Below are positions 1 through 64,000 of a stretch of 64,000 nt of DNA, in pieces. Where the stretch lies: the IMG/VR virus record IMGVR_UViG_3300011008_000003; one strand, written 5' to 3'. The notes below the pieces were generated by a model, which saw only the letters and a program-made list of their open reading frames with translations, did not search any database and was not told where the DNA came from. The position numbers were made by a program, and so were the translations under genes. This stretch comes from a virus (taxonomy: Duplodnaviria > Heunggongvirae > Uroviricota > Caudoviricetes). Numbering within the stretch: position 1 is the stretch's first letter; the number at the start of each line of letters is the position of its first letter.

Positions 1-278
1 TCGTAACCTTCAGTCAACTTGATGCAATGCGGAGTCGGAAGCTTCTGACCTTCCAAAGTTTCTTCGTACGGCTTGCCTTCCATCGGAGGCCAGTTAGACT
101 GACACTGAAGCTTGTTGAAATGAGTATCATGCGTAGCGATGATAGCGCCATCCCAGTGACGAATCTTGTTGACAATGTTTGGAACCTTTGCCTTCGCAAA
201 GTCATTCTTGAGCGTACCAGTAATAAAGTCGTTCTGTGCGTCGACCAGAAGACCTAGCTTGTCTACTTTGATTTTCAT
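1..278 (-). CDS. pncA: Nicotinamidase/isochorismatase-family cysteine hydrolase (5' part; runs off window)
   Basis: Not in ORF track. Manual translation from ATG 278: MKIKVDKLGLLVDAQNDFITGTL...IATHDTH...LPTPHCIKLTEGY; VDxQNDF, TxDxH and PxHC motifs of PncA. Confidence 0.85.
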   Translation of the reverse strand, partial: MKIKVDKLGLLVDAQNDFITGTLKNDFAKAKVPNIVNKIRHWDGAIIATHDTHFNKLQCQSNWPPMEGKPYEETLEGQKLPTPHCIKLTEGY

Positions 279-281
279 AAG

Positions 282-626
282 TTATTCCTTTATGATATTG
301 TGTATTTGTTCAATAAAATCCTCTTCAGAAATATCGTTCCATGTTGTAACGTCTACGAAATGCCAAGGACGGGTATGGTCGTCTTCCATAGACCATTGTG
401 AGCCCTTTTTAACCGGTATTTTATATGGAACAACAGCCACGTAAGCAAAACGCCCGTGGTATTCAAAGATATAGCATGAATGTAACCCAGGAATAGCAGG
501 ATGCTTATTATTCTCAGGTTCGACAAAAGATTTCCAGAAAGATTTAAATTTTAACTTAGCTGGAAGGTCTAAATGTTTACGAAGATACCTTTCAGCTTCG
601 ATGAAATTAGGAAAATTTGTTTTCAT
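282..626 (-). CDS. Hypothetical protein (leaderless start)
   Basis: 114-aa ORF; ATG 7 nt after -10 box. Confidence 0.7.
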   Translation of the reverse strand: MKTNFPNFIEAERYLRKHLDLPAKLKFKSFWKSFVEPENNKHPAIPGLHSCYIFEYHGRFAYVAVVPYKIPVKKGSQWSMEDDHTRPWHFVDVTTWNDISEEDFIEQIHNIIKE

Positions 627-633
627 GCGGTAA

Positions 634-662
634 AATATAGCAAAGTATACGTGTTTTGTAAA
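634..662 (-). promoter_or_regulatory. Early sigma70-like promoter TTTACA-N17-TATATT
   Basis: Matches consensus seen >20 times in window. Confidence 0.75.
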
Positions 663-672
663 CGCTAAACTT

Positions 673-680
673 TATAAATA
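673..680 (+). promoter_or_regulatory. T4-type late promoter TATAAATA
   Basis: Exact octamer 4 nt before ATG 685. Confidence 0.7.
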
Positions 681-684
681 ATTC

Positions 685-1041
685 ATGAGATACGATTTCG
701 CACATCCAAAATTTAAGAACGGCATGGTTACATTCGCCGAAAAGAAACCAGATTTACTTTATGAATTCCGACAGGCAGCAATGAGACGTCATTATGTGCT
801 ACGACCGGACATGGTTTTGTATACCCCAGATCATGAACGCCTTGCCAAGGTAGAGAATTATTTTGATATACTTGTCGTAACCAAGTTCAATGATATTGGT
901 TCAACTAAATTACGTTCTAAACAGGATATTGACCGATTCTTTAGAGAAATGGATGAATGTTGTGACGTTAAAAATATTCATCAGATGGATCTTAATGAAG
1001 CGAAAACAATTCTAAAGGAAAACGGATATATTATTGAATAA
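685..1041 (+). CDS. Putative late/virion protein with C-terminal MDLNEAKTILKENGYIIE tag
   Basis: 118 aa; late promoter upstream; tag shared with 53107, 53409, 57713. Confidence 0.7.
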   Translation: MRYDFAHPKFKNGMVTFAEKKPDLLYEFRQAAMRRHYVLRPDMVLYTPDHERLAKVENYFDILVVTKFNDIGSTKLRSKQDIDRFFREMDECCDVKNIHQMDLNEAKTILKENGYIIE

Positions 1042-1045
1042 AAAT

Positions 1046-1068
1046 AAGGATTGGTTTTACCAATCCTT
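1046..1068. terminator. Bidirectional intrinsic terminator
   Basis: AAGGATTGG-TTTTA-CCAATCCTT with A/T tracts between convergent genes. Confidence 0.75.
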
Positions 1069-1073
1069 TTTCT

Positions 1074-1307
1074 TTACTTCTTGACCTTTACTGTCATTCC
1101 GTCAGCTTTAATATCTAATAATCTCCGCGTATCATAGAAATATACCCTAACATACTTCTTGCCGGTGAAGTCATGTATATATTCCCACTTCTTCGCGTCT
1201 TGAATTATTTGTTCATAACAAAAATTCGGATTACAGATTTCAAGGACTAACGGCTTGGCAAAGCCGAAAGAAACTAACATCAATAAACAAAATATAATTT
1301 TCTTCAT
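1074..1307 (-). CDS. Small exported protein
   Basis: Signal peptide MKKIIFCLLMLVSFGFA. Confidence 0.7.
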   Translation of the reverse strand: MKKIIFCLLMLVSFGFAKPLVLEICNPNFCYEQIIQDAKKWEYIHDFTGKKYVRVYFYDTRRLLDIKADGMTVKVKK

Positions 1308-1314
1308 AATTTAT

Positions 1315-1839
1315 TTATTTTACCCGCGATAGAACTTTTTGCACAATTTTATCGTCATGGATATTTAACTTGCCCAACAGTTCACGAGCAGTAGCTTCTG
1401 TTTTTTCCGGAGTATGAGCATGGCTGTAATGACCGATGAATCCGTGAATAAGCCCGAATACAATCAGACCCTTTGCGTCGTGTAAATCTTCTTGAGACAA
1501 TCCTTTAGGAAGAAGGACACGGCTGAACGGCATGTAAATCGTAACAGGATCGGCGTCATTATAGTCATACGATATAGAAAATACCGCACTGTCAAGATTT
1601 TCTTCTGTATAGGCAGAAATATTAGGATCTTTTAGAACTTCGTCCTTTGTACAGAAGCCAAACTGTAAAAGTTTGAATCCCAAATCGGTAAGGGTCTTAT
1701 TGACGCCTCTACCGACATCGAAATATGCGTTTTCGAGTTCGTCAAGTGACCATTCCTTTACTTGCGGCCAGTTTGCTTCGAAAAGGCACTGCCTAAAACA
1801 TTCGAGCATTTCTTCACGTTTTTCTTCAATCATCGCCAT
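1315..1839 (-). CDS. Hypothetical protein
   Basis: 174 aa; GAGGT RBS. Confidence 0.75.
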   Translation of the reverse strand: MAMIEEKREEMLECFRQCLFEANWPQVKEWSLDELENAYFDVGRGVNKTLTDLGFKLLQFGFCTKDEVLKDPNISAYTEENLDSAVFSISYDYNDADPVTIYMPFSRVLLPKGLSQEDLHDAKGLIVFGLIHGFIGHYSHAHTPEKTEATARELLGKLNIHDDKIVQKVLSRVK

Positions 1840-1841
1840 AA

Positions 1842-3161
1842 CTACCTCAGAGTTAAAAATTTCTTATAACATCTAAATGCACTCAGAATATCGTCGACAT
1901 GTGTAAGTTCCATCGGCGAATGCATGTTCAGAACCGGAACACCAGCATCGATAACGTTCATGTTGAATCGACAATAGATACTGGCGATAGTTCCACCACC
2001 ACCCATATCAACCTTACCCATTTCATCGAATTGATAAAGTTCATTTTTGAATAAGTTACGAAGCTTTGCGATATATTCAGGCATTGCGTCGTTAGAACCG
2101 GACTTACCATGAGAGCCATTATATTTACTGAGCATCATGCCGTAACCGAGCTTGGCAGAAGTATGTTTGGAATAAGCGTCGGCATAAAGTGGGTCAAAAG
2201 CTGCCGTAACGTCAGAAGACAACATATTAGATTTAGACATGACGTCAAAGAAATCCATGTCGATTGTATTTCGGTCTTCACGCTGACTATACATCTTCTT
2301 GAGACAAGTTTCAAACCAAACAGATTCTGCACCGGTAGCACTATAAGAACCGATTTCTTCTTTATCGACAAGAACCGTACATGCAGTATTGTCAGGAATA
2401 TCTGTTGTTTCCAAAATAGCTTTAAGGGAAGTAAAAGCACAAACTCGGTCGTCTTGTCCATAACCAGCGACTAAAGACATGTCTAAACCGCAATATGAAG
2501 CTTTTCCTGCCGGAACAAGTTCGAATTCAGAAGAATAGAAATCATCTTCATCAATATCATACTTGTTTTTTAAAATTGACAGAAGTTTTTCCTTAACAGC
2601 ACATTTTTCTTTGTCAAAAACTTCTTTATCACACTTGCTAGCGACAGCTGCGATAACGTCCATGTTTTCACCATTGACAAAATCTTCAGCCTTCTTGCTT
2701 GACATACGCTTATAATCAAGGTGCGGAAGCAAGTCAGTAATACAGAAAACCGGATCTCCTGGATTATCACCGATATTAACATTGATTGTTGTTCCGTTCG
2801 GTTTACAAACAACGCCGTGAAGTGCGAGCGGTAAAGTAACCCATTGATACTTTTTGATTCCGCCATAATAATGAGTATCAAAATATGCGACATCATCTTT
2901 ATCAGTAAGAGCGGCTTGCTTTATGTCGATACGGGGAGAGTCAATATGTGCACCGAGAATATTATATTCTGGATTTTTACCAACAATAAATGCGGCAAAA
3001 TTCTTACGTCTGTTTATGAAATAAACCTTATCTCCAGGTTTATATTTTCTGTTAGCTTCAAAAGATTTAAATCCTGCAGCAACAGCTTTTCGTTCAGCAA
3101 AATCTACCCATTCGCGTTCAGTCTTATTTTGAGAAAGGGCTTCAATGTATTCATTAGTCAT
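1842..3161 (-). CDS. M18 family (aspartyl) aminopeptidase
   Basis: GAHIDSP, GYGQDDRVC, DKEEIGS, SSDV, GGGTI, DAGVPVLNMHSPME motifs. Confidence 0.92.
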   Translation of the reverse strand: MTNEYIEALSQNKTEREWVDFAERKAVAAGFKSFEANRKYKPGDKVYFINRRKNFAAFIVGKNPEYNILGAHIDSPRIDIKQAALTDKDDVAYFDTHYYGGIKKYQWVTLPLALHGVVCKPNGTTINVNIGDNPGDPVFCITDLLPHLDYKRMSSKKAEDFVNGENMDVIAAVASKCDKEVFDKEKCAVKEKLLSILKNKYDIDEDDFYSSEFELVPAGKASYCGLDMSLVAGYGQDDRVCAFTSLKAILETTDIPDNTACTVLVDKEEIGSYSATGAESVWFETCLKKMYSQREDRNTIDMDFFDVMSKSNMLSSDVTAAFDPLYADAYSKHTSAKLGYGMMLSKYNGSHGKSGSNDAMPEYIAKLRNLFKNELYQFDEMGKVDMGGGGTIASIYCRFNMNVIDAGVPVLNMHSPMELTHVDDILSAFRCYKKFLTLR

Positions 3162-3297
3162 TTGTTGGTTCCTTCATTATAAAATTACCGTTAACGTCCA
3201 ATTTGTAACGGTATACTCTCTTTTCCGCATCCCATACTTCAAGATAAGTGATTCCATTATCTTTGTACTTTTCTTCTTTTTCTTTCTTCTTAGTCAT
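3154..3297 (-). CDS. Small hypothetical protein (47 aa)
   Basis: Manual: MTKKKEKEEKYKDNGITYLEVWD...; AAGGA RBS; fills gap. Confidence 0.6.
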   Translation of the reverse strand: MTKKKEKEEKYKDNGITYLEVWDAEKRVYRYKLDVNGNFIMKEPTND

Positions 3298-3571
3298 GGA
3301 TTTCCTTTATATCAAATGTACGGAAGTCAGTATTGAATTCGTTTATGCAGTCATGTTTCGTACAGAAAGTCAAACCGCATTCGTTTCGAAGTTGGTCTTC
3401 AAACAATACAGCATCTTCTGTAGATTGATCTTCATCCGAATTATACCATTCCACGATAATCTTAGAAGCCTTATTAAGCTGTTCAATAAGGGCATATGCG
3501 TCAAAAGCTTCATGTATAGATTCATTATCAAGCTTATAGTAGCCATTGATAATATTAAACTTTACTCTCAT
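3290..3571 (-). CDS. Hypothetical protein
   Basis: GAGGA RBS before ATG 3571. Confidence 0.7.
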   Translation of the reverse strand: MRVKFNIINGYYKLDNESIHEAFDAYALIEQLNKASKIIVEWYNSDEDQSTEDAVLFEDQLRNECGLTFCTKHDCINEFNTDFRTFDIKEIHD

Positions 3572-3980
3572 TATTTTCCTCAATAATAACTTTCATAGGC
3601 TTTCCAGAAGCCTTAATACGGTCAATATTGCACTTTACACCGTAGCTTACGCCGTTCCAGAACGCGATCGCACCGTCACATGCCTCGCACATGGCCTTAT
3701 CCTTGACCTGATAGAATTCTTCACCTTCTTTACCCTGAGACTGTTCCCATAAGGAAACAAAATTCGGATATACGCTACGACGTGGAGTTTCGGTAGAAGT
3801 ATAAACAGTCACCCGGTCAAAATTATGTGCCTTCAGATATTTCTGTGCAAGGAAGTCGACACCATAACAGTCACCGACGATAACTTGAACATCCTGCTTC
3901 ATGAGTTCGTCAAGGCAGTCTGTCATTTCCTTATTCAGATGTTTGATTTTAGAACTACCGGAAATAAAAACAGTTTTCAT
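3555..3980 (-). CDS. SLOG-superfamily (YspA/DprA-LOG-like) protein
   Basis: VFISGS...VIVGDCYGVDFLAQKY...DKAM...DGAIAFWNGVSYG. Confidence 0.75.
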   Translation of the reverse strand: MKTVFISGSSKIKHLNKEMTDCLDELMKQDVQVIVGDCYGVDFLAQKYLKAHNFDRVTVYTSTETPRRSVYPNFVSLWEQSQGKEGEEFYQVKDKAMCEACDGAIAFWNGVSYGVKCNIDRIKASGKPMKVIIEENNESKV

Positions 3981-4282
3981 GATTCGCTCTCCTCGAATTT
4001 AAATTCAGGAACTACGCCGTCTTCTTTGGCATATTCCATGATTTGTTTAAATGCCTTATTGAATTCTTCCATTTCTTTATATTCCTGCCGGACAGTACCA
4101 AGCTGGATAACGTAATGGTCGGCATAGACTTCTATATAGTTGACATTATCGAAACGGACCGTCCAAGCCCATGCACGGTTTTCATCGCCGAGGTCAGACA
4201 TGCCGATTACCTTATAGGGCAAGCCAGCCCATTCAATCATGTCGACGATATAGCTTACATCGTAATCATAATACGGAGTCAT
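3977..4282 (-). CDS. Hypothetical protein
   Basis: ATGA-coupled ORF. Confidence 0.7.
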   Translation of the reverse strand: MTPYYDYDVSYIVDMIEWAGLPYKVIGMSDLGDENRAWAWTVRFDNVNYIEVYADHYVIQLGTVRQEYKEMEEFNKAFKQIMEYAKEDGVVPEFKFEESES

Positions 4283-4575
4283 ACTAACTTCCTTGAACAT
4301 TTTGGACAGAATTCAATCTTATCTGAGAAAGAATGAAGATAAACATCATCATCTGAATAATTAGACGCTATGACATCCATAATACATGAATATATACGCC
4401 AACCATGTTCATTGTCATAATGCAATACCATTTTGGTAGTAGTCGAATTATTAATCAGGTTCTTCGGGTTTTTCTTGGTACAGTACGGACATACCTTCCC
4501 GATATTTCCGGCTTTCGGATGAATTTTCACGACATCATGAGCCAACGGATATTTATCTTCTTTCTTTTCAATCAT
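4279..4575 (-). CDS. Zn-ribbon protein
   Basis: CPYC...FCPKC. Confidence 0.7.
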   Translation of the reverse strand: MIEKKEDKYPLAHDVVKIHPKAGNIGKVCPYCTKKNPKNLINNSTTTKMVLHYDNEHGWRIYSCIMDVIASNYSDDDVYLHSFSDKIEFCPKCSRKLV

Positions 4576-4910
4576 GACTTTATTACCCTATTTAAAATTA
4601 GAACTGCTTTAATAAACTGGAATGCGGCATCGGTTGACTTCGTAACGCCGACAGTCGCGCCTTCGCCTTCATTGTCGTTCTGGATCCAGATATTTAATCC
4701 ATTATACTCTTCGAAATCGAATGAAACTATAAGCGTTACATCTTTAACCGTAACATAGAGATTGGTTACTTTAAAATCCGCATGTTCTTTTGTAGAATAT
4801 GCGGTAAATTCTTCCACCTTTAAACACTTAACTAAGCGCTTAGGTAGAATAGTCGCCACCATGTCGCGAAGATTATGAATAAATTGATTATATTCAGAAA
4901 CGAATGCCAT
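4572..4910 (-). CDS. Hypothetical protein
   Basis: Coupled ORF in operon. Confidence 0.7.
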   Translation of the reverse strand: MAFVSEYNQFIHNLRDMVATILPKRLVKCLKVEEFTAYSTKEHADFKVTNLYVTVKDVTLIVSFDFEEYNGLNIWIQNDNEGEGATVGVTKSTDAAFQFIKAVLILNRVIKS

Positions 4911-4911
4911 A

Positions 4912-5160
4912 TTAACCGACCTTTTCAAAGCGATATTTCTGTTTTACTTCTGGATATTTCATATGGTCAACTTCAGCTAAAAACATGTCGGCTGGACGGG
5001 CATAAATTCCGTCCTTATGGTTTGTTCTGCCTTCGTTACCGGAACATTCATAAACAACGAGAAGCTCGTCAGTCTCTGAATGATTGGCGAGCGTAATGAC
5101 TTTGGCGGTCGTTCCCTTGAAATGACGCCAAATACTTCCTGGAGTAATTTCTCTATCCAT
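4912..5160 (-). CDS. DUF1653-family protein
   Basis: WRHFKG..HSETDELLVVY..ARPADMF. Confidence 0.85.
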   Translation of the reverse strand: MDREITPGSIWRHFKGTTAKVITLANHSETDELLVVYECSGNEGRTNHKDGIYARPADMFLAEVDHMKYPEVKQKYRFEKVG

Positions 5161-5378
5161 TAAAAGTTATTCCTTATGAGCATGTCCAATTCCTGCATGG
5201 AATCGACGTTTGTAACCTTCGTTCCAAGATGATCGTAGAGATAATAGCTTGGCTTGTTCATCATGAGGCTGTATTCTTCGATACGAAACTTGTTACGGCC
5301 TACGTTTACGCCGACAATCTTGCCGGACTGGTTACGGATATATTCGATTTTCTTACCAAACATTATTATGCTCCACAC
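5160..5378 (-). CDS. Hypothetical protein
   Basis: Coupled ORF. Confidence 0.65.
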   Translation of the reverse strand: MWSIIMFGKKIEYIRNQSGKIVGVNVGRNKFRIEEYSLMMNKPSYYLYDHLGTKVTNVDSMQELDMLIRNNF

Positions 5379-6181
5379 ATTTTTACAAAATCTTCTTCAG
5401 AAATAAGGGTTGTTCCCTGCTTGCGAGCCTTGACAGCCTTACTGGATGTAGAATTCGGGTCTGCAAGGACTAGGAATGTCGTATCTTTCTTCATATTTTC
5501 ATGAACGATACCGCCGTTCTTTTCGACCAATTCCCAAAGTTCCTTACGAGGACGGGCAGCGGCACCAGTGAAACAGAAAGACTTGCCGTTAAGAGAACCA
5601 GCGACCGGAGCCTTCGGTACGAGAATCTGAACATACTTCAAAGTTTCACGCATGTCGTTTTCGAAAATGTCAAGTCCCTTTCTGAGTTTTCTTGATGTAA
5701 TATCGCCGACACCTTCGCAAGTGAAGTCAGAACATGCGATGAAGTCGTCAAACGTGTCCAATTTCTTTGCGTCGATAATCCTCTGGACGATTTTTTCACC
5801 AACCCCTGATATGTTATAGCCCGAGATAAACTGAGCCAATGTGGCTTGTTTATGAGCGTCTATTTGAGCCTTAATAATGTCGGCAGAACGCTTGCTGAAA
5901 CCTTCGAGACTTGCGAGCTTCTTATAGTCGATTTTGTACAAATCGGAAATAGTTGTGAAAATACCGGCATCGTAAAGAGTTTCGATAGTAGTAAGGCCAA
6001 GTTCCATAATCTGGAGCTTTTCAGTCCACTTGGAAATTCTTCCGGAAAACTTGCTCTTGCAGAAGTCGTTAGAGCAGGTAAGCTGTTTATGATTGTCAGA
6101 AATGACCAATTCGGCGCCGCAGACAGGGCAAACGGTGGGCATGTTCCAATTGTGAAGGCTAGCGAGGGTTCTTACGTCCAT
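5366..6181 (-). CDS. NAD-dependent DNA ligase C-terminal half (Zn finger, HhH, BRCT), stand-alone
   Basis: PTVCPVCG..CSNDFC, HhH repeats (LEGFSKRSA, ISGVGEK), BRCT GKSFCFTG..KAVKA..ISEEDF; no KxDG adenylation or OB domain; own promoter and GGAG RBS. Confidence 0.88.
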   Translation of the reverse strand: MDVRTLASLHNWNMPTVCPVCGAELVISDNHKQLTCSNDFCKSKFSGRISKWTEKLQIMELGLTTIETLYDAGIFTTISDLYKIDYKKLASLEGFSKRSADIIKAQIDAHKQATLAQFISGYNISGVGEKIVQRIIDAKKLDTFDDFIACSDFTCEGVGDITSRKLRKGLDIFENDMRETLKYVQILVPKAPVAGSLNGKSFCFTGAAARPRKELWELVEKNGGIVHENMKKDTTFLVLADPNSTSSKAVKARKQGTTLISEEDFVKMCGA

Positions 6182-6204
6182 TTTTTACTCCATTTTATGA
6201 GTTA

Positions 6205-6240
6205 AATATAACAAAAGGATTGACGTTCGTCAACCCCTTT
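6205..6240 (-). promoter_or_regulatory. Fused terminator/early promoter element
   Basis: GGGGTTGAC-GAAC-GTCAATCC-TTTT; TTGACG-N17-TATATT. Confidence 0.85.
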
Positions 6241-6258
6241 TTGTCGGCTCTGCAAAGC

Positions 6259-6420
6259 TTAATGTCTCTTTTTCCAAAAACCGCAAACTAAATATAGAAA
6301 TATTGATAGGCAGATTACATGAATAATTGAAAATTCCAAGCTTAATAACGTACAGAATATTAAGACGTTAAAGAAACTGGTCAGGAATATATTAATTATC
6401 TGTAATACTAGCTTTTCCAT
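6259..6420 (-). CDS. Small two-TM membrane protein (53 aa)
   Basis: Manual: MEKLVLQIINIFLTSFFNVLIFCTLLSLEFSIIHVICLSIFLYLVCGFWKKRH. Confidence 0.6.
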   Translation of the reverse strand: MEKLVLQIINIFLTSFFNVLIFCTLLSLEFSIIHVICLSIFLYLVCGFWKKRH

Positions 6421-6632
6421 TTGATTTGCGACTGGCTTAAAATTTCGATTGTTTCCTTTACTTCAACCAGAGTCCCAGACCTTACGCCGTTAAGTTCGTA
6501 AGAATGAGCTTCCAGGTCTTCGATGCAATCATCTTTATTTATATACTTCTTGGCGGTTTTGATGTTTGGAGACCAATGCCAGCCATTCCAGTATGATTCT
6601 TTGTCTTTCAGTACGAAGTATGTTTGATTCAT
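6408..6632 (-). CDS. Hypothetical protein
   Basis: 74-aa ORF in operon. Confidence 0.7.
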   Translation of the reverse strand: MNQTYFVLKDKESYWNGWHWSPNIKTAKKYINKDDCIEDLEAHSYELNGVRSGTLVEVKETIEILSQSQIKWKS

Positions 6633-6635
6633 AGT

Positions 6636-6908
6636 TTACCTATTCCAAAAACAATCTTGTGTATATTCAGCAGTATCGACCTGAATAATTTCGTCAGTAT
6701 GAATACATTCTGTCTTCGTAGGGACCAAATCCCAACCGTATTTTCCGCATTTTTCCATTGCGAATTGTTCGGCCAATGACTTATCAGTCCATGTAAGAAC
6801 GTGTTCATTCAAAACTGATTGATAACCATTGATTTTATTGGGAAACATTGTATTTGGTGCAAAATTAAATGCAACAGTCCATTCTACGTCTCTAGTTTTT
6901 GTACTCAT
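6636..6908 (-). CDS. Hypothetical protein
   Basis: 90-aa ORF, AAGG RBS. Confidence 0.7.
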   Translation of the reverse strand: MSTKTRDVEWTVAFNFAPNTMFPNKINGYQSVLNEHVLTWTDKSLAEQFAMEKCGKYGWDLVPTKTECIHTDEIIQVDTAEYTQDCFWNR

Positions 6909-6916
6909 ATAACCTT

Positions 6917-7099
6917 TTACATATCTGCTTCGATGATTTTTTCAGAAACCTCATCAAGATTATCCAATGCCTTTTCTGCATTGATTCTTTCATTGGTTAC
7001 AACTTCCGTGTCAAAGCGGTCGAGATGAAGCATCATTCTCTTCAACTCTTCCGCCGGGAACATAGACATCATCGACGGTCTGTCTTCTGTATTGTCCAT
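6917..7099 (-). CDS. Hypothetical protein
   Basis: 60-aa ORF. Confidence 0.6.
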   Translation of the reverse strand: MDNTEDRPSMMSMFPAEELKRMMLHLDRFDTEVVTNERINAEKALDNLDEVSEKIIEADM

Positions 7100-7109
7100 A
7101 CTTATTTAT

Positions 7110-8216
7110 TTATTCATTATCCATTTTCTCGAGAGCGTCCTTAATAATCATTTCGTGATGGAAACCCATTTTCGGAAGATTATCAAGTTTGAACCAACGA
7201 GTATCGGCTGCGTCGTCACCCGCGAAAGCAAGCTTCTTTTCCTTGCCAGTTACATGGACGAGGAACGCAGTATCGATAATACGGAGGCGCGGGTCGAACA
7301 TATGGCTGTAAGTACGAATCTGCTTGAACTTATGAACAGGAATATCCAGATGAGTTTCTTCGCGGAGTTCACGAGCTGCGGCATGTTCGAGGTCTTCGTC
7401 AGCCTTTACGTTCTTACCAGTTTCCTTGTCGACAATATCAATCGGATCAAAGAAACCGCCACAGCAGCACCAGTAATTCTGGAAAGGAGGTTTCTTACGA
7501 CGGATAAGCAAGACTTCATCGCCACAGATAGGAACGTTGTCGACAGTATTAGCGAACTTGCCCCATCCCTGCTTCTTGTAATTTTCGATAAATGCCTTTT
7601 CAATCTTATCGTAATCCAAAGGATTCTGATGATACAGCGAATGTTCCTTAATATAATGGAAAACGTTCTTGCTGATATGGTCCTGGACCAGCTTATAATG
7701 ACATTCCGGATCCATTTCAAATGCCTGACGAACATAGCTACTGGAAACATCCTGAACCTTATCGCTCAGTTCCATAAACGTATAGTCGTAGGAATCGGTA
7801 GTATACTTCTTCTGCCAATCCTTTTCGCTTCCCTTACGGGTAAAGATGATAAACTTGTAGTATTTCAAAAGACGCTTGGAGAACTTCCACTTGTCGGCAA
7901 GCAAGCTAGCCCATTCGTCTTCGCCGATAACAATAGTAATGTCCTTCGGGTCGACTGTTCTGAAATTTACAGAAATAAATTCATACATTCGGTTATTCTG
8001 CTTATACAGCTCGTACTTCTTGATATTACGAGCGGCAAGAGCATTACGAACCATATTGCAACGTTCTTCAACCGAAGTACGATTTTTCTTTTCATCATTA
8101 TCGGTTACGAGGATATGGAACTTATCATTCTGGCGAAGCTTCTTATGGATCGTCTTGATAATTTCTTCGTGTGCATGAGTAAACGGGTCAAACCAGCTTC
8201 CAAAAATATAATGCAT
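7110..8216 (-). CDS. Bifunctional NMN/NaMN adenylyltransferase-Nudix hydrolase (NadM/NadD-Nudix)
   Basis: HxGH-like GSWFDPFTHAH, IGED, VSSSYVR; Nudix box GGFF...AAARELREET, AGDDA; start moved to ATG 8216 after promoter and AAGGA RBS. Confidence 0.88.
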   Translation of the reverse strand: MHYIFGSWFDPFTHAHEEIIKTIHKKLRQNDKFHILVTDNDEKKNRTSVEERCNMVRNALAARNIKKYELYKQNNRMYEFISVNFRTVDPKDITIVIGEDEWASLLADKWKFSKRLLKYYKFIIFTRKGSEKDWQKKYTTDSYDYTFMELSDKVQDVSSSYVRQAFEMDPECHYKLVQDHISKNVFHYIKEHSLYHQNPLDYDKIEKAFIENYKKQGWGKFANTVDNVPICGDEVLLIRRKKPPFQNYWCCCGGFFDPIDIVDKETGKNVKADEDLEHAAARELREETHLDIPVHKFKQIRTYSHMFDPRLRIIDTAFLVHVTGKEKKLAFAGDDAADTRWFKLDNLPKMGFHHEMIIKDALEKMDNE

Positions 8217-8241
8217 AGAAACATCCTTTATGTTTTTATTA

Positions 8242-8273
8242 AATATAGAAAAAGGCTGACTCGTCGTCAACCC
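8242..8273 (-). promoter_or_regulatory. Fused terminator/early promoter element
   Basis: GGGTTGAC-GACGA-GTCAGCC-TTTTT-C-TATATT. Confidence 0.85.
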
Positions 8274-8294
8274 TTTATATTTTAGTTGATAAAA

Positions 8295-8534
8295 TTAATT
8301 CTCAGTAGATTCGAAGAATAGTTTTGTAAAATTGTCGCCGTCCTCGGCATATACAAATTTAAAATCATATTCTTTTACGAAATCGAAATCAGATATAACA
8401 TCTTTCTGCTTTTCGATTTTCGGAAAACAGAACTGTTTAAATCTGGTAATCTGACGAGAAGCGCCGATTGTACCTTCGGCTTCATCTACTATCGAGAATT
8501 TCTTTGTTTTCTTATCAAATTTAACTTCGACCAT
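8295..8534 (-). CDS. Hypothetical protein
   Basis: GGAGG RBS. Confidence 0.7.
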   Translation of the reverse strand: MVEVKFDKKTKKFSIVDEAEGTIGASRQITRFKQFCFPKIEKQKDVISDFDFVKEYDFKFVYAEDGDNFTKLFFESTEN

Positions 8535-8545
8535 AAATCCTCCGT

Positions 8546-8929
8546 TTAATCTGGTAATGAGTTAATTGCTTCTTCTACTCTCTCATTTTTATATTCAATA
8601 TACTCTTTTTTGATAAATGAAAAGAAATCTGTCTTAGGCTGCTTTGCTATATATAACATTATCAACTGAGGCAATGTAGTTTTATACATACCGTTAGTAA
8701 GGTCATTTTCCTGTTCAAACTTAATAATTTCGTCAATATCAGTAGATACGTCTTTACCGTCTTCACCGATTGATGTAAAAATTGAAGTTAAAGGAAAATA
8801 ATGGGTCTCATTGTCAATAGATATTACTATTGACTTAGTACGAAGTTCCACAAAAAGTATAGTTTTGGTTTTTTCGAGGTTTATACAACCTAACCCATCA
8901 GTACCACTAACATATGTCAAAATCAACAT
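8546..8929 (-). CDS. Hypothetical protein with C-terminal N-x-x-V-x-x-x-I-x-x-L motif
   Basis: Ends YKNERVEEAINSLPD, like the paralog array at 39.4-45.7 kb. Confidence 0.7.
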   Translation of the reverse strand: MLILTYVSGTDGLGCINLEKTKTILFVELRTKSIVISIDNETHYFPLTSIFTSIGEDGKDVSTDIDEIIKFEQENDLTNGMYKTTLPQLIMLYIAKQPKTDFFSFIKKEYIEYKNERVEEAINSLPD

Positions 8930-9370
8930 TTAAATACTCTTTTTTACCTTGATTTCGTTTTCGACATCGGCAAAACGTGCCTTCATGTTCTCGACAGTCT
9001 CTGCCGGAACGTTATGTACATTCTGGAATTCGTTATCCATTCGATAGATAATGACATTCAACTGGCGAGTATTTGCCTCGTCAAGGTAGGGCTTCAGTTC
9101 TTTCATTGTAGTAAAAGTATTCGCTACGATAACGTAATCAGCTCCCTTGTCGAAAGCCTCAAAGACACGGTTCCAGCAGGTCTGGTGAGCAACGCCCAGC
9201 AGTTCCGGCTTGAATACGTATTCGTTATTTTCGTTGAGCCAGAAGTCATCTGCCTCGATATGGTACACAGTATATCCGTCAGACTCCAGGTCCTTCTTCT
9301 TCGCCTTAGAAAAAGTAGACTTGCCAGCGCCTGGAATTCCACGAACAATGATTAATGTCTTCTTGTCCAT
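8930..9370 (-). CDS. P-loop kinase (AAA_33 / polynucleotide-kinase-like)
   Basis: IVRGIPGAGKSTF, EADDF, VANTFT, NVHNVP. Confidence 0.85.
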   Translation of the reverse strand: MDKKTLIIVRGIPGAGKSTFSKAKKKDLESDGYTVYHIEADDFWLNENNEYVFKPELLGVAHQTCWNRVFEAFDKGADYVIVANTFTTMKELKPYLDEANTRQLNVIIYRMDNEFQNVHNVPAETVENMKARFADVENEIKVKKSI

Positions 9371-9377
9371 ATTGACC

Positions 9378-9947
9378 TCATATTTTTAAAAATGTATCGA
9401 AAATAAGTTGTGATTTTTTCTGTAGTTCTTCATGTAGACGTTCGTTTTCTTTAAGAATCGACATAATGTCGCAGACCATCATATTCTTAGAAAACTTACT
9501 GTCATATTCTTCGCAATATTCGGTAAGACGAGAAATACTGTCTTCAATCGATGTATGCGGCTTGCTTTCCTGTTCTGGATTTTCTGTATCTATAATTTCC
9601 TTGATTACGCCAATATACTTGTCGAACTTATCGAAATTAAAAGACTTCTTTTCATCTCCGTCATAAATGAAATATTCAGACATGATAAAGTCTTTAATTT
9701 CCGTAAGCTTAGACTTGATATACCTGTATAACCTGATATTACAATATGTATAATCAGATTCGTCAGTACGGAACGTAATCGTTCCGATAACGGTTTCCCT
9801 ATAGAATACATGCCATACTCGTTCATTCATAATGACGACAGGCTGTATATAAAAACCGTGACGTTCAAGCATCAGCCGCAAAAGATAAGAGGATTGATTG
9901 AGATAATCAAAGAGCTTCTTATCGGCTATTGTCATCGGACTTTTCAT
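9378..9947 (-). CDS. Hypothetical protein
   Basis: 189-aa ORF. Confidence 0.7.
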   Translation of the reverse strand: MKSPMTIADKKLFDYLNQSSYLLRLMLERHGFYIQPVVIMNERVWHVFYRETVIGTITFRTDESDYTYCNIRLYRYIKSKLTEIKDFIMSEYFIYDGDEKKSFNFDKFDKYIGVIKEIIDTENPEQESKPHTSIEDSISRLTEYCEEYDSKFSKNMMVCDIMSILKENERLHEELQKKSQLIFDTFLKI

Positions 9948-10104
9948 TTTTACCTAACAGTTTTTCCTGTAACGCCGCATTCATCTTCTTCAGCGTTTCA
10001 TTTTCTTTTTGCAAATCTTGAACATACTTAATGACCCTGGTAAGATATTCTTCTACAGAAAAATTAGCTCGCCAATTATCAAAACCATTGCGTTCATTAC
10101 ACAT
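9919..10104 (-). CDS. Small coiled-coil protein
   Basis: 61 aa. Confidence 0.6.
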   Translation of the reverse strand: MCNERNGFDNWRANFSVEEYLTRVIKYVQDLQKENETLKKMNAALQEKLLGKNEKSDDNSR

Positions 10105-10105
10105 G

Positions 10106-10306
10106 CTAACCTACTGGGATATTTGAAAGAATCGCGATAAAAATAATATTCAGGACATAAAAACGGAAAAGAATCCCACCGACAGATTTCATTGTCGGAT
10201 GTTCATCTTCTTCCGCTCCTAAAGAAACAGAAATGGCAGCAAAAACAATCTCGACTAAAGTCAAGACCGTTCCATAGCCAAGAAATGTTATTACTGTATT
10301 CTGCAT
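10106..10306 (-). CDS. Small membrane protein
   Basis: Two hydrophobic segments. Confidence 0.6.
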   Translation of the reverse strand: MQNTVITFLGYGTVLTLVEIVFAAISVSLGAEEDEHPTMKSVGGILFRFYVLNIIFIAILSNIPVG

Positions 10307-10307
10307 A

Positions 10308-10550
10308 TTACTTTCCAAATGCGTTTTGATGGATTTGTACAATGAAACCGGTCTGGTCGCCCTTTTCTTTCATGAAACTGTGCAAGTGAGCCATCTGCCA
10401 GCGCAACATCTTAGATTCTTCAGTTACGGTCGCAGTTTCAGAACGGTGTTCAATTTTTTCGATGAAAGCATTAGAAAGCTTAACTATTTCGTCATAGTCA
10501 AGCTCGATAACGGCTTTCTGCTTTTCATTATCAACTTTTAAAACAATCAT
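10308..10550 (-). CDS. Hypothetical protein
   Basis: AAGGA RBS; coupled. Confidence 0.7.
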   Translation of the reverse strand: MIVLKVDNEKQKAVIELDYDEIVKLSNAFIEKIEHRSETATVTEESKMLRWQMAHLHSFMKEKGDQTGFIVQIHQNAFGK

Positions 10551-11428
10551 TACTTATCCTTCTTTATAGCAAAGACATCTGCACCGTATTGTGTTTTCGT
10601 CAAATCAACAATTGCCTTATCAAGCTTCTGAATAAGCTCCTTCGATGCATTGAAATCTTCCGCATGAGTATGGACATATTTCATCTGGTATACAAAGAAT
10701 TCAAAAGATTGGATTGAAAGCGCCGGCTTGAAATCCGATACAAGGTCAAACTTGTTATTATCCTGCATAATAGCTGCTGCATAAGAAAATTCCTGAAGTA
10801 AGAACTTTTCATAAACTTCAAGCTGTGCTGCGGTATAATCAGCCTTGTCGTTAGCCAACTGTTCCTTATAATAATTGAGGTACTTCGGAACAGACATCGG
10901 AACCATCGAAATAGATGTTACCATATCGAGATCCATAGAATAATTTATAGCGTCGACAGTATTATGCTCAGCAGTAAGTTTTTCTGACAGAATCTTACCG
11001 AAACGCATTTCATAATCTTTGATGTGATTATCTTTATAGCAAGACTTATACGTACAATGACCAAGATCTGCATAAATCAATCTGGTAACTTCAGACCAGC
11101 AAATATCGAATTCAGTCGAGTCAAAGAAATTCTGTTTCCAATGCTGGTTATAATCAAAACAAGACTCTAAATCTTCTACACGTACTGCACCGTCTTCATA
11201 GATTTCTTTGAAAATATAACGAACCGTTAAATGCTTAGTGGCAGGGAAAACCTTGAAATAAACGTCGGTCACGCCAAACTTATAGGCAAGATGATGGTTC
11301 TGAAGAATATCAGAATCAATGCCCGCATAGAACGAACGCAAGATCGGTCCACCAAGCTGACTGAGATTAACCTTATAGAGTTTCCAAACTCGATTCTTTT
11401 CAATTAATTCGGTATGAATATAATCCAT
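10550..11428 (-). CDS. Hypothetical protein
   Basis: 292 aa; AAGGA RBS. Confidence 0.8.
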   Translation of the reverse strand: MDYIHTELIEKNRVWKLYKVNLSQLGGPILRSFYAGIDSDILQNHHLAYKFGVTDVYFKVFPATKHLTVRYIFKEIYEDGAVRVEDLESCFDYNQHWKQNFFDSTEFDICWSEVTRLIYADLGHCTYKSCYKDNHIKDYEMRFGKILSEKLTAEHNTVDAINYSMDLDMVTSISMVPMSVPKYLNYYKEQLANDKADYTAAQLEVYEKFLLQEFSYAAAIMQDNNKFDLVSDFKPALSIQSFEFFVYQMKYVHTHAEDFNASKELIQKLDKAIVDLTKTQYGADVFAIKKDK

Positions 11429-11440
11429 GATTTTTCCTTT

Positions 11441-12220
11441 TTAAAGTCCAGTCTGTCTGGTGCTAAAGTTGATATTTCCTTTTCCTTCAATTTCGATTGC
11501 ATCTTCGAAATCTTCAGGAACACGGTTAATATAGACATCGCCGGTAAAGTCCTTGATTAAAGTCGCAGTCCAGTCTTTGTCTACCGTATGTTCTTTAAGC
11601 CTCGCCGGGTCAATTTCAGGATGGTCAGTCGGTACGACGCATACTAGGCCCGCATCCGCACAGAAACGGCCCATAACGCCTCCGCGGTCGTCGAACGTGG
11701 TACAAGACCAGTCACCGTAAATCGTGTCCCTAAGGAGCATATTTTCGCTTTCTTCATACATGCCGTGTGTGTTCAGAAACTTATCCCAGTTACTGAAAAT
11801 ATAGCACGGGTCCGTAATGATAATGTCCTTATGCTCGAAATGAATATGCATCGGTTTTTCACGCTGTTCTTTACGGTCGACTTCATGAGCAATAGCACGC
11901 CAATACTCTTCAGCATATTCGAACAGATAAATCTTATTCCAAGTTTCATCCGTATAGTTTTCATGCTTTTCGACTTTACCGCCAATATCGAGTTCAATAA
12001 CATCATCGTACTTAATCTTATTGAAACGATAATCAGAAAGCCAATTTGCACGGCGATAACATTCCTTAGCACCGAGCTTATAATGTTCCGGCTTAGCGAA
12101 TGTCTTCTGTTTACGGAGTTCCTTGGTACGGTTTATCCAATATCTGGTTTTTTTAAGGGAATCATCTGGTTTATCATCAGATCCCATTAAACTTTCGCAA
12201 ACGTCTAATGCAACACCCAT
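11441..12220 (-). CDS. Conserved phage protein (TDPCY / YGDW / CADAG motifs)
   Basis: IIITDPCY..DTIYGDWSCTT..FCADAGLVCV. Confidence 0.75.
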   Translation of the reverse strand: MGVALDVCESLMGSDDKPDDSLKKTRYWINRTKELRKQKTFAKPEHYKLGAKECYRRANWLSDYRFNKIKYDDVIELDIGGKVEKHENYTDETWNKIYLFEYAEEYWRAIAHEVDRKEQREKPMHIHFEHKDIIITDPCYIFSNWDKFLNTHGMYEESENMLLRDTIYGDWSCTTFDDRGGVMGRFCADAGLVCVVPTDHPEIDPARLKEHTVDKDWTATLIKDFTGDVYINRVPEDFEDAIEIEGKGNINFSTRQTGL

Positions 12221-12221
12221 A

Positions 12222-12737
12222 TTAGTCCTTATCTTCAAGAATCATGGTTTCCATCTTCTTCACCATATCGTCCAAGTTTTCAAACGACAGAGACGGGAAG
12301 TTGAGGTTGATACCAAGCAAATGATACATACCAGGCTTGATAAACGGGCGCATCTTGGAAATCCAGACAACGACACGATGATCACCATTCTTAATGACAT
12401 AGGCCTTATCGTCGCGGTCGACTTCGCCCTTTTCGTTTTCAAGGGTCTTGGATTCGCTGATGGCGTAACCGAGCTTGTCGAATACGTCCGTAACCTTCTT
12501 GAGTTCTGCGTCGTCCCATGAATATGCGACAGAGAGCATAGAAAGCGGACGTTCCATGATAAGGCATGCATCAAGATTGTCATCCGGTACGCTTTCGACG
12601 TACTTGATTACTTCCGGAAGTTTGGAAGCGTCATACTTATCCGGCATTTTCGGAATATCACGCTTAAGTGCTTCGATATAGTTCTTACGGAGTTCGGCGA
12701 TACGTTCTTGTTCGGTCTGTTCTTTCTTCTTGGCCAT
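12222..12737 (-). CDS. Hypothetical protein
   Basis: 171 aa; first gene after promoter. Confidence 0.8.
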   Translation of the reverse strand: MAKKKEQTEQERIAELRKNYIEALKRDIPKMPDKYDASKLPEVIKYVESVPDDNLDACLIMERPLSMLSVAYSWDDAELKKVTDVFDKLGYAISESKTLENEKGEVDRDDKAYVIKNGDHRVVVWISKMRPFIKPGMYHLLGINLNFPSLSFENLDDMVKKMETMILEDKD

Positions 12738-12768
12738 AATAAGGTCCTTTGGTTAAATGTTTTTACTA

Positions 12769-12797
12769 AATATAGCAAAAGATAGTCTATTCGTCAA
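12769..12797 (-). promoter_or_regulatory. Early promoter TTGACG-N17-TATATT overlapping upstream stop codon
   Basis: Consensus spacing. Confidence 0.75.
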
Positions 12798-13437
12798 TAG
12801 TCTTTGTGAGCTCGTTTAGACGAACAGGGCGATACCATGCTTCCCAGCTGATATTGTTCTCCACGAAATTACAGTTATGGTTCTGAAGAACGTTTGTCTT
12901 GTTGAATTCATGCGTATGGCCATGAACCAGATAGTCAAGCTTTGTTCCAGCCTGCAAGTAGTGGTTCAAAACCGTCGGATCACCAGTCGTTCCATCATGT
13001 TCATTGACAGTTTCGTCATAATTGAAATGCTGGATGAGATAGTTCTTATCGTTATGGTTCAACAGGATATAATCCTTGACCAAAGTGATATTCGGGAACA
13101 TATCCTTGACCGGATAGATTTTCTTGAACAGAGCATAGTCATGATTACCGCGAATCATGTACATATGCTTGAAATTCAGCTTGTTAGTGTAATAGTCGCC
13201 GAATACTTCAAGCAATTGACTGCCTGGAGTTCCAAGAGTAAAGTCACCAAGAAAGATAACGGTATCATCCGGTGAAACTACAGAATTCCACTGCTTAACG
13301 ATGTCGTCGTTCATTTCTTCGATAGTCTGGTATTTACGAGTACGATCAAAATGCTCTTCGTAACTGGTACAGAGCTTCTTGTGATTGACATGTAAATCAC
13401 TGACTAATAAGATATTTTCATTTAATGTTAATTCCAT
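12787..13437 (-). CDS. Calcineurin-like metallophosphoesterase (leaderless start)
   Basis: SDLH, FLGDF, RGNHD, HGHTH. Confidence 0.9.
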   Translation of the reverse strand: MELTLNENILLVSDLHVNHKKLCTSYEEHFDRTRKYQTIEEMNDDIVKQWNSVVSPDDTVIFLGDFTLGTPGSQLLEVFGDYYTNKLNFKHMYMIRGNHDYALFKKIYPVKDMFPNITLVKDYILLNHNDKNYLIQHFNYDETVNEHDGTTGDPTVLNHYLQAGTKLDYLVHGHTHEFNKTNVLQNHNCNFVENNISWEAWYRPVRLNELTKTIDE

Positions 13438-13443
13438 ATGCCA

Positions 13444-13477
13444 AATATAATAAAAATAGGGCTTTTTGTAAACCCTA
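13444..13477 (-). promoter_or_regulatory. Terminator/early promoter TTTACA-N17-TATATT
   Basis: TAGGG...CCCTA hairpin followed by T tract; ATG 6 nt after -10. Confidence 0.75.
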
Positions 13478-13484
13478 CGAGTAA

Positions 13485-13670
13485 TTATTGTCGTCCTTGA
13501 ATTTCTTTAATAATACGTTCAAGTTCACCAGACTCTACAGCTTCTTTAAGCATATCGTTAATCAATCTGTCAACTGATACGCCTTTTTCATCAGCTATTT
13601 CCTGAAGTTTCTTATAATCTTCATCTGGAATATCGATTTGGATTTCTTCAGTTAAATTATCGTCATTCAT
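13485..13670 (-). CDS. Ribbon-helix-helix (CopG/Arc-like) DNA-binding protein
   Basis: IQIDIPDEDYKKLQEIADEKGVSVDRLINDMLKE. Confidence 0.7.
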   Translation of the reverse strand: MNDDNLTEEIQIDIPDEDYKKLQEIADEKGVSVDRLINDMLKEAVESGELERIIKEIQGRQ

Positions 13671-14115
13671 CTTCTATCTCCTGTTTTGTGATTGTTATAG
13701 ATAATAGTTCTCGTGCATTAGACTGCTTTATTTCATTTTTCTGGTATTCATTAGAAAACTTAGAACCAGGTTTCCAAGGAATATGAAAATCGACACCATT
13801 AATACAGACACTTGTAAGGTCATCACAGTATTTCAATCGATTAACACAGTCTTCGCCGTCAGTCATATTTTTTGATAAATCGTCATTGAAATTTTTTTGA
13901 CCTGGTAAATGCCAATACCATTCTGGATTACTGAGGTCTAATTCAATATAGAATCGCTTTAAGTCAGTAACATAATACAGTTCAAAATGTTCGAACGTAT
14001 ATCTTTTACCGTCTTCCTTAAAACGCATATGATTGATAGCCCGTGTATCTATACAGATATGTTCACAGTTTTGAAAGACGAAATCTATTGTATTAAATTG
14101 TTGAAACTTATTCAT
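13663..14115 (-). CDS. Hypothetical protein
   Basis: 150 aa. Confidence 0.75.
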   Translation of the reverse strand: MNKFQQFNTIDFVFQNCEHICIDTRAINHMRFKEDGKRYTFEHFELYYVTDLKRFYIELDLSNPEWYWHLPGQKNFNDDLSKNMTDGEDCVNRLKYCDDLTSVCINGVDFHIPWKPGSKFSNEYQKNEIKQSNARELLSITITKQEIEDE

Positions 14116-14664
14116 TTACCAATTCCAATCTGCACTTAATCCTAGGTCAGAACAATTTCGACGTTTAGTTTGCTTGATTGCATGAATAAAATCGTCATAT
14201 TCAGATGCAAAATCTTTTTGAATAACTGTCGCAGATGTTTGATTCGGATCCGTTGTATGACTTGCCCAAGATTATGCGGCATATTCTGCATCCCAGCGAT
14301 TTACTGCAGTAGAACCGGTAAATCCTGTATAAGAAGGAACATTCTTCCATGCAGCATCAGCTTTAACTTCATAACCGAGTGGTGGAATAGAATTCCAATT
14401 ATTTTCAATAAGTTCTTCAGAAGACATATCTTCAAGTGCCTTATTCAGCTTACGTCGGCAGAACGGACAATATTCCAACTTGACTGAAGAAACGACTTCA
14501 TTTGTAAGATTATTACAGATTTGTAGATAGAAATTACCTGGATTATTCTGGTCTTCTACCAAGAACATTTCTTGATTAATACCACGACCTTCTAGCAAGT
14601 CTATTTTTTGACGGTCTAAATAATTATTAGCGTCACCATTAAAACGTTCACAATATTTGCACAT
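14116..14664 (-). pseudogene. Zn-ribbon protein (MCKYC...YCPFC) with in-frame TAA at 14272-14274
   Basis: Same frame stays open about 50 more codons to TAA 14116-14118, which abuts the next ATG (TAAATG). Confidence 0.6.
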
Positions 14665-14731
14665 ATTTAACCTCTAATTCAAATATAGAAATATTGTAAA
14701 CAAATTTTAACGTTTTTAATTTAATCTGATA

Positions 14732-15241
14732 TTATTCATTCAACAGCGTTCTTGCCTTGGGCATGAGATTACGTAAAATAGTAAGCTCTTTACCATTCGG
14801 GTCGAGAATTCGCATAGCACTAGCCTTGAATCCAACCTTATAGCAAACATTTTCATAACGGCTAAAACTCATAGTCAAACCGCTGATATTTTCGACCATG
14901 ACATTTGTATATAAGATAGAACCAATTAATGTATCATCGTCTTCGTTATAAAGCTTTATCTCAATCTTGTCGATTGGTTGATTAGTATTTAACAAATGTA
15001 ACAATGCTGCATATTCATTGATTTCATTAAGACAAAATTCAATAGCGAATTTCATGTTATCGGCAGAAGTCATTTCCTTCATAGTATCGGAATCTTTTTC
15101 AGTAGATGCCTCTATAGCAGCAGAATTAACACTGCAAGTAAACTTCTTGTACATGTCTTGAAGCTTTTTCGCAACGCCAATATCGATAGGAATACTTGAC
15201 GGATTGATTGTATAGTCGACTTTAAAATTACAGAATTTCAT
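14732..15241 (-). CDS. Possible tail-tube (gp19)-fold protein under early promoter
   Basis: C-terminal IEIKLYNEDD..SILYTNVMVENISGLTMSF..YKVGF resembles gp19 beta-strand pattern; weak. Confidence 0.45.
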   Translation of the reverse strand: MKFCNFKVDYTINPSSIPIDIGVAKKLQDMYKKFTCSVNSAAIEASTEKDSDTMKEMTSADNMKFAIEFCLNEINEYAALLHLLNTNQPIDKIEIKLYNEDDDTLIGSILYTNVMVENISGLTMSFSRYENVCYKVGFKASAMRILDPNGKELTILRNLMPKARTLLNE

Positions 15242-15266
15242 AATATACCTCTTATAGTTTTATACA

Positions 15267-15300
15267 AATATAGAAAAAGGTTGACTTTCGTCAACCTTTT
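15267..15300 (-). promoter_or_regulatory. Fused terminator/early promoter element (perfect stem)
   Basis: AAAAGGTTGAC-GAAA-GTCAACCTTTTT-C-TATATT. Confidence 0.9.
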
Positions 15301-15322
15301 CTCTCCTTTTCCCCAACTTTTT

Positions 15323-17254
15323 CTAGTTTTTCTTCTGTGCGAAGAGGTCGATGAGAGTGTCCTTGCTCAACTGGGTCAAGTCAAGTTCGACGTCAGCATC
15401 TTCGTCTTCGACAAAAGTAAACCCTGCCATCATGAGAATCGGCTTCAAGTCGATGAACGTACGGCACTTGTTCTTGAGGTTCTCCAGGTAAACTGCGGAG
15501 TACTTATGGTTAGGTACGCGACCGCCGCCCTGGGTCAAATCCATCAAGAACACCTTATTATCCACGATCAATGCACACTGCTTATCGCGTTCATTATCGA
15601 CAGGGATAATGAATTCCGCGAGAACATTGTTCGGGTCACACATCACAGCACCGCTGGTACGACGATAACCGGAAGAATTGAGCTTAGACTTCATGTCTTC
15701 CTTAGCAACGAACAGCTTGAACTGAGACTTCGGATTACCACTGTACTGACTTACGGAAATCTTTCCGTCAGGTGCATTGGAACCGATATAGAAGAGTTCG
15801 GTTGCTTCCGGTTCGGCATTAGTCATGTCACCAGAGAAAATAATCGAGTTATTCTTGCTGGTGAAAGAGCTGTTCCAACCGTAAGAATGTCCTTCCAAAT
15901 CGTACATATGAAGGTCGAAATCGCGAGTTCCCCATTCATTACGCCAGTAAATACCGACGACGTTGTGAGAGTCGCCCATATCGACAGACGTGCCGAACGG
16001 ATAGTTACCGATGAAGTTCTTTTCAGAAGTCGGTACAGTCAAGTTGACGTTCTTCGGATAACGCACAGTGCATGCCTTAGCCTTCAGAGAATCAACAAGG
16101 GAACGTTCGAGTTCATGATAGACGGACATGAGATAAGAAGTCATTGACTGGTCGTTAGCCTTACAATTTTCCTTAACCCACATCTTTCCATTACGAATAA
16201 CATACATCTTACCGGTTGCGTTCTGCAACTTGGCCAAAATTGCCTGCATAAGGGTAATCTTCTTGTAGTTCGTAATTTCGTTTGCTGCCAACTTGCTTGC
16301 AAGAACAGAAAGATCCTTCTTTTCAGCAACGACGGTTTCCCAGAAGCCAGCATGGAACGGCTTATGGTCAGTAACGGCCAGACGACGAATCTGGTTAATT
16401 ACAGACGCATTGGATTCCTTTCCGGAAACGCTAGCCTTGAGCTTAGCGGCAGCCTTCTTGAAAGCTTCATTCTTAAAGACGCTTGTAGAAGAAGCGTTCT
16501 TCGCCTGCTTAAAAGCAAGGAATAACGGCTTGAAGCGGTAGAAAATCGAAGCGAGAGCGTGTCGCTGTTCGTCGGTCAACTTGGTGAAGTCAACCTTATT
16601 GGCATTTTCCTTAATGGTCTGGATGGTACGCTTATCCTTGATGAGCATAGCCTTTCCAGTTGCCTTGAACACGAAGTATCGAATCATGTTAAACGGATCC
16701 TTACCGAACTTGCCGGTCTTGTCCATAAGCATGATAATAGCTTCCTTGTTCTTGACAGAATCAATATCGAGACCATACTTTTCGAAACGGTCGTTCTCGG
16801 TGATGTACTCGATAAGGACATTAAGAGTTTCGGATTCAAGTGCGATACCAGACTGGAGCATCTTAACACAACGGTCATAGATTTCCTGGTCGGTAGCCGG
16901 CATGATTACCTTAAAAGAATTGTACGGAATTTCAACATCCGCATTCTGATTCGGAACATAGCCGTTACCAGCCGTAAAGTCGGTACCATACGTAGAAGCA
17001 TAGTGGCGAAGCTGGTCAATCAAGAGTTCGAAACGAGTCTTGGAAGTGATGTCTTCCCACTTAGCGTAAAAAGTCTTGTTGTAGTTGGTCTTCGCTTCTT
17101 TCTTCACCCAATTGAGTGCAATAGTGGAGCAACAGTCCGGATGGATAATCCAGCCGTACTTTGCTGATTCGGCGTTAACTTCTTCGAAAGAGCGCTTGGT
17201 AGATTCATCTGCCTTAGGCATGACATTGAACATAGTGATCAACTTAAGATTCAT
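15323..17254 (-). CDS. Large protein with C-terminal TerD-like domain
   Basis: 643 aa; GIYW..DFDLH..GWNS..IIFSGDMTNAEPEATE TerD-like motifs; strongly biased codon usage. Confidence 0.7.
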   Translation of the reverse strand: MNLKLITMFNVMPKADESTKRSFEEVNAESAKYGWIIHPDCCSTIALNWVKKEAKTNYNKTFYAKWEDITSKTRFELLIDQLRHYASTYGTDFTAGNGYVPNQNADVEIPYNSFKVIMPATDQEIYDRCVKMLQSGIALESETLNVLIEYITENDRFEKYGLDIDSVKNKEAIIMLMDKTGKFGKDPFNMIRYFVFKATGKAMLIKDKRTIQTIKENANKVDFTKLTDEQRHALASIFYRFKPLFLAFKQAKNASSTSVFKNEAFKKAAAKLKASVSGKESNASVINQIRRLAVTDHKPFHAGFWETVVAEKKDLSVLASKLAANEITNYKKITLMQAILAKLQNATGKMYVIRNGKMWVKENCKANDQSMTSYLMSVYHELERSLVDSLKAKACTVRYPKNVNLTVPTSEKNFIGNYPFGTSVDMGDSHNVVGIYWRNEWGTRDFDLHMYDLEGHSYGWNSSFTSKNNSIIFSGDMTNAEPEATELFYIGSNAPDGKISVSQYSGNPKSQFKLFVAKEDMKSKLNSSGYRRTSGAVMCDPNNVLAEFIIPVDNERDKQCALIVDNKVFLMDLTQGGGRVPNHKYSAVYLENLKNKCRTFIDLKPILMMAGFTFVEDEDADVELDLTQLSKDTLIDLFAQKKN

Positions 17255-17276
17255 AATCTTTTCCTCATTTGAAAAT

Positions 17277-17348
17277 AAAAAACTGTTAAAGCGAGAAGTA
17301 AGTTTTGCCTAATTATCAGTTTAATAGGAACTTCTTTTGCTTTAACAG
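17277..17348 (-). ncRNA. Structured 5' leader / candidate small RNA upstream of the TerD-like gene
   Basis: 10-bp closing stem CTGTTAAAGC/GCTTTAACAG, inner AGAAGT/ACTTCT and CCTA/TAGG stems, then U6; starts at the predicted TSS. Confidence 0.6.
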
Positions 17349-17353
17349 GTGTA

Positions 17354-17382
17354 AATATAGTAAAGTGTGTTAGGTTTGTCAA
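17354..17382 (-). promoter_or_regulatory. Early promoter TTGACA-N17-TATATT
   Basis: Perfect -35 box. Confidence 0.85.
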
Positions 17383-17391
17383 CCCTTTTTA

Positions 17392-18072
17392 TTAACTTTT
17401 TTGCAACTTATGCACTGCATCCATTAACTTACGATAATTTTCGTCATGGCCTTTCAGTTCTTCGATTCTGTCTTTCCATGACTGAACTTTCTGTTTGGAT
17501 TCGTTATCCATCTTAAGTCCAAAAATATCCATAAGTGCATTCGCAGTATCGACAGCCTTTATACGGCCTTCGATTTCTTTGATTTCTGCCTGCTTCTTAT
17601 CTTCTGTATCTTGCATGCCTTTAAGCTTATTCTCAAGAAATAGAAGTTCTTTCTTTGCTATATCAGTAACGAATTCGATACCGTAAGAATCTTTCGATTT
17701 CTTATCGTCGCCAACTATAAGAGATTTAGAAAGACCTGGCTTTTTATGCGGGCCTAGACATTCAAAAGATATTTCTGTACCTTGACCGACATACATATTG
17801 AGCCTATAAAAATTATTATCGTCATGCATGAAAATATAATGATGATATTCGTTTTCATCATCAGTTTCCCAATTTATAAAACTAAAATTCGGGTCATCAT
17901 TATATGTTTTCGACATAAGACTATCATGGAGAGACCACCGGAACAAATCTGGATGTTCCCATTGTTCTACCACTTGTTTTTTGACAGCCAATTCTGTAAG
18001 TTTAGGCAGAGCTTCAAAAATTGTCTTAAGGTCATTAACTTCTTCATGAAGTCGTTTTAACAGAAAGTTCAT
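17392..18072 (-). CDS. Hypothetical protein, C-terminal coiled coil
   Basis: ATGA-coupled; GGAG RBS. Confidence 0.75.
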   Translation of the reverse strand: MNFLLKRLHEEVNDLKTIFEALPKLTELAVKKQVVEQWEHPDLFRWSLHDSLMSKTYNDDPNFSFINWETDDENEYHHYIFMHDDNNFYRLNMYVGQGTEISFECLGPHKKPGLSKSLIVGDDKKSKDSYGIEFVTDIAKKELLFLENKLKGMQDTEDKKQAEIKEIEGRIKAVDTANALMDIFGLKMDNESKQKVQSWKDRIEELKGHDENYRKLMDAVHKLQKS

Positions 18073-18839
18073 CGAAGTGTCTCCCACATATCTATTAACG
18101 CATTAAATTTTTCTGTATCAATATGCCACATATTATAGCCAGAGCAGTTGAGACGGTGTTGGAATGTCGTTACTTCATAGTAATTATAGTTGGTATCTCC
18201 AATTATATATTTACGGTTATCCTTATTGACTGAAACACGATATGCGTGAATATAGAAATCGTTTTCGATTTTAGTACATATAAAGTTGGAATTTTTACTT
18301 TCCATTTCTTCTTCGAGTTTCTTATAATCGATACGCCAGATATATTCCTTTAAAGTCAGACTATCAAGCACAGTCTTATTGAACGCCTTCGCACGAGCAA
18401 TAAAATTCCAGCCGATCTTAGGGTCATCCGTAAGTTCACGGTCGACATACTTTACAGTCCTTTCTACTATATCATAAAATTCATTCGCAGAAATTTCGTC
18501 GAAAGTACGATTCTTGCAGAAATAGCCTGGACAAATATTATGCTGGCTACTCAAATTATTTGAAGACAATTCCTTAAAGACAGGAACACAATAAGTTTCT
18601 ATCAATTTTTCAACCGGAGCATCAATCCTTGGAACAATACGACGGAATACATTATTCGGTCTTCTCATATGGGTTCTGTCAAGACCGAGTTTCAACATAA
18701 AATAGATTTTTTCTTCATCCTTCTTGAATTCGGCAATACGGATATTTTTGTATACCAAAAAACCGTTCGTCATGTAGGCGGACGTATCGTATTCTATGTT
18801 AAAATGCTTAGCAATGCTTTCAATATCATGTAGTTTCAT
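18069..18839 (-). CDS. Hypothetical protein
   Basis: Start MKLHDIES after GAGGT RBS. Confidence 0.75.
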   Translation of the reverse strand: MKLHDIESIAKHFNIEYDTSAYMTNGFLVYKNIRIAEFKKDEEKIYFMLKLGLDRTHMRRPNNVFRRIVPRIDAPVEKLIETYCVPVFKELSSNNLSSQHNICPGYFCKNRTFDEISANEFYDIVERTVKYVDRELTDDPKIGWNFIARAKAFNKTVLDSLTLKEYIWRIDYKKLEEEMESKNSNFICTKIENDFYIHAYRVSVNKDNRKYIIGDTNYNYYEVTTFQHRLNCSGYNMWHIDTEKFNALIDMWETLR

Positions 18840-19131
18840 TTTTCGGTACCTCTCCAGTTGGACCCGTTGACGTATATGTGATTCCGCCATTGAGCTGGCT
18901 AGGCATTCCGCAACCATACATCATGATTGTAGTTTCATTCGGATCATACGGTCCAAACGGCTTTCGCGGGATATACTTGTCATTATCCTTTTGCGGAGTA
19001 AACGGTTGAACTTTCGGAAGTTCATTGAAGTCTTCCGGCTTGATGTCCTTATCCAAAAGACCGCGAACGAATAATTCTTCAAATTCGTCTACGGTACATT
19101 CGATTTCTATACCTTTAATCGTTAGTTTCAT
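18826..19131 (-). CDS. Hypothetical protein
   Basis: 101 aa. Confidence 0.7.
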   Translation of the reverse strand: MKLTIKGIEIECTVDEFEELFVRGLLDKDIKPEDFNELPKVQPFTPQKDNDKYIPRKPFGPYDPNETTIMMYGCGMPSQLNGGITYTSTGPTGEVPKNETT

Positions 19132-19138
19132 ATTCTAC

Positions 19139-19921
19139 CTACCAAGATTCGTTATAATACAATACTTCATCGTCAGCCATGGAATCGTATACTTCCTTGA
19201 AGTTTTTGTAATAGCGGTCCAGACTTTCGAAGTAATAATAGTTATATTCCGTGTTACCGAAGAAGAAACGACTCACGGTCGGCAAAAGATTTTTAGCTTC
19301 TTCTACCAGAGAGTCTGCCGGTTTCCACTTAGAAATCCATTCGCGTGCTTCTTCTGTACGCCAGCCCTTACTGTCAGCACCCGGTTTACCAGTAGCGTTA
19401 TCATAACTGGTCCAGCCGGACAAAATCTTCGACATCCTGTCAAGAAGTTCTTGAATATCCGACTTATCTAGTATTGCGTTGCCTAGTTCAAGAATATCGC
19501 CAAATTCGTCATCATGCGTAAGAAATTCTGGATGTCGGCGTTGAACGAATACAACCATCCAGTTTTGTTTTCGCATGTCGAGCGATTCAATACGGTCTTC
19601 ATACTTGAGACATAACGTAGAATCAAGATAATCGCGTTTTTTCTTTAAATCGTTATATTCATCGGCTTCTTCCTTAGTACAGAAATCAGTCAATTCGTAT
19701 TTCGGTTCGGCGTTATAGTTGAATTCATAATCCGAATCTTTATCTTGCTTATCACATTCTTCGTTATACCACTTGTCCCATTTTTCGGATGCGGCTTTTA
19801 ACGGAGCTTCATACTTCTTGTAATATTCGTCGTCAAGATCTGATAACTTTTTCTCCAAGTTAATATATCGACTAAGAACTTGTTTATGTTTTACTTTCCA
19901 GAACCAAATATCTAGTCCCAT
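19139..19921 (-). CDS. Conserved phage protein (MGLD...YYNESW type)
   Basis: Starts MGLDIWF; FFFGNTEY; ends YYNESW. Confidence 0.75.
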   Translation of the reverse strand: MGLDIWFWKVKHKQVLSRYINLEKKLSDLDDEYYKKYEAPLKAASEKWDKWYNEECDKQDKDSDYEFNYNAEPKYELTDFCTKEEADEYNDLKKKRDYLDSTLCLKYEDRIESLDMRKQNWMVVFVQRRHPEFLTHDDEFGDILELGNAILDKSDIQELLDRMSKILSGWTSYDNATGKPGADSKGWRTEEAREWISKWKPADSLVEEAKNLLPTVSRFFFGNTEYNYYYFESLDRYYKNFKEVYDSMADDEVLYYNESW

Positions 19922-20340
19922 TAGAGCCATCCTTCGCCGCGTTTCCAGATGAAGCGGCCTTCTTCTTGTTGTTTTAATCCACACTTTTCATAAAATACTT
20001 TAGATTCCGGCAGGCTAGACAATTCAACATAATCGTTTTTCTCACGAAAATAGTTAATCATCTTTCTGCCGTCGCCCTTATAACGGAAGTCTTCTCTAAT
20101 TTCGACTGAATAGATGTGGATATGTTTCGGTTCAGTCTCTTTATAGATTACGATGCCAATAGGGCCTTCGACTTCCTGGCTGACAAGCTTTGCAACCATT
20201 ATTTCATTCGACAAGAAATAAAAATGATTCTTGCAACACATCGAATAAGTCAACGGAAAAAGCTGCCTATGTTCTAAATCCATATTTTCAAGCCAGCACT
20301 TGAAATAGAGATTGTAATGCGATAATTCCAAATTTCTCAT
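19921..20340 (-). CDS. GNAT family N-acetyltransferase
   Basis: VEIREDFRYKGDGRKMI..ESKVFYEKCG. Confidence 0.85.
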   Translation of the reverse strand: MRNLELSHYNLYFKCWLENMDLEHRQLFPLTYSMCCKNHFYFLSNEIMVAKLVSQEVEGPIGIVIYKETEPKHIHIYSVEIREDFRYKGDGRKMINYFREKNDYVELSSLPESKVFYEKCGLKQQEEGRFIWKRGEGWL

Positions 20341-20636
20341 TACGGACCTTCTATCTTATAATTCTTATGACCATCGACATACGGCTGACCTTCCCAAATA
20401 TATACGTCTTTACAAACTTTATAACTTTCAGAATGTTCACACTGAGGAACAGCCTTAAAATTTTGCTGAATAACGAGTACCAATATTACACCGGCCATAA
20501 CTCCAATTAGTGCCGAAAGTATAACAGCGAACCACATATCACTGGTATCGTACTTATACCATTGCTTATATGCTTCTGACGGTTTCTTACCGCAATCGGA
20601 ATCGTATACCATATCTGAAATGCCGCCTTCTTCCAT
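20340..20636 (-). CDS. Single-TM membrane protein
   Basis: Hydrophobic segment MWFAVILSALIGVMAGVILVLVI. Confidence 0.65.
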   Translation of the reverse strand: MEEGGISDMVYDSDCGKKPSEAYKQWYKYDTSDMWFAVILSALIGVMAGVILVLVIQQNFKAVPQCEHSESYKVCKDVYIWEGQPYVDGHKNYKIEGP

Positions 20637-20637
20637 A

Positions 20638-20871
20638 TTAGTAAACGATATGGAATTGTTCAAGTGCCTTTTCTACGTCGAGCCTGAAAGCAACAGAACA
20701 GCCTTTCGGCAACGAACGAATAATCTGGTCTTTCCAGACATCGATATTCGGTGCCGGTTCGTTAAATTCCAAATCATCCTGACTCATGTGCCTTACGTCA
20801 TAAAGCAGTTCTTCAGCCATAGACGAAATTTCATACAGCTTATCTTCGAGATGTTCCTTATCGATAGCCAT
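20638..20871 (-). CDS. Hypothetical protein
   Basis: Coupled ORF. Confidence 0.7.
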   Translation of the reverse strand: MAIDKEHLEDKLYEISSMAEELLYDVRHMSQDDLEFNEPAPNIDVWKDQIIRSLPKGCSVAFRLDVEKALEQFHIVY

Positions 20872-21563
20872 TATTCACCCTTTAAATCTGCAATAAATTG
20901 TTTCTTAAATTCTTCCGGATCTACTTCTTCGGTATGGTCAACCTCGAGCCAGTTATTATCAGGAGTTTCTTTGAAAAGCGTCTTTACGTTTTTTCCTTTG
21001 CCAAAACGAATAAACCCGAAAGGACTTTCTTGAATTTCTTTCATTTCATCAAGTTCTTTTTCGATTTCGACAGAAGACCAGTTTGTTCTTCCGTGAAGTA
21101 AATGGTCTAATGCACAATTACGGCAAAGATGAGTAATCCATCCGCCCGTAGTCCAAATGACACGCTTACCATCTGCAGTTCTCGGTTCTGCGCCGCAATA
21201 CTGGCAAGTATACTTGGAAAGCCATTCCGCAATGGATTCAAGATTATTGTTACCGTAAAATGAACGGTAAATTCTTAATTCGCCGTATTTTTCCTTCGTG
21301 TCGGTAATAAAAAACTGTTTCTTCGTTTCTTCATCCCAAGAATCATATTCCTTGAATAATCTAGGAAGATAACGATTCTTCCAAAGATCTTCCCAACCAG
21401 TACCGTCCCAAATCTTGTACTTATTATGTTCTATATTTTCTGCATCTGTCTTAAAAGTATCGTCTGGCTCTTGTTTCCAGAAATTACGCATTTTCAGAAA
21501 CGGGTACTTCTTAAGAAGTTCAAGCATATCTGAATCGCTGATTGGAAATTTTGCTTCGTTCAT
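20871..21563 (-). CDS. Conserved phage Zn-finger protein
   Basis: KEKYGELRIY..TCQYCG..GWITHLCRNC. Confidence 0.75.
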   Translation of the reverse strand: MNEAKFPISDSDMLELLKKYPFLKMRNFWKQEPDDTFKTDAENIEHNKYKIWDGTGWEDLWKNRYLPRLFKEYDSWDEETKKQFFITDTKEKYGELRIYRSFYGNNNLESIAEWLSKYTCQYCGAEPRTADGKRVIWTTGGWITHLCRNCALDHLLHGRTNWSSVEIEKELDEMKEIQESPFGFIRFGKGKNVKTLFKETPDNNWLEVDHTEEVDPEEFKKQFIADLKGE

Positions 21564-21583
21564 AGAATAATCCTCTTAATACA

Positions 21584-21618
21584 AATATAGTAAAGCGATT
21601 GACTTCTGTCAACCGCTT
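21584..21618 (-). promoter_or_regulatory. Fused terminator/early promoter element
   Basis: AAGCGGTTGAC-AGAA-GTCAATCGCTT; TTGACA-N17-TATATT. Confidence 0.85.
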
Positions 21619-21638
21619 AATTTAAATATTGGTGAAAT

Positions 21639-21758
21639 TTACGAACGATTCAGTAGATTCATTATCCAGTAAACTATCATGAATCCCAGGGTAATGAAGA
21701 ATCCAAGTATCGCTACCGGAAACATGAGAATATCTAATGCGAGTTCTTTTAATTTCAT
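21639..21758 (-). CDS. 39-aa single-TM peptide
   Basis: Manual: MKLKELALDILMFPVAILGFFITLGFMIVYWIMNLLNRS; GAGGT RBS. Confidence 0.6.
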   Translation of the reverse strand: MKLKELALDILMFPVAILGFFITLGFMIVYWIMNLLNRS

Positions 21759-21768
21759 AACATACCTC

Positions 21769-22041
21769 TTACTTTTCTAGTCCGTAAGTATATATGTATT
21801 CTCCCTTGAGATTTTTCGCAACATCGAGAAATTTAAGCCCTGCAATTTTGACAGGCTTGTGACCTGTGTCCTTGCACGCGATTTTTGCATAATACTGCCA
21901 GTCGACACCGCTTTCATAGGTATTCTCTTTCCAAGTATCGAGTACGCAATCGTACTTCTTGAGAGAAACGATGAAATCGATTTTAGTATTAGCTGCAAAT
22001 GCGGATATTGCCAGAAGAAGAATCAATAATAGCTTTTTCAA
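21769..22041 (-). CDS. Small exported protein
   Basis: Signal peptide MKKLLLILLLAISAFA. Confidence 0.75.
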   Translation of the reverse strand: MKKLLLILLLAISAFAANTKIDFIVSLKKYDCVLDTWKENTYESGVDWQYYAKIACKDTGHKPVKIAGLKFLDVAKNLKGEYIYTYGLEK

Positions 22042-22050
22042 TTTATCCCC

Positions 22051-22317
22051 CTATTTTACTTCTTGACATTCTATGATTTCTAATTGATACGATAGGTTAT
22101 ACGAATTGCACGGCTCACCCACTCTCTTGCTTGTACATGCTTTTTCCAACCATTTAGCATAATACGGTTCATAATATGGGTCATACTGTACATCGTCGAA
22201 ACCTAACAGTTTATATTCACATACTTCTTTCGGTTCTGGCGAAGCAGTCGACGTTTCGTCTGAACAGCCAAGCAGACATGCCAAAATCAAGAAGCATATG
22301 CTTATCTTTGTTTTCAT
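22051..22317 (-). CDS. Lipoprotein
   Basis: Lipobox LLG-C-SD; Cys-rich. Confidence 0.75.
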   Translation of the reverse strand: MKTKISICFLILACLLGCSDETSTASPEPKEVCEYKLLGFDDVQYDPYYEPYYAKWLEKACTSKRVGEPCNSYNLSYQLEIIECQEVK

Positions 22318-23012
22318 TTTTCCTTTCCCTTCCTAAAACTCGTCTTTTTGTCGAAGCCGTAGGCCTCTAATCTGGTTATGTCATCCCCGACTGGAACAAC
22401 GGCTTCGTCTGGACGAGCATGACAGTCGAACCAGTGTTCCAATTCCCATAACGCAGTATACGGATCCATTACAGTCTGAAATTTTAACTCTTTCAAGTTA
22501 GGCCAGCTAACAATTTTGGTAGTTGGATTAACCCATGGATAGTAACGGTATTTCGAACGTGATCCATAATCCTTAATATAAAGAACAGGACCATACTTTT
22601 CGAAAAGGTCGAAATTCCAGAATTTTTCATTATCCGGATTTTTATAGTTAGCAGACTGTTTCCAACCGAACAAGCTCTTGTTACCGTTATTTTCGATAAT
22701 TTCATCCATTGTCTTGTATTCGATAGAAGACGGGTCCAATTCCTTATAATCGGATTCTTTGGTAGTTGCATACTTGAAGAAATACCATTTACCGCAAAAT
22801 CCAATCATGGCTACTGGATAATGACCATGACATCTGCCATGCTTATTCTCGTAAATATAATCCCATTCAGCGTCGAAATCGCCGAGCGGAACTATATCCT
22901 TAGTCGGAATATCATGAGTTTTAGTATCACGATGAATAACTATATCTGATTCCGCGAAAGAACCGATTGTACAGTCATAATAATCCTGAAACTTGGAGAA
23001 TATTCTTAACAT
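22314..23012 (-). CDS. Conserved phage protein (DYYD...GFDKKTSFRK type)
   Basis: Characteristic N- and C-terminal motifs. Confidence 0.75.
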   Translation of the reverse strand: MLRIFSKFQDYYDCTIGSFAESDIVIHRDTKTHDIPTKDIVPLGDFDAEWDYIYENKHGRCHGHYPVAMIGFCGKWYFFKYATTKESDYKELDPSSIEYKTMDEIIENNGNKSLFGWKQSANYKNPDNEKFWNFDLFEKYGPVLYIKDYGSRSKYRYYPWVNPTTKIVSWPNLKELKFQTVMDPYTALWELEHWFDCHARPDEAVVPVGDDITRLEAYGFDKKTSFRKGKEK

Positions 23013-23422
23013 TCGCCTTTTTCCTTTAATTCAAGAAATGCGTCATAAGCAAGACCGTAGTCGCTAATGTCGAGAAGCCAGTCGTCTTCGAACTTAATAT
23101 CTTCTTCGCCGACTTTATCGAAATGTTCTTGCTTGCCGCTTTTCATTTCGGTTACGAAGCGTTGCTTGTCTTCATGAATTTCCTTTTTACGGTCGTAACG
23201 CTTTGTCTTGTGCGGGTTAGAAGTCGACCAAGAACGGATAAGGCGGCAAGCCTTATTCCATTCCTCGTCAGTAAATCCATACTTCTTATAGATTTCATCT
23301 CGATGCTGCATGTAAAGATCGTACGTAGAAATATCTCGCCCGAACTTATCCCACTGCTTATCGACTTCTCGAATAAAGCGGATAAGTTTCTTCTCGAAAC
23401 GGTCTTTGCTTGTATTCTTCAT
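23006..23422 (-). CDS. Hypothetical protein
   Basis: AAGGA RBS. Confidence 0.75.
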   Translation of the reverse strand: MKNTSKDRFEKKLIRFIREVDKQWDKFGRDISTYDLYMQHRDEIYKKYGFTDEEWNKACRLIRSWSTSNPHKTKRYDRKKEIHEDKQRFVTEMKSGKQEHFDKVGEEDIKFEDDWLLDISDYGLAYDAFLELKEKGEC

Positions 23423-23431
23423 AATATTCCT

Positions 23432-24340
23432 TTAGACATCGATTATAAAATCGTTCATGTCTGCTATTTTGCTGGAACGTTCCATTTTAGAACCAGTATA
23501 ATCCACAATATCGCAATACATGCTCCGTTCTCCAGGATAACCAATCGGATTACACATAATATGTATATGGTTTCCCTTGGAATTTACGTATTCAGCCATA
23601 CGCTTGCCATGGACATGACCGCAAACCCAGTAGGTATCGTTATCCAGTTTCTCGAAGAACTTTTCACCCTTAAAATAGAAAACATAATTCCAAGAGTTAT
23701 TCCTGTATTCAAACGGAATACCGAGTTCATACGGAACGAAATGAGTAACGACAATTTTTGGTTTCTGCTTAACTATATCGTTCAGCTTCTGTTTATAATG
23801 GTCCCAAATCTTCATCGGTTCCTGGTTCATGTACCGCCAGAACTTGCCATCATACCAGTGCCGTTTCCAGTTCGTGAACGGATCCAATCCGAACTGCGGA
23901 GGTTCACACTTGAAATCGCACATACCCATGCATCCGCCGATTCCGTTGATAACTTCACCGTCAAGTAGGTAAATATTATCAAACGTCTTACAGATAGCCT
24001 TCATTTCATCGATTTTCTTTTCAGACGAAACAAAAGGTAAATTAGACTTCGACGGAGTTCCACCACGAACTGTCAAGTCATGATTACCGAGAACAAGATA
24101 AACTTCCTTATACTTCTTTGCAAGCCAAGGAATCATCCGACTAAACGTCAGAAAGTCATTAGAATAATCACCGGCAAGAACTAATCGATCAACAAACGGG
24201 ATTTGATAATAATCCCACATATAGTCCATAGTTTCCGGTGTAACAAGTTCATCCGGGTCATCGACATAAAGCCTTTTAGGACCAACAGCATACTTCCAGT
24301 GGAAATCCACGTGAATATCGGAAAGAAATAAAGTTTTCAT
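23432..24340 (-). CDS. Calcineurin-like metallophosphoesterase
   Basis: SDIH, LAGD, LGNHD, VTHFVP, CGHVH, NPIGY. Confidence 0.9.
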   Translation of the reverse strand: MKTLFLSDIHVDFHWKYAVGPKRLYVDDPDELVTPETMDYMWDYYQIPFVDRLVLAGDYSNDFLTFSRMIPWLAKKYKEVYLVLGNHDLTVRGGTPSKSNLPFVSSEKKIDEMKAICKTFDNIYLLDGEVINGIGGCMGMCDFKCEPPQFGLDPFTNWKRHWYDGKFWRYMNQEPMKIWDHYKQKLNDIVKQKPKIVVTHFVPYELGIPFEYRNNSWNYVFYFKGEKFFEKLDNDTYWVCGHVHGKRMAEYVNSKGNHIHIMCNPIGYPGERSMYCDIVDYTGSKMERSSKIADMNDFIIDV

Positions 24341-24537
24341 AAAAATATCCAAGTTCCTGCGTCTATAATTTCTGTAATTTCTTCTAGTGATTTACCTTCG
24401 TGATAAAGTCTTATAATATCTCGGTTATATTCCATTTCGTCGACAACGAAGCTCTTTACATCGTCATAACTCCAATTTTCAAATTGTTCGGTTTTCTGGA
24501 GTTCTCGTAAAACCTTATCAACGATGTCTTCTTCCAT
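24337..24537 (-). CDS. Small acidic protein
   Basis: 66 aa. Confidence 0.65.
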   Translation of the reverse strand: MEEDIVDKVLRELQKTEQFENWSYDDVKSFVVDEMEYNRDIIRLYHEGKSLEEITEIIDAGTWIFL

Positions 24538-24540
24538 AAA

Positions 24541-24852
24541 TTACCTGTTATTATCTATTTTAATATCGTTACACTTATTGCCGTTCTGGTAATAAAGCTC
24601 AGTAGGCAAATAAGCAAAATATTTAACCCTATCAAATCCAATGCCGGGATCTTCTTTAGGAATTTCATGGTCCTTATACCAACAATATACTTCAGAACAT
24701 TTAAGCAATGTTAAAATTTCCCAAGAATATGCACCCGTTTCATAATAGTCTTCAACTATAGTCATTACACGACGACCAAGAATATTCTTAATCTGATATT
24801 CTCCATTCGGGAAAAACTGAAAGCTATATGTTAACATCGGTCTCGTGTCCAT
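24541..24852 (-). CDS. Hypothetical protein
   Basis: AAGGA RBS. Confidence 0.7.
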   Translation of the reverse strand: MDTRPMLTYSFQFFPNGEYQIKNILGRRVMTIVEDYYETGAYSWEILTLLKCSEVYCWYKDHEIPKEDPGIGFDRVKYFAYLPTELYYQNGNKCNDIKIDNNR

Positions 24853-24854
24853 GT

Positions 24855-25130
24855 TTATTCCTTTTGAATAATATTTATTACAGCGTTCATGAATTCATCC
24901 GGCGTATGCAGAATCGTTTCAAGGATTTCGCCAGTCGGTTCTTCCTTAATAACCCTAAAAATATCGCCGTCAGTCAAATCTTCTAGGTCGCACTGACAGA
25001 CATAGTTTTTAAAGTTCAACTGCTTTACTGGATTCAAATCTCCATCCAGTGTATGAATTACCTGGAAATCAATATCTTTTTCCAGTAATGCAGTCATAAT
25101 TCCATTCAATGCGACATAGTTACTAATCAT
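24855..25130 (-). CDS. Hypothetical protein
   Basis: Coupled ORF. Confidence 0.65.
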   Translation of the reverse strand: MISNYVALNGIMTALLEKDIDFQVIHTLDGDLNPVKQLNFKNYVCQCDLEDLTDGDIFRVIKEEPTGEILETILHTPDEFMNAVINIIQKE

Positions 25131-25131
25131 A

Positions 25132-25416
25132 TTAACGCTCGTATTCAGGGAGTTTAGGTTCAACCAGTTCGATTTTTTCTTTCGGCTTTGTATTGTCCAT
25201 GAGGCTATCCAGAACCTTCTTATTCGTAATTACATGATGGCTTTCACGTAATTTCCTATTCTCACGTTCGAGAGCCGCTGTATAAGCATAATACAAATCG
25301 AGAACTTCGCCGTAATACTTACAACGATACTCATCCATACCATGGCTGTTCAGCTCAGGATATTTTGCTTGAATATCCTTGATTTGTTGTAGAAATTCTA
25401 CATGACTAGGCGACAT
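25132..25416 (-). CDS. Hypothetical protein
   Basis: AAGGAG RBS before MSPSH. Confidence 0.7.
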   Translation of the reverse strand: MSPSHVEFLQQIKDIQAKYPELNSHGMDEYRCKYYGEVLDLYYAYTAALERENRKLRESHHVITNKKVLDSLMDNTKPKEKIELVEPKLPEYER

Positions 25417-25741
25417 GGCTAGACTCCTTACATTCGCGGATTGCCTTAATAAAACCGCCCATATCATTCGAGACACACTTAGCAGTATTAGGCTGGAAAG
25501 ACTTTATCCAGTTATCTCCGTTGACATTTACATAGATTTCTACCCAAGGATGCTTTTTGTAATCGAGATAGTCAAGAATCATGACATACGGCATATCAGT
25601 ATTCGCATGATAGAAAAGCAGTCCGTCGAACTGGTCTTCGGCCGTACGAGGACAGCCAAACGTAACGCAGTCATACTTTTCGATATACTTACGGAATGAC
25701 TGAAGCCTCTTTGTTAAATATTCGATTTTTGCTAAAAGCAT
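25406..25741 (-). CDS. Hypothetical protein
   Basis: GGAGG RBS. Confidence 0.7.
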   Translation of the reverse strand: MLLAKIEYLTKRLQSFRKYIEKYDCVTFGCPRTAEDQFDGLLFYHANTDMPYVMILDYLDYKKHPWVEIYVNVNGDNWIKSFQPNTAKCVSNDMGGFIKAIRECKESSHVA

Positions 25742-25752
25742 TGTTTCCTCCG

Positions 25753-26313
25753 TTAAAGATCTTCTGGGTGTTCAAAGATAACCCTAATCATGACATTATG
25801 TTCGACCGTAGTAAGTTCTCTTTCTTCATGAATACCTTTTTGATTCGTATCGTCAATAAGGTAGAACTCGTCGCTGTTCTGGTTATCGATATTATGCGGA
25901 AAACTTGCTTCGTCCATACACTGTTGAATAAAGCATGTCTGCTTTTCGAGACCAAAACGTTTCATTGCTCCTGGAATATGCAAATCTTCGAGTTCAACTT
26001 CGTCAGTCGTATTAACCCATTTATGTTTGTAGGCACACTGAATAGAATCATCCTTTGTCCAAACTGTTCCACGATTTTCTTCTGGAATTTCAAGAACATC
26101 GAATAACCACTTAACGATTTCAGGCCTGATTTCATCACGGGTCTTCCAACCCCATGTAAAAAGGTTAACCTTTACTCGAGTCGGAGAATAACTTTCACTG
26201 ATTATTTCCAGAACATGACGAGAAACCATATCGCACTGTACATGCAATAGATTACAGTTAAACAGGTCATCGATGAGAGTATTTTCGATGTCTATGTAAA
26301 TATGAGTGTCCAT
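25753..26313 (-). CDS. HAD-superfamily-like protein (leaderless start)
   Basis: YIDIENTLIDD motif I-like; LIDD motif IV-like. Confidence 0.6.
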   Translation of the reverse strand: MDTHIYIDIENTLIDDLFNCNLLHVQCDMVSRHVLEIISESYSPTRVKVNLFTWGWKTRDEIRPEIVKWLFDVLEIPEENRGTVWTKDDSIQCAYKHKWVNTTDEVELEDLHIPGAMKRFGLEKQTCFIQQCMDEASFPHNIDNQNSDEFYLIDDTNQKGIHEERELTTVEHNVMIRVIFEHPEDL

Positions 26314-26319
26314 ATTTAA

Positions 26320-26348
26320 AATATAGCAATAAAATGTTATTTTGTAAA
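26320..26348 (-). promoter_or_regulatory. Early promoter TTTACA-N17-TATATT
   Basis: ATG 6 nt downstream. Confidence 0.75.
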
Positions 26349-26350
26349 CC

Positions 26351-26785
26351 CTACAATAGGGAATAGGTCAAACGACCTGTATATTCTGCATCTAAAAATT
26401 CCAGATGTATTACCTTTGACTTGTCACAAGGTACTTTTACCGGATGAATTACGCAGAAAGAGCCGATACCGTATACGATTTCAACTTCTGAATAATGTCC
26501 CTGGTATTCAAGCTGAAAATGATAATTTTCCCATTTATCGTCAGAATCTGAATAGACAAAATCTCTAAAATTCTTATTATAGAGATTCTGATAGAAAAAT
26601 TCCATACATGACCAGATTTCTTCTCTATCCTTGCCTTTATAGTTATATAGCATAGATTCTTCTTCGAATGTCTTCTGCTTACGGACTAGTTCTTTCAGCT
26701 TATTGATGACAATCTTATATTGCATGATGTAATGTAATACATCGGCAAATATTTTGCCTTCCAATTCTGGTTCAATCATTACCAT
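26351..26785 (-). CDS. Hypothetical protein
   Basis: 144 aa. Confidence 0.7.
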   Translation of the reverse strand: MVMIEPELEGKIFADVLHYIMQYKIVINKLKELVRKQKTFEEESMLYNYKGKDREEIWSCMEFFYQNLYNKNFRDFVYSDSDDKWENYHFQLEYQGHYSEVEIVYGIGSFCVIHPVKVPCDKSKVIHLEFLDAEYTGRLTYSLL

Positions 26786-27087
26786 TTGAATTTTCCCTCA
26801 TATAAATCGATAACTGTCTTTAATTTAGTAATGGCTTTGTCTTTCGGCATTCTTTCGGTCGCAATCTTCATCGAATTAAGACAACGCTTAATTTCCAAAT
26901 CGGTCATTTCAGAAACTTTATATTTCCTGAATACCCATGTCTGGCTCGTCTGAATATTTGTTCGATATTCATAAGCGTATTCGATACCTTCCATAGACAT
27001 AGCCCAGTTTTTAACCTGGTCTTTAGTCATGTGTGCTAGCCAATGGATTTCGTATGCGACACGAACGATGTCAGAGACTGTAGCCAT
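26779..27087 (-). CDS. Hypothetical protein
   Basis: 102 aa. Confidence 0.7.
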   Translation of the reverse strand: MATVSDIVRVAYEIHWLAHMTKDQVKNWAMSMEGIEYAYEYRTNIQTSQTWVFRKYKVSEMTDLEIKRCLNSMKIATERMPKDKAITKLKTVIDLYEGKFKW

Positions 27088-27088
27088 A

Positions 27089-27766
27089 TTACTTCGCCTT
27101 AAACATAGAAGTTAAATCAATTTCGAAGCGATAACCTCTCTGGTCATAGCATCTGTCATAGTCTTTAATTTCGCCAGTTTTAAAACCAGATTCGGTAAGA
27201 GCTTCCTTTGCTAATTCTGCGGTATGTCGAATATCCCAGACCCCTTCTTTAGCATTCCATCCGTCAGCATACAGATAGATTTTTATATCGCCATGTTCAC
27301 GCCTGATTACATTATGGCAATCTGCCCTGCCGACCTGTACAAATACGACGTCAAAATCCCTATTGCCGACGCATGTTTGAATCCATTCGGTCAATTCTTT
27401 ACTATTGACAATCAAGTTTGCCGAAACGAGTTCTTCTGCTTTGGCTTTAGCTTTACGACGGTCACCTTCTTCTTTATATTCTCGTTCTTTATTGGCCTTG
27501 TCGTCAACACGTTCCTGACCTAAGTTCTTGAATTTATCAAAACTTAAATCAGACCAGGCATGAGTCTTTTTATATTCATCAACATTTTGTTCCATGTTAG
27601 AAAGGAAAACCTTTCGCCACGGATTTAACTTTTTCTCGTTTTTCCGTTTTTCGATAATTTCCTTTACTAAAACAGCAGCTTTCTCTTCAAGTTCAGACGG
27701 TTCTTTTACAATGTCTTTTTCCGGTGTAAGCCAGTTGATAGTGAATTCATCTTTCGTCGTTTTCAT
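27089..27766 (-). CDS. Hypothetical protein
   Basis: 225 aa; ATGA-coupled to coaE. Confidence 0.75.
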   Translation of the reverse strand: MKTTKDEFTINWLTPEKDIVKEPSELEEKAAVLVKEIIEKRKNEKKLNPWRKVFLSNMEQNVDEYKKTHAWSDLSFDKFKNLGQERVDDKANKEREYKEEGDRRKAKAKAEELVSANLIVNSKELTEWIQTCVGNRDFDVVFVQVGRADCHNVIRREHGDIKIYLYADGWNAKEGVWDIRHTAELAKEALTESGFKTGEIKDYDRCYDQRGYRFEIDLTSMFKAK

Positions 27767-28704
27767 TTACTAGTCCTCGTAACATAATATTCTTTAGCTT
27801 CTTTTTGTGCTTGGTTGTATTCGTCAGCCCAAGCGTCGATATATTCATTCCATTTCTTTTCAGGAGAATTTGCTTTCTTCTGTTCGGCAATGAATTTCTC
27901 GTTTAGTTTCTTGTAATATTTGTCCTGGTTCGCACAAGGGAACGGACAACTAGTACAACCGCCACAGTTAAAGAAACTATAGCACCATGCGTTATCATGG
28001 CAGTATGTCGGACATTCTTTCAGATAACGGATATAAGTAGCGAGCTTTTCTTCATGCGTGATATTCAGTTCTTTTTCGAGAACTTCCATCAACCTGTCGT
28101 TAAGATCTTCTTCCGTTCCGTTATTTTCGATAACCGACAATACGTCAGGAGGATCCATACTTTGAACCGGCATAAGGTCGGACTTGTAAATATTCAGATA
28201 TTTTTCGTCTTGCGTCTTATCGAGCATCATGAGCAAATCAGAATTTTTTCTAGCCTGTAACCTTTCCATTCTAATTTTTTCATCAGCCTTTACCATGATA
28301 ACGGTATCAATGGATAGGTAATTACGGCACCAGCCGAGTTCTGACGTCAATGCGGCTTCGAGAAAGATAACTTCCTTATTGTTATTGCTAGAATAAAAAT
28401 GACTTAACGAATCGAGCATTGGCCACATCACAGCTTGCATGATGTCATTACGCCAGCGCTTTGCATTTTCATCATCTCTAGTGAAAACTACGGATAATAA
28501 CTTATAAGTATCAATCATTCCTTCTTCATCAAGAACCCAAGGACCGAGATTATAAACGATGTCTCGGAATGAAGCCGGTTCCTGGTAATATTTCTTGAAT
28601 TCGGAATCCATATCGATTACTTTATAATGTTTCTTACGGAGAAGTTCAGAAACTTTGGACTTCCCGCTAGCCATTCTTCCAGTAATTAAAATAAATCTAC
28701 CCAT
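27763..28704 (-). CDS. coaE: Dephospho-CoA kinase with C-terminal Cys-rich extension
   Basis: LITGRMASGKSKVSELL..VIDMD..IFLEAAL..MVKADEKIRMERLQAR..VIENNG; extra CPTYC..C..CGGCTSCPFPC. Confidence 0.8.
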   Translation of the reverse strand: MGRFILITGRMASGKSKVSELLRKKHYKVIDMDSEFKKYYQEPASFRDIVYNLGPWVLDEEGMIDTYKLLSVVFTRDDENAKRWRNDIMQAVMWPMLDSLSHFYSSNNNKEVIFLEAALTSELGWCRNYLSIDTVIMVKADEKIRMERLQARKNSDLLMMLDKTQDEKYLNIYKSDLMPVQSMDPPDVLSVIENNGTEEDLNDRLMEVLEKELNITHEEKLATYIRYLKECPTYCHDNAWCYSFFNCGGCTSCPFPCANQDKYYKKLNEKFIAEQKKANSPEKKWNEYIDAWADEYNQAQKEAKEYYVTRTSK

Positions 28705-28706
28705 AG

Positions 28707-28847
28707 TTAAAACCCGTCGTTAAAACCGCCTTCGTCATATCTGCTCATGAAATGTTCCCAAAGGCGTTCGTTGTATTCTTCTTCAATAATCATTTCCTCT
28801 AGTTCAGCTTCACGCAAGAGCTCTTCTTCAGTCTTTTCTTCATCCAT
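28707..28847 (-). CDS. Small very acidic peptide between coaD and coaE
   Basis: MDEEKTEEELLREAELEEMIIEEEYNERLW... Confidence 0.55.
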   Translation of the reverse strand: MDEEKTEEELLREAELEEMIIEEEYNERLWEHFMSRYDEGGFNDGF

Positions 28848-29397
28848 GGTATGCATCCAAGATTTCTTTAAGAGTGTTCTGGCGTAATTCAGTTCCCGTC
28901 GTCCAGCAAGAGTTAAAAAACAAATCACTGAACTGCTTAACGTCTGCGAATTTCAAGAACTGCTTTACTGCAGTAGAAGACAAATGCTTTGTATGCTTGT
29001 CTGCTGCGAAATATACGTAATTCAGTTCGAATCCCATTTTTTTCTTGAGCACATTATTATATTCACGCTGTGATTCTTCGAAATCCATGTCAGCCTGGTT
29101 ACGAATACCGCGAATGACCGTGGTAATGCCTTTGGATTCGCAATATTCGGTAAGTCCTTTGTCAGTGACATCGTAGGAAATTTTCTTTTCACATGTCGTA
29201 TCTTTGAAAAAGTTCTTAATCCAGGTCATACGTGTCTTAGCCGGAACAGAATAATTCTTATCCGGATTCGATGCGACAAGAACGATAACCTTATCGAAGA
29301 CATGAGTAGCCTGGTAAATCGTAGTCAAATGACCCGGATGAACCGGGTTGAATGAACCGGGGAATACTGCAACGTTTTTAGTTTTCTTCGATTTCAT
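28840..29397 (-). CDS. coaD: Phosphopantetheine adenylyltransferase
   Basis: AVFPGSFNPVHPGHL, NPDK, VIRGIRNQADMDFE, HLSSTAVK; GAGGA RBS. Confidence 0.9.
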   Translation of the reverse strand: MKSKKTKNVAVFPGSFNPVHPGHLTTIYQATHVFDKVIVLVASNPDKNYSVPAKTRMTWIKNFFKDTTCEKKISYDVTDKGLTEYCESKGITTVIRGIRNQADMDFEESQREYNNVLKKKMGFELNYVYFAADKHTKHLSSTAVKQFLKFADVKQFSDLFFNSCWTTGTELRQNTLKEILDAYHG

Positions 29398-30250
29398 TTT
29401 TATCCTCTTCATGAGACTGGACTTTACGCAAGCTTTCCAGGATGATTCTCAGTTTTTCATGTTCTTCTTTGCTGAAGTCATATTCTTTGTCGCCGTATGC
29501 AAGCGTACAAACATCGTCTATGACCTGAGCAATCGTCGGTTTTTTCGGGTAGGCTTTTTTCCATGCCCATTTTTCCGAACGGTCATAATCAGGTTCAGGA
29601 ATTTTACGTTCAAACTGTCCTTCATACCAGGTTTTGTAGCGGTCGCTATAATCCCAGTCAATCAGGCGTTCAATACCGAAGTTATCCAACAGACCTTCAC
29701 GACCTTTCGGTGAAAGGTTATGCAGAATTTCGGCGATTTCACAACATTTCCTGAAGTCAGCTACGACGTTATCATAGAAACGTTGACAGTTGAGGTGACG
29801 AATTCTCCAGAGTTTATCACGCTGGGCTTCATATTTTTCGTATTCGTCGAAACTCAAATCTTCATAGTTCGGATAAACCGCTTCAATCGGTGTAGAGTAA
29901 TCACCTTTGACACGAATATGAACAGCAGTCAGTTCCATAAACTGTTGAAGTTTTGCCAAGAATTTCTGTGTTTCTCCAATCGTCTGTTCGTCTTCGCGGT
30001 CACGAAGAGAACCGATTACGGTAACATAGCCATAGTTAAAGGTTTCACCGTCTTCAGAAGAAAACGAACTCGGCGAAACAGGAGGGTTTACGAAGAATTT
30101 TACCGGACCTTCGGAGCCAGTAATATCAAAACCGTTACGACGAGTCATTTTGATAGCCCATTCGATATAGGCTACGATACGATCTTTGCTGCCGGACTGA
30201 AACGGCAATTGTGCGTTAAATGTTCCACGAATGTATGTCCAATGACTCAT
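29378..30250 (-). CDS. Conserved phage protein (MSxWTxIxG..GSEG..GSLRD type)
   Basis: AAGGAG RBS; first gene after promoter. Confidence 0.75.
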   Translation of the reverse strand: MSHWTYIRGTFNAQLPFQSGSKDRIVAYIEWAIKMTRRNGFDITGSEGPVKFFVNPPVSPSSFSSEDGETFNYGYVTVIGSLRDREDEQTIGETQKFLAKLQQFMELTAVHIRVKGDYSTPIEAVYPNYEDLSFDEYEKYEAQRDKLWRIRHLNCQRFYDNVVADFRKCCEIAEILHNLSPKGREGLLDNFGIERLIDWDYSDRYKTWYEGQFERKIPEPDYDRSEKWAWKKAYPKKPTIAQVIDDVCTLAYGDKEYDFSKEEHEKLRIILESLRKVQSHEEDKNEIEEN

Positions 30251-30275
30251 TATTATTACTCCTTGTTACCGCCTA

Positions 30276-30310
30276 AATATAATAAAAACGGGTCTACATG
30301 TCAACCCGTT
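30276..30310 (-). promoter_or_regulatory. Fused terminator/early promoter element
   Basis: AACGGGTTGAC..GACCCGTT-TTT; TTGACA-N17-TATATT. Confidence 0.8.
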
Positions 30311-30503
30311 TCGTGCAATTTTCTGTCTCGAAGGATGAGCCCTTAAGTTTTGGTTTTTTCCTTAGAAGTTTATCGAATTCTTTAGCTAATCGTTGTGAAT
30401 CGGATAAAGGTTTTCGTGGCTTCTTCGGTTTAGGCTTAGAAACTGCCGGAGTATCTGTTATTTCTCTGTCAACTTCTAATACTTTCCATTCACTTATTAT
30501 CAT
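30294..30503 (-). CDS. Small basic protein
   Basis: ATGA-coupled; LAKEFDKLLR motif. Confidence 0.6.
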   Translation of the reverse strand: MIISEWKVLEVDREITDTPAVSKPKPKKPRKPLSDSQRLAKEFDKLLRKKPKLKGSSFETENCTKRVDM

Positions 30504-30910
30504 TTCTTAACTCTCAATAAATTGTCGTATTTTTCTGCCGTAGACTTTAATTGTTTAACTTCTTTCTCTTCATATACTACAGTAAAATTTGTATCTGATA
30601 AATCTTTGAAACATCTGGCTTTCCATAATGCAAGAAGCTTATTGGCGTTCTTCTGTCCTGGAATTAAATATCCTCTTGCTGGATATGAAATAGTGGAAGC
30701 AGAATAACTGATAGCTTTATTGGAATAATAACATAAGAACTCTTCTTCGTTATATTTTACATTTTTCCATTTCGGACGCCAAAGATTAAAAATAGATGGA
30801 TTCTTCTTATACTGTACGATATAATACCAGCCATCCCAGTTAGGAATAGTTCCAGAAATCTTATCATGAAATCTTGAAAGCATGTCAGTCTTTATGATTC
30901 TGAATTCCAT
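30500..30910 (-). CDS. Hypothetical protein
   Basis: FRII..YIVQYK..W..W family (cf. 43498); ends TAEKYDNLLR. Confidence 0.7.
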   Translation of the reverse strand: MEFRIIKTDMLSRFHDKISGTIPNWDGWYYIVQYKKNPSIFNLWRPKWKNVKYNEEEFLCYYSNKAISYSASTISYPARGYLIPGQKNANKLLALWKARCFKDLSDTNFTVVYEEKEVKQLKSTAEKYDNLLRVKK

Positions 30911-31392
30911 TATTCCCTCAAGAATTTTTCATATTGCTGTGTCATTGTCATTTTTTCCGGACGATGCTTCGTAACAAACATAATAAACAAAATTGTCGGG
31001 TTAATAAATATATGCTTGATTAACGATATAGTAATCAGAACTGGGAATGTAATTACCCAGCTGAATGTACAAATATACCAGATATAAAACATCGTATAGG
31101 TCAATGCATGGTCATTTTCATCGTCATACCAGTTCTCATGGTTTACAAGATATGTAACATAGAAAGCCCAGCCAAGGATAACGATGATTAAGAATAATAT
31201 CGGAAGCCACTGGTTATTCTGAAGAAACAGGACAAACGGATCCGGTTCACGATATTTACCCATCGAATATAATAAAAAGACAAAACTAGTCATCGATATA
31301 AAAATCGATATGATTAATGAAATGACGCCAAAAACGGAGCTCTCTCCGTTCTGTAAAACATCGCCATGCATTTTCCTTAGTATATTTCTCAT
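30910..31392 (-). CDS. Membrane protein, paralog of 31398-31853
   Basis: NHENWYDDENDHALTYT..TFSW; ends TMTQQYEKFLRE. Confidence 0.75.
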   Translation of the reverse strand: MRNILRKMHGDVLQNGESSVFGVISLIISIFISMTSFVFLLYSMGKYREPDPFVLFLQNNQWLPILFLIIVILGWAFYVTYLVNHENWYDDENDHALTYTMFYIWYICTFSWVITFPVLITISLIKHIFINPTILFIMFVTKHRPEKMTMTQQYEKFLRE

Positions 31393-31397
31393 TGTAA

Positions 31398-31853
31398 TTA
31401 CCTTTTTAATAAAGTGTCATACTGTTCTGCTATTGTTTGTTTTGTTTTCTTCTTTCTAGTTCCAGAAAGCAAACGGATTAAACCGATAGTGCAATCGTAG
31501 AAAATGAACTTACCTATTATTCCAAGTGCAATTGCTGGATAATAAATCGCCCAACTGAACGTAAGAATATACCAGAGATACCATAATGTATATGATAACA
31601 CATGGTCTTCCTCATGTTCAAACCAGGCTTCATGATTCGATGCATATATACCGTGAAATACCCAGCCAATCGCAGACATAATAAATAATGTCGTCGGAAT
31701 CCACTTATGTGCCTTTAACATAAGAGTTGTACTGTCATTCAAGTTACTAAAATGTGCACACATTGTAGTAATGAAGATAAATACTCCTATTTCAAGAGCA
31801 CAGACGTAGATAAAAAACGACGTATTACCTTTTAGAATATCAGATTTTGACAT
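31398..31853 (-). CDS. Membrane protein, paralog of 30910-31392
   Basis: NHEAWFEHEEDHVLSYT..TFSW; ends TIAEQYDTLLKR. Confidence 0.75.
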   Translation of the reverse strand: MSKSDILKGNTSFFIYVCALEIGVFIFITTMCAHFSNLNDSTTLMLKAHKWIPTTLFIMSAIGWVFHGIYASNHEAWFEHEEDHVLSYTLWYLWYILTFSWAIYYPAIALGIIGKFIFYDCTIGLIRLLSGTRKKKTKQTIAEQYDTLLKR

Positions 31854-31854
31854 A

Positions 31855-32409
31855 TTATGCCTTATTAGCTTCAAGTAACTTCTGCATGACAAACTGGTTA
31901 AGTCCAGCATCACCGTGAGGCAAGAAAAGCATAGTCTGCATATTTGAATTCATGTAAAGGTCATTAATAAACGAACCGACTGCGACAGAACGGCTCTTTC
32001 CTGAACGACAATGGATATACCAGTATTTTGCCGTTTCGAAATTGTCCTTAATGAACTTTACGAGCTTGCTTGCCTGTTCATCGGTAATTCCATAAGCAAT
32101 ACCGTATTTTGTTTCCATATATTCCATAACAATGTCGTCAAAATCAAGATTAATGACATTATGGCTATCCTGCTTGAACCAGTGTTCGTCATATTCATGC
32201 TTATGGTTACGAAGATAGTTTTCTTGAATATCATGTGTACAGCCTATAGAAATACAGGCTACGTTATCAGGAACATTCTGCGTATCAGAATGCCAACCGT
32301 AACTGTACATGTAGTTATTGAACGACTTATGCGGATATACATGTATCAGAATACGGTCTGCCGGGGCAAGAGGCTTATCATACGGAATATTCTGCGGTAT
32401 CATACTCAT
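31855..32409 (-). CDS. Cys-based (tyrosine/dual-specificity) phosphatase
   Basis: HCRSGKSRS CX5R motif; LDFDD. Confidence 0.88.
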   Translation of the reverse strand: MSMIPQNIPYDKPLAPADRILIHVYPHKSFNNYMYSYGWHSDTQNVPDNVACISIGCTHDIQENYLRNHKHEYDEHWFKQDSHNVINLDFDDIVMEYMETKYGIAYGITDEQASKLVKFIKDNFETAKYWYIHCRSGKSRSVAVGSFINDLYMNSNMQTMLFLPHGDAGLNQFVMQKLLEANKA

Positions 32410-32497
32410 TCCTTATAGTTTCGAATTCTACGGCAGTTTCCTGTACCGTATCGTGTTCAAATGGCACGCCTTCACCGATTTTCTGTTCTTCTTCCAT
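32378..32497 (-). CDS. 39-aa acidic peptide
   Basis: Manual: MEEEQKIGEGVPFEHDTVQETAVEFETIRNEYDTAEYSV. Confidence 0.5.
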   Translation of the reverse strand: MEEEQKIGEGVPFEHDTVQETAVEFETIRNEYDTAEYSV

Positions 32498-32499
32498 AT

Positions 32500-33225
32500 T
32501 TAACCTATAGATTTAAGGTTATCAAATTCTTCCTGAGTAAAGCAATTAGTCACGAAGTCGGAAAAATTGTACTTCTGGTTAACAATATAGTAATATGGTT
32601 CAGTTTCGTAAATAGGTCCGATTGAATCAATACCAACAAGTCTTGATTCCATGACTTTTACACAGAACCAGTCCTTACTAATAGGAACGATTTTAACTTC
32701 AGTCCCGTTCGGAAGCATGGTCATTTCCGGATCCATTTTCAAATAGAACAGGAATTTCTTAACCGGTACCTTTTCCAAGGCATACTTACGGTAATGGTTA
32801 TACTTCCATTTCAGGATTTCTTTCTTTCTCTTGTAAATATCGAGAGACTGAATCAGCCTGTTCTTAAATTCCTTACTGAATTCGTCAAGTGTAAGTTCAG
32901 AATTACCGAAGCATAGTTCTTCGTCATGCATAAGGGTTGCTTGCTTGAAGTCAACCGTATATACCCAGAATTTGGTACGCTTGAAAATCGGAAGAATTTC
33001 AAACCTGTCATGAAGCAAGGTATCGAAGTCCTTTTTGAACTTAAAGCTTGACGCGAACATAATTTTATCAAAAATAAAACTGCCAAACTTAGCCAAAAGA
33101 ATATTCTGGTTTAATTCTAAATCAATATATGAAAAATTTACACCACCGCCAGTATACGTGACAATAATACCTTGCTTGCCAAGTTCTTCCACATTATAAC
33201 AGTCTTTAAACTGATAGTTAGGCAT
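32500..33225 (-). CDS. Hypothetical protein
   Basis: GGAGG RBS. Confidence 0.75.
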   Translation of the reverse strand: MPNYQFKDCYNVEELGKQGIIVTYTGGGVNFSYIDLELNQNILLAKFGSFIFDKIMFASSFKFKKDFDTLLHDRFEILPIFKRTKFWVYTVDFKQATLMHDEELCFGNSELTLDEFSKEFKNRLIQSLDIYKRKKEILKWKYNHYRKYALEKVPVKKFLFYLKMDPEMTMLPNGTEVKIVPISKDWFCVKVMESRLVGIDSIGPIYETEPYYYIVNQKYNFSDFVTNCFTQEEFDNLKSIG

Positions 33226-33226
33226 A

Positions 33227-33418
33227 TTACCTCCGGGTAATGAAACCTAGTGCATAAAGGACAAAGTAAATCACGGCGGCGAATAGGATTACCGGCAAGA
33301 ATGCATAAATCAAGCAGATAATCAGAATAATCCAAGGCAGGTTAAAGTAATTCCTGTCAGTAATGATAAACCATACACAAAGAATGGTTGCGAGAATAAG
33401 CCATGTTGAAATAATCAT
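33227..33418 (-). CDS. Small membrane protein
   Basis: Hydrophobic 63 aa. Confidence 0.7.
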   Translation of the reverse strand: MIISTWLILATILCVWFIITDRNYFNLPWIILIICLIYAFLPVILFAAVIYFVLYALGFITRR

Positions 33419-33876
33419 TTTTTATTTTCCTCTATGAGTTTAAGTTTTTGTTCTTCAAGTTCTGCATCATGCCGAGCGATGAGGTCCTTAAGAGAATCCT
33501 TACGTTCTTCGGCATATTTAAGATTTTGCCGCCAGCGTTCTATGGTATAGTCCTTTCCTCCGCCTTTTGCAATCTTCTTGGTAAGCTTTTCAATTTCCTT
33601 GTCGCATTCTACGATTGACCTATCATAATCGTTATGCCACCAGGGTTTATCACTATAGAAATGAGCGGTTGAAGTACGAACCATAGTATTAGAATCGGTA
33701 CACGATCCTTCCATTGCCGCGGATTGCCAAAGAAACGGGAACAGGTCTTCAAGGCAATTGATTTCAACCTTATTCCCCTTCAAATAGATTATATCTTTTT
33801 CTGTATCTATAGATTCCTTGAGCGTACCGTAAGCACAGCGACCAAGATCATTAAAACAATTAAGCGTAAAAACCAT
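33415..33876 (-). CDS. Hypothetical protein, coiled-coil C-terminus
   Basis: GAGG RBS after promoter. Confidence 0.75.
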   Translation of the reverse strand: MVFTLNCFNDLGRCAYGTLKESIDTEKDIIYLKGNKVEINCLEDLFPFLWQSAAMEGSCTDSNTMVRTSTAHFYSDKPWWHNDYDRSIVECDKEIEKLTKKIAKGGGKDYTIERWRQNLKYAEERKDSLKDLIARHDAELEEQKLKLIEENKK

Positions 33877-33895
33877 ATTATAACCTCTAGCCTAA

Positions 33896-33923
33896 AATAT
33901 AGTAAAAATTACTATTTTGTAAA
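33896..33923 (-). promoter_or_regulatory. Early promoter TTTACA-N16-TATATT
   Basis: Consensus boxes. Confidence 0.6.
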
Positions 33924-34673
33924 CTATTCACCCAAGATTTTGCGATACTTTTGATAATTCTTATTTACTGTCCCGACATACTTCATGGTTTCAGGCGGAA
34001 TAAATGCAGAATTATCGCCATTCATATAAAGCCTGTAATTAGCAGCAATCTTTGGTCCGCCGTTATATCCAGCCGAAACGAGTTCGCTCCTGTCGTACTT
34101 CTGTTTTAGGATGTAGATATAAAGAATACCGATTTTGATATTCTTCTTCAGGTCATAGATGTCTCCTTCCTCATACGGATAACCGTATCGCCTTGCAATC
34201 GAGACAAACGTCGAAGGCATAATCTGCATAAGGCCGCGAGCACCGACATTTGAGATTGCCTTGTAGTTAAACCTGGACTCAGCCTGAATTAACGCCAGTG
34301 CATAGCTGTATTTGACGCCGATACGATCACATTCGTCGTAAATCAGGGTAGCGAGCCTAAGACATTCCAGTTCGTTGAAATCAGGACGAACATCTCTGAT
34401 GATAAGCTGGCCGTTTGTGACCTTGTACTTTCGGATAGATGATTCTTCAATTCCGAGCTTGAGCTTATCGATTTCGTTGATAAGGCTATCTTGCTTCAGG
34501 CTTGATTCTGCAAGAAGCTTGTTGACGTGCTTTACCAATTCTGCATTTTTCTCAGAATGCATCTGGTAAATATTCATCGACGCAATTGCCAGGAGCAATG
34601 CGATGCAGAAGAGATTGATGAACTGTCTGTATTTGCGATTGAATCGCTTCAGAGATACTAGAAATGTTTTCAT
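33924..34673 (-). CDS. Membrane-anchored SLT lytic transglycosylase
   Basis: N-terminal TM; LIQAESRF, GARGLMQIMP, YNGGP, PETMKYV. Confidence 0.92.
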   Translation of the reverse strand: MKTFLVSLKRFNRKYRQFINLFCIALLLAIASMNIYQMHSEKNAELVKHVNKLLAESSLKQDSLINEIDKLKLGIEESSIRKYKVTNGQLIIRDVRPDFNELECLRLATLIYDECDRIGVKYSYALALIQAESRFNYKAISNVGARGLMQIMPSTFVSIARRYGYPYEEGDIYDLKKNIKIGILYIYILKQKYDRSELVSAGYNGGPKIAANYRLYMNGDNSAFIPPETMKYVGTVNKNYQKYRKILGE

Positions 34674-34674
34674 A

Positions 34675-35091
34675 TTAGATATTGTTGTTTATGACGGCAA
34701 GCGTATCTAAATGTTCCATAACGCTTTCATATGGAACTTTTGTATTTCGTCCACCGCCGTTGTGAGCATTAATAAGAAATTCTATAACGTTTTCCGCGGT
34801 TTTCAAAAATGCATCAAACTGGGTATGAGGTTTTATCACGTTAAACGCAATCCAAGATATATTATTCCTAAAATTCTTTTCAGATGAAGATATTGTAAGA
34901 GTATTCCAACGAGTATACCTTAATTCGAGTTTAATTACCGTATATTTCTGATGAGGATGTTCTGCCATTGCAAATGATAAGAATTCCACTGTTAACTCGT
35001 TTCCAACAGGTCCGTAAACTGCAATGTGTTCCTTGCCAAGGCAACGTTCCTTGATTTTATCCATCAATATTTCGTATTCTCGTAACATCAA
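34675..35091 (-). CDS. Hypothetical protein (leaderless start)
   Basis: Start 5-8 nt after -10. Confidence 0.7.
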   Translation of the reverse strand: MMLREYEILMDKIKERCLGKEHIAVYGPVGNELTVEFLSFAMAEHPHQKYTVIKLELRYTRWNTLTISSSEKNFRNNISWIAFNVIKPHTQFDAFLKTAENVIEFLINAHNGGGRNTKVPYESVMEHLDTLAVINNNI

Positions 35092-35096
35092 ACTAT

Positions 35097-35130
35097 AATA
35101 TAGAAAAAGGGCTGACTTTCGTCAACCCTT
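35097..35130 (-). promoter_or_regulatory. Fused terminator/early promoter element
   Basis: AAGGGTTGAC-GAAA-GTCAGCCCTTTTT-C-TATATT. Confidence 0.9.
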
Positions 35131-35149
35131 AATAGGTAAAACAAATTGT

Positions 35150-35881
35150 TTAGAAATCAGAAAGACTGTCTCTGTCGTAGAAGTCTTCATCCGGGTTCTT
35201 TTCCGGGAATTCTTCAAGTTCAGAACCGTATTCAATATCGTCGTCATCTTCGAATTCGTTATCACCGAGCGTATCGGCAATGAGATCGTCTAATCCTTCA
35301 TCGGTAGGACCTTCAGTCGGGGTTCCAAGAAGAACATCCTGGTCAACATCCGGATAAACCTTCTGAAGAAGGTCAAGTCCGTCAGGCATGATGAACCACT
35401 TATTACGAGAGTTATCATACTTGATGAAATAGTTATCGGTCATTGCAGCAAACATGCTCTGGTCAGTTCCTTCACGAATTCCAGCGATTTCCTTAAGTTC
35501 AGCCGGTTCAAGATAACCACCGTTATCATAAAGAGCCTTAAGAACCTTAATATAGATACGGTCTGCAGACGGTTTCGAGAAGTTATAGCTATACTTGCTT
35601 TCGACAATATAGCCATTTTTCTTAAGAAGATTCAATGCGTTTTTAACTTCTGCAGATTCTGCAGTAACTGGACGATTTGCACGACGTCCAATGCTGAAAA
35701 TATCTTCGATAGCTTCGACCGCATTGTTATAATCGCATGACTTCTTATCAACTGCCTGTAAAACCTTGAGAACAAGATTCTTAATCAAAGACAGATTACC
35801 GCTCGGAACATTAGACTTAGAAGCTTTACGAATATAATTGTAAACGTCTTCAAGTCCATTAATATTAACTTCGTTAATCAT
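35150..35881 (-). CDS. Late protein: internal LLKKNGYIVE tag, winged-helix-like domain, acidic tail
   Basis: Late promoter and AGGAG RBS; VLKALYDNGG..RNKWFIMPDGLDLL. Confidence 0.7.
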   Translation of the reverse strand: MINEVNINGLEDVYNYIRKASKSNVPSGNLSLIKNLVLKVLQAVDKKSCDYNNAVEAIEDIFSIGRRANRPVTAESAEVKNALNLLKKNGYIVESKYSYNFSKPSADRIYIKVLKALYDNGGYLEPAELKEIAGIREGTDQSMFAAMTDNYFIKYDNSRNKWFIMPDGLDLLQKVYPDVDQDVLLGTPTEGPTDEGLDDLIADTLGDNEFEDDDDIEYGSELEEFPEKNPDEDFYDRDSLSDF

Positions 35882-35900
35882 AATTTCTCCTGTTTTATAT

Positions 35901-35908
35901 TATTTATA
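35901..35908 (-). promoter_or_regulatory. T4-type late promoter TATAAATA
   Basis: Exact octamer upstream of RBS. Confidence 0.8.
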
Positions 35909-35909
35909 G

Positions 35910-37058
35910 TTATTCTGAATCTCTTTTAACGAAAAGCGTAAATCCAATAAAACCAATAAAATAAAGCAGGGCGAGAATAAGATATAACGTATTGGTGGTA
36001 AAGATGTTCGCAAGAACCGGACCTGCGATACCAGCCATACCCCAACCGCTAAGTGTCATTGCATGGACGGTAGAAACACAGGAATTTCCAAATCTCTTGG
36101 CGAGCAAGGACGGAAGACAGCTGAAGTTTCCACCATAAGAGAATTCACAGAATAAGATACCGATAAGCAAAAGAATCGGCTGTTGAGTATAGCAAAGGAA
36201 CGCTCCTAGAATACCCAGACTACAAACCCAGTGATATGCCGCCTTTCTTCCGATTTTATCCGATGCCGTACTCATTCCGAACCTGCCGCCGACGTTGGCA
36301 ATAGCCGTTAACGACATGAGCATTGCAATAGCCGTAAATCCGGATCCGAGTAGCAATCCCTTTTCCTGTGAAATCAAAGCGAGACCGCATGTAATGTTGA
36401 TAAAGAACATGAACCAGATAGAAATATATTCTTTCGTCAGGAATTTCGCTTTCCACAGGTTCTTATAAGGAACAGCGGTATAGATAGTCGAAATGTATGC
36501 AGGATTCGGCTTGTATAACCAGGAAGAAAGACTCATGACTCCAAGGAATATCGAACCCATCAAAAGGAAAACGACCGGTAACGAGAAACTGGTCAGGAAA
36601 TATTCAATCATAGGCGAGGCGACAAATTTACCGAGTCCGAATCCTGTAATTGCTAAACCGCTTGCGAGGCCTTTATGGTCGCTGAAGTTAGCCATAAGCT
36701 GCTTAATCGGCGACGTATAGCCTATTCCAGTTCCGCATCCCATGAAGGCACATGCGACATAATAAAGCGGAAGAAATCTGGAATAAACGGATAACGAAAG
36801 CATGAGCATGCCGACAGCGAACAGTACGGTTGATACGATAGCCATTCGTTTTGGATTCATCTCGACGAAACGGCCGAAAGCCGCAGCTCCCATGCCGAGG
36901 AAGAAGATAATGAGGGTAAACCCGATGTCAGCCTGGAATTTGCTAATATCGAAAGCCTCCATTATGTTCTTTGCATATTGTGAATAGTTATAGACGCTGC
37001 CTAATGAAATAGGCAGAATCAAACCTGGAATTAAAATATTTAAGTATCTGTTTTTCAT
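35910..37058 (-). CDS. MFS transporter, OFA (oxalate:formate antiporter)-like
   Basis: About 12 TM segments; GSVYNYS, KGLASGLAITGFGLG, NVGGRF..SDKIGRK, YGGNFS. Confidence 0.88.
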   Translation of the reverse strand: MKNRYLNILIPGLILPISLGSVYNYSQYAKNIMEAFDISKFQADIGFTLIIFFLGMGAAAFGRFVEMNPKRMAIVSTVLFAVGMLMLSLSVYSRFLPLYYVACAFMGCGTGIGYTSPIKQLMANFSDHKGLASGLAITGFGLGKFVASPMIEYFLTSFSLPVVFLLMGSIFLGVMSLSSWLYKPNPAYISTIYTAVPYKNLWKAKFLTKEYISIWFMFFINITCGLALISQEKGLLLGSGFTAIAMLMSLTAIANVGGRFGMSTASDKIGRKAAYHWVCSLGILGAFLCYTQQPILLLIGILFCEFSYGGNFSCLPSLLAKRFGNSCVSTVHAMTLSGWGMAGIAGPVLANIFTTNTLYLILALLYFIGFIGFTLFVKRDSE

Positions 37059-37064
37059 AGTACA

Positions 37065-37595
37065 TTATTTATTACGCAAGATTTTCGCAATATTTTCAAC
37101 AACTTGGTCATATCCTGCAATGTTGCCATCGACTCTGGTATATTCGATACCGTTGTCATTGAGAAAGTCAAGAATACGCTGGTCGATATTTCTGGCTTCT
37201 TCTTCGGTCTGGTTTCTTCCGTTCGGATTATAGTCTTTCCTGCGGTCGACGAAGATATTGAACGTATTTTTATATTTCTTTGCCTCGTAAAGACATACAT
37301 CCTGATAAGGCTTTTCATCCGTGTACATTGCCCCGATGGCAATCGGGCTGTCGGTAACGATAACATCTACCTTTCCAAGAAGTCGAGCAACCTTAAGACA
37401 TTGCTTGCCAGTAACATAGAGCTGACAGTGCTGGAGAACGAACTGGTCGCCTTGCCAGACACGATCCTTCGCATATTCTGAGACATATTCAGAATCGATT
37501 CCGGCCATCTTGAGTTTTGCGAAGATATAAGCTGCACCTGTTGACTTTCCCGCGCCTGGACCGGCGTAAAGATTGACTAATAACGTATTTTTCAT
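37065..37595 (-). CDS. NadR/Ttd14-like P-loop kinase (AAA_28)
   Basis: NLYAGPGAGKST, EYVSEYAK, VTDSP, NGRNQTEEEA. Confidence 0.8.
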   Translation of the reverse strand: MKNTLLVNLYAGPGAGKSTGAAYIFAKLKMAGIDSEYVSEYAKDRVWQGDQFVLQHCQLYVTGKQCLKVARLLGKVDVIVTDSPIAIGAMYTDEKPYQDVCLYEAKKYKNTFNIFVDRRKDYNPNGRNQTEEEARNIDQRILDFLNDNGIEYTRVDGNIAGYDQVVENIAKILRNK

Positions 37596-37668
37596 TTTTA
37601 TTCCTCTGTAACAGTTTCAAATATAGCAAAAAATTTGTTACGTATAAGAAAACTGGAAAAAATCTGTA

Positions 37669-37697
37669 TTTACAAAATCGCTCCAGTTTGCTATATT
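37669..37697 (+). promoter_or_regulatory. Early promoter TTTACA-N17-TATATT (divergent from a minus-strand -10 at 37620-37625)
   Basis: ATG 7 nt downstream. Confidence 0.75.
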
Positions 37698-37704
37698 TAT
37701 TGAT

Positions 37705-38904
37705 ATGAAGATTGAATTAGATACAATACAGAATGACCTTTTGAAGACTGGCATGAAGCTCGCTTCTGCTATTTCTCGTTTCAAGACACCAGACAACAGG
37801 CTTTACCAGGCCTATCTCGTCGGTGGCTGTGTTCGAGATATTGTCAGATGGAAGCTGGGCCAGATTGAATTCCCTGAAATTCATGACATTGACATCGCGA
37901 CAAACATGCCGATTGCCGAATTGCAGAAGAACTTCAGAACTGCGAGCAACAACGGCGAAGCTCACGGTACGATTCTCGTGTTCATGGACGGAATTCCTTT
38001 CGAAGTAACTCAGTTCAGAACCGACGGTAAGTATACTGACGGGCGTCGTCCTGATAGTGTCAAGTTTACTGACGACTTCATGCAAGATTGCGCTCGCCGT
38101 GATTTCACGATTAACGCGATGGGTCTTACTGGTAACGGTATCGTATTCGACTATTTCGGCGGTATCAAGGATATTGAACGAAAGTGGATTCGTGCAGTCG
38201 GTGATCCTGTGCAAAGGTTCTCTGAGGACACTCTGAGAATTATGCGTGGTATTCGATTCATGATTAACTTCGATTACGGTATTTCTGATAAGACGTTCGA
38301 AGCCATGAAGACTGTTGTAGACAAGTACAAGTGGAAGCTTGATACCATGCTGTCATATCCCAGGATTCGTGACGAGATTTCCAAGGTTAAGACCAACCAC
38401 GCCGGTTATTTCGGTATTCTTGAAAAGACTGGTCTTCTGAACTGGCTTGTCGCTTTCAGGGATATGGACAAGAAGAACTTGATTCTTCGCCTTATGCGTG
38501 TTCCCCATGTCGACTCCAATAACGTCTTTGCGATTATCGCGTTCGGTGAAGACAAGTATACTCTGCACCGTCTGGCCGGTACTCGTGAAGATAGTCGTTT
38601 GCTCAAGTGGTATAACTACATGGCAAAGAAGCTTGACGAGACACAGGAGAACATGTCATGGGATAGCGTTGTCAAGTTCGTCGAGGGCGATTACAAGGCT
38701 GTTCTCGCAATGACCCAGAAAGTCCCTGCATGGCATAACAGGATTAAGCCTGCTTTGCAGCTTGCCAAAGACAAGCCTGACATGAAGGCGATTACCAAGG
38801 CGATTCAGGATGCGGGTACGAAGCCTGGTCCAAAGTTTGGTCTTGCGGTCGATGCTCTTGTCGAGGCTGATTACGTCGAAAAGGCAAACAAACTCAAGTT
38901 CTAA
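37705..38904 (+). CDS. cca: CCA-adding tRNA nucleotidyltransferase (class II)
   Basis: YLVGGCVRD, DIDIAT, EVTQFR, RRDFTINAM, RFSEDTLRIMRGIRF. Confidence 0.9.
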   Translation: MKIELDTIQNDLLKTGMKLASAISRFKTPDNRLYQAYLVGGCVRDIVRWKLGQIEFPEIHDIDIATNMPIAELQKNFRTASNNGEAHGTILVFMDGIPFEVTQFRTDGKYTDGRRPDSVKFTDDFMQDCARRDFTINAMGLTGNGIVFDYFGGIKDIERKWIRAVGDPVQRFSEDTLRIMRGIRFMINFDYGISDKTFEAMKTVVDKYKWKLDTMLSYPRIRDEISKVKTNHAGYFGILEKTGLLNWLVAFRDMDKKNLILRLMRVPHVDSNNVFAIIAFGEDKYTLHRLAGTREDSRLLKWYNYMAKKLDETQENMSWDSVVKFVEGDYKAVLAMTQKVPAWHNRIKPALQLAKDKPDMKAITKAIQDAGTKPGPKFGLAVDALVEADYVEKANKLKF

Positions 38905-38909
38905 AAAAT

Positions 38910-38933
38910 AAACCCGGTTTTGAACCGGGTTTT
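38910..38933. terminator. Bidirectional intrinsic terminator
   Basis: AAACCCGGTT-TTG-AACCGGGTTT between convergent genes. Confidence 0.8.
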
Positions 38934-38937
38934 CTTT

Positions 38938-39411
38938 TTATCTCTGGAATTTTCTGTTATACAGGACTTTCTTATTTACTTCGTTGACTAACCAGCAGTT
39001 TTGATTTTCTGTCTCCCGTGCATTGTCTCGAAGTTTCTTACAGTAATACTTATTCGGTGGAAGAACATTGACCGCGGTATCATATTGTACCAAAATATCG
39101 TTGTCCATTGCATAATTAAAAAATACATCCTGTACGTATCTGGCATAAATAGACACGAATGATTCATCATACATTTTTGTCTTTTTGCCGTATTCTTTTG
39201 CACGATTAATCAGTTCATCATAATCTTGTGCTTCGATTGCAAGGTACATTTTATCAAGATCATATGTTCCGTCTGATTTGGGCTGTTGCGGAACAAAACC
39301 GATTCCTCTAATGCCTTTAACATTATTATGCGTACAGAAATTGTTTATGATTTCGTGTGCATCGCTAACATAGGCCTGTTCGTTTAATTTTCGTTCTTCT
39401 TCTGTCGTCAT
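38938..39411 (-). CDS. Hypothetical protein
   Basis: GAGGT RBS. Confidence 0.75.
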   Translation of the reverse strand: MTTEEERKLNEQAYVSDAHEIINNFCTHNNVKGIRGIGFVPQQPKSDGTYDLDKMYLAIEAQDYDELINRAKEYGKKTKMYDESFVSIYARYVQDVFFNYAMDNDILVQYDTAVNVLPPNKYYCKKLRDNARETENQNCWLVNEVNKKVLYNRKFQR

Positions 39412-39418
39412 AAGTACC

Positions 39419-39790
39419 TCAGACTAAATTTTTGTCTATAATTTTTTCAACACTGTTATTTAATATTTTCAATATTTCTTTCATTAATATCTTGATTCTG
39501 TTTTGAAGATCTTCATATGATTCTGCATAACGCTTATTAGTACCAATAAAAGACAAAAAATATTTATCACCGGCGATACATATATCATCATATACCTTAA
39601 ATGCACCGTTTTCACAATCGCAATCCCATATAACCGGATAGTCATGTCCATTATTGAGAATTTCAGACTGTAATATACCCATAGCGATACCATATCCTTT
39701 TTTATAATATGGTTCTAGCCCGAGATCCTTTAAAATCTGGACAGCTTCTTCCTGGCTTTCAGCTACGAGTTTGTCGTTTACTATCTTCAT
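39419..39790 (-). CDS. Paralog-array protein 1
   Basis: EEAVQILKDLGLEP..VIWD..FKVY..YAESYED. Confidence 0.75.
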   Translation of the reverse strand: MKIVNDKLVAESQEEAVQILKDLGLEPYYKKGYGIAMGILQSEILNNGHDYPVIWDCDCENGAFKVYDDICIAGDKYFLSFIGTNKRYAESYEDLQNRIKILMKEILKILNNSVEKIIDKNLV

Positions 39791-39791
39791 T

Positions 39792-40202
39792 TTAGTCCAA
39801 TACCGATAATGTGCTTTCAATATCAGAATTATATTCACGTTCAATCTTATATCTAAGATTTTCTCCTAACGCCTTGATTCCGTCTGCCATATCTTCGTAA
39901 GATTCGGCAATCCATCCTTTATGACGGTCTGTTGTATATCTGATTAACTGTTTACCGTCAACAATCCCGCCAATCGATTCCTTAATTGAGGAATAGACAG
40001 TAAACTTACCGGAATTTACATCCCATTCTACTCCGATAGCATGTTCAAATATAGGAGCGTCAGGACTAAGAAAGTCAAGATAAAGCCTGGGATGCTTATA
40101 ATAGCCGCGGACTTTATCTTTAAAGAAATCCGCAGTATAAACTGTAAGGCCTAACGACTTTATTAGTTTTATTGCCTTTGTCATTGATTTCGTACAGTAC
40201 AT
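39792..40202 (-). CDS. Paralog-array protein 2
   Basis: AIKLIKSLGL..VEWD..FTVY..AESYED..YNSDIESTLSVLD. Confidence 0.75.
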   Translation of the reverse strand: MYCTKSMTKAIKLIKSLGLTVYTADFFKDKVRGYYKHPRLYLDFLSPDAPIFEHAIGVEWDVNSGKFTVYSSIKESIGGIVDGKQLIRYTTDRHKGWIAESYEDMADGIKALGENLRYKIEREYNSDIESTLSVLD

Positions 40203-40204
40203 AA

Positions 40205-40588
40205 TTAATCCAACGTGCTAAGGGTATCTGTTAAATCCATATTGTGGAAAAATACCATATAGTCTTTAAGTTCGTTCTTAATCGATTCGACTATTTGTTT
40301 CATCTGGTCGATAGACTTCGCATAATTAGCAAAACCGATAGCTTTCGGAAGAAGCTGGAAATTATCTCGAGTTCCGACAAGACAATCATAGATTTCGAAC
40401 TTACAAGTCTTCTGGTCCCAGTGAAATACTGTTTCACTCTTATGCATGAACATATTATTTTCTAATTTGGCGTCAATACCGTCATAGTTGGTATCAAACA
40501 CCTGTTCGCTTAACGTCGGCGTCAAACCGAGGTCATGTTCGATTATATGATAGACTTGAAAAATATCGAGAACAACTAAATCTTCCAT
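40205..40588 (-). CDS. Paralog-array protein 3
   Basis: DLGL..FHWD..FEIY..YAKSID..HNMDLTDTLSTLD. Confidence 0.75.
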   Translation of the reverse strand: MEDLVVLDIFQVYHIIEHDLGLTPTLSEQVFDTNYDGIDAKLENNMFMHKSETVFHWDQKTCKFEIYDCLVGTRDNFQLLPKAIGFANYAKSIDQMKQIVESIKNELKDYMVFFHNMDLTDTLSTLD

Positions 40589-40590
40589 AA

Positions 40591-40962
40591 TTACTCCAAA
40601 CAGGATAAATCTTCATCTATCTTATTATTATGATAATTGATTACGATGGTGTTTAAATTCTCTCGAACTTCTTTGATAACGTCTTTAATCTGTTCTACGG
40701 AATCAGCATAGACATTTCCTTCAGAAGAAAAATAGAAATTATCGTAAGATCTTGTCTTTCTTGTAGCTTGGATAATATTGGGATAAATCTGAACTCTCCC
40801 GTTATCTACATCGCACCAACATACCATAATGTAATCCTGGCCCTTTACGAGAGCAGGATGTTTGATTACGCCTTGCACGAGCTTTGCTTTACCATATTCA
40901 GGTTCAATACCTAATTCCTTAAGCAATGCTTCCGCTTCTTCTACAGTATCAATTTTTAACAT
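40591..40962 (-). CDS. Paralog-array protein 4
   Basis: EEAEALLKELGIE..HPALVKG..YADSVE..HNNKIDEDLSCLE. Confidence 0.75.
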   Translation of the reverse strand: MLKIDTVEEAEALLKELGIEPEYGKAKLVQGVIKHPALVKGQDYIMVCWCDVDNGRVQIYPNIIQATRKTRSYDNFYFSSEGNVYADSVEQIKDVIKEVRENLNTIVINYHNNKIDEDLSCLE

Positions 40963-41342
40963 CAGTCTAACGCCTCCAGCGCTTTTTCGATATTGACGTT
41001 ATATATTTCAACATAATATTTGTCAAGAGTTTTTTTCAAATTTTTAACGGCATCGCAAAACTGTTCAGTTGTTATAATCGGTTTTTGCATTTTTGGAATC
41101 CTAAAACAAAATCTAGGTACTCCGGTTCCATCGTCGGACAAACGATTAATGTCAGTATACAGGTTTAAATTCTGACATACTGGTTCCCACTTTACAACAT
41201 AGTCAGAACCGCCAACTAATGCCGGATGGTCCATATAACCGCAATAGCATTCATCCAATGAATCTACAATCACATGCAGACCAGCTTCTTTCATAAAAGC
41301 TACAGCATCATCGTTTGTCGTTATTTCTGCGATTCTACCCAT
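40962..41342 (-). CDS. Paralog-array protein 5
   Basis: DDAVAFMKEAGL..HPALVGG..YNVNIEKALEALD. Confidence 0.75.
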   Translation of the reverse strand: MGRIAEITTNDDAVAFMKEAGLHVIVDSLDECYCGYMDHPALVGGSDYVVKWEPVCQNLNLYTDINRLSDDGTGVPRFCFRIPKMQKPIITTEQFCDAVKNLKKTLDKYYVEIYNVNIEKALEALD

Positions 41343-41806
41343 TTTGACAATAATTCCTTAAATTCTTCAGTGCTCATATTTACAAGAGATGCTACTGAAG
41401 GCTGTTTATCATCGAGAACATTTAACGTTTTTTCAATATCTTTATTATATTCTTTGATAACTTTTCCTTTTATGCGTTCAATAAGGTCATTTTTAAGATA
41501 AGTAATTTCTTCTTTGTTTATAAGATACTTATTTCCGTCTAGTCTAGGTAACAATATGAATTCTATTTTTCCGTTATATTTTCTGGCTTTATATAATGTG
41601 TTATAAATTTCGAATTTAAAACTTCTTTCTAAATGGAGTAAGTCAAAACCATGCCATTTAATAAAATAACAACATCCATCATATAAATTGTCATGATAAA
41701 GCTCGGCACACAGCTTACCATTATCATACATGGTATCTAGTCCGAACTCATCCATGATTTTCTTTGCCTGTTTAAAAGTATATGCTTTTAGATACTTAAC
41801 TGACAT
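41321..41806 (-). CDS. Paralog-array protein 6
   Basis: QAKKIMDEFGL..IKW..FEIY..YNKDIEKTLNVLD. Confidence 0.75.
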   Translation of the reverse strand: MSVKYLKAYTFKQAKKIMDEFGLDTMYDNGKLCAELYHDNLYDGCCYFIKWHGFDLLHLERSFKFEIYNTLYKARKYNGKIEFILLPRLDGNKYLINKEEITYLKNDLIERIKGKVIKEYNKDIEKTLNVLDDKQPSVASLVNMSTEEFKELLSKWVESQK

Positions 41807-42216
41807 TATAATGCCTCTATTGCTTCGTCAAGTTCTTCAATTTTATCGTTTTTCATTCGTTCATATAGTTTACGGACGACATTATCGATTGCAGTACGAA
41901 GTTCTTTAATATTATCGATCTCGACATATTTAGCGCCTTCAGATTCAAATACATTAAATGAATAACCGCCATAAAGTCTTTCTATTTCTGTCGCGACACG
42001 GAACTTAAAATCACCGTTTATTAATATAAGTTGAATAATTGGAGTAGCGCCTTTACCAATTATTTCTGGTCCAAAATCTTTAGAACCTAAAACACAATTA
42101 TATTCGTCAAAAAACGGTCTAGCACGTTGGTCATCCATTTTAACATATACAAGACCAACTGCTTCGATTGACTTTTTTGCGGCATCGTAAACTTCGTCTA
42201 ATGATTTATAGTTCAC
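41806..42216 (-). CDS. Paralog-array protein 7 (divergent)
   Basis: AKKSIEAVGL..ELDEAIEAL. Confidence 0.7.
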   Translation of the reverse strand: MNYKSLDEVYDAAKKSIEAVGLVYVKMDDQRARPFFDEYNCVLGSKDFGPEIIGKGATPIIQLILINGDFKFRVATEIERLYGGYSFNVFESEGAKYVEIDNIKELRTAIDNVVRKLYERMKNDKIEELDEAIEAL

Positions 42217-42652
42217 TTAAAACCTCTTCAACTTTTTCGTTATGGATTTCTACTGCAAGGTCAAAGACACGTTTCTTCGTATCGTTAAACCATTTCACCA
42301 ACTGTTCATGCCAGTCTGAACCGTTTATCGGCAGAATCTGTCTGGAATTCTTCTCGTCAGCACAGAATATGATACATGGAACATGCCTAATTTTATCATC
42401 AGCCGTCAATATCGTATCGGAAGTTTTTACAGGTTCATAAAGCAAAAATCCAGAAAATGGAGACCAACGCAATACAACGGTACGTTTCCTTCTTATAGCG
42501 TCGCTATGCCAATAACCGTATATGAATACCGTCTGCGGATTATCTTTGGCTTCTAGGCCAAGTTCTTCCATGACCTCTATGGCTTTGTCTGCCGTAAATA
42601 TATGACGTACGGTTGTCGTATTATTCGTAGGTTTATAAAAAGTATCACTCAT
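42206..42652 (-). CDS. Paralog-array protein 8
   Basis: KAIEVMEELGLE..LRW..HNEKVEEVLSEL. Confidence 0.75.
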   Translation of the reverse strand: MSDTFYKPTNNTTTVRHIFTADKAIEVMEELGLEAKDNPQTVFIYGYWHSDAIRRKRTVVLRWSPFSGFLLYEPVKTSDTILTADDKIRHVPCIIFCADEKNSRQILPINGSDWHEQLVKWFNDTKKRVFDLAVEIHNEKVEEVLSEL

Positions 42653-42654
42653 AA

Positions 42655-43068
42655 TTAACCTTCAAGTGCGTCAAGTGCAGAATTAATTTCAAGATTATAA
42701 TAATGTACTCGATAGTCGTTCAGTTCTTTCGTGATTTTTGCCGCAATATCCCTAGGGTCTTCATTTTTCTTTAAATATCTGATTTTCCTCAATGAACGTA
42801 AAACGAATTTCTGCGGTTCAAGCTGGAAAATATCGCTATGGTCGGCGACTACATCGAATATCGTAAATTTGAAACTACTTTTCAACCCGTCTACCATAAA
42901 GCTGTTCCATACGATGAAAAATCCGGTTCCGCCCTGTAACATGTCGTTTTCTATCAAGGCGCCGATCTGTTTGTCACTGCAAATGAACGTAGGCCTATAT
43001 CCGAAGGACTTAAGAAATTCGTATGCCTGGTTTTTCGTAAAGCAAATTTTATCATCAAACATAATCAA
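42655..43068 (-). CDS. Paralog-array protein 9
   Basis: QAYEFLKSFGY..IVWN..YNLEINSALDALE. Confidence 0.75.
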   Translation of the reverse strand: MIMFDDKICFTKNQAYEFLKSFGYRPTFICSDKQIGALIENDMLQGGTGFFIVWNSFMVDGLKSSFKFTIFDVVADHSDIFQLEPQKFVLRSLRKIRYLKKNEDPRDIAAKITKELNDYRVHYYNLEINSALDALEG

Positions 43069-43433
43069 CCCAAATCGTTAAGTGCGTCCATTGTTTCGCG
43101 GTTACAGATTGTCAAGTAATACTTATTGATTTTCTTTTTCATGTCTTTAAATTTCTTATCAAACTTTTCTTCCCAGTCGAATGTATCGGTCGAAATATAT
43201 TTCCTGAATTCGTCGCGTGGAAACGTAAATTCGATAATACGACCAGCCCTGTCATTACGTTTCGTAAAGAAACAAAATCCTTTATCACGGTCCCACATGA
43301 TAACTCGCCGAGAAGCCCAGCCGTGGAGTTTTTCAAAAATCGGGTGTTCGTAAATACCGTAAAGTATTCCCATACCATACTCTACTTCCAGTCCACGTTC
43401 TTTTAAAAAATCTGCTGCTTGGTTCATAAACAT
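43065..43433 (-). CDS. Paralog-array protein 10 (leaderless first gene)
   Basis: Start moved to ATG 43433; QAADFLKERGLE..HP..IMWD..CNRETMDALNDLG. Confidence 0.75.
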   Translation of the reverse strand: MFMNQAADFLKERGLEVEYGMGILYGIYEHPIFEKLHGWASRRVIMWDRDKGFCFFTKRNDRAGRIIEFTFPRDEFRKYISTDTFDWEEKFDKKFKDMKKKINKYYLTICNRETMDALNDLG

Positions 43434-43439
43434 GTGTAT

Positions 43440-43473
43440 AATATAATAAAAAGGGTGACTTTCGTCAACCCTT
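43440..43473 (-). promoter_or_regulatory. Fused terminator/early promoter element
   Basis: AAGGGTTGAC-GAAA-GTCACCCTTTTT; TTGACG-N17-TATATT. Confidence 0.88.
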
Positions 43474-43497
43474 TCCTTATCTCCATTATACCCAAAT

Positions 43498-43797
43498 TTA
43501 CTTCCAGCTATTACAGTCTTCAGGGAAATGCTTTGCACATTGAAGCATCTTGCCGATACCGTAAGAGCAATGCTGACAATGCTTGCACTGTTCAGGTACA
43601 TTCAGAACGAATTTCTCAAGGAAATGCTTTGCGTCTTCCATAGTCATACAGCTGATTGTATGAGACATAGTACGGTCGGCGTAATGCCAAACCGAAGCGA
43701 AGTTTTTCCAGAAGAACCAGCCCTTCCATTGCGGAAGATAACAGCTGTCGTTAACCTTCTTGATTCGATACTTGTTGCCGATTTTCAGAATTTCCAT
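43498..43797 (-). CDS. Hypothetical protein, Cys-rich C-terminus
   Basis: KYRI..YLPQWKGWFFW; CKHCQHC..C..C. Confidence 0.7.
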   Translation of the reverse strand: MEILKIGNKYRIKKVNDSCYLPQWKGWFFWKNFASVWHYADRTMSHTISCMTMEDAKHFLEKFVLNVPEQCKHCQHCSYGIGKMLQCAKHFPEDCNSWK

Positions 43798-44173
43798 TTT
43801 TATTTCCCCGTTCTAAGTTTGCAATTTTTTGTTCAAGCATTTCGATTTTTTCTCGATTCCATTTATCGAGCCATGGTCCGTTTACCGCCCAGAAACGTTC
43901 GTCGATACTACATGCGGCCAATTGTCCGTATTTATCAGTCAAACGATTTCGTTTAAACTCGGCTAGCTGTTCTGGTCTCATCCGCCTTTTGTCTTCAGTA
44001 GTAATTTCAAAAATACTCGGTTCAGAATCAACCTTATGACCGTCGTGAGCATATAAGGGCGTAACGCTTATGACCGGATATGAGATCTTACCCCAGGATT
44101 CGTTAATCCCGATTGAAATTACCGGATTGCCATTAATTTTTTGTAATTCTGCGATAAGATCTTCTTTTCTCAT
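43751..44173 (-). CDS. Hypothetical protein
   Basis: 140 aa. Confidence 0.7.
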   Translation of the reverse strand: MRKEDLIAELQKINGNPVISIGINESWGKISYPVISVTPLYAHDGHKVDSEPSIFEITTEDKRRMRPEQLAEFKRNRLTDKYGQLAACSIDERFWAVNGPWLDKWNREKIEMLEQKIANLERGNKNGNSENRQQVSNQEG

Positions 44174-44174
44174 G

Positions 44175-44495
44175 TTAAATCATTCCCCAGTGCTGTACGA
44201 GACCGATAATCAAAAGGACAAACATCGGAATGAATGCCAAGAACTTAAAAAGTCCGACAATCTTTCCTGTAATCATTTGCAAAAAGCCGCCGCCGATTAT
44301 CAGCAGGAATAAAGTTGCGACAATGATACCGATAACGAAAGCCAAGATTCCGCCGTATGAAATTGCAAAGGCACACATGCCAATTTCAAGTACGTCAAAG
44401 ATAACAACAGGAATGCTTCCCTTTTCACCGAAAAGCTGCTTAACCAGGTCGATACCTTCGTAAATTGCGAAAATGGTTAGAATTGTTGCAAGCAT
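44175..44495 (-). CDS. Membrane protein (about 4 TM)
   Basis: Hydrophobic; AAGGAG RBS. Confidence 0.75.
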   Translation of the reverse strand: MLATILTIFAIYEGIDLVKQLFGEKGSIPVVIFDVLEIGMCAFAISYGGILAFVIGIIVATLFLLIIGGGFLQMITGKIVGLFKFLAFIPMFVLLIIGLVQHWGMI

Positions 44496-44509
44496 TGTTT
44501 ATCTCCTTA

Positions 44510-44944
44510 TTAGAAAAATGAATGACCGTAAAAATTGATGCAAGCCTGACGGAGTTCTTCCCTGGTCGGCGTATGATAGCTGTCCTTTCCGGTAAGCTTC
44601 TGGACAACCGAGCGAGCGACCTCATGCTGGAGCCTATCGCGACGTTCGTCGTCATAGAAAAGTTCAGGACCGCAATCAGGAACTTCGTTGAGTTTCTTGC
44701 AAATCTGGTTAAAACGCTTGCCAATGTCCTTGATAATTTCCGCATCGGCCTTATCCTTGAACGCTCCCATTTCCTGGAACGTGAAGTAGGACTTACCGTC
44801 CTTATTTTCAAAACCTTTCATATGCGGCCAGTATTTTGCGCACCAGGAACAGTTTTCACCGGCGCCGTCTGACATCTGACCGCTGAGGCCGTCAAGCATG
44901 TCAATTTCATCTTTAGTCATTGTAGGAATTTCAATAGTCTTCAT
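44510..44944 (-). CDS. Hypothetical protein
   Basis: Start MKTIEIP after promoter and AAGG RBS; GQMSDG motif. Confidence 0.75.
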   Translation of the reverse strand: MKTIEIPTMTKDEIDMLDGLSGQMSDGAGENCSWCAKYWPHMKGFENKDGKSYFTFQEMGAFKDKADAEIIKDIGKRFNQICKKLNEVPDCGPELFYDDERRDRLQHEVARSVVQKLTGKDSYHTPTREELRQACINFYGHSFF

Positions 44945-44971
44945 TTTATACCTTTTTGGTTCGATATATTT

Positions 44972-45008
44972 AATATAGCAAAAGAGTTGACTAGTGTCAA
45001 CCCCCTTT
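44972..45008 (-). promoter_or_regulatory. Fused terminator/early promoter element
   Basis: GGGGTTGAC-ACTA-GTCAACTC-TTTT; TTGACA-N17-TATATT. Confidence 0.88.
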
Positions 45009-45419
45009 TTAATCAAGAACATTTAACAATTGTTCCATTTCCTTATTCTTGTCGTTCGTAATGAGCTTAACGATTTTCTTTTTTACGACGTTTATCGCAT
45101 AATTTAAATCTTCCGGTTCATTTGCATAAAGCATATGCTTGTGTGAACACATGAGAATCATTCCGTTTTCATGTTTTCTATTGTTAAGCCAACATACCGA
45201 CGGGAATATACCGATACGTTTATTTCTGATGTCCCAGGAAAATATAGCGCTTTTACCGTGAGATAGATATTCATTTTTCAAATGTCCATGAATAGATAAC
45301 GGCGAAACAAGAATCGGATCGTCTTCTTCAATTATAAGGTCATACGATTTGAATAACTCCTTTACTTCTTCAGGAGTTTCTATCTTCAAATTTCCGTTTT
45401 CTTTATATTTCGAGTACAT
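45009..45419 (-). CDS. Paralog-array protein 11
   Basis: KIETPEEVKELFKSYDL..FSWD..YANEPED..KNKEMEQLLNVLD. Confidence 0.75.
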   Translation of the reverse strand: MYSKYKENGNLKIETPEEVKELFKSYDLIIEEDDPILVSPLSIHGHLKNEYLSHGKSAIFSWDIRNKRIGIFPSVCWLNNRKHENGMILMCSHKHMLYANEPEDLNYAINVVKKKIVKLITNDKNKEMEQLLNVLD

Positions 45420-45420
45420 A

Positions 45421-45735
45421 TCAATCCAAAACTTTAATAATTTTATTTACATTTCTGTTATGGATAAATTCAATATCGATTTTCCAGCCGTTACGCAGAA
45501 GATCCTGTATCAGACAGAACGGAGAATAGTTTTCGAAAAGATGTTCATTTGTATCTACGTCATAAAGTACATATTGGTCTTCCCAATGATCGACTTCATG
45601 GGAATGAATATATACTTTACGTTTATTCCGGTCACGGTCGATTACTATAAAGTGTTCATCTATAGTAAAATCTACCAGTAATTTCCAGAGGTCGTCGATT
45701 TCTCGCTGTGACGGTTCATATACCCAGTTTTCCAT
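45421..45735 (-). CDS. Hypothetical protein with array-type C-terminal motif
   Basis: Ends HNRNVNKIIKVLD. Confidence 0.7.
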   Translation of the reverse strand: MENWVYEPSQREIDDLWKLLVDFTIDEHFIVIDRDRNKRKVYIHSHEVDHWEDQYVLYDVDTNEHLFENYSPFCLIQDLLRNGWKIDIEFIHNRNVNKIIKVLD

Positions 45736-45736
45736 A

Positions 45737-46297
45737 TTATTTCCTGATACTGTCAAAGTCCTTGATGAGCTTTTTAACTATATGCTCATTTTCTTCTTTT
45801 CGCTGCTGAGCTTCTTCTGCCTTCTTCTGCTTGCGTTCATCAACGGAAACAAAATAAATCGGGAGCTTATAGAAGAAGAAATACAGAGTAGCGAGAATAC
45901 TCTTGAACAACATCGCAATTGCCCAGACGATTGTAAGAGTCGTCCAGTTGAATACAGGACCCAATACCATCATGCAACTGACATTGACATAGAAATAACC
46001 AAGCTTCTGGTTTTTCTCCTTGTTTTCACCACGAGATTCTGTCAGGACTGCGCCGTAAAGGAATATCGCAAACGCTAAGATAATGTAGAGCACGCAGAAA
46101 AATGCTAGCAAAACCGGATGTTCAGCCCAGACCATATCAGGCCAGCCGAAAACAAACGGAGTATTGGGATGAGTACAGGCACCGATTGCCTGCAGGACGA
46201 ACATAATCGCTGTATATGTAAGCAAAACTGCAAACCATGCACAGTTTACGAGTTCACTGTTCCAGTTAATGGCTTTCTTGAATTTAAACAAAGACAT
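45737..46297 (-). CDS. Membrane protein
   Basis: About 4 TM segments. Confidence 0.7.
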   Translation of the reverse strand: MSLFKFKKAINWNSELVNCAWFAVLLTYTAIMFVLQAIGACTHPNTPFVFGWPDMVWAEHPVLLAFFCVLYIILAFAIFLYGAVLTESRGENKEKNQKLGYFYVNVSCMMVLGPVFNWTTLTIVWAIAMLFKSILATLYFFFYKLPIYFVSVDERKQKKAEEAQQRKEENEHIVKKLIKDFDSIRK

Positions 46298-46542
46298 TAT
46301 CTTACCTCGATGCACTTGTAGGAGAAATAGGTTTTATAGTCGATTACGACACCGACCGTATCGTTTGCGAAAAAATCCGGATTCTTGCTCTGAGCATGGA
46401 AATAACGCTTGGAATATTCCTGTTCGAAATCGGAACCGGCGAGTTCACATGCCGTACGGGAAGTAAATCCCGGAACAGAAGTCATGGCTGTCTGCGGATT
46501 AGTCATTCCGGTGACCATCATCATCAAAACCAAAGTAAACAT
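46297..46542 (-). CDS. Small exported protein
   Basis: Hydrophobic N-terminus; GFTSRTACELAG..C. Confidence 0.7.
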   Translation of the reverse strand: MFTLVLMMMVTGMTNPQTAMTSVPGFTSRTACELAGSDFEQEYSKRYFHAQSKNPDFFANDTVGVVIDYKTYFSYKCIEVR

Positions 46543-46544
46543 TA

Positions 46545-46757
46545 CTAGACTCCCTTATAAGCGTTATAAATTCGACGTGCTACTGATTTTGGAGATTTTT
46601 TCTGAATAAACGCGACATTAATACACGGCATGTTTTCCGCGATAATCTGGTCGTAATCCAAATCGGGTTGGCAGGCAAACTCGTTATAAAGTTCATGTAA
46701 AACGTCTTCGACGAAATATTCTTTCTTATATTCCGTTTTAACTGTTACTTTTTTCAT
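46545..46757 (-). CDS. Hypothetical protein
   Basis: AACCAAGGAG leader. Confidence 0.75.
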   Translation of the reverse strand: MKKVTVKTEYKKEYFVEDVLHELYNEFACQPDLDYDQIIAENMPCINVAFIQKKSPKSVARRIYNAYKGV

Positions 46758-46780
46758 AGTTACTCCTTGGTTATATTCAC

Positions 46781-46817
46781 AATATAGAAAAAGGGTTGAC
46801 TTGCGTCAACCCCTTTT
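46781..46817 (-). promoter_or_regulatory. Fused terminator/early promoter element
   Basis: GGGTTGAC-GCAA-GTCAACCC-TTTTT-C-TATATT. Confidence 0.9.
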
Positions 46818-46835
46818 TGTACCAAGGAAATGCTT

Positions 46836-47288
46836 TTATTCTTCTTTAAGCCATCGGTCAATCGGTTTCAGGATATACATGTCGATGCCATAGAAGAAAC
46901 CCACAATTAATACAATAAGCAGAATGCCGGTTTCGAAACAGAAAATCATTCCGCCGATTACCGTGATTCCCAACATGTAACCATTGCGAGGAATATACTT
47001 GTCGTGTTCTTCCCAGTATTCGGAACAGGTAATGTCCTTATAGACCTTATATGACAGTTTTGCACCTGTATTATCGATTAATGCATAATTAGACGTGTCA
47101 TATTCATTTAGGCCAAGCTGTTGGTCGATACATGTCGGCGACTTGTTCATGAATCCGTCAAAACCGGAGAACCACATCCAACGAACAGACAGGAAATTAC
47201 ACACAAGCAAGAACAGAACAGCGATTACGATTCCGGTCCACTTGATTGTACCCTTCAGGGCGTTTTTAGTCTTACGCTTCATCGTCAC
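46836..47288 (-). CDS. Two-TM membrane protein with exported Cys loop
   Basis: KSPTC..TCSEYW..IDRWL; paralog of next gene. Confidence 0.75.
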   Translation of the reverse strand: MTMKRKTKNALKGTIKWTGIVIAVLFLLVCNFLSVRWMWFSGFDGFMNKSPTCIDQQLGLNEYDTSNYALIDNTGAKLSYKVYKDITCSEYWEEHDKYIPRNGYMLGITVIGGMIFCFETGILLIVLIVGFFYGIDMYILKPIDRWLKEE

Positions 47289-47686
47289 CCTCCGTCTGCC
47301 ACCAGTCTACAATCTTATCCTTTAGCCACTTTGCGATATTGTAGAGCAAAATGCCGATTAATATAACATCAATGCCGAGAATTAACAGCGCGATAAGCTG
47401 GAATATGACACCGACATTGTGGGACATTTTCGGGTGAGTGTAATATTCATAGCAAGTCGAATATTCGTCAATTTTTTCAAGAGACGTTCCGTCCTTGCTG
47501 ACCTCGTATGCGTACACGGCCTTCTCACTCGCACATTCGGGCGCTTTAGAGAGCTCAACGCACTGTAGGTGGTCAACTTGATACCATCGGCGCAAAAAAG
47601 GCCTTATAGGGCATAATCTGTGCAAATAACAGCGCCAGGATGCCGATTACTGACGCCCATTTCTGTCTACGGGTTAGATACTTCAT
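47272..47686 (-). pseudogene. Frameshifted two-TM membrane protein (paralog of 46836-47288)
   Basis: ATG 47686 with GAGGA RBS gives MKYLTRRQKW+TM that stops near 47575; +1 frame gives KAPEC..TCYEYY..TM..IVDWW; T6 run at 47594-47599. Confidence 0.6.
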
Positions 47687-47693
47687 CTTTCCT

Positions 47694-48029
47694 CTAAGTA
47701 TAATCTTCGTTATATTCTGTTTCTTCTACCGATGCAGGAGGTTCCTTGACTTCGGGCTTGCTGTCAGTACCGACTGCGGCGATATAGGCGTTTATGCCCT
47801 TATATGTATCAAGGTTAAGCTTCATTTCGACGTTCTTGTTACGGAAAACAATACCGTCATTGAAACCGTAACAAAGAGTACAGTCAAGACAGTTGATATG
47901 GAAACGCTTTCCATAATACTCGTCGTTTTCAATAGTAATATTGATAACGTCGACATCCCAGAAACAAGAAAAATTACAATCCCGTTCTGAGACGTCAAAA
48001 TGAATGAATTTTCCTTCGCGAACCTTCAT
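47694..48029 (-). CDS. Hypothetical protein
   Basis: Coupled ORF. Confidence 0.7.
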   Translation of the reverse strand: MKVREGKFIHFDVSERDCNFSCFWDVDVINITIENDEYYGKRFHINCLDCTLCYGFNDGIVFRNKNVEMKLNLDTYKGINAYIAAVGTDSKPEVKEPPASVEETEYNEDYT

Positions 48030-48238
48030 TAATCCTGGCACTCCAAGTTCGGAATATATTTTTCTTTGATCTCATCCGGAGCGTCGATAAGGTCGACCGT
48101 AATTTCATCCGGCTTGATCGGTTCCTTCGTAAGGCCCATCAGGGTGATGGCCTTCATTTCGTCGTACTGTTCGTCAGTCGCGTTATCAGGGACTTCGAAT
48201 TCACGAATAGCGGTGTAGGTAATCTTAAACTTCTTCAT
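48029..48238 (-). CDS. Hypothetical protein
   Basis: AACCAAGGAG leader. Confidence 0.75.
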   Translation of the reverse strand: MKKFKITYTAIREFEVPDNATDEQYDEMKAITLMGLTKEPIKPDEITVDLIDAPDEIKEKYIPNLECQD

Positions 48239-48276
48239 TTTTAACTCCTTGGTTTAATGTTCTTGAAGATGTTATC

Positions 48277-48305
48277 AATATAGCAAATAAAAACGTTCTT
48301 GTAAA
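48277..48305 (-). promoter_or_regulatory. Early promoter TTTACA-N17-TATATT
   Basis: Consensus. Confidence 0.75.
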
Positions 48306-48308
48306 CCC

Positions 48309-49163
48309 TTACATCAGCGACTTTATGTCGACGCCGGCCTTTTCGGCGAGCTTTTTGGCGATTTCTTCCCAGTTGACTTCCTTTTGGGGATTTTTCTTCT
48401 TCGCCGTGGAATTCTTCTTCGGGGGTTTCTTGGCTTTCACCATTTCGGTCACTCGTTCGAGAATTCCCATATGTTTCAAAATCTGTATGGCCTTACGCAT
48501 ATAATCGCCGTCTTTCAGGAATTCCTGTTTTTCATAGCTGGACCTACGAAGTTTGGAAACATACAGGTTAATAAACTTGTCGGAAACATTCTTGAATACG
48601 TATTTAATCGGTTTATACCTATCGAAATCGCCTGCGAGACGATCATCCGGGCCGATCGGTCTTGTTATGACTTGGGTATGTATACCGCCGATTTTAAGCG
48701 GCTGGTTAATGAGTTTTGTACAATATGCCTGTTTAAATTCAAGACCGACCACAGTTGAATATTCGCCAAATGACATATTCGCATCTGCCGTATATCCGTC
48801 ATTTTCTTCATCGCATGAACTGAATAAAATACCGTCGTAGATAGTATCGTCGATACAAATCTTATGTCCGTTATAATCGGTTTCGTCTACTTCGACTTCA
48901 TGCGGGTGCGGTTCTTTACATTCAAGATGAATATCGTGAACCTTGAAATGATAATATTTAGTAGACCTGTACGGTTTTTCAATCTGGTCTTCCGGGATAT
49001 ATTCGTGATAATCCAACGCGTCGTCAAGATATGCATGGAAACAGTACGAGATAACAAGCCCGTCAGCACGCTTGACAGCCTTCCACGAATCAACGGTATA
49101 TTCTTTACCGTCAGATTTCCTGATGAACTTGTCGCCGAGATAATACTTAAGCTTGATTTTCAT
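48309..49163 (-). CDS. Hypothetical protein
   Basis: 284 aa. Confidence 0.75.
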   Translation of the reverse strand: MKIKLKYYLGDKFIRKSDGKEYTVDSWKAVKRADGLVISYCFHAYLDDALDYHEYIPEDQIEKPYRSTKYYHFKVHDIHLECKEPHPHEVEVDETDYNGHKICIDDTIYDGILFSSCDEENDGYTADANMSFGEYSTVVGLEFKQAYCTKLINQPLKIGGIHTQVITRPIGPDDRLAGDFDRYKPIKYVFKNVSDKFINLYVSKLRRSSYEKQEFLKDGDYMRKAIQILKHMGILERVTEMVKAKKPPKKNSTAKKKNPQKEVNWEEIAKKLAEKAGVDIKSLM

Positions 49164-49168
49164 TCTAA

Positions 49169-49393
49169 TTACCCAAACGTTACGGTAGTGGTGAAAGTTA
49201 CTTTCAGAACGGTAAGGTTCTGTGCGTTGAAATTCTTCTTCAGATAATCAAGGGTACGATTTGCAGAATCTTCAGATTCATGCTTCATAGCCCATTCGGG
49301 ACTGGTACAATAGACGATGTGCTTCTTGTCCGCGAAAGACCAGTTCTGAACAGCCTTGCCCGTTGCCGGATTGACAATGATATATTTAGACAT
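49169..49393 (-). CDS. Hypothetical protein
   Basis: AACCAAGGAG leader. Confidence 0.75.
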   Translation of the reverse strand: MSKYIIVNPATGKAVQNWSFADKKHIVYCTSPEWAMKHESEDSANRTLDYLKKNFNAQNLTVLKVTFTTTVTFG

Positions 49394-49417
49394 GTTTACT
49401 CCTTGGTTACATGACTA

Positions 49418-49451
49418 AATATAGAAAAAGGGCTGACTTTCGTCAACCCTT
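49418..49451 (-). promoter_or_regulatory. Fused terminator/early promoter element
   Basis: AAGGGTTGAC-GAAA-GTCAGCCCTTTTT-C-TATATT (same as 35097 copy). Confidence 0.9.
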
Positions 49452-49821
49452 ACTTATTAAAAGGAATAAGCTTTTTCGTCAGATTCATCAATAAAACCAT
49501 ATCTATATCCGGGTCACGTAATGATTTTATCAATTCCGGCGTTCGAAATTCTTGCTTTATTAATCGCAGAAGATTAGCTTGCAAAGAATCTACAGGAAAC
49601 CAGACACGGTTATGAGTCGCTATTTTTATACAGACATGATTTTCTCTATATTTGTCTATACATTTTCGGACAACCTTTTTGCCATGTTCTGTCTTTTTAT
49701 ATTTTTTAGCATATTCGGCCATTACACGTTTTCCGTTTGCTGACTCACGGTATTTCTTACCCTGTATACGGTGCATAGCCAGTCTATGCTGTCTTGCTTC
49801 TTCACTTTCGTTTTTCGGCAT
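49450..49821 (-). CDS. Basic protein resembling DNA-binding N-terminus of homing endonucleases
   Basis: KKYRESANGK / KKYKKTEHGK repeats; no HNH motif. Confidence 0.55.
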   Translation of the reverse strand: MPKNESEEARQHRLAMHRIQGKKYRESANGKRVMAEYAKKYKKTEHGKKVVRKCIDKYRENHVCIKIATHNRVWFPVDSLQANLLRLIKQEFRTPELIKSLRDPDIDMVLLMNLTKKLIPFNK

Positions 49822-49822
49822 A

Positions 49823-50326
49823 TTAAACCTCCCATGTATCGATAATGTCGTTAAAATCGTCCTTGGCCAGTTTGATTAACTTCTTTATTTCAGTATTGTC
49901 GTCATAAACTTCATCAATATCGCTTTCATGAATATCAAACTGTTCGTCTTCGGAATAGGAAATATAGGACGAACCCCAGTCGCTTGTCAAATGAGCAACC
50001 CGTTTCCATTCGTCATTAAATGTGATATGGACAATCTTGGCATGACAACGGAAAAACCCGTGACCCTTGAAATCGATACCGAGAACATGGACAATCTTGA
50101 TGTCGTTCTTATTCGGTACACTCGACATCATCGTTACATGTCTTCCGTATATTACGAGATACTTGTCCTTATATTTAGCCTCGAGTTCAGACTTGCTAGC
50201 CTGAGCTTTCTTTTCCTTGGCTTCTTGCAGACATCTATCTGAAAATTCACGAAGACTACGAAGTGAATTCTCGTCCGTTATCGTCTTTATCTTATTCTTG
50301 AGTTCTTGTAATTCCGTTTCTGCCAT
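49823..50326 (-). CDS. Hypothetical protein
   Basis: AAGGA RBS after promoter. Confidence 0.75.
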   Translation of the reverse strand: MAETELQELKNKIKTITDENSLRSLREFSDRCLQEAKEKKAQASKSELEAKYKDKYLVIYGRHVTMMSSVPNKNDIKIVHVLGIDFKGHGFFRCHAKIVHITFNDEWKRVAHLTSDWGSSYISYSEDEQFDIHESDIDEVYDDNTEIKKLIKLAKDDFNDIIDTWEV

Positions 50327-50345
50327 ATAGAATCCTTTTTTACCA

Positions 50346-50374
50346 AATATAGTAAAAAATTACTCAGCCGTAAA
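50346..50374 (-). promoter_or_regulatory. Early promoter TTTACG-N17-TATATT
   Basis: Consensus spacing. Confidence 0.7.
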
Positions 50375-50842
50375 CTATTTTTCAGTTTCGTCTAAAACTT
50401 CCCTAAATAATCCCTCGACCTTAAGGCCTTCGTTACTAGAAGTATCAAGATTGAGCGGCTTCATGTAGCCACAGACATAATAGCCCTTGCTGTCAACGTA
50501 TATTTCCTTTTCAAGCTTGGAATCGTAATAATGAAGTTCGATATATATCTTTGTCTGGCTGTTAATATAACGGTTCAGAATCTTATGGACTTTGAAATCC
50601 TGAAATTCGTCAAACGTAATATACATCGTGCCGGCATTATTGAATTCGACCTTTCTTGCACGAATCATAAGTTCGTCATTGTTGGCCAGTTCATATTCTT
50701 TAGTCTGACGATTCTTTACCAATGTAGCGAAAGTTACCTGGAAAAGATATGACTTTGCCAAATCCGGCAGTTTGACAAGTTTCTTTGAAAAAACGTTAGC
50801 CGTGGTAGATTTTACTTGTTTATTTTCATTTTTCATATTCAT
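50375..50842 (-). CDS. Tail-tube (T4 gp19)-like protein in an early operon
   Basis: DLAKSYLFQVTF..LMIRARKVEF..ITFDEFQDFKV..IELHYYD..LNLDTSS..VEGLF pattern. Confidence 0.55.
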   Translation of the reverse strand: MNMKNENKQVKSTTANVFSKKLVKLPDLAKSYLFQVTFATLVKNRQTKEYELANNDELMIRARKVEFNNAGTMYITFDEFQDFKVHKILNRYINSQTKIYIELHYYDSKLEKEIYVDSKGYYVCGYMKPLNLDTSSNEGLKVEGLFREVLDETEK

Positions 50843-50963
50843 CTCTCTGTTGTTCGATAAAATCCGGAAGTTGCGGATATTCTCTTCTTATTAATTCTAA
50901 TGGTTTTTCTTTTTGTTCAGATCTGTCGATTTGAACCTGTATAAAATCCGGTAATTGTTCCAT
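50826..50963 (-). CDS. 45-aa leaderless peptide with duplicated QLPDFI
   Basis: Manual: MEQLPDFIQVQIDRSEQKEKPLELIRREYPQLPDFIEQQRDEYEK. Confidence 0.55.
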   Translation of the reverse strand: MEQLPDFIQVQIDRSEQKEKPLELIRREYPQLPDFIEQQRDEYEK

Positions 50964-50970
50964 GAGAGTA

Positions 50971-51006
50971 AATATAGAAAAAGACCGGCTTAATAGTCGG
51001 TCTTTT
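50971..51006 (-). promoter_or_regulatory. Terminator hairpin fused to -10 box (variant element)
   Basis: AAGACCGAC..GCCGGTCTTTTT-C-TATATT; weak -35. Confidence 0.65.
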
Positions 51007-51028
51007 ATTTTTATTTGAAAAATTTTAT

Positions 51029-51352
51029 TTACTTAACTTCAGGTTCGTCCAGAATACGCTGAACCCAATTCTGAGCCGAAGCTACGCCCTGAATCAACGT
51101 GATATTATCGGTTCCGAGAAGCTCTGGCCCTACGGCATTGAACACGTCCTTGCAGTTCTTCAGGCATTCAGTCATTCGCTTGACCTTATCCTGATACTTT
51201 AAGTTAAGCATGTTGGCGTCAACGACATCGCAATACATGCTTGCCTGGCTATTTTCAAGTTTCTTCTCGAGTTCGGCCACCTTGCGTTCGGCTTCTTGCC
51301 ATTTCGCAAAATAGTCGTTTGTCGGATTCGGATTTTGCTTTGCTTCTTCCAT
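51029..51352 (-). CDS. Hypothetical coiled-coil protein
   Basis: GAGGA RBS. Confidence 0.75.
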   Translation of the reverse strand: MEEAKQNPNPTNDYFAKWQEAERKVAELEKKLENSQASMYCDVVDANMLNLKYQDKVKRMTECLKNCKDVFNAVGPELLGTDNITLIQGVASAQNWVQRILDEPEVK

Positions 51353-51354
51353 AA

Positions 51355-51834
51355 TTAATCCTCGTCCTCGTTTTCTTCATCCTCGTCGTCACCATTATAC
51401 GGATCATCTTGACGTGCGTCAAAATCCTTCTTGGTTTCAATCCAGTAAACGTTATCGACGTACAAATCCGGAACCATCTTGAAAATATACTTTCCTTCCT
51501 CGATATGTTCACCTTCGATTTCACCTTCATATCTTGAAAGAAGTTTTTCTGCTGCGTCGTCAAGATCTTCTACATATGTCGGGTATTCGACTGCCGGAAT
51601 ATCCTTGTCGTGGTCATTAAATACATAATTTCCGACGATATAGCCAGGAGCGCCAGTATTTTCAATCAACAGGGCAACACATTCGCCATTATCCATATAA
51701 GGATCGGCAAGTCCGAATTCAATTGCTGAATTATCCTTTTCCTGTTTCTTCAGGAAATTAATAATCTTTACAAGAACTTCTGCTCTGGTAAGATATTGAG
51801 TTTTAGTCTTGGTTTTTGTTTGCTTTTTTGACAT
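51355..51834 (-). CDS. Acidic hypothetical protein
   Basis: GGAG RBS before MSKKQT; D/E-rich tail. Confidence 0.75.
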   Translation of the reverse strand: MSKKQTKTKTKTQYLTRAEVLVKIINFLKKQEKDNSAIEFGLADPYMDNGECVALLIENTGAPGYIVGNYVFNDHDKDIPAVEYPTYVEDLDDAAEKLLSRYEGEIEGEHIEEGKYIFKMVPDLYVDNVYWIETKKDFDARQDDPYNGDDEDEENEDED

Positions 51835-52369
51835 GGTAATTCTCCAGTTCGTCAGATTTGATAACTTTTGCAAAATTCTTGAACATCAATGTACTGATTT
51901 TTGTAAGTTCGCGCTCGGCCTGTTCCTTTGTAAGGACCTTCAGGTGATTAATATCGTCAATTCGATATTCGTTAAGATTATCGCCACCGAACTTGACTGT
52001 AATTTCTTTATCCGGCTTAGACTGGGTAAACGTGACAAGATTGGAAATCTTGAGATAAACGCAGTCACCGCCCATCCAGCTATTAAAACCTTCGACATAG
52101 AAAATACGGTATTGCGGCCGTTCCTTTTCGTTTTCGTATTCGTCCATGCACATCGTACCAGGAATCTTAACCCATTTATGGATATACGGGTTCATTTTTT
52201 CAGAAACACCCTTTTCATACAGTTTAGTACGAACAGCGTTAAGCTGACGTTCAACTTCATCCTTCAACGAGGTAAGTTTCTTAAACTGTGCTTGCAAATC
52301 AGTTTCTGAATGTTTTTCGTGGAATTCGTTATACTTATTCACGTCGACTTTATTGATTTTCTTTGCCAT
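51803..52369 (-). CDS. Hypothetical protein
   Basis: GGAG RBS. Confidence 0.75.
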   Translation of the reverse strand: MAKKINKVDVNKYNEFHEKHSETDLQAQFKKLTSLKDEVERQLNAVRTKLYEKGVSEKMNPYIHKWVKIPGTMCMDEYENEKERPQYRIFYVEGFNSWMGGDCVYLKISNLVTFTQSKPDKEITVKFGGDNLNEYRIDDINHLKVLTKEQAERELTKISTLMFKNFAKVIKSDELENYHVKKANKNQD

Positions 52370-52742
52370 AATAATTCTCCAAAGAATGAATTTTCTTGAC
52401 TACATAGTTCGTCATTCGCCTTAACCATCTTTCCGTAAGTTCGTCGAGGTTCTTATCCTGCCAGTTCATGAAATGATAGGTCGGCATAAAATAATCAAGA
52501 TTAAAATGCGACTTTTCGATGTAATAGTAAAATCGCAGATGTGCTTCGGTTTCTTTTAACGGCATGACACATACACCGTCACTGGTATATTCTTCGCAAC
52601 CCTCGACGACGACAAGAATACCTGTTCCGTTCTTGAATATTTTACTATCGAATACATAATCATAATGGTATTCGGGATAATTCGAGTCTTTGCGGTACAG
52701 ACCGAATTCTTTCAGGATTTTATCTACTTCGGTAAGAGTCAT
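52350..52742 (-). CDS. Hypothetical protein, possible distant member of the paralog array
   Basis: EVDKILKEFGL..IFKNGTG. Confidence 0.7.
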   Translation of the reverse strand: MTLTEVDKILKEFGLYRKDSNYPEYHYDYVFDSKIFKNGTGILVVVEGCEEYTSDGVCVMPLKETEAHLRFYYYIEKSHFNLDYFMPTYHFMNWQDKNLDELTERWLRRMTNYVVKKIHSLENYYGKENQ

Positions 52743-52743
52743 T

Positions 52744-53025
52744 TTAATCCCAGTGTACAGTTATAGAATCGAGATAGCCATAACCGTCTCGAGTATCTAC
52801 TATCTTGTAGCCTTTCTTTTCAAGTACAACAGAAATATGTGGAAGCGTAAGATTATATTTGTCCATCATATATTTGCGATAGAACGTTGTTTCAGTTCTA
52901 CCGCCCCGGTTCATCATAATCAGTTCATTCTTGATTTTCTTCCAACCAGCTTCTTGCTTCTGTTTAATTTCAGCACTTTGCCGAGCTTTTCGGAGTTCTT
53001 CTACAGATGGTATTTCGTCTTCCAT
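52744..53025 (-). CDS. Hypothetical protein
   Basis: LEKKGYKI..ITVHW. Confidence 0.7.
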   Translation of the reverse strand: MEDEIPSVEELRKARQSAEIKQKQEAGWKKIKNELIMMNRGGRTETTFYRKYMMDKYNLTLPHISVVLEKKGYKIVDTRDGYGYLDSITVHWD

Positions 53026-53048
53026 AAATATTTCCCTTAATCATTAAC

Positions 53049-53082
53049 AATATAGAAAAAGGGCTGACTCTCGTCAACCCTT
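53049..53082 (-). promoter_or_regulatory. Fused terminator/early promoter element
   Basis: AAGGGTTGAC-GAGA-GTCAGCCCTTTTT-C-TATATT. Confidence 0.9.
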
Positions 53083-53106
53083 TAAAAGCATAATTATTAT
53101 TTAGAC

Positions 53107-53370
53107 TTATCGCAGCTCGTTTAAATATTTATCGAGAATCGAATAAGAAAATGCCTTAGGCGGTTCACCCATAAGAAAACCACGCTGGATTTCGTTCTTA
53201 TGGTCTTCCAAGAACTGTTCAAACTGATCGTCGAGTTCCAGGCTTACAAAACCGTCCAAAAGCTTATCATGGAAAATTCCGTACCATTCCTTATATTGCG
53301 GTTCGTCGAAAACAGATTCAACAATATATCCGTTTTTCTTTAAAAGCTGAGTGGCTTCGATTAAATTCAT
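53107..53370 (-). CDS. Putative head-internal protein (N-terminal MNLIEATQLLKKNGYIVE tag)
   Basis: Late promoter 53393-53400; AAGGAG RBS. Confidence 0.75.
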   Translation of the reverse strand: MNLIEATQLLKKNGYIVESVFDEPQYKEWYGIFHDKLLDGFVSLELDDQFEQFLEDHKNEIQRGFLMGEPPKAFSYSILDKYLNELR

Positions 53371-53392
53371 TTAAAAACTCCTTACTTTTTAT

Positions 53393-53400
53393 TATTTATA
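53393..53400 (-). promoter_or_regulatory. T4-type late promoter TATAAATA
   Basis: Exact octamer. Confidence 0.8.
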
Positions 53401-53408
53401 AGAAATTC

Positions 53409-53915
53409 TTAAATACGATTTACATCATCAGTAAATTCAGCCTTGAGCTTGGCCAGTATTTCAGGATTATTTAAGACATCTTCTTCGGTTTGGCCTTCCT
53501 CATCAGAAATTTCAGGGTCATCGCAGATTTCCAGAATATTATTTGCTTCATAACCGATATAGTCACCGTAAAAGCCATTTATCAATTCGTTAAAAACTTC
53601 AGCAGCATCTGTATTTCCTGCCAAATTACCTTCGCCGGCGAACTGACGACAAGCCATAGCGGCATCGTTATCTACAGCTTCGACCATGACTGCATAATTG
53701 TCAGAGAATCCATATTTTTTAACCGTGGTCAAAAGATAGTTTACGACTTCTTCCTTATCCGATGTTACAATATCGATTTGAAAAGAATCCGGTTTATCAT
53801 TTCTGGTATACATATCGCCGGTAACGGTAAAACAGACATAATTATTTCCGGTAGATTCTTTAATAAGGCGATAGCCGTTATTCTTCAGCAATTGTTTTGC
53901 TTCGTTTAAATTCAT
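53409..53915 (-). CDS. Putative head-internal protein (N-terminal MNLNEAKQLLKNNGYRLIKE tag), acidic
   Basis: Late promoter 53935-53942; AGGAG RBS. Confidence 0.75.
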   Translation of the reverse strand: MNLNEAKQLLKNNGYRLIKESTGNNYVCFTVTGDMYTRNDKPDSFQIDIVTSDKEEVVNYLLTTVKKYGFSDNYAVMVEAVDNDAAMACRQFAGEGNLAGNTDAAEVFNELINGFYGDYIGYEANNILEICDDPEISDEEGQTEEDVLNNPEILAKLKAEFTDDVNRI

Positions 53916-53934
53916 TTGAAACTCCTGTTTTTAT

Positions 53935-53942
53935 TATTTATA
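53935..53942 (-). promoter_or_regulatory. T4-type late promoter TATAAATA
   Basis: Exact octamer. Confidence 0.8.
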
Positions 53943-54015
53943 AGAATCCTGATTATTAGCGGGAATCTTGATAAAAAACTTGTAAAATAAAACGGCCAAT
54001 TTGGCAAAATTGGCG

Positions 54016-54023
54016 TATAAATA
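54016..54023 (+). promoter_or_regulatory. T4-type late promoter TATAAATA
   Basis: Exact octamer upstream of AAGGA RBS. Confidence 0.8.
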
Positions 54024-54048
54024 AAGTATAAGTATAAGGAAAATTGAT

Positions 54049-54678
54049 ATGAATTTAAATGAATGGGTAATGAATGCGGCCGCCGGCCTTTTGACAGAAG
54101 ATACGCAAGTCGGAGAACAGCTCAGTAAGATTCCTAGGCCTGCCGAATATTCCTGGATGTCAGAAGAACGCTGGAACGAAATGGACGCTGAACAGCAGCA
54201 TACCTGGGTTCGTCAAGTACCGCTGGATGATCCTAACTGGAATGACCAACGCTATACGAAAGATAAAGTCCACATAGCTTTCTGCGACGCATTTGAAAAT
54301 GCACAGAAAGAGAACCCGGTTCCGTTGACTTGGTGTAGAGAAATGTATACAAAAGGATTCGATACATTTACTTTCGGATGTAAGGACCATAAGTACGCAT
54401 TCGATGTCTATGACGTACAGAAGAACGACCCGAATTACGGCCATGCGAATATCTGCGTCTATGTAAAGGATCCGAATATTAAATATCCGGCAAATAACCT
54501 GGTTAGCGCATTCTATGTCAAGAAGGACACTCTTCCGAATGAAGCCAAGTCGATTTTCAGGATAACCAACAGGCTATTTAACGACGGGTTGGAAAAGTTC
54601 AACAAGGATAACGGTTTCATGCTTAAGAACAAGAATGAATCCTATCGACCAATGTCCAAACGTTTGCTTAACGGCTAA
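54049..54678 (+). CDS. Late protein (MNLNE...GLLTE N-terminus)
   Basis: 209 aa; late promoter. Confidence 0.75.
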   Translation: MNLNEWVMNAAAGLLTEDTQVGEQLSKIPRPAEYSWMSEERWNEMDAEQQHTWVRQVPLDDPNWNDQRYTKDKVHIAFCDAFENAQKENPVPLTWCREMYTKGFDTFTFGCKDHKYAFDVYDVQKNDPNYGHANICVYVKDPNIKYPANNLVSAFYVKKDTLPNEAKSIFRITNRLFNDGLEKFNKDNGFMLKNKNESYRPMSKRLLNG

Positions 54679-54685
54679 AATAAAA

Positions 54686-54704
54686 GAGGGAATTAATTTC
54701 CCTC
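54686..54704. terminator. Bidirectional terminator
   Basis: GAGGGAA..TTCCCTC between convergent genes. Confidence 0.6.
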
Positions 54705-54932
54705 GTTTTTTATATAATCGGTATCTTGATTTAATGCGATATAGTTAAACGGTATCGACGTCAAGTTGTCTTTGTACTGTTTTTTCGTAAATCGCCTTAA
54801 TTCCCTGGTAAAATCATCGAAAAGTCTTTGCCTGCCAAGCGGAGACAAATTCTGTTTCGCACCCCTTAGTTCTTTTTCATACTTCAAAATTACCTGGGCG
54901 GCTTCGTAATCATCATAGTAAGAATTTTTCAT
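54693..54932 (-). CDS. Hypothetical protein
   Basis: ATGA-coupled. Confidence 0.65.
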   Translation of the reverse strand: MKNSYYDDYEAAQVILKYEKELRGAKQNLSPLGRQRLFDDFTRELRRFTKKQYKDNLTSIPFNYIALNQDTDYIKNEGN

Positions 54933-55303
54933 AATTCCTCTAACATGGACTCTATTTCATACTGCTTCAGCCTCAATGCGAACGTAAGTGGATCTCCGTA
55001 CAGCAGTCGAAACATGTCGCCGGTCGAAATCCGTAAAACCGCCATCCATGTCCTATAAGGAACTGAATCTGAAACCGCTATCATCTGGCGCCCATATCCG
55101 GTTTTCCCTTTGTTATATATCCTAATAAAATACTTGCCTGAATTGACCTGTATCAACGAAATATCGAACCCGCCGCCGCTGAAACAGTATTCGAGTGTCA
55201 TTCCTTCCAGCGTACCAGCCTGCTGCACGGTCATCAGTGTCCATCCGTAACGCATCAGCTCGTCATAAACGGAATTTACGCTATAAGTAAGCAGTGGAAT
55301 CAT
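54929..55303 (-). CDS. Hypothetical protein
   Basis: ATGA-coupled start MIPLLT. Confidence 0.65.
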   Translation of the reverse strand: MIPLLTYSVNSVYDELMRYGWTLMTVQQAGTLEGMTLEYCFSGGGFDISLIQVNSGKYFIRIYNKGKTGYGRQMIAVSDSVPYRTWMAVLRISTGDMFRLLYGDPLTFALRLKQYEIESMLEEL

Positions 55304-55644
55304 TGGAGCACTTTGTCCATATACATTATGTCGTACAGAGCACGCAATCCGGTAATGCCGCCTGTAGCGATAGCCTTGCAAATATCGTCCATATATACAA
55401 TCAGAGATTTGCTCGGGTCAAGATCCGTCGAATCGAGCTTACCCGTCACCTTATATAATCTGGAATAAGGAGCCTTATAAACAAAACTCCAATGCGAATT
55501 ACAGGTGGCTCCGATATACATATTATTATCGTTGGAATTCCACATGACGGTCGTATCGCCAATAAAATATTTCTTCAAGAAACCGTTCTCGAATTCTTGC
55601 TTGCCGTCAAAATATTTAGTTATTATTCCAAAATAATCCGTCAT
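55300..55644 (-). CDS. Hypothetical protein
   Basis: 114 aa. Confidence 0.7.
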   Translation of the reverse strand: MTDYFGIITKYFDGKQEFENGFLKKYFIGDTTVMWNSNDNNMYIGATCNSHWSFVYKAPYSRLYKVTGKLDSTDLDPSKSLIVYMDDICKAIATGGITGLRALYDIMYMDKVLQ

Positions 55645-55646
55645 AT

Positions 55647-56189
55647 TTACTCAACCCATACATAATTGACATCATGGCAGTTTACGCTAAGCAGCTCACC
55701 CTTTCGTTTTTCAAGTTCGTTTAACATTTCAGCTGTATAATTTTTAGAACCGCTCTGACATTCTTCAGTTTCACATGGAGAAACTCCGACATATAAGTAA
55801 TCCATAGCAGTCGGTTTTAAATTATTTTCGAGATGTTCATTCAATTCTTCTTCGGTCCAGAGTACGTTTTCATAAACCGTTGTATCGTCAACAATCGTCC
55901 TGTTATATAAGTCGACATAAGACCATGGTTCAGACGGCTGAATATCTGACTTATAAAATTCCGGTGCGGAAGCATACAGCTGGATTACTTCATCGACATT
56001 CGGGTGATAATACCTGATAGTATAGTCGCAACGCTTAGTCGACAAATCTTCAGAAGATACGCCGTTATCGGAACATCCGAAAAGCATTGCTACAGTGGTC
56101 GCGATGATAAAAACCATTAACAGGTAGAACGGCATTTCGCGAAGGGTAATACCTTTCTTTTCTTTCTTTGTATATTCTGATAATGTCAT
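55647..56189 (-). CDS. Lipoprotein
   Basis: Lipobox LFG-C-SDNG. Confidence 0.75.
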   Translation of the reverse strand: MTLSEYTKKEKKGITLREMPFYLLMVFIIATTVAMLFGCSDNGVSSEDLSTKRCDYTIRYYHPNVDEVIQLYASAPEFYKSDIQPSEPWSYVDLYNRTIVDDTTVYENVLWTEEELNEHLENNLKPTAMDYLYVGVSPCETEECQSGSKNYTAEMLNELEKRKGELLSVNCHDVNYVWVE

Positions 56190-56198
56190 TTTTTCCTC

Positions 56199-56585
56199 TT
56201 ATTTTTTGTACTGGTTGATTACGTTTTTGAGTGAGTCGATTATTGCCTTATCGTCTTCTTTCTTTAAAGGTTCAACCTTATATTCTACAGAATCCTTATA
56301 CCATTTCGCCTTCTTGCTAAGACACTTTATGGTTTCTTCCTGGCATGTCGGTTTCGTCTCGTAGAACATCTTAAGCTGAGTATTTTTATCCGGAGCTACA
56401 AAGTATAATGCTATACCGCCAGCAACGCATACTATTCCCAGAATAAGCATTGCAATATCGTCACCTTCTATGGATTTACGGCGGATTCGATTACGAATAA
56501 ACAGGAACAAGACAACGTTGCCGAAATTCAAGATAAGCAGGGCAACGATAAAAACAAGCCAGAAAATAAAAATAATAGATGCCAT
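56199..56585 (-). CDS. Membrane protein (2 TM)
   Basis: Hydrophobic segments; GGAG RBS. Confidence 0.75.
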   Translation of the reverse strand: MASIIFIFWLVFIVALLILNFGNVVLFLFIRNRIRRKSIEGDDIAMLILGIVCVAGGIALYFVAPDKNTQLKMFYETKPTCQEETIKCLSKKAKWYKDSVEYKVEPLKKEDDKAIIDSLKNVINQYKK

Positions 56586-56587
56586 AT

Positions 56588-57064
56588 TTACTCCGATTTA
56601 ACCCACTTGGGCACGAGCGAGCCTTCATATTCAGCGATTTGGTCAAGAATCTTCTTTACTGCCTTGATAACCTTTTTACCATTTAACGCTACATAATGGC
56701 AGTCAGGGTTACTTCCGGCACGTTCCTTGTATTCGTTGTTACGTTTGAAAAAATCGTCCCAGTATGTCACATGCGGCAAATGCCCGCCTTCGATACAGGT
56801 ACAGTCGTATGTAAACGCCAACTGATCCTTGTAATAATAGCCAATCATGCACTTATACTGTGGTTTAAAGTTACGGGCAGTAAATTCAAATCCTGAATCT
56901 GCGACGAGCTTATCAATTTCATTCTTGGTATCAATATATTGTTGGCTCGGAGGCGTATTCATAAAATACGGGTCTTTCTTCTTGATTTCCTGGAATTCTT
57001 CAAGAATTTCTGGATGTACAAGGCCGATCCAGCCGGCGAGTTTTTTGCATTCATCTGTATTCAT
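56588..57064 (-). CDS. Hypothetical protein (leaderless start)
   Basis: ATG 7 nt after -10. Confidence 0.75.
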   Translation of the reverse strand: MNTDECKKLAGWIGLVHPEILEEFQEIKKKDPYFMNTPPSQQYIDTKNEIDKLVADSGFEFTARNFKPQYKCMIGYYYKDQLAFTYDCTCIEGGHLPHVTYWDDFFKRNNEYKERAGSNPDCHYVALNGKKVIKAVKKILDQIAEYEGSLVPKWVKSE

Positions 57065-57071
57065 GTATCAG

Positions 57072-57104
57072 AATATAGAAAAAGGGCTGACTTACGTCAA
57101 CCCT
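57072..57104 (-). promoter_or_regulatory. Fused terminator/early promoter element
   Basis: AGGGTTGAC-GTAA-GTCAGCCCTTTTT-C-TATATT. Confidence 0.9.
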
Positions 57105-57108
57105 GTTT

Positions 57109-57648
57109 TTAAAGGTTATTGTCAATCGTATATAGCATATCGCCGTGATTAATACATGATTCTATACATGACTTGGTAGTTACCAGGTCAAGCATATTAC
57201 AGGGCGTAGTTCGACCCTGATAGATAAGATCTGCCGATGTATAGTAATGTCTTTTCTTCGGATGCCTTGCCATGGCTTTAGACGACATCAAATCGAATTC
57301 GCTGTTATATGTACCGTGTTTTCTCGCGTATTGGCCGTTAGGTAATGGTATAACTTGGACTCCTTGGACGGTAAGAATACTCGGTACAATATCGCCTGCC
57401 TCGATAACGAGCCACTGATTAGTTACGGCGATATATATTTCTTCGCTTCCGTGTAATTTTAAAACCGGCATGCAGTCTGAAACAATTCTGCATTTATGTC
57501 CGTCTATTTTCACAGAACCGTTATATGCGATAAATAGTTCATCGGCATAATCATTAATATGGTTATTTAAATAATTGGCTATATTATAGCCTTGTGCATT
57601 AATGACCGGACCGTTAATCTTTATCGGTTTTTTCTGTCTTATAGGCAT
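57109..57648 (-). CDS. Hypothetical protein (leaderless start MPIRQKK)
   Basis: ATG 7 nt after -10. Confidence 0.7.
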   Translation of the reverse strand: MPIRQKKPIKINGPVINAQGYNIANYLNNHINDYADELFIAYNGSVKIDGHKCRIVSDCMPVLKLHGSEEIYIAVTNQWLVIEAGDIVPSILTVQGVQVIPLPNGQYARKHGTYNSEFDLMSSKAMARHPKKRHYYTSADLIYQGRTTPCNMLDLVTTKSCIESCINHGDMLYTIDNNL

Positions 57649-57655
57649 ATTTGTA

Positions 57656-57687
57656 AATATAATAAAAAGGTTGACTCTCGTCAACCC
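57656..57687 (-). promoter_or_regulatory. Fused terminator/early promoter element
   Basis: GGTTGAC-GAGA-GTCAACC-TTTTT-AT-TATATT. Confidence 0.88.
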
Positions 57688-57712
57688 ATTATTCATTAAA
57701 AATTTCTTTTAA

Positions 57713-58033
57713 TTAAGCGAAAAGATTTATAATATCATCATAGCTCAAGTCACCCTTGACGTCTTCTTCTGCTTCCGGTTCGTTTGTGTCATCAACGATT
57801 GCGACCCATCTTTGCTGGTCGTCACTTTGCGCCTTTAATGTTAAAAAACGACCATCTGCATGTGTGAATACAAGTTTTGCCGGTACAGTGACTGTGTATT
57901 TGCTGAGTGATTTCACAAGTTCCCAGCCATTACTTGTAAGTGCTTGGATAATCTCAGAAGATATTCCGGTATCTTCTTTAATAAGCTTATGGCCGGTTCT
58001 ATTCAGTAATTGTTTTGCTTCGTTTAAATTCAT
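57713..58033 (-). CDS. Putative head-internal protein (N-terminal MNLNEAKQLLNRTGHKLIKE tag)
   Basis: AGGAGG RBS; downstream in a late operon. Confidence 0.75.
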   Translation of the reverse strand: MNLNEAKQLLNRTGHKLIKEDTGISSEIIQALTSNGWELVKSLSKYTVTVPAKLVFTHADGRFLTLKAQSDDQQRWVAIVDDTNEPEAEEDVKGDLSYDDIINLFA

Positions 58034-58045
58034 TGGTACCTCCTA

Positions 58046-58971
58046 TTAGCCCTTGCCGTATTCCTTAGCCAGTTCCTTACATTCAGCAGAAGGAACGTCA
58101 GAATCAAATACCTTGGAATTAATGTTAATTCGCGAGTCATACTGTTCAAGTTCTTCCATAATCCTGTAGAATGATGTAGAAAGCAAAGTCTGCAACTGGA
58201 ATGTTCCGCTTACCATATTATCGTCGGATTTTGCGGCGCTACGGAACTGTCTAGCCAGTTTATTGCACTTCTGGATAAGATCATTTACAAAATACTTGTC
58301 GTTTTTCAATTTTGCAGCCGCACGGGACATTTGTAAAGAAAGAAGTCCGACAAAATGGTTCGCCAGCTTATCGTCCATCCTGTTCATTTCCTGTCCGAGA
58401 AACGTTTCGCCTTTGAAAGTCCTTGCAGCCTAGTCGCCGAAACCTTCTTTAACGATATATCCGTGTTTCTCCAATAACTGTTTTGCTTCATTGATAGTCA
58501 TATTTTTATTCTTTATTTTTGTTGATTCATTTTCGTGTGCGCCGGAAATCCATTCGTCTTGATCTTCATCATAGTCACTAACAGATTTCTTCTGTTTTCG
58601 GGCATTATTACGTTTCTTTAAATATTCTTCAAATTCATCAATAGAATTATATGTAGCATAACACTTATTGCCTAAAAATACTCTTATAATAATATTTTGT
58701 TTTGTATCAACAACAATCGAAAATTGTGTTCCATAACGAGTTCTTATATAATAATGTGAAGTGCCGTCTCTGCCGTCCCAATAACCTAAAGGTTCATCTT
58801 TACTGGTCTTACCATCCGAAGTACCATCCCACCAATAAAAATCATCGCCAAGATATGTATCTTTGAGTTTTTAAGTTCATCTAGTATAGCATAGTCATTA
58901 GACGTATCTCTTGTTAAGTCATCATACTCGCAAAGCATACCTGCATGTTTAAGCATATTTTTATAATTCAT
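58046..58971 (-). pseudogene. Late tagged protein broken by a frameshift (A5 run 58868-58872) and an in-frame TAG (58430-58432)
   Basis: One frame is open 58870 to 58046 except for a single TAG and contains MTINEAKQLLEKHGYIVKE; the 5' part MNYKNMLKHAGMLCE is in another frame. Confidence 0.65.
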
Positions 58972-58990
58972 TTGAAACTCCTATTTTTAT

Positions 58991-58998
58991 TATTTATA
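58991..58998 (-). promoter_or_regulatory. T4-type late promoter TATAAATA
   Basis: Leader nearly identical to that of the 53915 gene. Confidence 0.8.
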
Positions 58999-59000
58999 AG

Positions 59001-59026
59001 AAAACCGGCAATCATTGATTACCGGT
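59001..59026 (-). terminator. Intrinsic terminator of glf abutting the late promoter
   Basis: ACCGGTAATC..GATTGCCGGT-TTT. Confidence 0.7.
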
Positions 59027-59032
59027 CTCGTA

Positions 59033-60127
59033 TTAAAGGGTTTCAATCAGTTTGAACGCAGCTTCTATCGTGTCGTCCATGTCGAAATACTTGTAATTTC
59101 CAAGTCTTCCAACAAATCTGGTCTTCTCGTTCGGGATAGCCTTATATTTTTCATATAATGTGTTGTTCTTCTCGTTATTGACCGGATAATAAGGAACGTC
59201 TCCCTTCTTCCATTCAGAACTGTATTCCTTACTGATAATAGTCTTATCAGAACCCATATTATTAAACCACTTATGTTCAATGATTCTTGTATATGGTTCC
59301 TCGTCAGAAGTATAGTTGACGACCGCATTTCCCTGATAGTTCTCCTTGTCAAGAACTTCGGTCTCGAACCTCACGGAACGGTATTCCAACGGACCGTAGC
59401 AATAGTCATAATACTCGTCGATACAGCCGGAATAGAACACATGGTCAGCCATCGATTCCCACTTTTCCTTGTCCTTCAGGAAATCAGTATTCAAAAGAAT
59501 ATCAGCGCCTTCAAACATTCTCTTAATGAGTTTTGTATAACCTTCTACAGGAATACCTTGATATGTATCATTAAAATAATTATTGTCATATGTAAATCTT
59601 AAAGGAAGTCTTTTGATGATTTCAGGCGGAAGATCCTTAGGATCTCTCTGCCACTGCTTCAACGTATAGCCCTTGATTAAGGTCTCGTACATGGTCTTTC
59701 CGACCATGTTGATAGCCTGTTCCTCGAGGTTCTTCGGATTATCCACATGATACTGTTCCGATTCTTCCCTAATCTTATTCTGCGCCTCTTCCGGGGTCAC
59801 GACACCGTAAAGCTGATGGAACGTGTTCATGTTGAACGGAAGATTGTAGATTTTACCTTTGTAATTAGCTATCGTATTCAACTGGAACGTGTTGAACTCG
59901 CCGAATTGATTTACAAAATTCCAGATTTTTTTATTGGATGTATGAAAAATGTGCGGGCCTCTGCAGTGAATATCAATATTTTCTCTTCTTTCAGTATAGC
60001 AATTACCTGCAATATGGGGGCGTTTTTCGATAACTAATACTGACTTACCTGCTTTGATAAAATGATACGCCAACGTAGCGTTAAATAAGCCAGCACCAAC
60101 CAAAAGTATATTGTAATGTTCTTTCAT
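59033..60127 (-). CDS. glf: UDP-galactopyranose mutase
   Basis: VGAGL, IAGNCY, GPHIFHT, LPFNMNTF, GYTLKQW, YQGIP, TRIIEHK, PYYP, GRLGNYKYFDMD. Confidence 0.95.
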   Translation of the reverse strand: MKEHYNILLVGAGLFNATLAYHFIKAGKSVLVIEKRPHIAGNCYTERRENIDIHCRGPHIFHTSNKKIWNFVNQFGEFNTFQLNTIANYKGKIYNLPFNMNTFHQLYGVVTPEEAQNKIREESEQYHVDNPKNLEEQAINMVGKTMYETLIKGYTLKQWQRDPKDLPPEIIKRLPLRFTYDNNYFNDTYQGIPVEGYTKLIKRMFEGADILLNTDFLKDKEKWESMADHVFYSGCIDEYYDYCYGPLEYRSVRFETEVLDKENYQGNAVVNYTSDEEPYTRIIEHKWFNNMGSDKTIISKEYSSEWKKGDVPYYPVNNEKNNTLYEKYKAIPNEKTRFVGRLGNYKYFDMDDTIEAAFKLIETL

Positions 60128-60157
60128 TTATTCACCTTTGTAATAAAAACTTTACAT

Positions 60158-60169
60158 TATTTATAAATA
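60158..60169. promoter_or_regulatory. Palindromic bidirectional late promoter (TATTTATAAATA)
   Basis: TATAAATA on both strands between divergent glf and endonuclease genes. Confidence 0.7.
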
Positions 60170-60227
60170 ATATATGGTGTTAGTAACGGTAATTACTAAC
60201 ACCTACCAAACACAATGAGGTAGCATT

Positions 60228-61259
60228 ATGTCTGATACATTATATATAAAACCAGATAAAGAAAAAACGTATTCTGTTAATTCCGAAGAAGAATTAAATT
60301 ATTATAAATCCCTAAGACCTATTAGACTTTGGTCACGAACACATTTTAAATGTAAATGTAGTAAGTGCCATGAAGATAAAGACATTTTATTATTAAATTT
60401 GAAATTTCCATTTATTTGCTTTAAATGTAAAGCAAAAATAGTTGGCAATAAAGAATCTACAAAAGAACGCCGTAAAGCTACATGTTTAGCTAAATATGGT
60501 GTTGAAAATACATTTCAATCAGAAGAAAAGAAAGCTAAAATACATCAAACTTGTATGGAACGCTATGGCTATGAATGTGCATCACAAGTTCCAGAATTTA
60601 TAGAAAAACAAAAGAAAACTAATATAGAACGTTATGGTGTTCCTTGTACATTAAATACTAAAGAAAATCTTATTAAACGCAAAGAAACTTGGATAGAACA
60701 TTATGGTGTTGATAACCCTAATAAATCTGATATAATAAAAGCAAAAACAATAAAAACTAATTTAGAAAAATATGGTGTTACAAACCATATGAAAACTGAA
60801 GAATCTAAATTAAAATCAATGCAAACTAAACTAGAAAAATATGGAGATGCATTCTATTCTGGATTTGTAATTTATTATTATAACAATATCTTTTTTAGAT
60901 CTAAACCTGAATTATGTTTCTACATTTATAATAAGGATCAGGGAAAAGATATAATTTATGAACCACAACCATATTTTAAATATCAATGCGAAGATAAAGA
61001 ATATTATTATAAACCCGATTTCTTATTAGAAAATAAATTATATGAAATTAAAGGCGATTATTTCTTTGACGATGCTGATAATCTCATAAATCCATATGAT
61101 AGGTCATTAGACAATGTTGCTAAAGCTAAACAATTATGCATGGAAGAACATAATGTTACTGTTTTAAAAAGCAATAAATATATGTTCTATGTCGACTATG
61201 TTAAAGAAAAATATGGAACTGATTATATAGAAACTTTTAGATATAAAAAAGAGGATTAA
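60228..61259 (+). mobile_element. Free-standing homing endonuclease (Zn finger, KYGV repeats, PD-(D/E)xK nuclease)
   Basis: CSKC..CFKC; about 6 repeats T(C/N)xE(K/R)YGV; FRSKPE..YKPDF..YEIKG; opposite strand to neighbours; AT-rich. Confidence 0.8.
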
Positions 61260-61266
61260 TATCCTC
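61251..61266. terminator. Bidirectional terminator
   Basis: GAGGAT-TAAT-ATCCTC with flanking A/T tracts. Confidence 0.6.
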
Positions 61267-61269
61267 TTT

Positions 61270-61827
61270 TTAATTATTTGGTAAACCACTCCATATTATA
61301 CCATCATTGTTATTTGCAATAATTGTTTGACATACTGTTGTTTCATTCATATCATTTGATATATTATTAAGCATTTGTTCAATTTCATTTAAAAATGGTT
61401 CTGCAATAATCATCAATTTATTATCAATTATAGTTAAATGATTATTTATATTTTGGCCATCTTTTAAATGAGAAATTAATAATTCTTTACCTACAATATT
61501 ACGATGAATAAAATTACATCGTAATGTGGCATATAAAAATTCACCGATTGTATTTATTTGATTTGGCTCCGGTCGTATATGTAAATTTCTATTATATATT
61601 GAAATTATATTTGATTCAATATTTTGATATTTAATATTTTGCGGTTTTAAATAAACATTAATTAAATTTTTAAATTTTTCATTATCATGTCCAGTTTGAT
61701 ATAAATCTGCTGACATTGAACCTAATAATGCAGAAATTATTGTGAATGTTTGTGGAGAACCAATAATAGCAATTTTTCGACAATCATTAATTATTGATAT
61801 GTATTTATTATAATACTGGTGATTCAT
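61270..61827 (-). CDS. Hypothetical protein (leaderless; HEPN-like R-x4-H)
   Basis: LYATLRCNFIH; AT-rich. Confidence 0.6.
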   Translation of the reverse strand: MNHQYYNKYISIINDCRKIAIIGSPQTFTIISALLGSMSADLYQTGHDNEKFKNLINVYLKPQNIKYQNIESNIISIYNRNLHIRPEPNQINTIGEFLYATLRCNFIHRNIVGKELLISHLKDGQNINNHLTIIDNKLMIIAEPFLNEIEQMLNNISNDMNETTVCQTIIANNNDGIIWSGLPNN

Positions 61828-61834
61828 AATATTT

Positions 61835-61867
61835 AATATAGTAAAAAGACTGACATTTGTCAGCCTT
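61835..61867 (-). promoter_or_regulatory. Fused terminator/early promoter element (variant)
   Basis: AAGGCTGAC-AAAT-GTCAGTCTTTTT-AC-TATATT. Confidence 0.75.
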
Positions 61868-61876
61868 TATTTTAAG

Positions 61877-62725
61877 TTATATTATCATTTCACATATATC
61901 ACTACAATAAACCGGTTTTTTTGTAATTTCATTTATTATTCTTGCTTCATTATAATTAGATTCTATAAAAATTAATGCATCACTTTGCTTATAAAAATTA
62001 GCTTTATATTTTGCAGGATTTATTTTTCTACGTTCTTCATGATTTTTTGCAGGACACATAATTAATTTTTCATATTCTATATTATGTTCTTTTAACCAAT
62101 TTTCAGTAATTTTTCTATATTTTTCTAGTCGACCTGTTACTATATATTTTAACTTTTTATCTGGTACAAATTTTTGCTTAGATTGTTTTATAAAATTAAT
62201 ATATTTTTCGCCATCATCATCTATGCCTTTTGGAACATCTTCGCATAAAAATCCATCCATATCTATACAACCTCTATTTATACCACGTTTTAAAATATTC
62301 CATGGTAAAAATTGGTCTTTAAAAATTTGAAAATAAATATCAACTTTATTAACAGAATATGGTTCTACAAAAATTACACAAGTTGTAATTTTAACTTCTT
62401 TGTTATTTTCTATAATTTTTTGTTTTGCTGTATTCATTGTTTCACCTAAACCCATTGCATCATCAAACAATAAAATATGTTTTACATTTATAGGGTAATC
62501 TGGTGATAATGATGCTTTTCTTAATTTAATAGATTCAGTATTATTTAAAAAATCAAATAATGAAACTACAGGTTTTCTAAGATATTCGCCAAGAATTGTT
62601 CCAAATATATAACCACTTCTTGGAATACATACAATTAAATCTATATCTGATGGTATTTTAATTAATGAATTAAAACATAATGCATTTATATAATTTAAAT
62701 CTTTATAATTTCTAAAATCTAACAT
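61877..62725 (-). CDS. Type I phosphoribosyltransferase fused to a HAD phosphatase
   Basis: IPRSG, ILLFDDAMGLGETM (PRPP loop); CIDMDG, IVTGR, FIES (HAD motifs). Confidence 0.85.
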   Translation of the reverse strand: MLDFRNYKDLNYINALCFNSLIKIPSDIDLIVCIPRSGYIFGTILGEYLRKPVVSLFDFLNNTESIKLRKASLSPDYPINVKHILLFDDAMGLGETMNTAKQKIIENNKEVKITTCVIFVEPYSVNKVDIYFQIFKDQFLPWNILKRGINRGCIDMDGFLCEDVPKGIDDDGEKYINFIKQSKQKFVPDKKLKYIVTGRLEKYRKITENWLKEHNIEYEKLIMCPAKNHEERRKINPAKYKANFYKQSDALIFIESNYNEARIINEITKKPVYCSDICEMII

Positions 62726-62727
62726 TA

Positions 62728-63558
62728 TTAACCTAACATTTTTTTAATTTCATCGATTGATAATTTATCCCATTCATCTGTTTTATATTCTGGAAATATT
62801 TTTTTCCATTTTTCCATTAAATGTGGAAATAATCGTAATACAATATAAAATTGTAAATTTTTCCACCATACACCATTGATATTTTTACCAGCAGCATTTA
62901 ATCCTGTACTATTCATACTATCATCACATGCATATTTATCAAGGTGTAAACAGCCCGATTCAATATCATTATATCTATACCATGGTTGTAACCAACTTTC
63001 ATCACATTTTGGGCAGTATTTTAAACGTAGTTCTAAATATTTTGGATTTAATGCTTCTAATGGAAATGTATCTGGCGGTATTACACTATTTCCGGAAATT
63101 TTCATACGAATAGAATGATCAGGTAATTTTAATTGTTTATAATGACGATATTTAAAATTTATACCTTTATCTGGAACTAAATAATTTACTAAAGACTCAA
63201 AAACAGCATATATCCTTTTTGACGTAGTTACTGTTTTCATTCGTTCTACTAATTTTATGTCATAAAAATTATCTTCATCTATTGCTACTACATAATCATG
63301 ATAATGTTTTGGATAAACATTCCAACGTTTTGTACAACCATCGTCATAATCTACCCATGAAATAATTACATTATTTGCTTTACATACTAATAACAAATCT
63401 TCAGGTAAATCTTTTTCTTTATTCGGAAAATTTACAGTTGATAACCAAAGATAAAAATAATCCGGCTTAACTGTTTGTGTTTTAAAAAATTTATATAAAA
63501 ATTTACCGACTTCTTTTATTCTTTTTGGGTATGATGTCATAGTAACTACGGTTTTCAT
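62728..63558 (-). CDS. GT-A-fold glycosyltransferase
   Basis: TMTSYPKRI..QTVKPD..LWL..LPEDL..AIDEDNFY..CDESW. Confidence 0.75.
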   Translation of the reverse strand: MKTVVTMTSYPKRIKEVGKFLYKFFKTQTVKPDYFYLWLSTVNFPNKEKDLPEDLLLVCKANNVIISWVDYDDGCTKRWNVYPKHYHDYVVAIDEDNFYDIKLVERMKTVTTSKRIYAVFESLVNYLVPDKGINFKYRHYKQLKLPDHSIRMKISGNSVIPPDTFPLEALNPKYLELRLKYCPKCDESWLQPWYRYNDIESGCLHLDKYACDDSMNSTGLNAAGKNINGVWWKNLQFYIVLRLFPHLMEKWKKIFPEYKTDEWDKLSIDEIKKMLG

Positions 63559-64000
63559 ATTTCAAACTCCGATTTATTTGAAAATTTTATATTAAAAAAT
63601 TCATTTAAATATTTTTTAATAAAATCAAAATTGTCTTGTTTATATAAACAATCATTAATACAAACAAGTTTTTTATTCATTATTAATAACATTATATCTT
63701 TATAGTTATTATTATGCGATTCTATATAAGCAAAATCTTGCAAGTTGGATTCTGTATATGTTCCCAAATTTAATCTAATATATCTATATAACCAATCACT
63801 ATTAACATTATATGATTGCCTAAATTTATCATTAGGCTTATTTAATTTAATTAAATCTGTTTTTAAATCAGTAAAAATTTTTTCCACTTCCGACTTTTTT
63901 GCAGTTATCCCAACATGTACATTTTTATAAATATTAAATTTTTTTGTATACTTTTCGGCTAATTTTAAATCATTATATACAATATTCTGGAAAAAATCTA
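63555..64000 (-). CDS. Stealth-family sugar-1-phosphate transferase, C-terminal part (5' end off window)
   Basis: Frame open to window end; KFRQ, LVCINDC and FSNKSEFE match Stealth CR3/CR4. Confidence 0.7.
   Translation of the reverse strand, partial: DFFQNIVYNDLKLAEKYTKKFNIYKNVHVGITAKKSEVEKIFTDLKTDLIKLNKPNDKFRQSYNVNSDWLYRYIRLNLGTYTESNLQDFAYIESHNNNYKDIMLLIMNKKLVCINDCLYKQDNFDFIKKYLNEFFNIKFSNKSEFEI

Follow-up and report, generated by a model that had tools for sequence, protein, structure and literature searches.

Why should a giant phage from ruminant guts carry, one just behind the other, genes resembling coaD and coaE, whose products catalyse the two final reactions of coenzyme A (CoA) synthesis? 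The genes lie in a 64,000-nt stretch of viral DNA (IMG/VR record IMGVR_UViG_3300011008_000003), called the window here. Whether the products are the enzymes they resemble, what substrate they could draw on, and whether they serve metabolism or conflict with the host are considered in turn.

Layout of the locus

The initial annotation placed coaD and coaE in one presumed early transcription unit, separated only by a 46-aa acidic peptide. The window ORF list and the junction sequences bear out the arrangement: the three ORFs are found on the minus strand in the order coaD, acidic ORF, coaE. The features considered below are as follows, with the evidence for most of them in parentheses.

30276..30312, minus strand: hairpin overlapping a sigma-70-like promoter (consensus match)
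29378..30250, minus strand: 290-aa ORF, function not assigned, first gene of the unit (window ORF list)
28840..29397, minus strand: coaD, credible bacterial-type phosphopantetheine adenylyltransferase (PPAT), 185 aa (TIGR01510, PDB sequence matches, conserved motifs; alternative upstream ATG at 29412)
28707..28847, minus strand: 46-aa acidic ORF between coaD and coaE, coupled to both
27763-28704, minus strand: coaE as a whole, 313 aa, credible dephospho-CoA kinase (DPCK) (Pfam CoaE, DPCK fold)
28069..28704, minus strand: coaE kinase domain, residues 1-212, a dephospho-CoA-kinase-like P-loop kinase (PF01121, TIGR00152, profile, fold)
27766..28068, minus strand: coaE C-terminal extension, residues 213-313, helical, with a four-cysteine motif followed by a charged helical tail (alignment of relatives)
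27089..27766, minus strand: 225-aa ORF, function not assigned (ATGA-coupled to the coaE stop)
23432..24352, minus strand: calcineurin-like metallophosphoesterase (PF00149)

The coaD frame is open over 28840-29412. Its first ATG (29412) is missing in a relative, L033, so the conserved start is the second, at 29397, and this was the one taken. The end of the 290-aa ORF overlaps this start by 20 nt. Downstream, coaD and the acidic ORF overlap by 8 nt, the ATG of the latter overlapping the coaD stop (ATGGATGA); just 2 nt separate the acidic ORF stop from the coaE ATG (TAACTATG), and the coaE stop overlaps the start of the 225-aa ORF as ATGA. Judged from these overlapping or abutting stops and starts, coaD, the 46-aa ORF and coaE are translationally coupled.

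Upstream of the 290-aa ORF, the intergenic gap contains a sigma-70-like site (TTGACA-17-TATATT at 30304-30276, 11/12 positions, a consensus match only) and, overlapping it, a hairpin with a 10-pair stem. This element is a possible start for a transcription unit holding coaD and coaE; promoter-like sites are no more numerous in the region than in shuffled sequence. A look-alike of the hairpin/promoter element is found at 35130-35097.

Neither of the flanking ORFs, of 290 and 225 aa, has a match in Pfam, PHROG or PDB. The former occurs in no relatives beyond the closest ones (L033-L035). The latter is found downstream of coaE in the window's clade and in the clade at 54% CoaE identity, and is duplicated in one relative (L002). 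The metallophosphoesterase is loosely linked. In the window and L033 it follows coaE at a distance of 3.4 kb, its homologue (65% identity) is 0.6 kb upstream of coaD in three other relatives (L001, L007, L029), and in the L002 clade it is not found within 10 kb of the pair. Most members of its protein family are viral; the family names are generic only, and it has no sequence homologue in PDB.

The acidic ORF encodes 18 D/E and 4 K/R residues (pI 4.05) and has no family match in Pfam, the NCBI curated models or PHROG. The frame is open at an unchanged length in L033-L035. Its pN/pS there, 0.06-0.29, is similar to the 0.08-0.23 of coaD and coaE, and by this measure purifying selection has kept it in these three close relatives. 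It is absent from the clades at 54-61% CoaE identity. Its conservation is new here, as is the four-cysteine tail of CoaE described below.

Identity of the two enzymes

CoaD passes the curated equivalog threshold of TIGR01510, by a narrow margin (107.7 bits, cut-off 103.3) and over the full length of the domain, and its 32 best PDB sequence matches are all PPATs. The PGSFxPxxxGH motif and residues K47, R96, R99, D103, E107 and S141 are invariant or nearly so across 17 relatives. In the window protein these residues and the motif, here PGSFNPVHPGH, align with those of the S. aureus PPAT, so that the nucleotidyltransferase (T/H)xGH motif and the expected catalytic residues are present; we take the E. 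coli equivalents to be T10, H18, K42, R88, R91 and S129. Compared with bacterial CoaD (EC 2.7.7.3; S. aureus 4nah, E. coli 1b6t), the phage protein has the same PGSFxPxxxGH, Lys, RGxR, D...E and SST motifs, but is only ~30% identical to cellular PPATs and has an extra C-terminal extension of ~25 aa, common to the phage clade. It also differs in being phage-encoded and coupled to coaE, genes that are usually unlinked in bacteria.

An adenylyltransferase followed by a P-loop kinase is also the order in NadR (PMC13464706), and the pair could be read as a split NAD+ pathway resembling NARP3, with the first enzyme acting on NMN and the second on nicotinamide riboside. CoaD does have weak matches to NMN adenylyltransferase (NMNAT) models (nadR_NMN_Atrans and PHROG 3462), and the annotated PPAT of phage Mx1 is near a Nampt gene. 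The nadR match, however, scores just 44 bits where the model asks for 341, whereas the match to the coaD model passes its own cut-off, and NadR is only the 33rd PDB match, behind the 32 PPATs. The NMNAT, AAA_28 kinase and PnuC partner of NARP3/NadR are not the domains of this pair: the kinase matches CoaE rather than AAA_28, and no PnuC-like partner adjoins it, the flanking ORFs being without a Pfam or PHROG match. The phage's NMN adenylyltransferase is another protein than CoaD: the window encodes a separate NMNAT-Nudix protein (7110-8270), along with a separate AAA_28 kinase. Given this NMNAT-Nudix, a split NadR-like pathway is very unlikely; the HMM scores and the separate NAD genes led to its rejection. 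CoaD is thus a credible PPAT on its family scores, matches and motifs.

Residues 5-155 of CoaE match PF01121 at 50.1 bits (cut-off 27), and 15 of 15 family members tested match Pfam CoaE. Against TIGR00152 it scores 65.4 bits, 0.15 short of the equivalog cut-off of 65.55. A profile built from 13 relatives matched DPCK structures among the PDB sequences, including 2if2 at 1e-20. In a Foldseek search with the AF2 model (pLDDT 87), ranks 1-22 were all DPCK, which points to a DPCK fold. Across 28 sequences, residues G14, K15, S16, D33, E116, R145 and N194 do not vary, and G9, R148 and R152 are nearly invariant; the DPCK signature of P-loop, catalytic Asp of the DxD (D33) and lid arginines is therefore present. 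Bacterial CoaE (EC 2.7.1.24, PF01121, TIGR00152; A. aeolicus 2if2, E. coli 1vhl) shares with the phage protein the P-loop, DxD, lid arginines and terminal NNG, and in the model the same fold (TM 0.72-0.80, normalised to target). The bacterial enzymes are ~200 aa long, compared to 313 aa here; in addition to falling marginally below the TIGR00152 cut-off, the phage protein adds a conserved C-terminal four-cysteine module and a charged tail without Pfam or PDB match. From Pfam, the PDB-sequence profile and the predicted fold, CoaE is a credible dephospho-CoA kinase, and both identities proposed at the outset are supported.

The motif of the C-terminal module is N-x2-C-Y-x3-N-x3-C-x2-C-P-F-P-C (bases 27934-27984; C241, C250, C253 and C257). 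The four cysteines, P254 and P256 never vary in an alignment of 28 sequences that reaches down to 25% identity, and F255 is almost as constant. A search of 1.8 billion representative proteins gave only 21 matches; 14 were aligned, and in all 14 the motif is at the C-terminal end of a Pfam CoaE kinase. The module is thus found almost only at the end of CoaE-like kinases, and several of these kinases lie on phage contigs. It has no match in Pfam, Atlas or PDB, and no characterised DPCK was found to carry it. A chemokine match in a profile search of PDB sequences with this module was judged to be chance. Folded alone, the module reaches a pLDDT of 53, and it is confidently predicted only within the full-length model. 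It may bind a metal or an Fe-S cluster, with a stabilising or regulatory effect on the kinase. If it does bind metal or a cluster, this would be the first regulated form of an otherwise simple DPCK; in any case the locus offers a defined and easily assayed DPCK variant.

Such a module, not found outside this kinase family, could also mean that the kinase has diverged to another substrate or to a regulatory role, with the cysteines as a redox or metal sensor and a product that is CoA-like or some other adenylylated metabolite. The score just below the TIGR00152 equivalog cut-off would fit, as would the gene order in distant relatives, where the kinase adjoins an M18 aminopeptidase instead of a PPAT. 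The DPCK catalytic set is nevertheless invariant, the whole tested family matches Pfam CoaE and the best fold matches are all DPCK, while a PPAT co-occurs with the kinase in every complete genome examined, linked or not. Divergence of this kind is unlikely, and dephospho-CoA kinase remains the preferred assignment.

Recurrence of the pair and the missing upstream steps

Among the relatives, coaD-coaE adjacency holds without exception as far as 37% CoaE identity (L001-L013, L015, L029, L033-L035). G007 and G008, two more distant genomes that encode a kinase of this family, have a PPAT over the cut-off (118-122 bits) that is unlinked to the kinase. By megablast, the window has no match among GenBank phages. 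The relatives' contigs have been binned to both a Methanobrevibacter and a Clostridia MAG, labels that disagree.

The pair recurs in an unrelated 735-kb phage (LR756501.1), where coaD is directly followed by coaE, ATGA-coupled. Order and coupling are as in the window, but the proteins are only 28-30% identical to those of the window, the CoaE, at 205 aa, has the usual length and lacks the cysteine module, and there is no micro-ORF. The pairing recurs independently here. In the jumbo phages Lak-B5, Caulobacter C2 and Mx1, CoaD is found alone, so the kinase is not always needed.

The same order, PPAT then DPCK, is found in the fused eukaryotic COASY (mouse 2f6r), whose DPCK domain is a clear homologue of the phage CoaE (9e-15). 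COASY is however a single polypeptide, whereas the phage enzymes are encoded by separate genes with a micro-ORF between, and the phage PPAT is of the bacterial type. The 82 near relatives, none longer than 548 aa, include no fused PPAT-DPCK, and none was found when the length limit was removed.

It had also been proposed that only the last two CoA steps are phage-encoded, and this holds as far as the search extends, namely the 64-kb window and relatives at 54-61% CoaE identity. No upstream CoA gene is found among the ~100 ORFs of the window. CoaA, both PanK types, CoaB, CoaC, ACP, AcpS and AcpH are likewise missing from two relatives, G001, which is complete, and G002, which is 98% complete (415 and 411 kb); the check for coaA/coaBC, made in the window and these relatives, thus turned up none. 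No HD phosphodiesterase match was found among the window ORFs or adjoining coaD-coaE; G001 has a single HD gene, ~60 kb away from the pair, and G002 none. A search for the AcpH family likewise gave no match.

Possible roles of the pair

From gene content and conservation, the pair is probably a CoA finishing cassette that turns host phosphopantetheine into CoA during infection. CoaD would adenylylate 4'-phosphopantetheine with ATP to give dephospho-CoA, and the coupled CoaE would phosphorylate its 3'-hydroxyl to give CoA. Since pantothenate kinase and CoaBC are both missing from the complete relatives, the substrate would have to be the host's 4'-phosphopantetheine, which could come from ongoing host synthesis, turnover of acyl-carrier-protein arms, CoA breakdown or uptake. 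CoaD of E. coli is feedback-inhibited by CoA. The benefit, we infer, would most likely be a CoA and acetyl-CoA pool sustained or raised through a long giant-phage infection, independently of the host CoaD. That the coupled pair is kept across a widespread clade of ~415-kb ruminant-gut phages, with a similar one in the 735-kb phage, argues for selection on the complete phosphopantetheine-to-CoA step. If it merely tops up CoA, the pair would be an ordinary auxiliary metabolic cassette.

It could alternatively rebuild CoA as a counter-defence, an idea of the initial annotation, the host cleaving CoA at the pyrophosphate bond and the phage enzymes starting from the 4'-phosphopantetheine released. 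Control of NAD+ is a central theme in phage-host conflict, and CoA is the other great adenine-containing carrier. For NAD+ the principle is established by NARP1-3, phage NAD+ reconstitution pathways (10.1101/2024.02.11.579819; PMC13464706). The likeness is that of a short phage route that starts from a late intermediate and completes an essential adenine-containing cofactor, and NARP3 likewise uses an adenylyltransferase and a P-loop kinase. The cofactor is a different one, however, the enzymes come from other families, phage coaD-coaE has no known matching defence, and any rescue by the pair would be conjectural. The restriction to the last two steps, the strong linkage of the pair and its recurrence in unrelated huge phages would all suit a counter-defence, as would the NAD salvage genes in the same window (NMNAT-Nudix and AAA_28 kinase). 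On the other hand, no CoA-depleting antiphage system was found in full-text searches of the literature, the neighborhood has no defence-related or CoA-cleavage context, and plain metabolic support predicts the same gene content equally well. A role in counter-defence is unlikely. The more elaborate proposal of a CoA analogue of NARP, directed against an undiscovered CoA-cleaving defence, with the cysteine module as a metal/redox gate and the acidic micro-ORF as a member of the complex, appears quite improbable.

RNA polymerase can initiate transcripts with dephospho-CoA, and a third possibility, raised in the initial annotation, was that the pair supplies this intermediate so that phage or host RNA can be capped at the 5' end. 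An increase in dephospho-CoA is what a phage PPAT would bring about, and several jumbo phages carry CoaD alone. Here, though, CoaD is coupled to a kinase that would use up dephospho-CoA, and the linkage is conserved; capping fits poorly and is highly improbable as the role of this pair.

The preferred reading, CoA finishing in support of metabolism, agrees with a published list for snow viromes (PMC11097641), where coaD and coaE count among the abundant viral auxiliary genes.

Gene arrangement around coaD and coaE

The coaD-coaE pair proposed in the initial annotation is real: its ORFs are on the minus strand, as are all genes between about 27.0 and 30.3 kb of the window, the junctions are tight, and the products match the phosphopantetheine adenylyltransferase (PPAT, CoaD) and dephospho-CoA kinase (DPCK, CoaE) families.

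ORFs of the coaD-coaE region, in order of transcription
29378-30250, minus strand, 290-aa ORF without assigned function
28840-29412, minus strand, coaD, 185 aa counted from the conserved start at 29397
28707-28847, minus strand, acidic ORF of 46 aa
27763-28704, minus strand, coaE, 313 aa
27089-27766, minus strand, 225-aa ORF without assigned function

L033, a locus from one of the closest relatives, lacks the first coaD ATG, so the likely start is the second, at 29397, the coordinate originally given. The coaD stop is overlapped by the ATG of the acidic ORF (ATGGATGA), whose own stop is 2 nt from the coaE ATG, and the coaE stop shares an ATGA overlap with the next start. To judge from this spacing, the genes of the unit are likely co-transcribed; they may be early genes, as originally proposed. 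The top promoter-like site in 14 kb (TTGACA-17-TATATT, 30304-30276) is in the gap preceding the 290-aa ORF, within a hairpin; promoter-like sites as a class were not enriched relative to shuffled sequence. Two look-alike elements on the minus strand (30276-30312 and 35097-35130), both in intergenic gaps preceding gene blocks, share one design: a 10-pair hairpin whose loop contains or adjoins TTGAC, then a T-run and TATATT. They may serve this phage as terminator and promoter in one.

The acidic ORF (18 acidic and 4 basic residues, pI 4.05) is open and of the same length in three metagenome contigs at 89-94% DNA identity. Its pN/pS of 0.06-0.29, from small counts, compares with 0.08-0.23 for coaD and coaE; the ORF is probably a genuine gene. 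Clades at 54-61% CoaE identity lack it, and there coaD ends 0-6 nt ahead of coaE.

Identity of the two enzymes

Against the curated coaD equivalog CoaD reaches 107.7 bits (cut-off 103.3), and against the NadR-type NMNAT model 44 bits (cut-off 341). Its best 32 solved sequence homologues are all PPATs, with NadR at rank 33. Across 17 relatives there is little or no variation in the PGSFxPxxxGH motif, K47, R96-G-x-R99, D103, E107, or the SST serine, all of which align with equivalent positions in S. aureus PPAT. The window has separate genes for an NMN/NaMN adenylyltransferase fused to Nudix (7110-8270, minus strand; TIGR00482, 80 bits) and an AAA_28 (NadR-kinase-like) P-loop kinase (37065-37595, minus strand). 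Given these and the model scores and homologues, the CoaD-like gene is not the phage's NAD enzyme, and a NadR-like reading of the pair is unlikely. A homologue of the NMNAT-Nudix protein (65% identity) is found <5 kb from the CoaE-like kinase in a distant relative, G008 (locus L020).

For CoaE, the Pfam CoaE model covers residues 5-155 (50.1 bits vs 27), while the TIGR00152 score is 0.15 bits short of the cut-off. A profile built from 13 relatives matches DPCK structures (2if2, 1e-20; mouse COASY, the fused eukaryotic PPAT-DPCK, 9e-15), and all of the top 22 Foldseek matches to the AlphaFold model (mean pLDDT 87) are dephospho-CoA kinases. All of 28 sequences share P-loop residues G14/K15/S16, D33 of the DxD motif, E116, R145, and N194, and nearly all share R148 and R152. 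The assignment as PPAT plus DPCK is sound, and more certain than the physiological reading given below.

The four-cysteine tail

Cellular DPCKs have no counterpart of CoaE residues 213-313. The tail carries the motif N-x2-C-Y-x3-N-x3-C-x2-C-P-F-P-C, in which C241, C250, C253, C257, P254, and P256 are kept without exception, and F255 almost without exception, in sequences with as little as 25% identity; the four cysteines suggest a putative Zn or Fe-S site. No match to the tail was found in Pfam, Atlas, or PDB. As a query against 1.8 billion representative proteins it matched 21, and in all 14 taken into an alignment the motif is at the C-terminal end of a kinase matching Pfam CoaE. The seven distinct relatives in IMG/VR come from viral contigs 18-424 kb long. 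Folded by itself the module is not confidently predicted (pLDDT 53); in the full-length model it forms packed helices, and residues 211-260 have pLDDT 76-95. Because of this extra module, it is possible that the kinase has diverged in function, in the face of the DPCK matches of its main domain. One family member (P0085, 468 aa) carries at its C-terminus a Fib_succ_major domain (9e-17), which is characteristic of Fibrobacter and Bacteroidota and may be a clue to the hosts that related phages infect.

Linkage in relatives and possible role

CoaE relatives at 51-61% identity are on IMG/VR contigs of 411-415 kb, one of which has terminal repeats and is rated complete, and the protein search returned many ruminant-gut contigs of 400-419 kb. 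No fused coaD-coaE form was found among relatives of this CoaE family.

Position of coaD relative to the kinase gene in relatives
L001-L013, L015, L029, L033-L035 (loci of various completeness): coaD immediately before coaE
G008 (complete genome): PPAT above cut-off, unlinked to the kinase
G007 (40% complete): PPAT above cut-off, unlinked to the kinase
G006 (85% complete): no PPAT/coaD found
G009 (26% complete): no PPAT/coaD found
L014 (18-kb fragment): no coaD within about 5 kb upstream or 6 kb downstream of the kinase

Next to the CoaE-like kinase of G007 and G008 is an M18 aminopeptidase. The window encodes one at 1842-3161 (minus strand; NF002600, 545 bits), and in L018-L020 (about 5800-7280) its homologue (58-59% identity) is directly 3' of a four-cysteine CoaE-like kinase that no PPAT precedes. 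Two contigs of the clade (L029, L030) were deposited within MAGs labeled Methanobrevibacter sp. (goat ileum) and Clostridia bacterium (yak omasum); since these labels disagree, the placements are probably binning artefacts and not host evidence.

Five of the GenBank phages with a CoaD homologue were examined. In the 735-kb LR756501, coaD (149 aa) and coaE (205 aa) are coupled by ATGA and lie between genes on the opposite strand, at just 28-30% identity to the window pair; the two pairs have diverged strongly and may have separate origins. LR745206 carries both genes, but apart from each other. Only CoaD, without CoaE, was found in Lak-B5, Caulobacter phage C2, and Mx1. In Mx1 the annotated PPAT is followed directly by a second cytidylyltransferase-like gene, with a Nampt gene 1.7 kb further downstream. 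It may be that NAD metabolism, and not CoA metabolism, is where some of the phage "CoaD" genes that stand alone have their role.

The pair had been described as the last two steps of CoA synthesis, and no full pathway is nearby. Neither G001 (complete) nor G002 (98% complete) has a match to CoaB (PF04127), CoaC (PF02441), pantothenate kinase of type III (PF03309) or type I (PF00485), ACP (PF00550), AcpS (PF01648), or AcpH (PF04336), and none of these families was matched among some 100 ORFs of the window. Of 14 control genomes, one matched AcpH, eight type III pantothenate kinase, and 10-14 each remaining model. In E. coli, phosphopantetheine builds up, and CoA acts as an inhibitor of CoaD. 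We lean, with some reserve, toward a cassette that finishes CoA from host 4'-phosphopantetheine: it would convert this to dephospho-CoA and then CoA, freeing the terminal steps from host control over a long infection. Rebuilding of CoA against a CoA-depleting host defence, as initially proposed, would use the same reactions but is speculative; a literature search turned up no such defence. Supply of dephospho-CoA for RNA capping is difficult to square with the coupling of a kinase to the PPAT. Published lists of viral auxiliary genes already include this kind of cassette (PMC11097641); new here are the conserved acidic micro-ORF and the family of four-cysteine DPCKs.

No HD or AcpH gene was found near the pair. 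Loose linkage is seen for a calcineurin-like metallophosphoesterase: its gene precedes coaD by 0.6 kb in one clade, follows coaE by 3.4 kb in the window, and is not within 10 kb of the pair in a third clade. The AAA_28 kinase gene is 6 nt upstream of one for an MFS transporter of lactate/oxalate-formate type (382 aa, 35910-37058, minus strand), a pair kept in L001, L007, and L033 some 6 kb ahead of coaD. This combination of transporter and kinase is reminiscent of the NAD+ reconstitution pathway NARP3, although the transporter family differs. The ORF at 5366-6181 (minus strand) stands alone and encodes just the C-terminal part of an NAD-dependent DNA ligase, with the Zn-finger, HhH, and BRCT modules. 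At 59033-64000, where GC falls from about 38% to 24% across the final 4 kb, genes for UDP-galactopyranose mutase (59033-60127), a DUF7487 protein (60228-61259, plus strand), and a weakly phosphoribosyltransferase-like ORF (61877-62725) may form an acquired surface-sugar island.

Follow-up and report, generated by a model that had tools for sequence, protein, structure and literature searches.

In phage T4, internal proteins that are otherwise unrelated are directed to the core by propeptides 10-19 residues long, which gp21 cuts; the Alt protein is processed at both ends (PMC9026906, PMC5694885, PMC3012670, PMC8442874). This capsid-targeting sequence (CTS) was described on IPI, IPII, IPIII and Alt (Mullaney and Black 1996, as reviewed in PMC9026906, PMC3012670, PMC8442874), and the internal proteins of T4 have been described as basic (PMC9026906). 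Shared N-terminal propeptides are also found on the ejection-protein paralogues of the phages SPN3US and phiKZ (PMC5694885). For the exchange of genes in T4-like phages, modular shuffling is mediated by PeSL (promoter-early stem-loop) cassettes (PMC2839356, PMC4122927).

The locus described here was found in a 64,000 nucleotide stretch of DNA (the window) of an uncultured giant T4-like rumen phage. Several of its genes carry a peptide of about 20 residues with the consensus M-N-L-N-E-A-K-x-L-L-x-x-x-G-Y-x-[LI]-x-E, referred to below as the tag. Like the CTS of T4, it is a short N-terminal leader (about 20 residues here, 10-19 in T4) common to unrelated, predicted late proteins, its end corresponds to the gp21 motif [LI]-x-E, a protease of the gp21 family and a capsid protein of the gp23 family are encoded in the lineage, and payloads are exchanged behind the conserved leader at hypervariable loci. 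Unlike the CTS, the tag is longer, has a defined pattern of helix, G-Y and hydrophobic stretch, is carried by about 17-19 proteins per genome, and also occurs in tandem, internally and, conserved, at the C-terminus; many of its payloads are acidic. Packaging and cleavage of the tagged proteins are putative. By eye the tag differs from the T4 CTS M-K-T-Y-Q-E-F-I-A-E, and no match to the tag HMM was found in the T4 head gene region (genes 67, 68, 21, 22 and alt included). SPN3US and phiKZ resemble the present case as giant phages with many head proteins and identical N-terminal stretches on diverged paralogues, and their processing after Glu, at multiple sites per propeptide and at both N- and C-termini (PMC5694885), may have its counterpart here. 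However, their protease belongs to S80 with the motif A/S/G-x-E, and their carriers are paralogues, whereas the payloads here are mostly unrelated.

The tag peptide and its genes

An HMM of the tag was built and the window and its relatives were scanned, as an earlier note on this DNA had proposed. The shared peptide of about 18 residues that this note had reported on several genes is real, with E-values of 2e-6 to 2e-11 for the clear copies. Six copies are present in the window, three at gene starts, one at a gene end, one in a broken composite gene and one in degenerate form, and all six belong to units behind TATAAATA (Table 1). The N-terminal positions given for three genes on the minus strand and the C-terminal position in the plus-strand ORF 685-1041 were recovered by the HMM. 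Of the two internal copies, the one placed at 58445-58501 is indeed a tag, at 58433-58501, although its host gene is damaged or composite, while the one near 35600-35640 gave a match that is weak (E = 0.0045) and covers the second half of the model only (positions 9-19). Two partial tags did not hold up, as neither matched the tag model: the leader at 54049 has only M-N-L-N-E in common with the tag and is a different conserved leader, of the same kind as one in the complete 415-kb relative G001 at 217139, divergent from a tagged gene, and the start at 58971 shares only the promoter, the RBS and the first two codons.

Table 1. Coordinates of tag copies, promoter boxes and repeats in the window (late genes are predicted as such)
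Feature	Position	Strand	Remarks
Late gene, 118 aa, tag at C-terminus	685..1041	+	Tag is the last 18 codons (985-1038); TATAAATA at 673-680
Late gene, 243 aa, degenerate internal tag	35150..35881	-	Tag 35590-35653; TATAAATA at 35901-35908
PeSL-like element (composite stem-loop terminator and early-type promoter)	53049..53098	-	Just downstream of the right-hand boundary of a swapped payload (53103)
Tagged late gene, 87 aa	53107..53370	-	Tag is the first 18-20 codons (53311-53370); acidic payload; HMM E = 2e-6
TATAAATA late-type promoter box	53393..53400	-	30 nt upstream of ATG at 53370
Tagged late gene, 168 aa	53409..53915	-	Tag 53856-53915; acidic payload, pI 4.1; HMM E = 2e-11
TATAAATA box	53935..53942	-	27 nt upstream of ATG at 53915
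Divergent late gene, non-tag leader (M-N-L-N-E-W ... L-L-T-E)	54049..54678	+	TATAAATA at 54016-54023; no tag-HMM match
PeSL-like element	57072..57121	-	Point where homology to L001 resumes
PeSL-like element	57656..57705	-	Directly behind tagged gene 57713-58033
Tagged gene, 106 aa	57713..58033	-	Tag 57974-58033; HMM E = 2e-10; last gene of the unit starting at 58998
ORF, 113 aa, payload fused to the upstream tag in L001	58046..58387	-	In the window cut off by TAG at 58430-58432
Tag copy, 23 codons	58433..58501	-	In frame behind the -1 frame of the 58971 gene; HMM E = 2e-11
5' ORF, 61 aa, of composite/damaged gene	58786..58971	-	-1 frame opens after A5 run 58868-58872 and continues to 58433
TATAAATA box of the 58971-57713 unit	58991..58998	-	Promoter-motif scan and repeat family D15

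In G001, 17-19 N-terminal copies were found against about one expected by chance, and a regular expression of the tag motif gave 23 matches compared with 0-3 in 20 residue shuffles. Among 103 metagenome proteins with the tag, the payloads (77-585 aa) fall into 25 BLAST-unrelated clusters, so that, as in the T4 CTS proteins, a short N-terminal leader is joined to unrelated mature parts; the number of payload groups is given as at least 25, with clustering by BLAST only, which misses remote homology. The earlier note had held that the tag works in any position. Conserved C-terminal copies together with internal and tandem ones do indicate that its position is flexible, although 95 of the 103 database copies are N-terminal. 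The invariant residues vary in their synonymous codons (six codons are used for L10 and four each for G14 and A6), which demonstrates that selection acts at the protein level on the tag peptide itself. About half of the tagged payloads are strongly acidic, in contrast to the internal proteins of T4; compared with the rest of the proteome, the acidity amounts only to a trend (p = 0.09).

Neither megablast nor tblastn found anything in GenBank phages when queried with this region, the tag or the 168-aa protein, so the tag is absent from cultured phages, whose closest capsid proteins reach no more than 33.5% identity. None of ten window proteins matched a Pfam or PHROGs family above threshold; in PHROGs, three tagged proteins had no family at all and the 168-aa protein had matches below threshold only (E >= 0.04). 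Membership in known small domains that begin in a similar way, with helix, G, aromatic residue and strand (HicA, PASTA, DUF4177), was rejected, as Pfam gave matches below threshold only (PASTA E = 0.12, DUF4177 E = 0.067). A profile search of the PDB returned chance matches to a single helix (best E = 0.06), the ESM Atlas had no usable match for the tag, and an exact-match scan of IMG/VR for the tag DNA of the window found nothing. AF2 gave a poor model of the 168-aa protein (mean pLDDT 48), in which the tag forms a helix at residues 3-12 only, and in the AF2 models the tag helix is of moderate confidence only.

Tagged genes are predicted to be late genes transcribed from gp55-type promoters. 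In G001, TATAAATA lies within 50 nt upstream of 9 of 17 tagged genes, compared with 82 of 590 other genes (odds ratio 7, p = 2e-4), which bears out the co-occurrence that the earlier note had proposed to check; most of the remaining tagged genes follow a tagged late gene. There the same box is also present upstream of the genes for capsid, protease, sheath and a scaffold-like protein. Across the whole window it is not over-represented (12 sites, 8.2 expected), and the signal resides in the placement of the sites. That the tagged genes stand behind promoters is correct for 53107-53370 and 53409-53915, each with its own TATAAATA, but 57713-58033 has no box of its own and starts 12 nt behind ORF 58046-58387, within the unit beginning at 58998. 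The promoter/RBS leaders of 53915 and 58971 (58965-59002) are near-identical, as had been noticed, with 97% identity over 38 nt (repeat family D15).

Protease motif and head gene cluster

The claim that the tag ends in a T4-type protease motif agrees with the larger set of sequences, in which [LI]-x-E ends at tag residue 18-22 in 81 of 85 distinct tags, compared with 9.5% of payload windows. Peptidase_S77 (gp21; PF03420) was detected above cut-off in the relatives G001, G002 and G004, and the Gp23 capsid family (PF07068) in G001 and G002. In two families the conserved mature domain begins directly after a site of the [LI]-x-E type. The 428-aa protein of G001 and the 436-aa protein of G002 have a shared domain that aligns from I-x-E onward, and their leaders differ. 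In a family with 1-3 tandem tags, only M1 and one further residue are invariant, the latter being the Glu of an [LIV]-x-E that immediately precedes a helical domain (pLDDT > 90), and in one member (P0135) this site is the end of a tag. The gene of this multi-tag protein adjoins the protease gene in G001; in G002 two short ORFs separate it from the capsid gene, and in G004 the protease gene is about 250 nt away. Also in the head cluster, the scaffold-like gene is preceded by one for a 90-aa protein whose C-terminus resembles the tag.

For a 217-aa protein with two tags, AF2 produced a confident C-terminal helical domain, with the tags docked to nothing; Foldseek of this model against viral structures gave no match with E < 0.1. 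An SLT transglycosylase, with a domain of a type known from internal virion proteins, is conserved as one of the payloads. C-terminal tag copies are often without an upstream or terminal cleavage motif, and two small complete phages that lack the S77 protease have a single similar N-terminus each. The L-T-E of the G001 capsid protein (residues 52-54) was considered as the T4 site and rejected, since the BLAST alignment to T4 gp23 does not place it there, and it is therefore a candidate cleavage site only. A complex prediction of the G001 protease with a 42-residue tag piece returned no answer (score 0.00, without controls) and weighs neither way.

Possible functions of the tag

We give about an even chance to the explanation that, in an uncultured clade of T4-superfamily phages of about 400 kb, the tag acts as a capsid-targeting propeptide, analogous to the T4 CTS and unrelated to it in sequence. 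Late proteins would be made with a 20-residue leader, predicted to consist of a short amphipathic helix, G-Y and a short hydrophobic stretch ending in [LI]-x-E. The leader would bind a component of the prohead core, with the result that the protein is enclosed as the shell forms, and a gp21-type protease would cut after the Glu and free the payload, which would stay in the head and may enter the cell together with the DNA. Encapsidation, cleavage and injection of the payloads are putative, and so is an anti-defence role. The same clade encodes a second leader family, M-x-F-K-D/E-Y ... [LI]-x-E, which is more similar to the T4 CTS; the tag could therefore serve another purpose, and either leader, or both, may target the head.

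A more detailed version of the propeptide explanation, for the ~400-kb T4-superfamily phages of gut and rumen, is possible but more tentative. Here the tag would be a position-flexible and repeatable address peptide that loads about 20 fast-turnover, mostly small and often acidic proteins and the SLT enzyme into the capsid, the multi-tag protein of the head cluster would be a core component or adaptor, the prohead protease would free the cargo at the Glu ending the tag, and the tag DNA would double as a recombination site for the swapping of cargo. Cargo-loading peptides of encapsulins are likewise short, occur at either terminus and direct diverse cargo into an HK97-fold shell, with no protease step; this is a functional analogy only, to a different system.

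If the tag loads the capsid, it would define the injected-protein repertoire of abundant uncultured giant phages of gut and rumen, and about 25 otherwise unannotated candidate effector families would be named, with likely counter-defence proteins among them. Targeting of the CTS type would then be an evolvable principle instead of a single T4 sequence. In practice, the tag could help to package foreign proteins, and metagenomes could be searched with it for virion cargo.

Neither the near-universal [LI]-x-E end nor the mature domains starting right after it would be needed by a tag that is retained as a docking or oligomerisation motif and binds a common late partner outside the core, be it a tail, baseplate or surface component, a chaperone or a host protein, and the position of the multi-tag gene in the head cluster also speaks against such a partner. 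We consider this reading unlikely, even though copies conserved at the C-terminus and internally, tandem tags suggestive of multivalent binding and the predicted secondary structure of the tag itself would suit it.

Exchange of payloads and the composite gene

Comparison with the related sequence L001 shows an unrelated payload in place of that of the 53107-53370 gene, and for 57713-58033 the DNA is identical through tag codon 11 and unrelated beyond it. Payloads have been exchanged in this way between genomes that are 91-95% identical, with one crossover mapped inside the tag, and with at least 25 unrelated payload groups this bears out the portability that had been proposed for the tag. The 53409-53915 gene has orthologues of 85-96% identity, and in another protein (P0006) the same 25 residues are joined to a different payload. 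The C-terminal tag of the 685-1041 gene is kept in its G002 orthologue (63% identity).

A PeSL-like repeat, whose stem contains a -35 box followed 17 nt later by a TATATT box, is present in 12 copies in the window. Copies stand where tagged units end, and they coincide with or adjoin swap junctions, as in PeSL cassettes. Payloads are exchanged by recombination between the tag and this terminator/early-promoter repeat. As with PeSL cassettes, a composite repeat bounds variable genes and is found at or near the right-hand swap junctions relative to L001; unlike in those cassettes, the left-hand partner is a late promoter with a coding tag instead of a second PeSL, and one crossover falls within coding sequence. 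From this crossover, mapped within the tag, it can be seen how a regulatory repeat and a coding leader combine into a gene-swapping cassette.

The same exchange bears on whether the tagged proteins are one fast-evolving paralogous family, with the N-terminus as the best-conserved part of a common small fold. Tandem arrays of tagged genes in G001 (at about 151-153, 207-208, 216-217 and 272-274 kb), a similar predicted helix-strand pattern in some payloads and the remote homology missed by BLAST-only clustering could be read in that sense, but paralogue similarity stops abruptly at residue 20, the payloads, with the SLT enzyme among them, are between 77 and 585 aa long, a payload is replaced between 91-95% identical genomes with the 58033 junction inside the tag, and one payload domain is found with the tag at either end, which makes a single family quite improbable. 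Very improbable indeed is a functionless peptide in a conserved DNA or expression cassette (late promoter, RBS and A-rich unstructured start) serving translation and homologous recombination, since up to six synonymous codons are used at invariant residues and the peptide is conserved C-terminally, internally and in tandem, where no promoter or start codon is involved, even though the promoter-RBS leader also precedes the tagless gene 58971, one crossover lies within the tag DNA and PeSL-mediated shuffling in T4-like phages (PMC2839356, PMC4122927) offers an analogy.

For the in-frame TAG of the composite gene, stop-codon recoding was rejected because 11-12% of genes terminate with TAG and no tRNA of G001 is an amber suppressor. 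L001 does not have the insert that holds the 58786-58971 ORF; it reads TGG (W) where the window has this TAG, and the tag there is the N-terminus of the 58387 payload.

The NEAK tag in the window and its relatives

The region at 53.1-59.0 kb is gene-dense, mostly minus-strand and hypervariable, and is part of a large phage genome (G+C 38%). Three genes of the window, with starts at 53370, 53915 and 58033, open with the peptide M-N-L-[NI]-E-A-[KT]-Q-L-L-x-x-x-G-[YH]-x-[LIV]-x-(x)-E (the NEAK tag; the rest of each protein is its payload), and copies in other positions are listed in the table. A profile built from the tag copies gave no further match in the window at E < 0.4. The shared tag described in the earlier note could be confirmed with corrections; neither of its 'partial versions', at 54049 and 58971, matches the profile. 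All six window copies sit, as it had proposed, in units headed by the late-type promoter box TATAAATA, but the gene at 58033 lacks its own and depends on the one at 58991-58998. A single base does separate the 38-nt leaders (promoter and RBS) of 53915 and 58971.

No GenBank phage matches the window, and three useful IMG/VR relatives were used: L001, a 16.9-kb syntenic contig with 91-95% identity, G001, a complete genome of 415,750 bp with terminal repeats, and G002, a 411-kb genome. Both genomes encode a Peptidase_S77 (the family of gp21, the T4 prohead protease) and a gp23-family capsid protein; the protease is also present in G004, a fragment of a further relative. Judged from these families and from a capsid protein with no more than 33.5% identity to its counterpart in any cultured phage, the lineage is an uncultured, remote branch of the T4 superfamily. 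Among the 47 tRNA genes found by ARAGORN in G001, a tRNA-like gene at 304840-304915 (-) has an unassignable two-base anticodon.

In the composite gene 58971-58046, the -1 frame opens after an A5 run (58868-58872) and extends for 146 codons into the tag, followed by a TAG at 58430-58432. The L001 counterpart has no insert, an N-terminal tag and TGG in place of this TAG, which identifies the 58387 ORF as the payload of that tag. TAG is an ordinary stop in the clade and no suppressor tRNA was found in G001; the window copy may therefore be damaged, misassembled or a genuine truncation, sequencing error and a pseudogene being among the options.

Tagged proteins and head genes

A search of 5.8 billion proteins with a tag profile revealed 171 tag carriers, and the 120 listed are all metagenomic, on contigs of up to 435 kb. 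Among these listed matches, 103 proteins have a clear tag; it is N-terminal in 95 of them, and the remaining eight still open it with Met. In G001, a motif regex gave 23 matches, compared to 0-3 in shuffles, 19 of them at residue 5 of proteins starting M-x-[LIF]-x-E-A. Profile matches numbered 11 in G002 and six in G004 (31% complete). Two small complete phages without S77 protease each showed one similar N-terminus. Across IMG/VR, 31 pattern matches were obtained, with about 7 or more expected by chance as estimated from codon degeneracy.

The box TATAAATA was found upstream of the sheath, scaffold-like, capsid and protease genes of G001, and is therefore taken as a putative late promoter, as in T4. 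Its co-occurrence with the tag, suggested earlier as a check, was borne out: among the tagged G001 genes, 9 of 17 have the box no more than 50 nt away, and among the others 82 of 590 do (p = 2e-4, Fisher test). Most tagged genes without a nearby box come after a tagged late gene.

Only one Pfam domain was recognised among the payloads, that of an SLT lytic transglycosylase; this 281-aa family is a candidate for a cell-wall enzyme carried in the virion, or alternatively for a tagged endolysin. Strongly acidic payloads make up about half of the total, a share not significantly above that in the rest of the proteome.

The C-terminal tag of ORF 685-1041 is retained, Met included, in the G002 orthologue (63% identity), and G001 also carries C-terminal, internal and tandem copies. 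A 428-aa G001 protein carries the tag twice, at the N-terminus and, beyond a spacer domain, internally; a 436-aa G002 protein starts with a leader of a different type, 9 residues long, and bears the tag at its C-terminus. The alignment of the domain common to both starts at I-x-E in each.

In the multi-tag family, the tags (one to three, in tandem) and a stretch rich in Lys precede a predicted helical domain (pLDDT > 90); one member has the tag at the C-terminus instead, and the G002 protein has V-P-P-W-A-K-L-x-E repeats where others have poly-Lys. In the family alignment only Met-1 and the Glu of the [LIV]-x-E directly before the helical domain are invariant, and in the database member P0135 this motif closes the second tag. 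The gene adjoins the protease gene in G001 and lies about 250 nt from it in G004; in G002 two short ORFs separate it from the capsid gene. By analogy, the protein may be a prohead core component like T4 gp67 or gp68. Just before the scaffold-like gene, a late protein of 90 aa with a tag-like C-terminal end is encoded. Structure prediction, fold search, Atlas and a PDB profile search on the tag and tagged proteins yielded no usable match.

Late proteins of G001 (about ten) and G002 carry a second leader, M-x-F-K-D/E-Y-[LIV] ... [LI]-x-E, which resembles the capsid targeting sequence (CTS) of T4 internal proteins more closely than the NEAK tag does; one G002 protein combines it with a C-terminal NEAK tag. 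The conserved late gene at 54049-54678 (+), at 217139 (+) in G001, is divergent from a tagged gene and has its own leader, M-N-L-N-E-W ... L-L-[TD]-E. This may be another propeptide, since its ending resembles the L-L-T-E of the N-terminal region of the G001 capsid protein.

Features of the tag system by location (window unless a relative is named)
Feature	Location	Strand	Remarks
Tag copy	58433-58501		not at gene start
Tag copy	last 18 codons of ORF 685-1041		C-terminal
Tag copy	inside 35150-35881 gene		internal, degenerate
Tagged SLT lytic transglycosylase, 281 aa	G001 L058:11512-12354	-	about 29 metagenome relatives; well conserved across clade
Multi-tag family	G001 L049:9051-9701	-	database members P0123-P0140
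Multi-tag family	G002 L069:1495-2061	+
Second leader, example	G001 L049:7527-8153	+
Second leader, example	G002 L032:146-1453	+
Repeat, copies 1-6 of 12	6205-6254, 8242-8291, 21584-21633, 35097-35146, 43440-43489, 44972-45021
Repeat, copies 7-12 of 12	46781-46830, 49418-49467, 53049-53098, 57072-57121, 57656-57705, 61835-61884

Comparison with T4 internal proteins

In T4, propeptides of 10-19 residues direct internal proteins, themselves unrelated, to the core, and gp21 cuts after Glu; gp22 co-purifies with the internal proteins, Alt is processed at either end, and behind a conserved CTS the internal-protein genes of T-even phages vary (PMC9026906, PMC5694885, PMC3012670, PMC8442874). The tag showed no similarity to the T4 CTS, gp67, gp68, gp21, gp22 or Alt. 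The most likely mechanism, to which we give about an even chance, is a CTS-like targeting propeptide, which would target the payload proteins to the head. Its logic is that known from T4; new here are the tag sequence, the larger repertoire, the flexible position and the tandem copies. Of 85 distinct tags, 81 have an [LI]-x-E that ends at residue 18-22; in 10-residue windows taken from the payloads, the motif occurs at a rate of 9.5%.

Several C-terminal copies lack the cleavage motif. A retained docking motif is an unlikely alternative. That the tag is the conserved subdomain of a single family of paralogues is more doubtful still: among the matches listed, tag-stripped payloads (77-585 aa) form 25 clusters without BLAST similarity between them, and similarity among tagged paralogues stops at the [LI]-x-E end. 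Conservation acts on the peptide and not on the DNA, because residues invariant across 22 copies (window and one relative) use six codons (Leu-10) or four (Gly-14, Ala-6); a pure expression or recombination cassette is very improbable. For the CTS-like propeptide, roles of its payloads in injection and anti-defence are conjecture.

Payload exchange and a PeSL-like repeat

The window and L001 have flanks of 91-95% identity, but behind the tags at 58033 and 53370 they carry unrelated payloads. For gene 58033, the DNA is identical up to and including tag codon 11 and divergent thereafter, with homology returning at the repeat 57072-57121; for gene 53370 it returns at 53103, just upstream of the repeat 53049-53098. 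P0006, a database protein, shares its 25 N-terminal residues with the 168-aa window protein and has a different payload, and a G001 locus beside glf holds three tagged genes with payloads unlike any in the window. The portable module of promoter, RBS and tag proposed in the earlier note is thus seen to stay in place while payloads are exchanged.

The repeat consists of a G+C stem-loop terminator with TTGAC (-35 box) in the stem, then a T-run, and TATATT 17 nt after TTGAC. From this structure it is read as a predicted terminator and early-type promoter in one, bounding variable genes, and it matches the PeSL (promoter-early stem-loop) elements described for T4-like phages (PMC2839356, PMC4122927). 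The 195-aa ORF 57109-57696 (-) has an internal Met near 57648, where it probably starts, as the element at 57656-57705 covers its 5' end.
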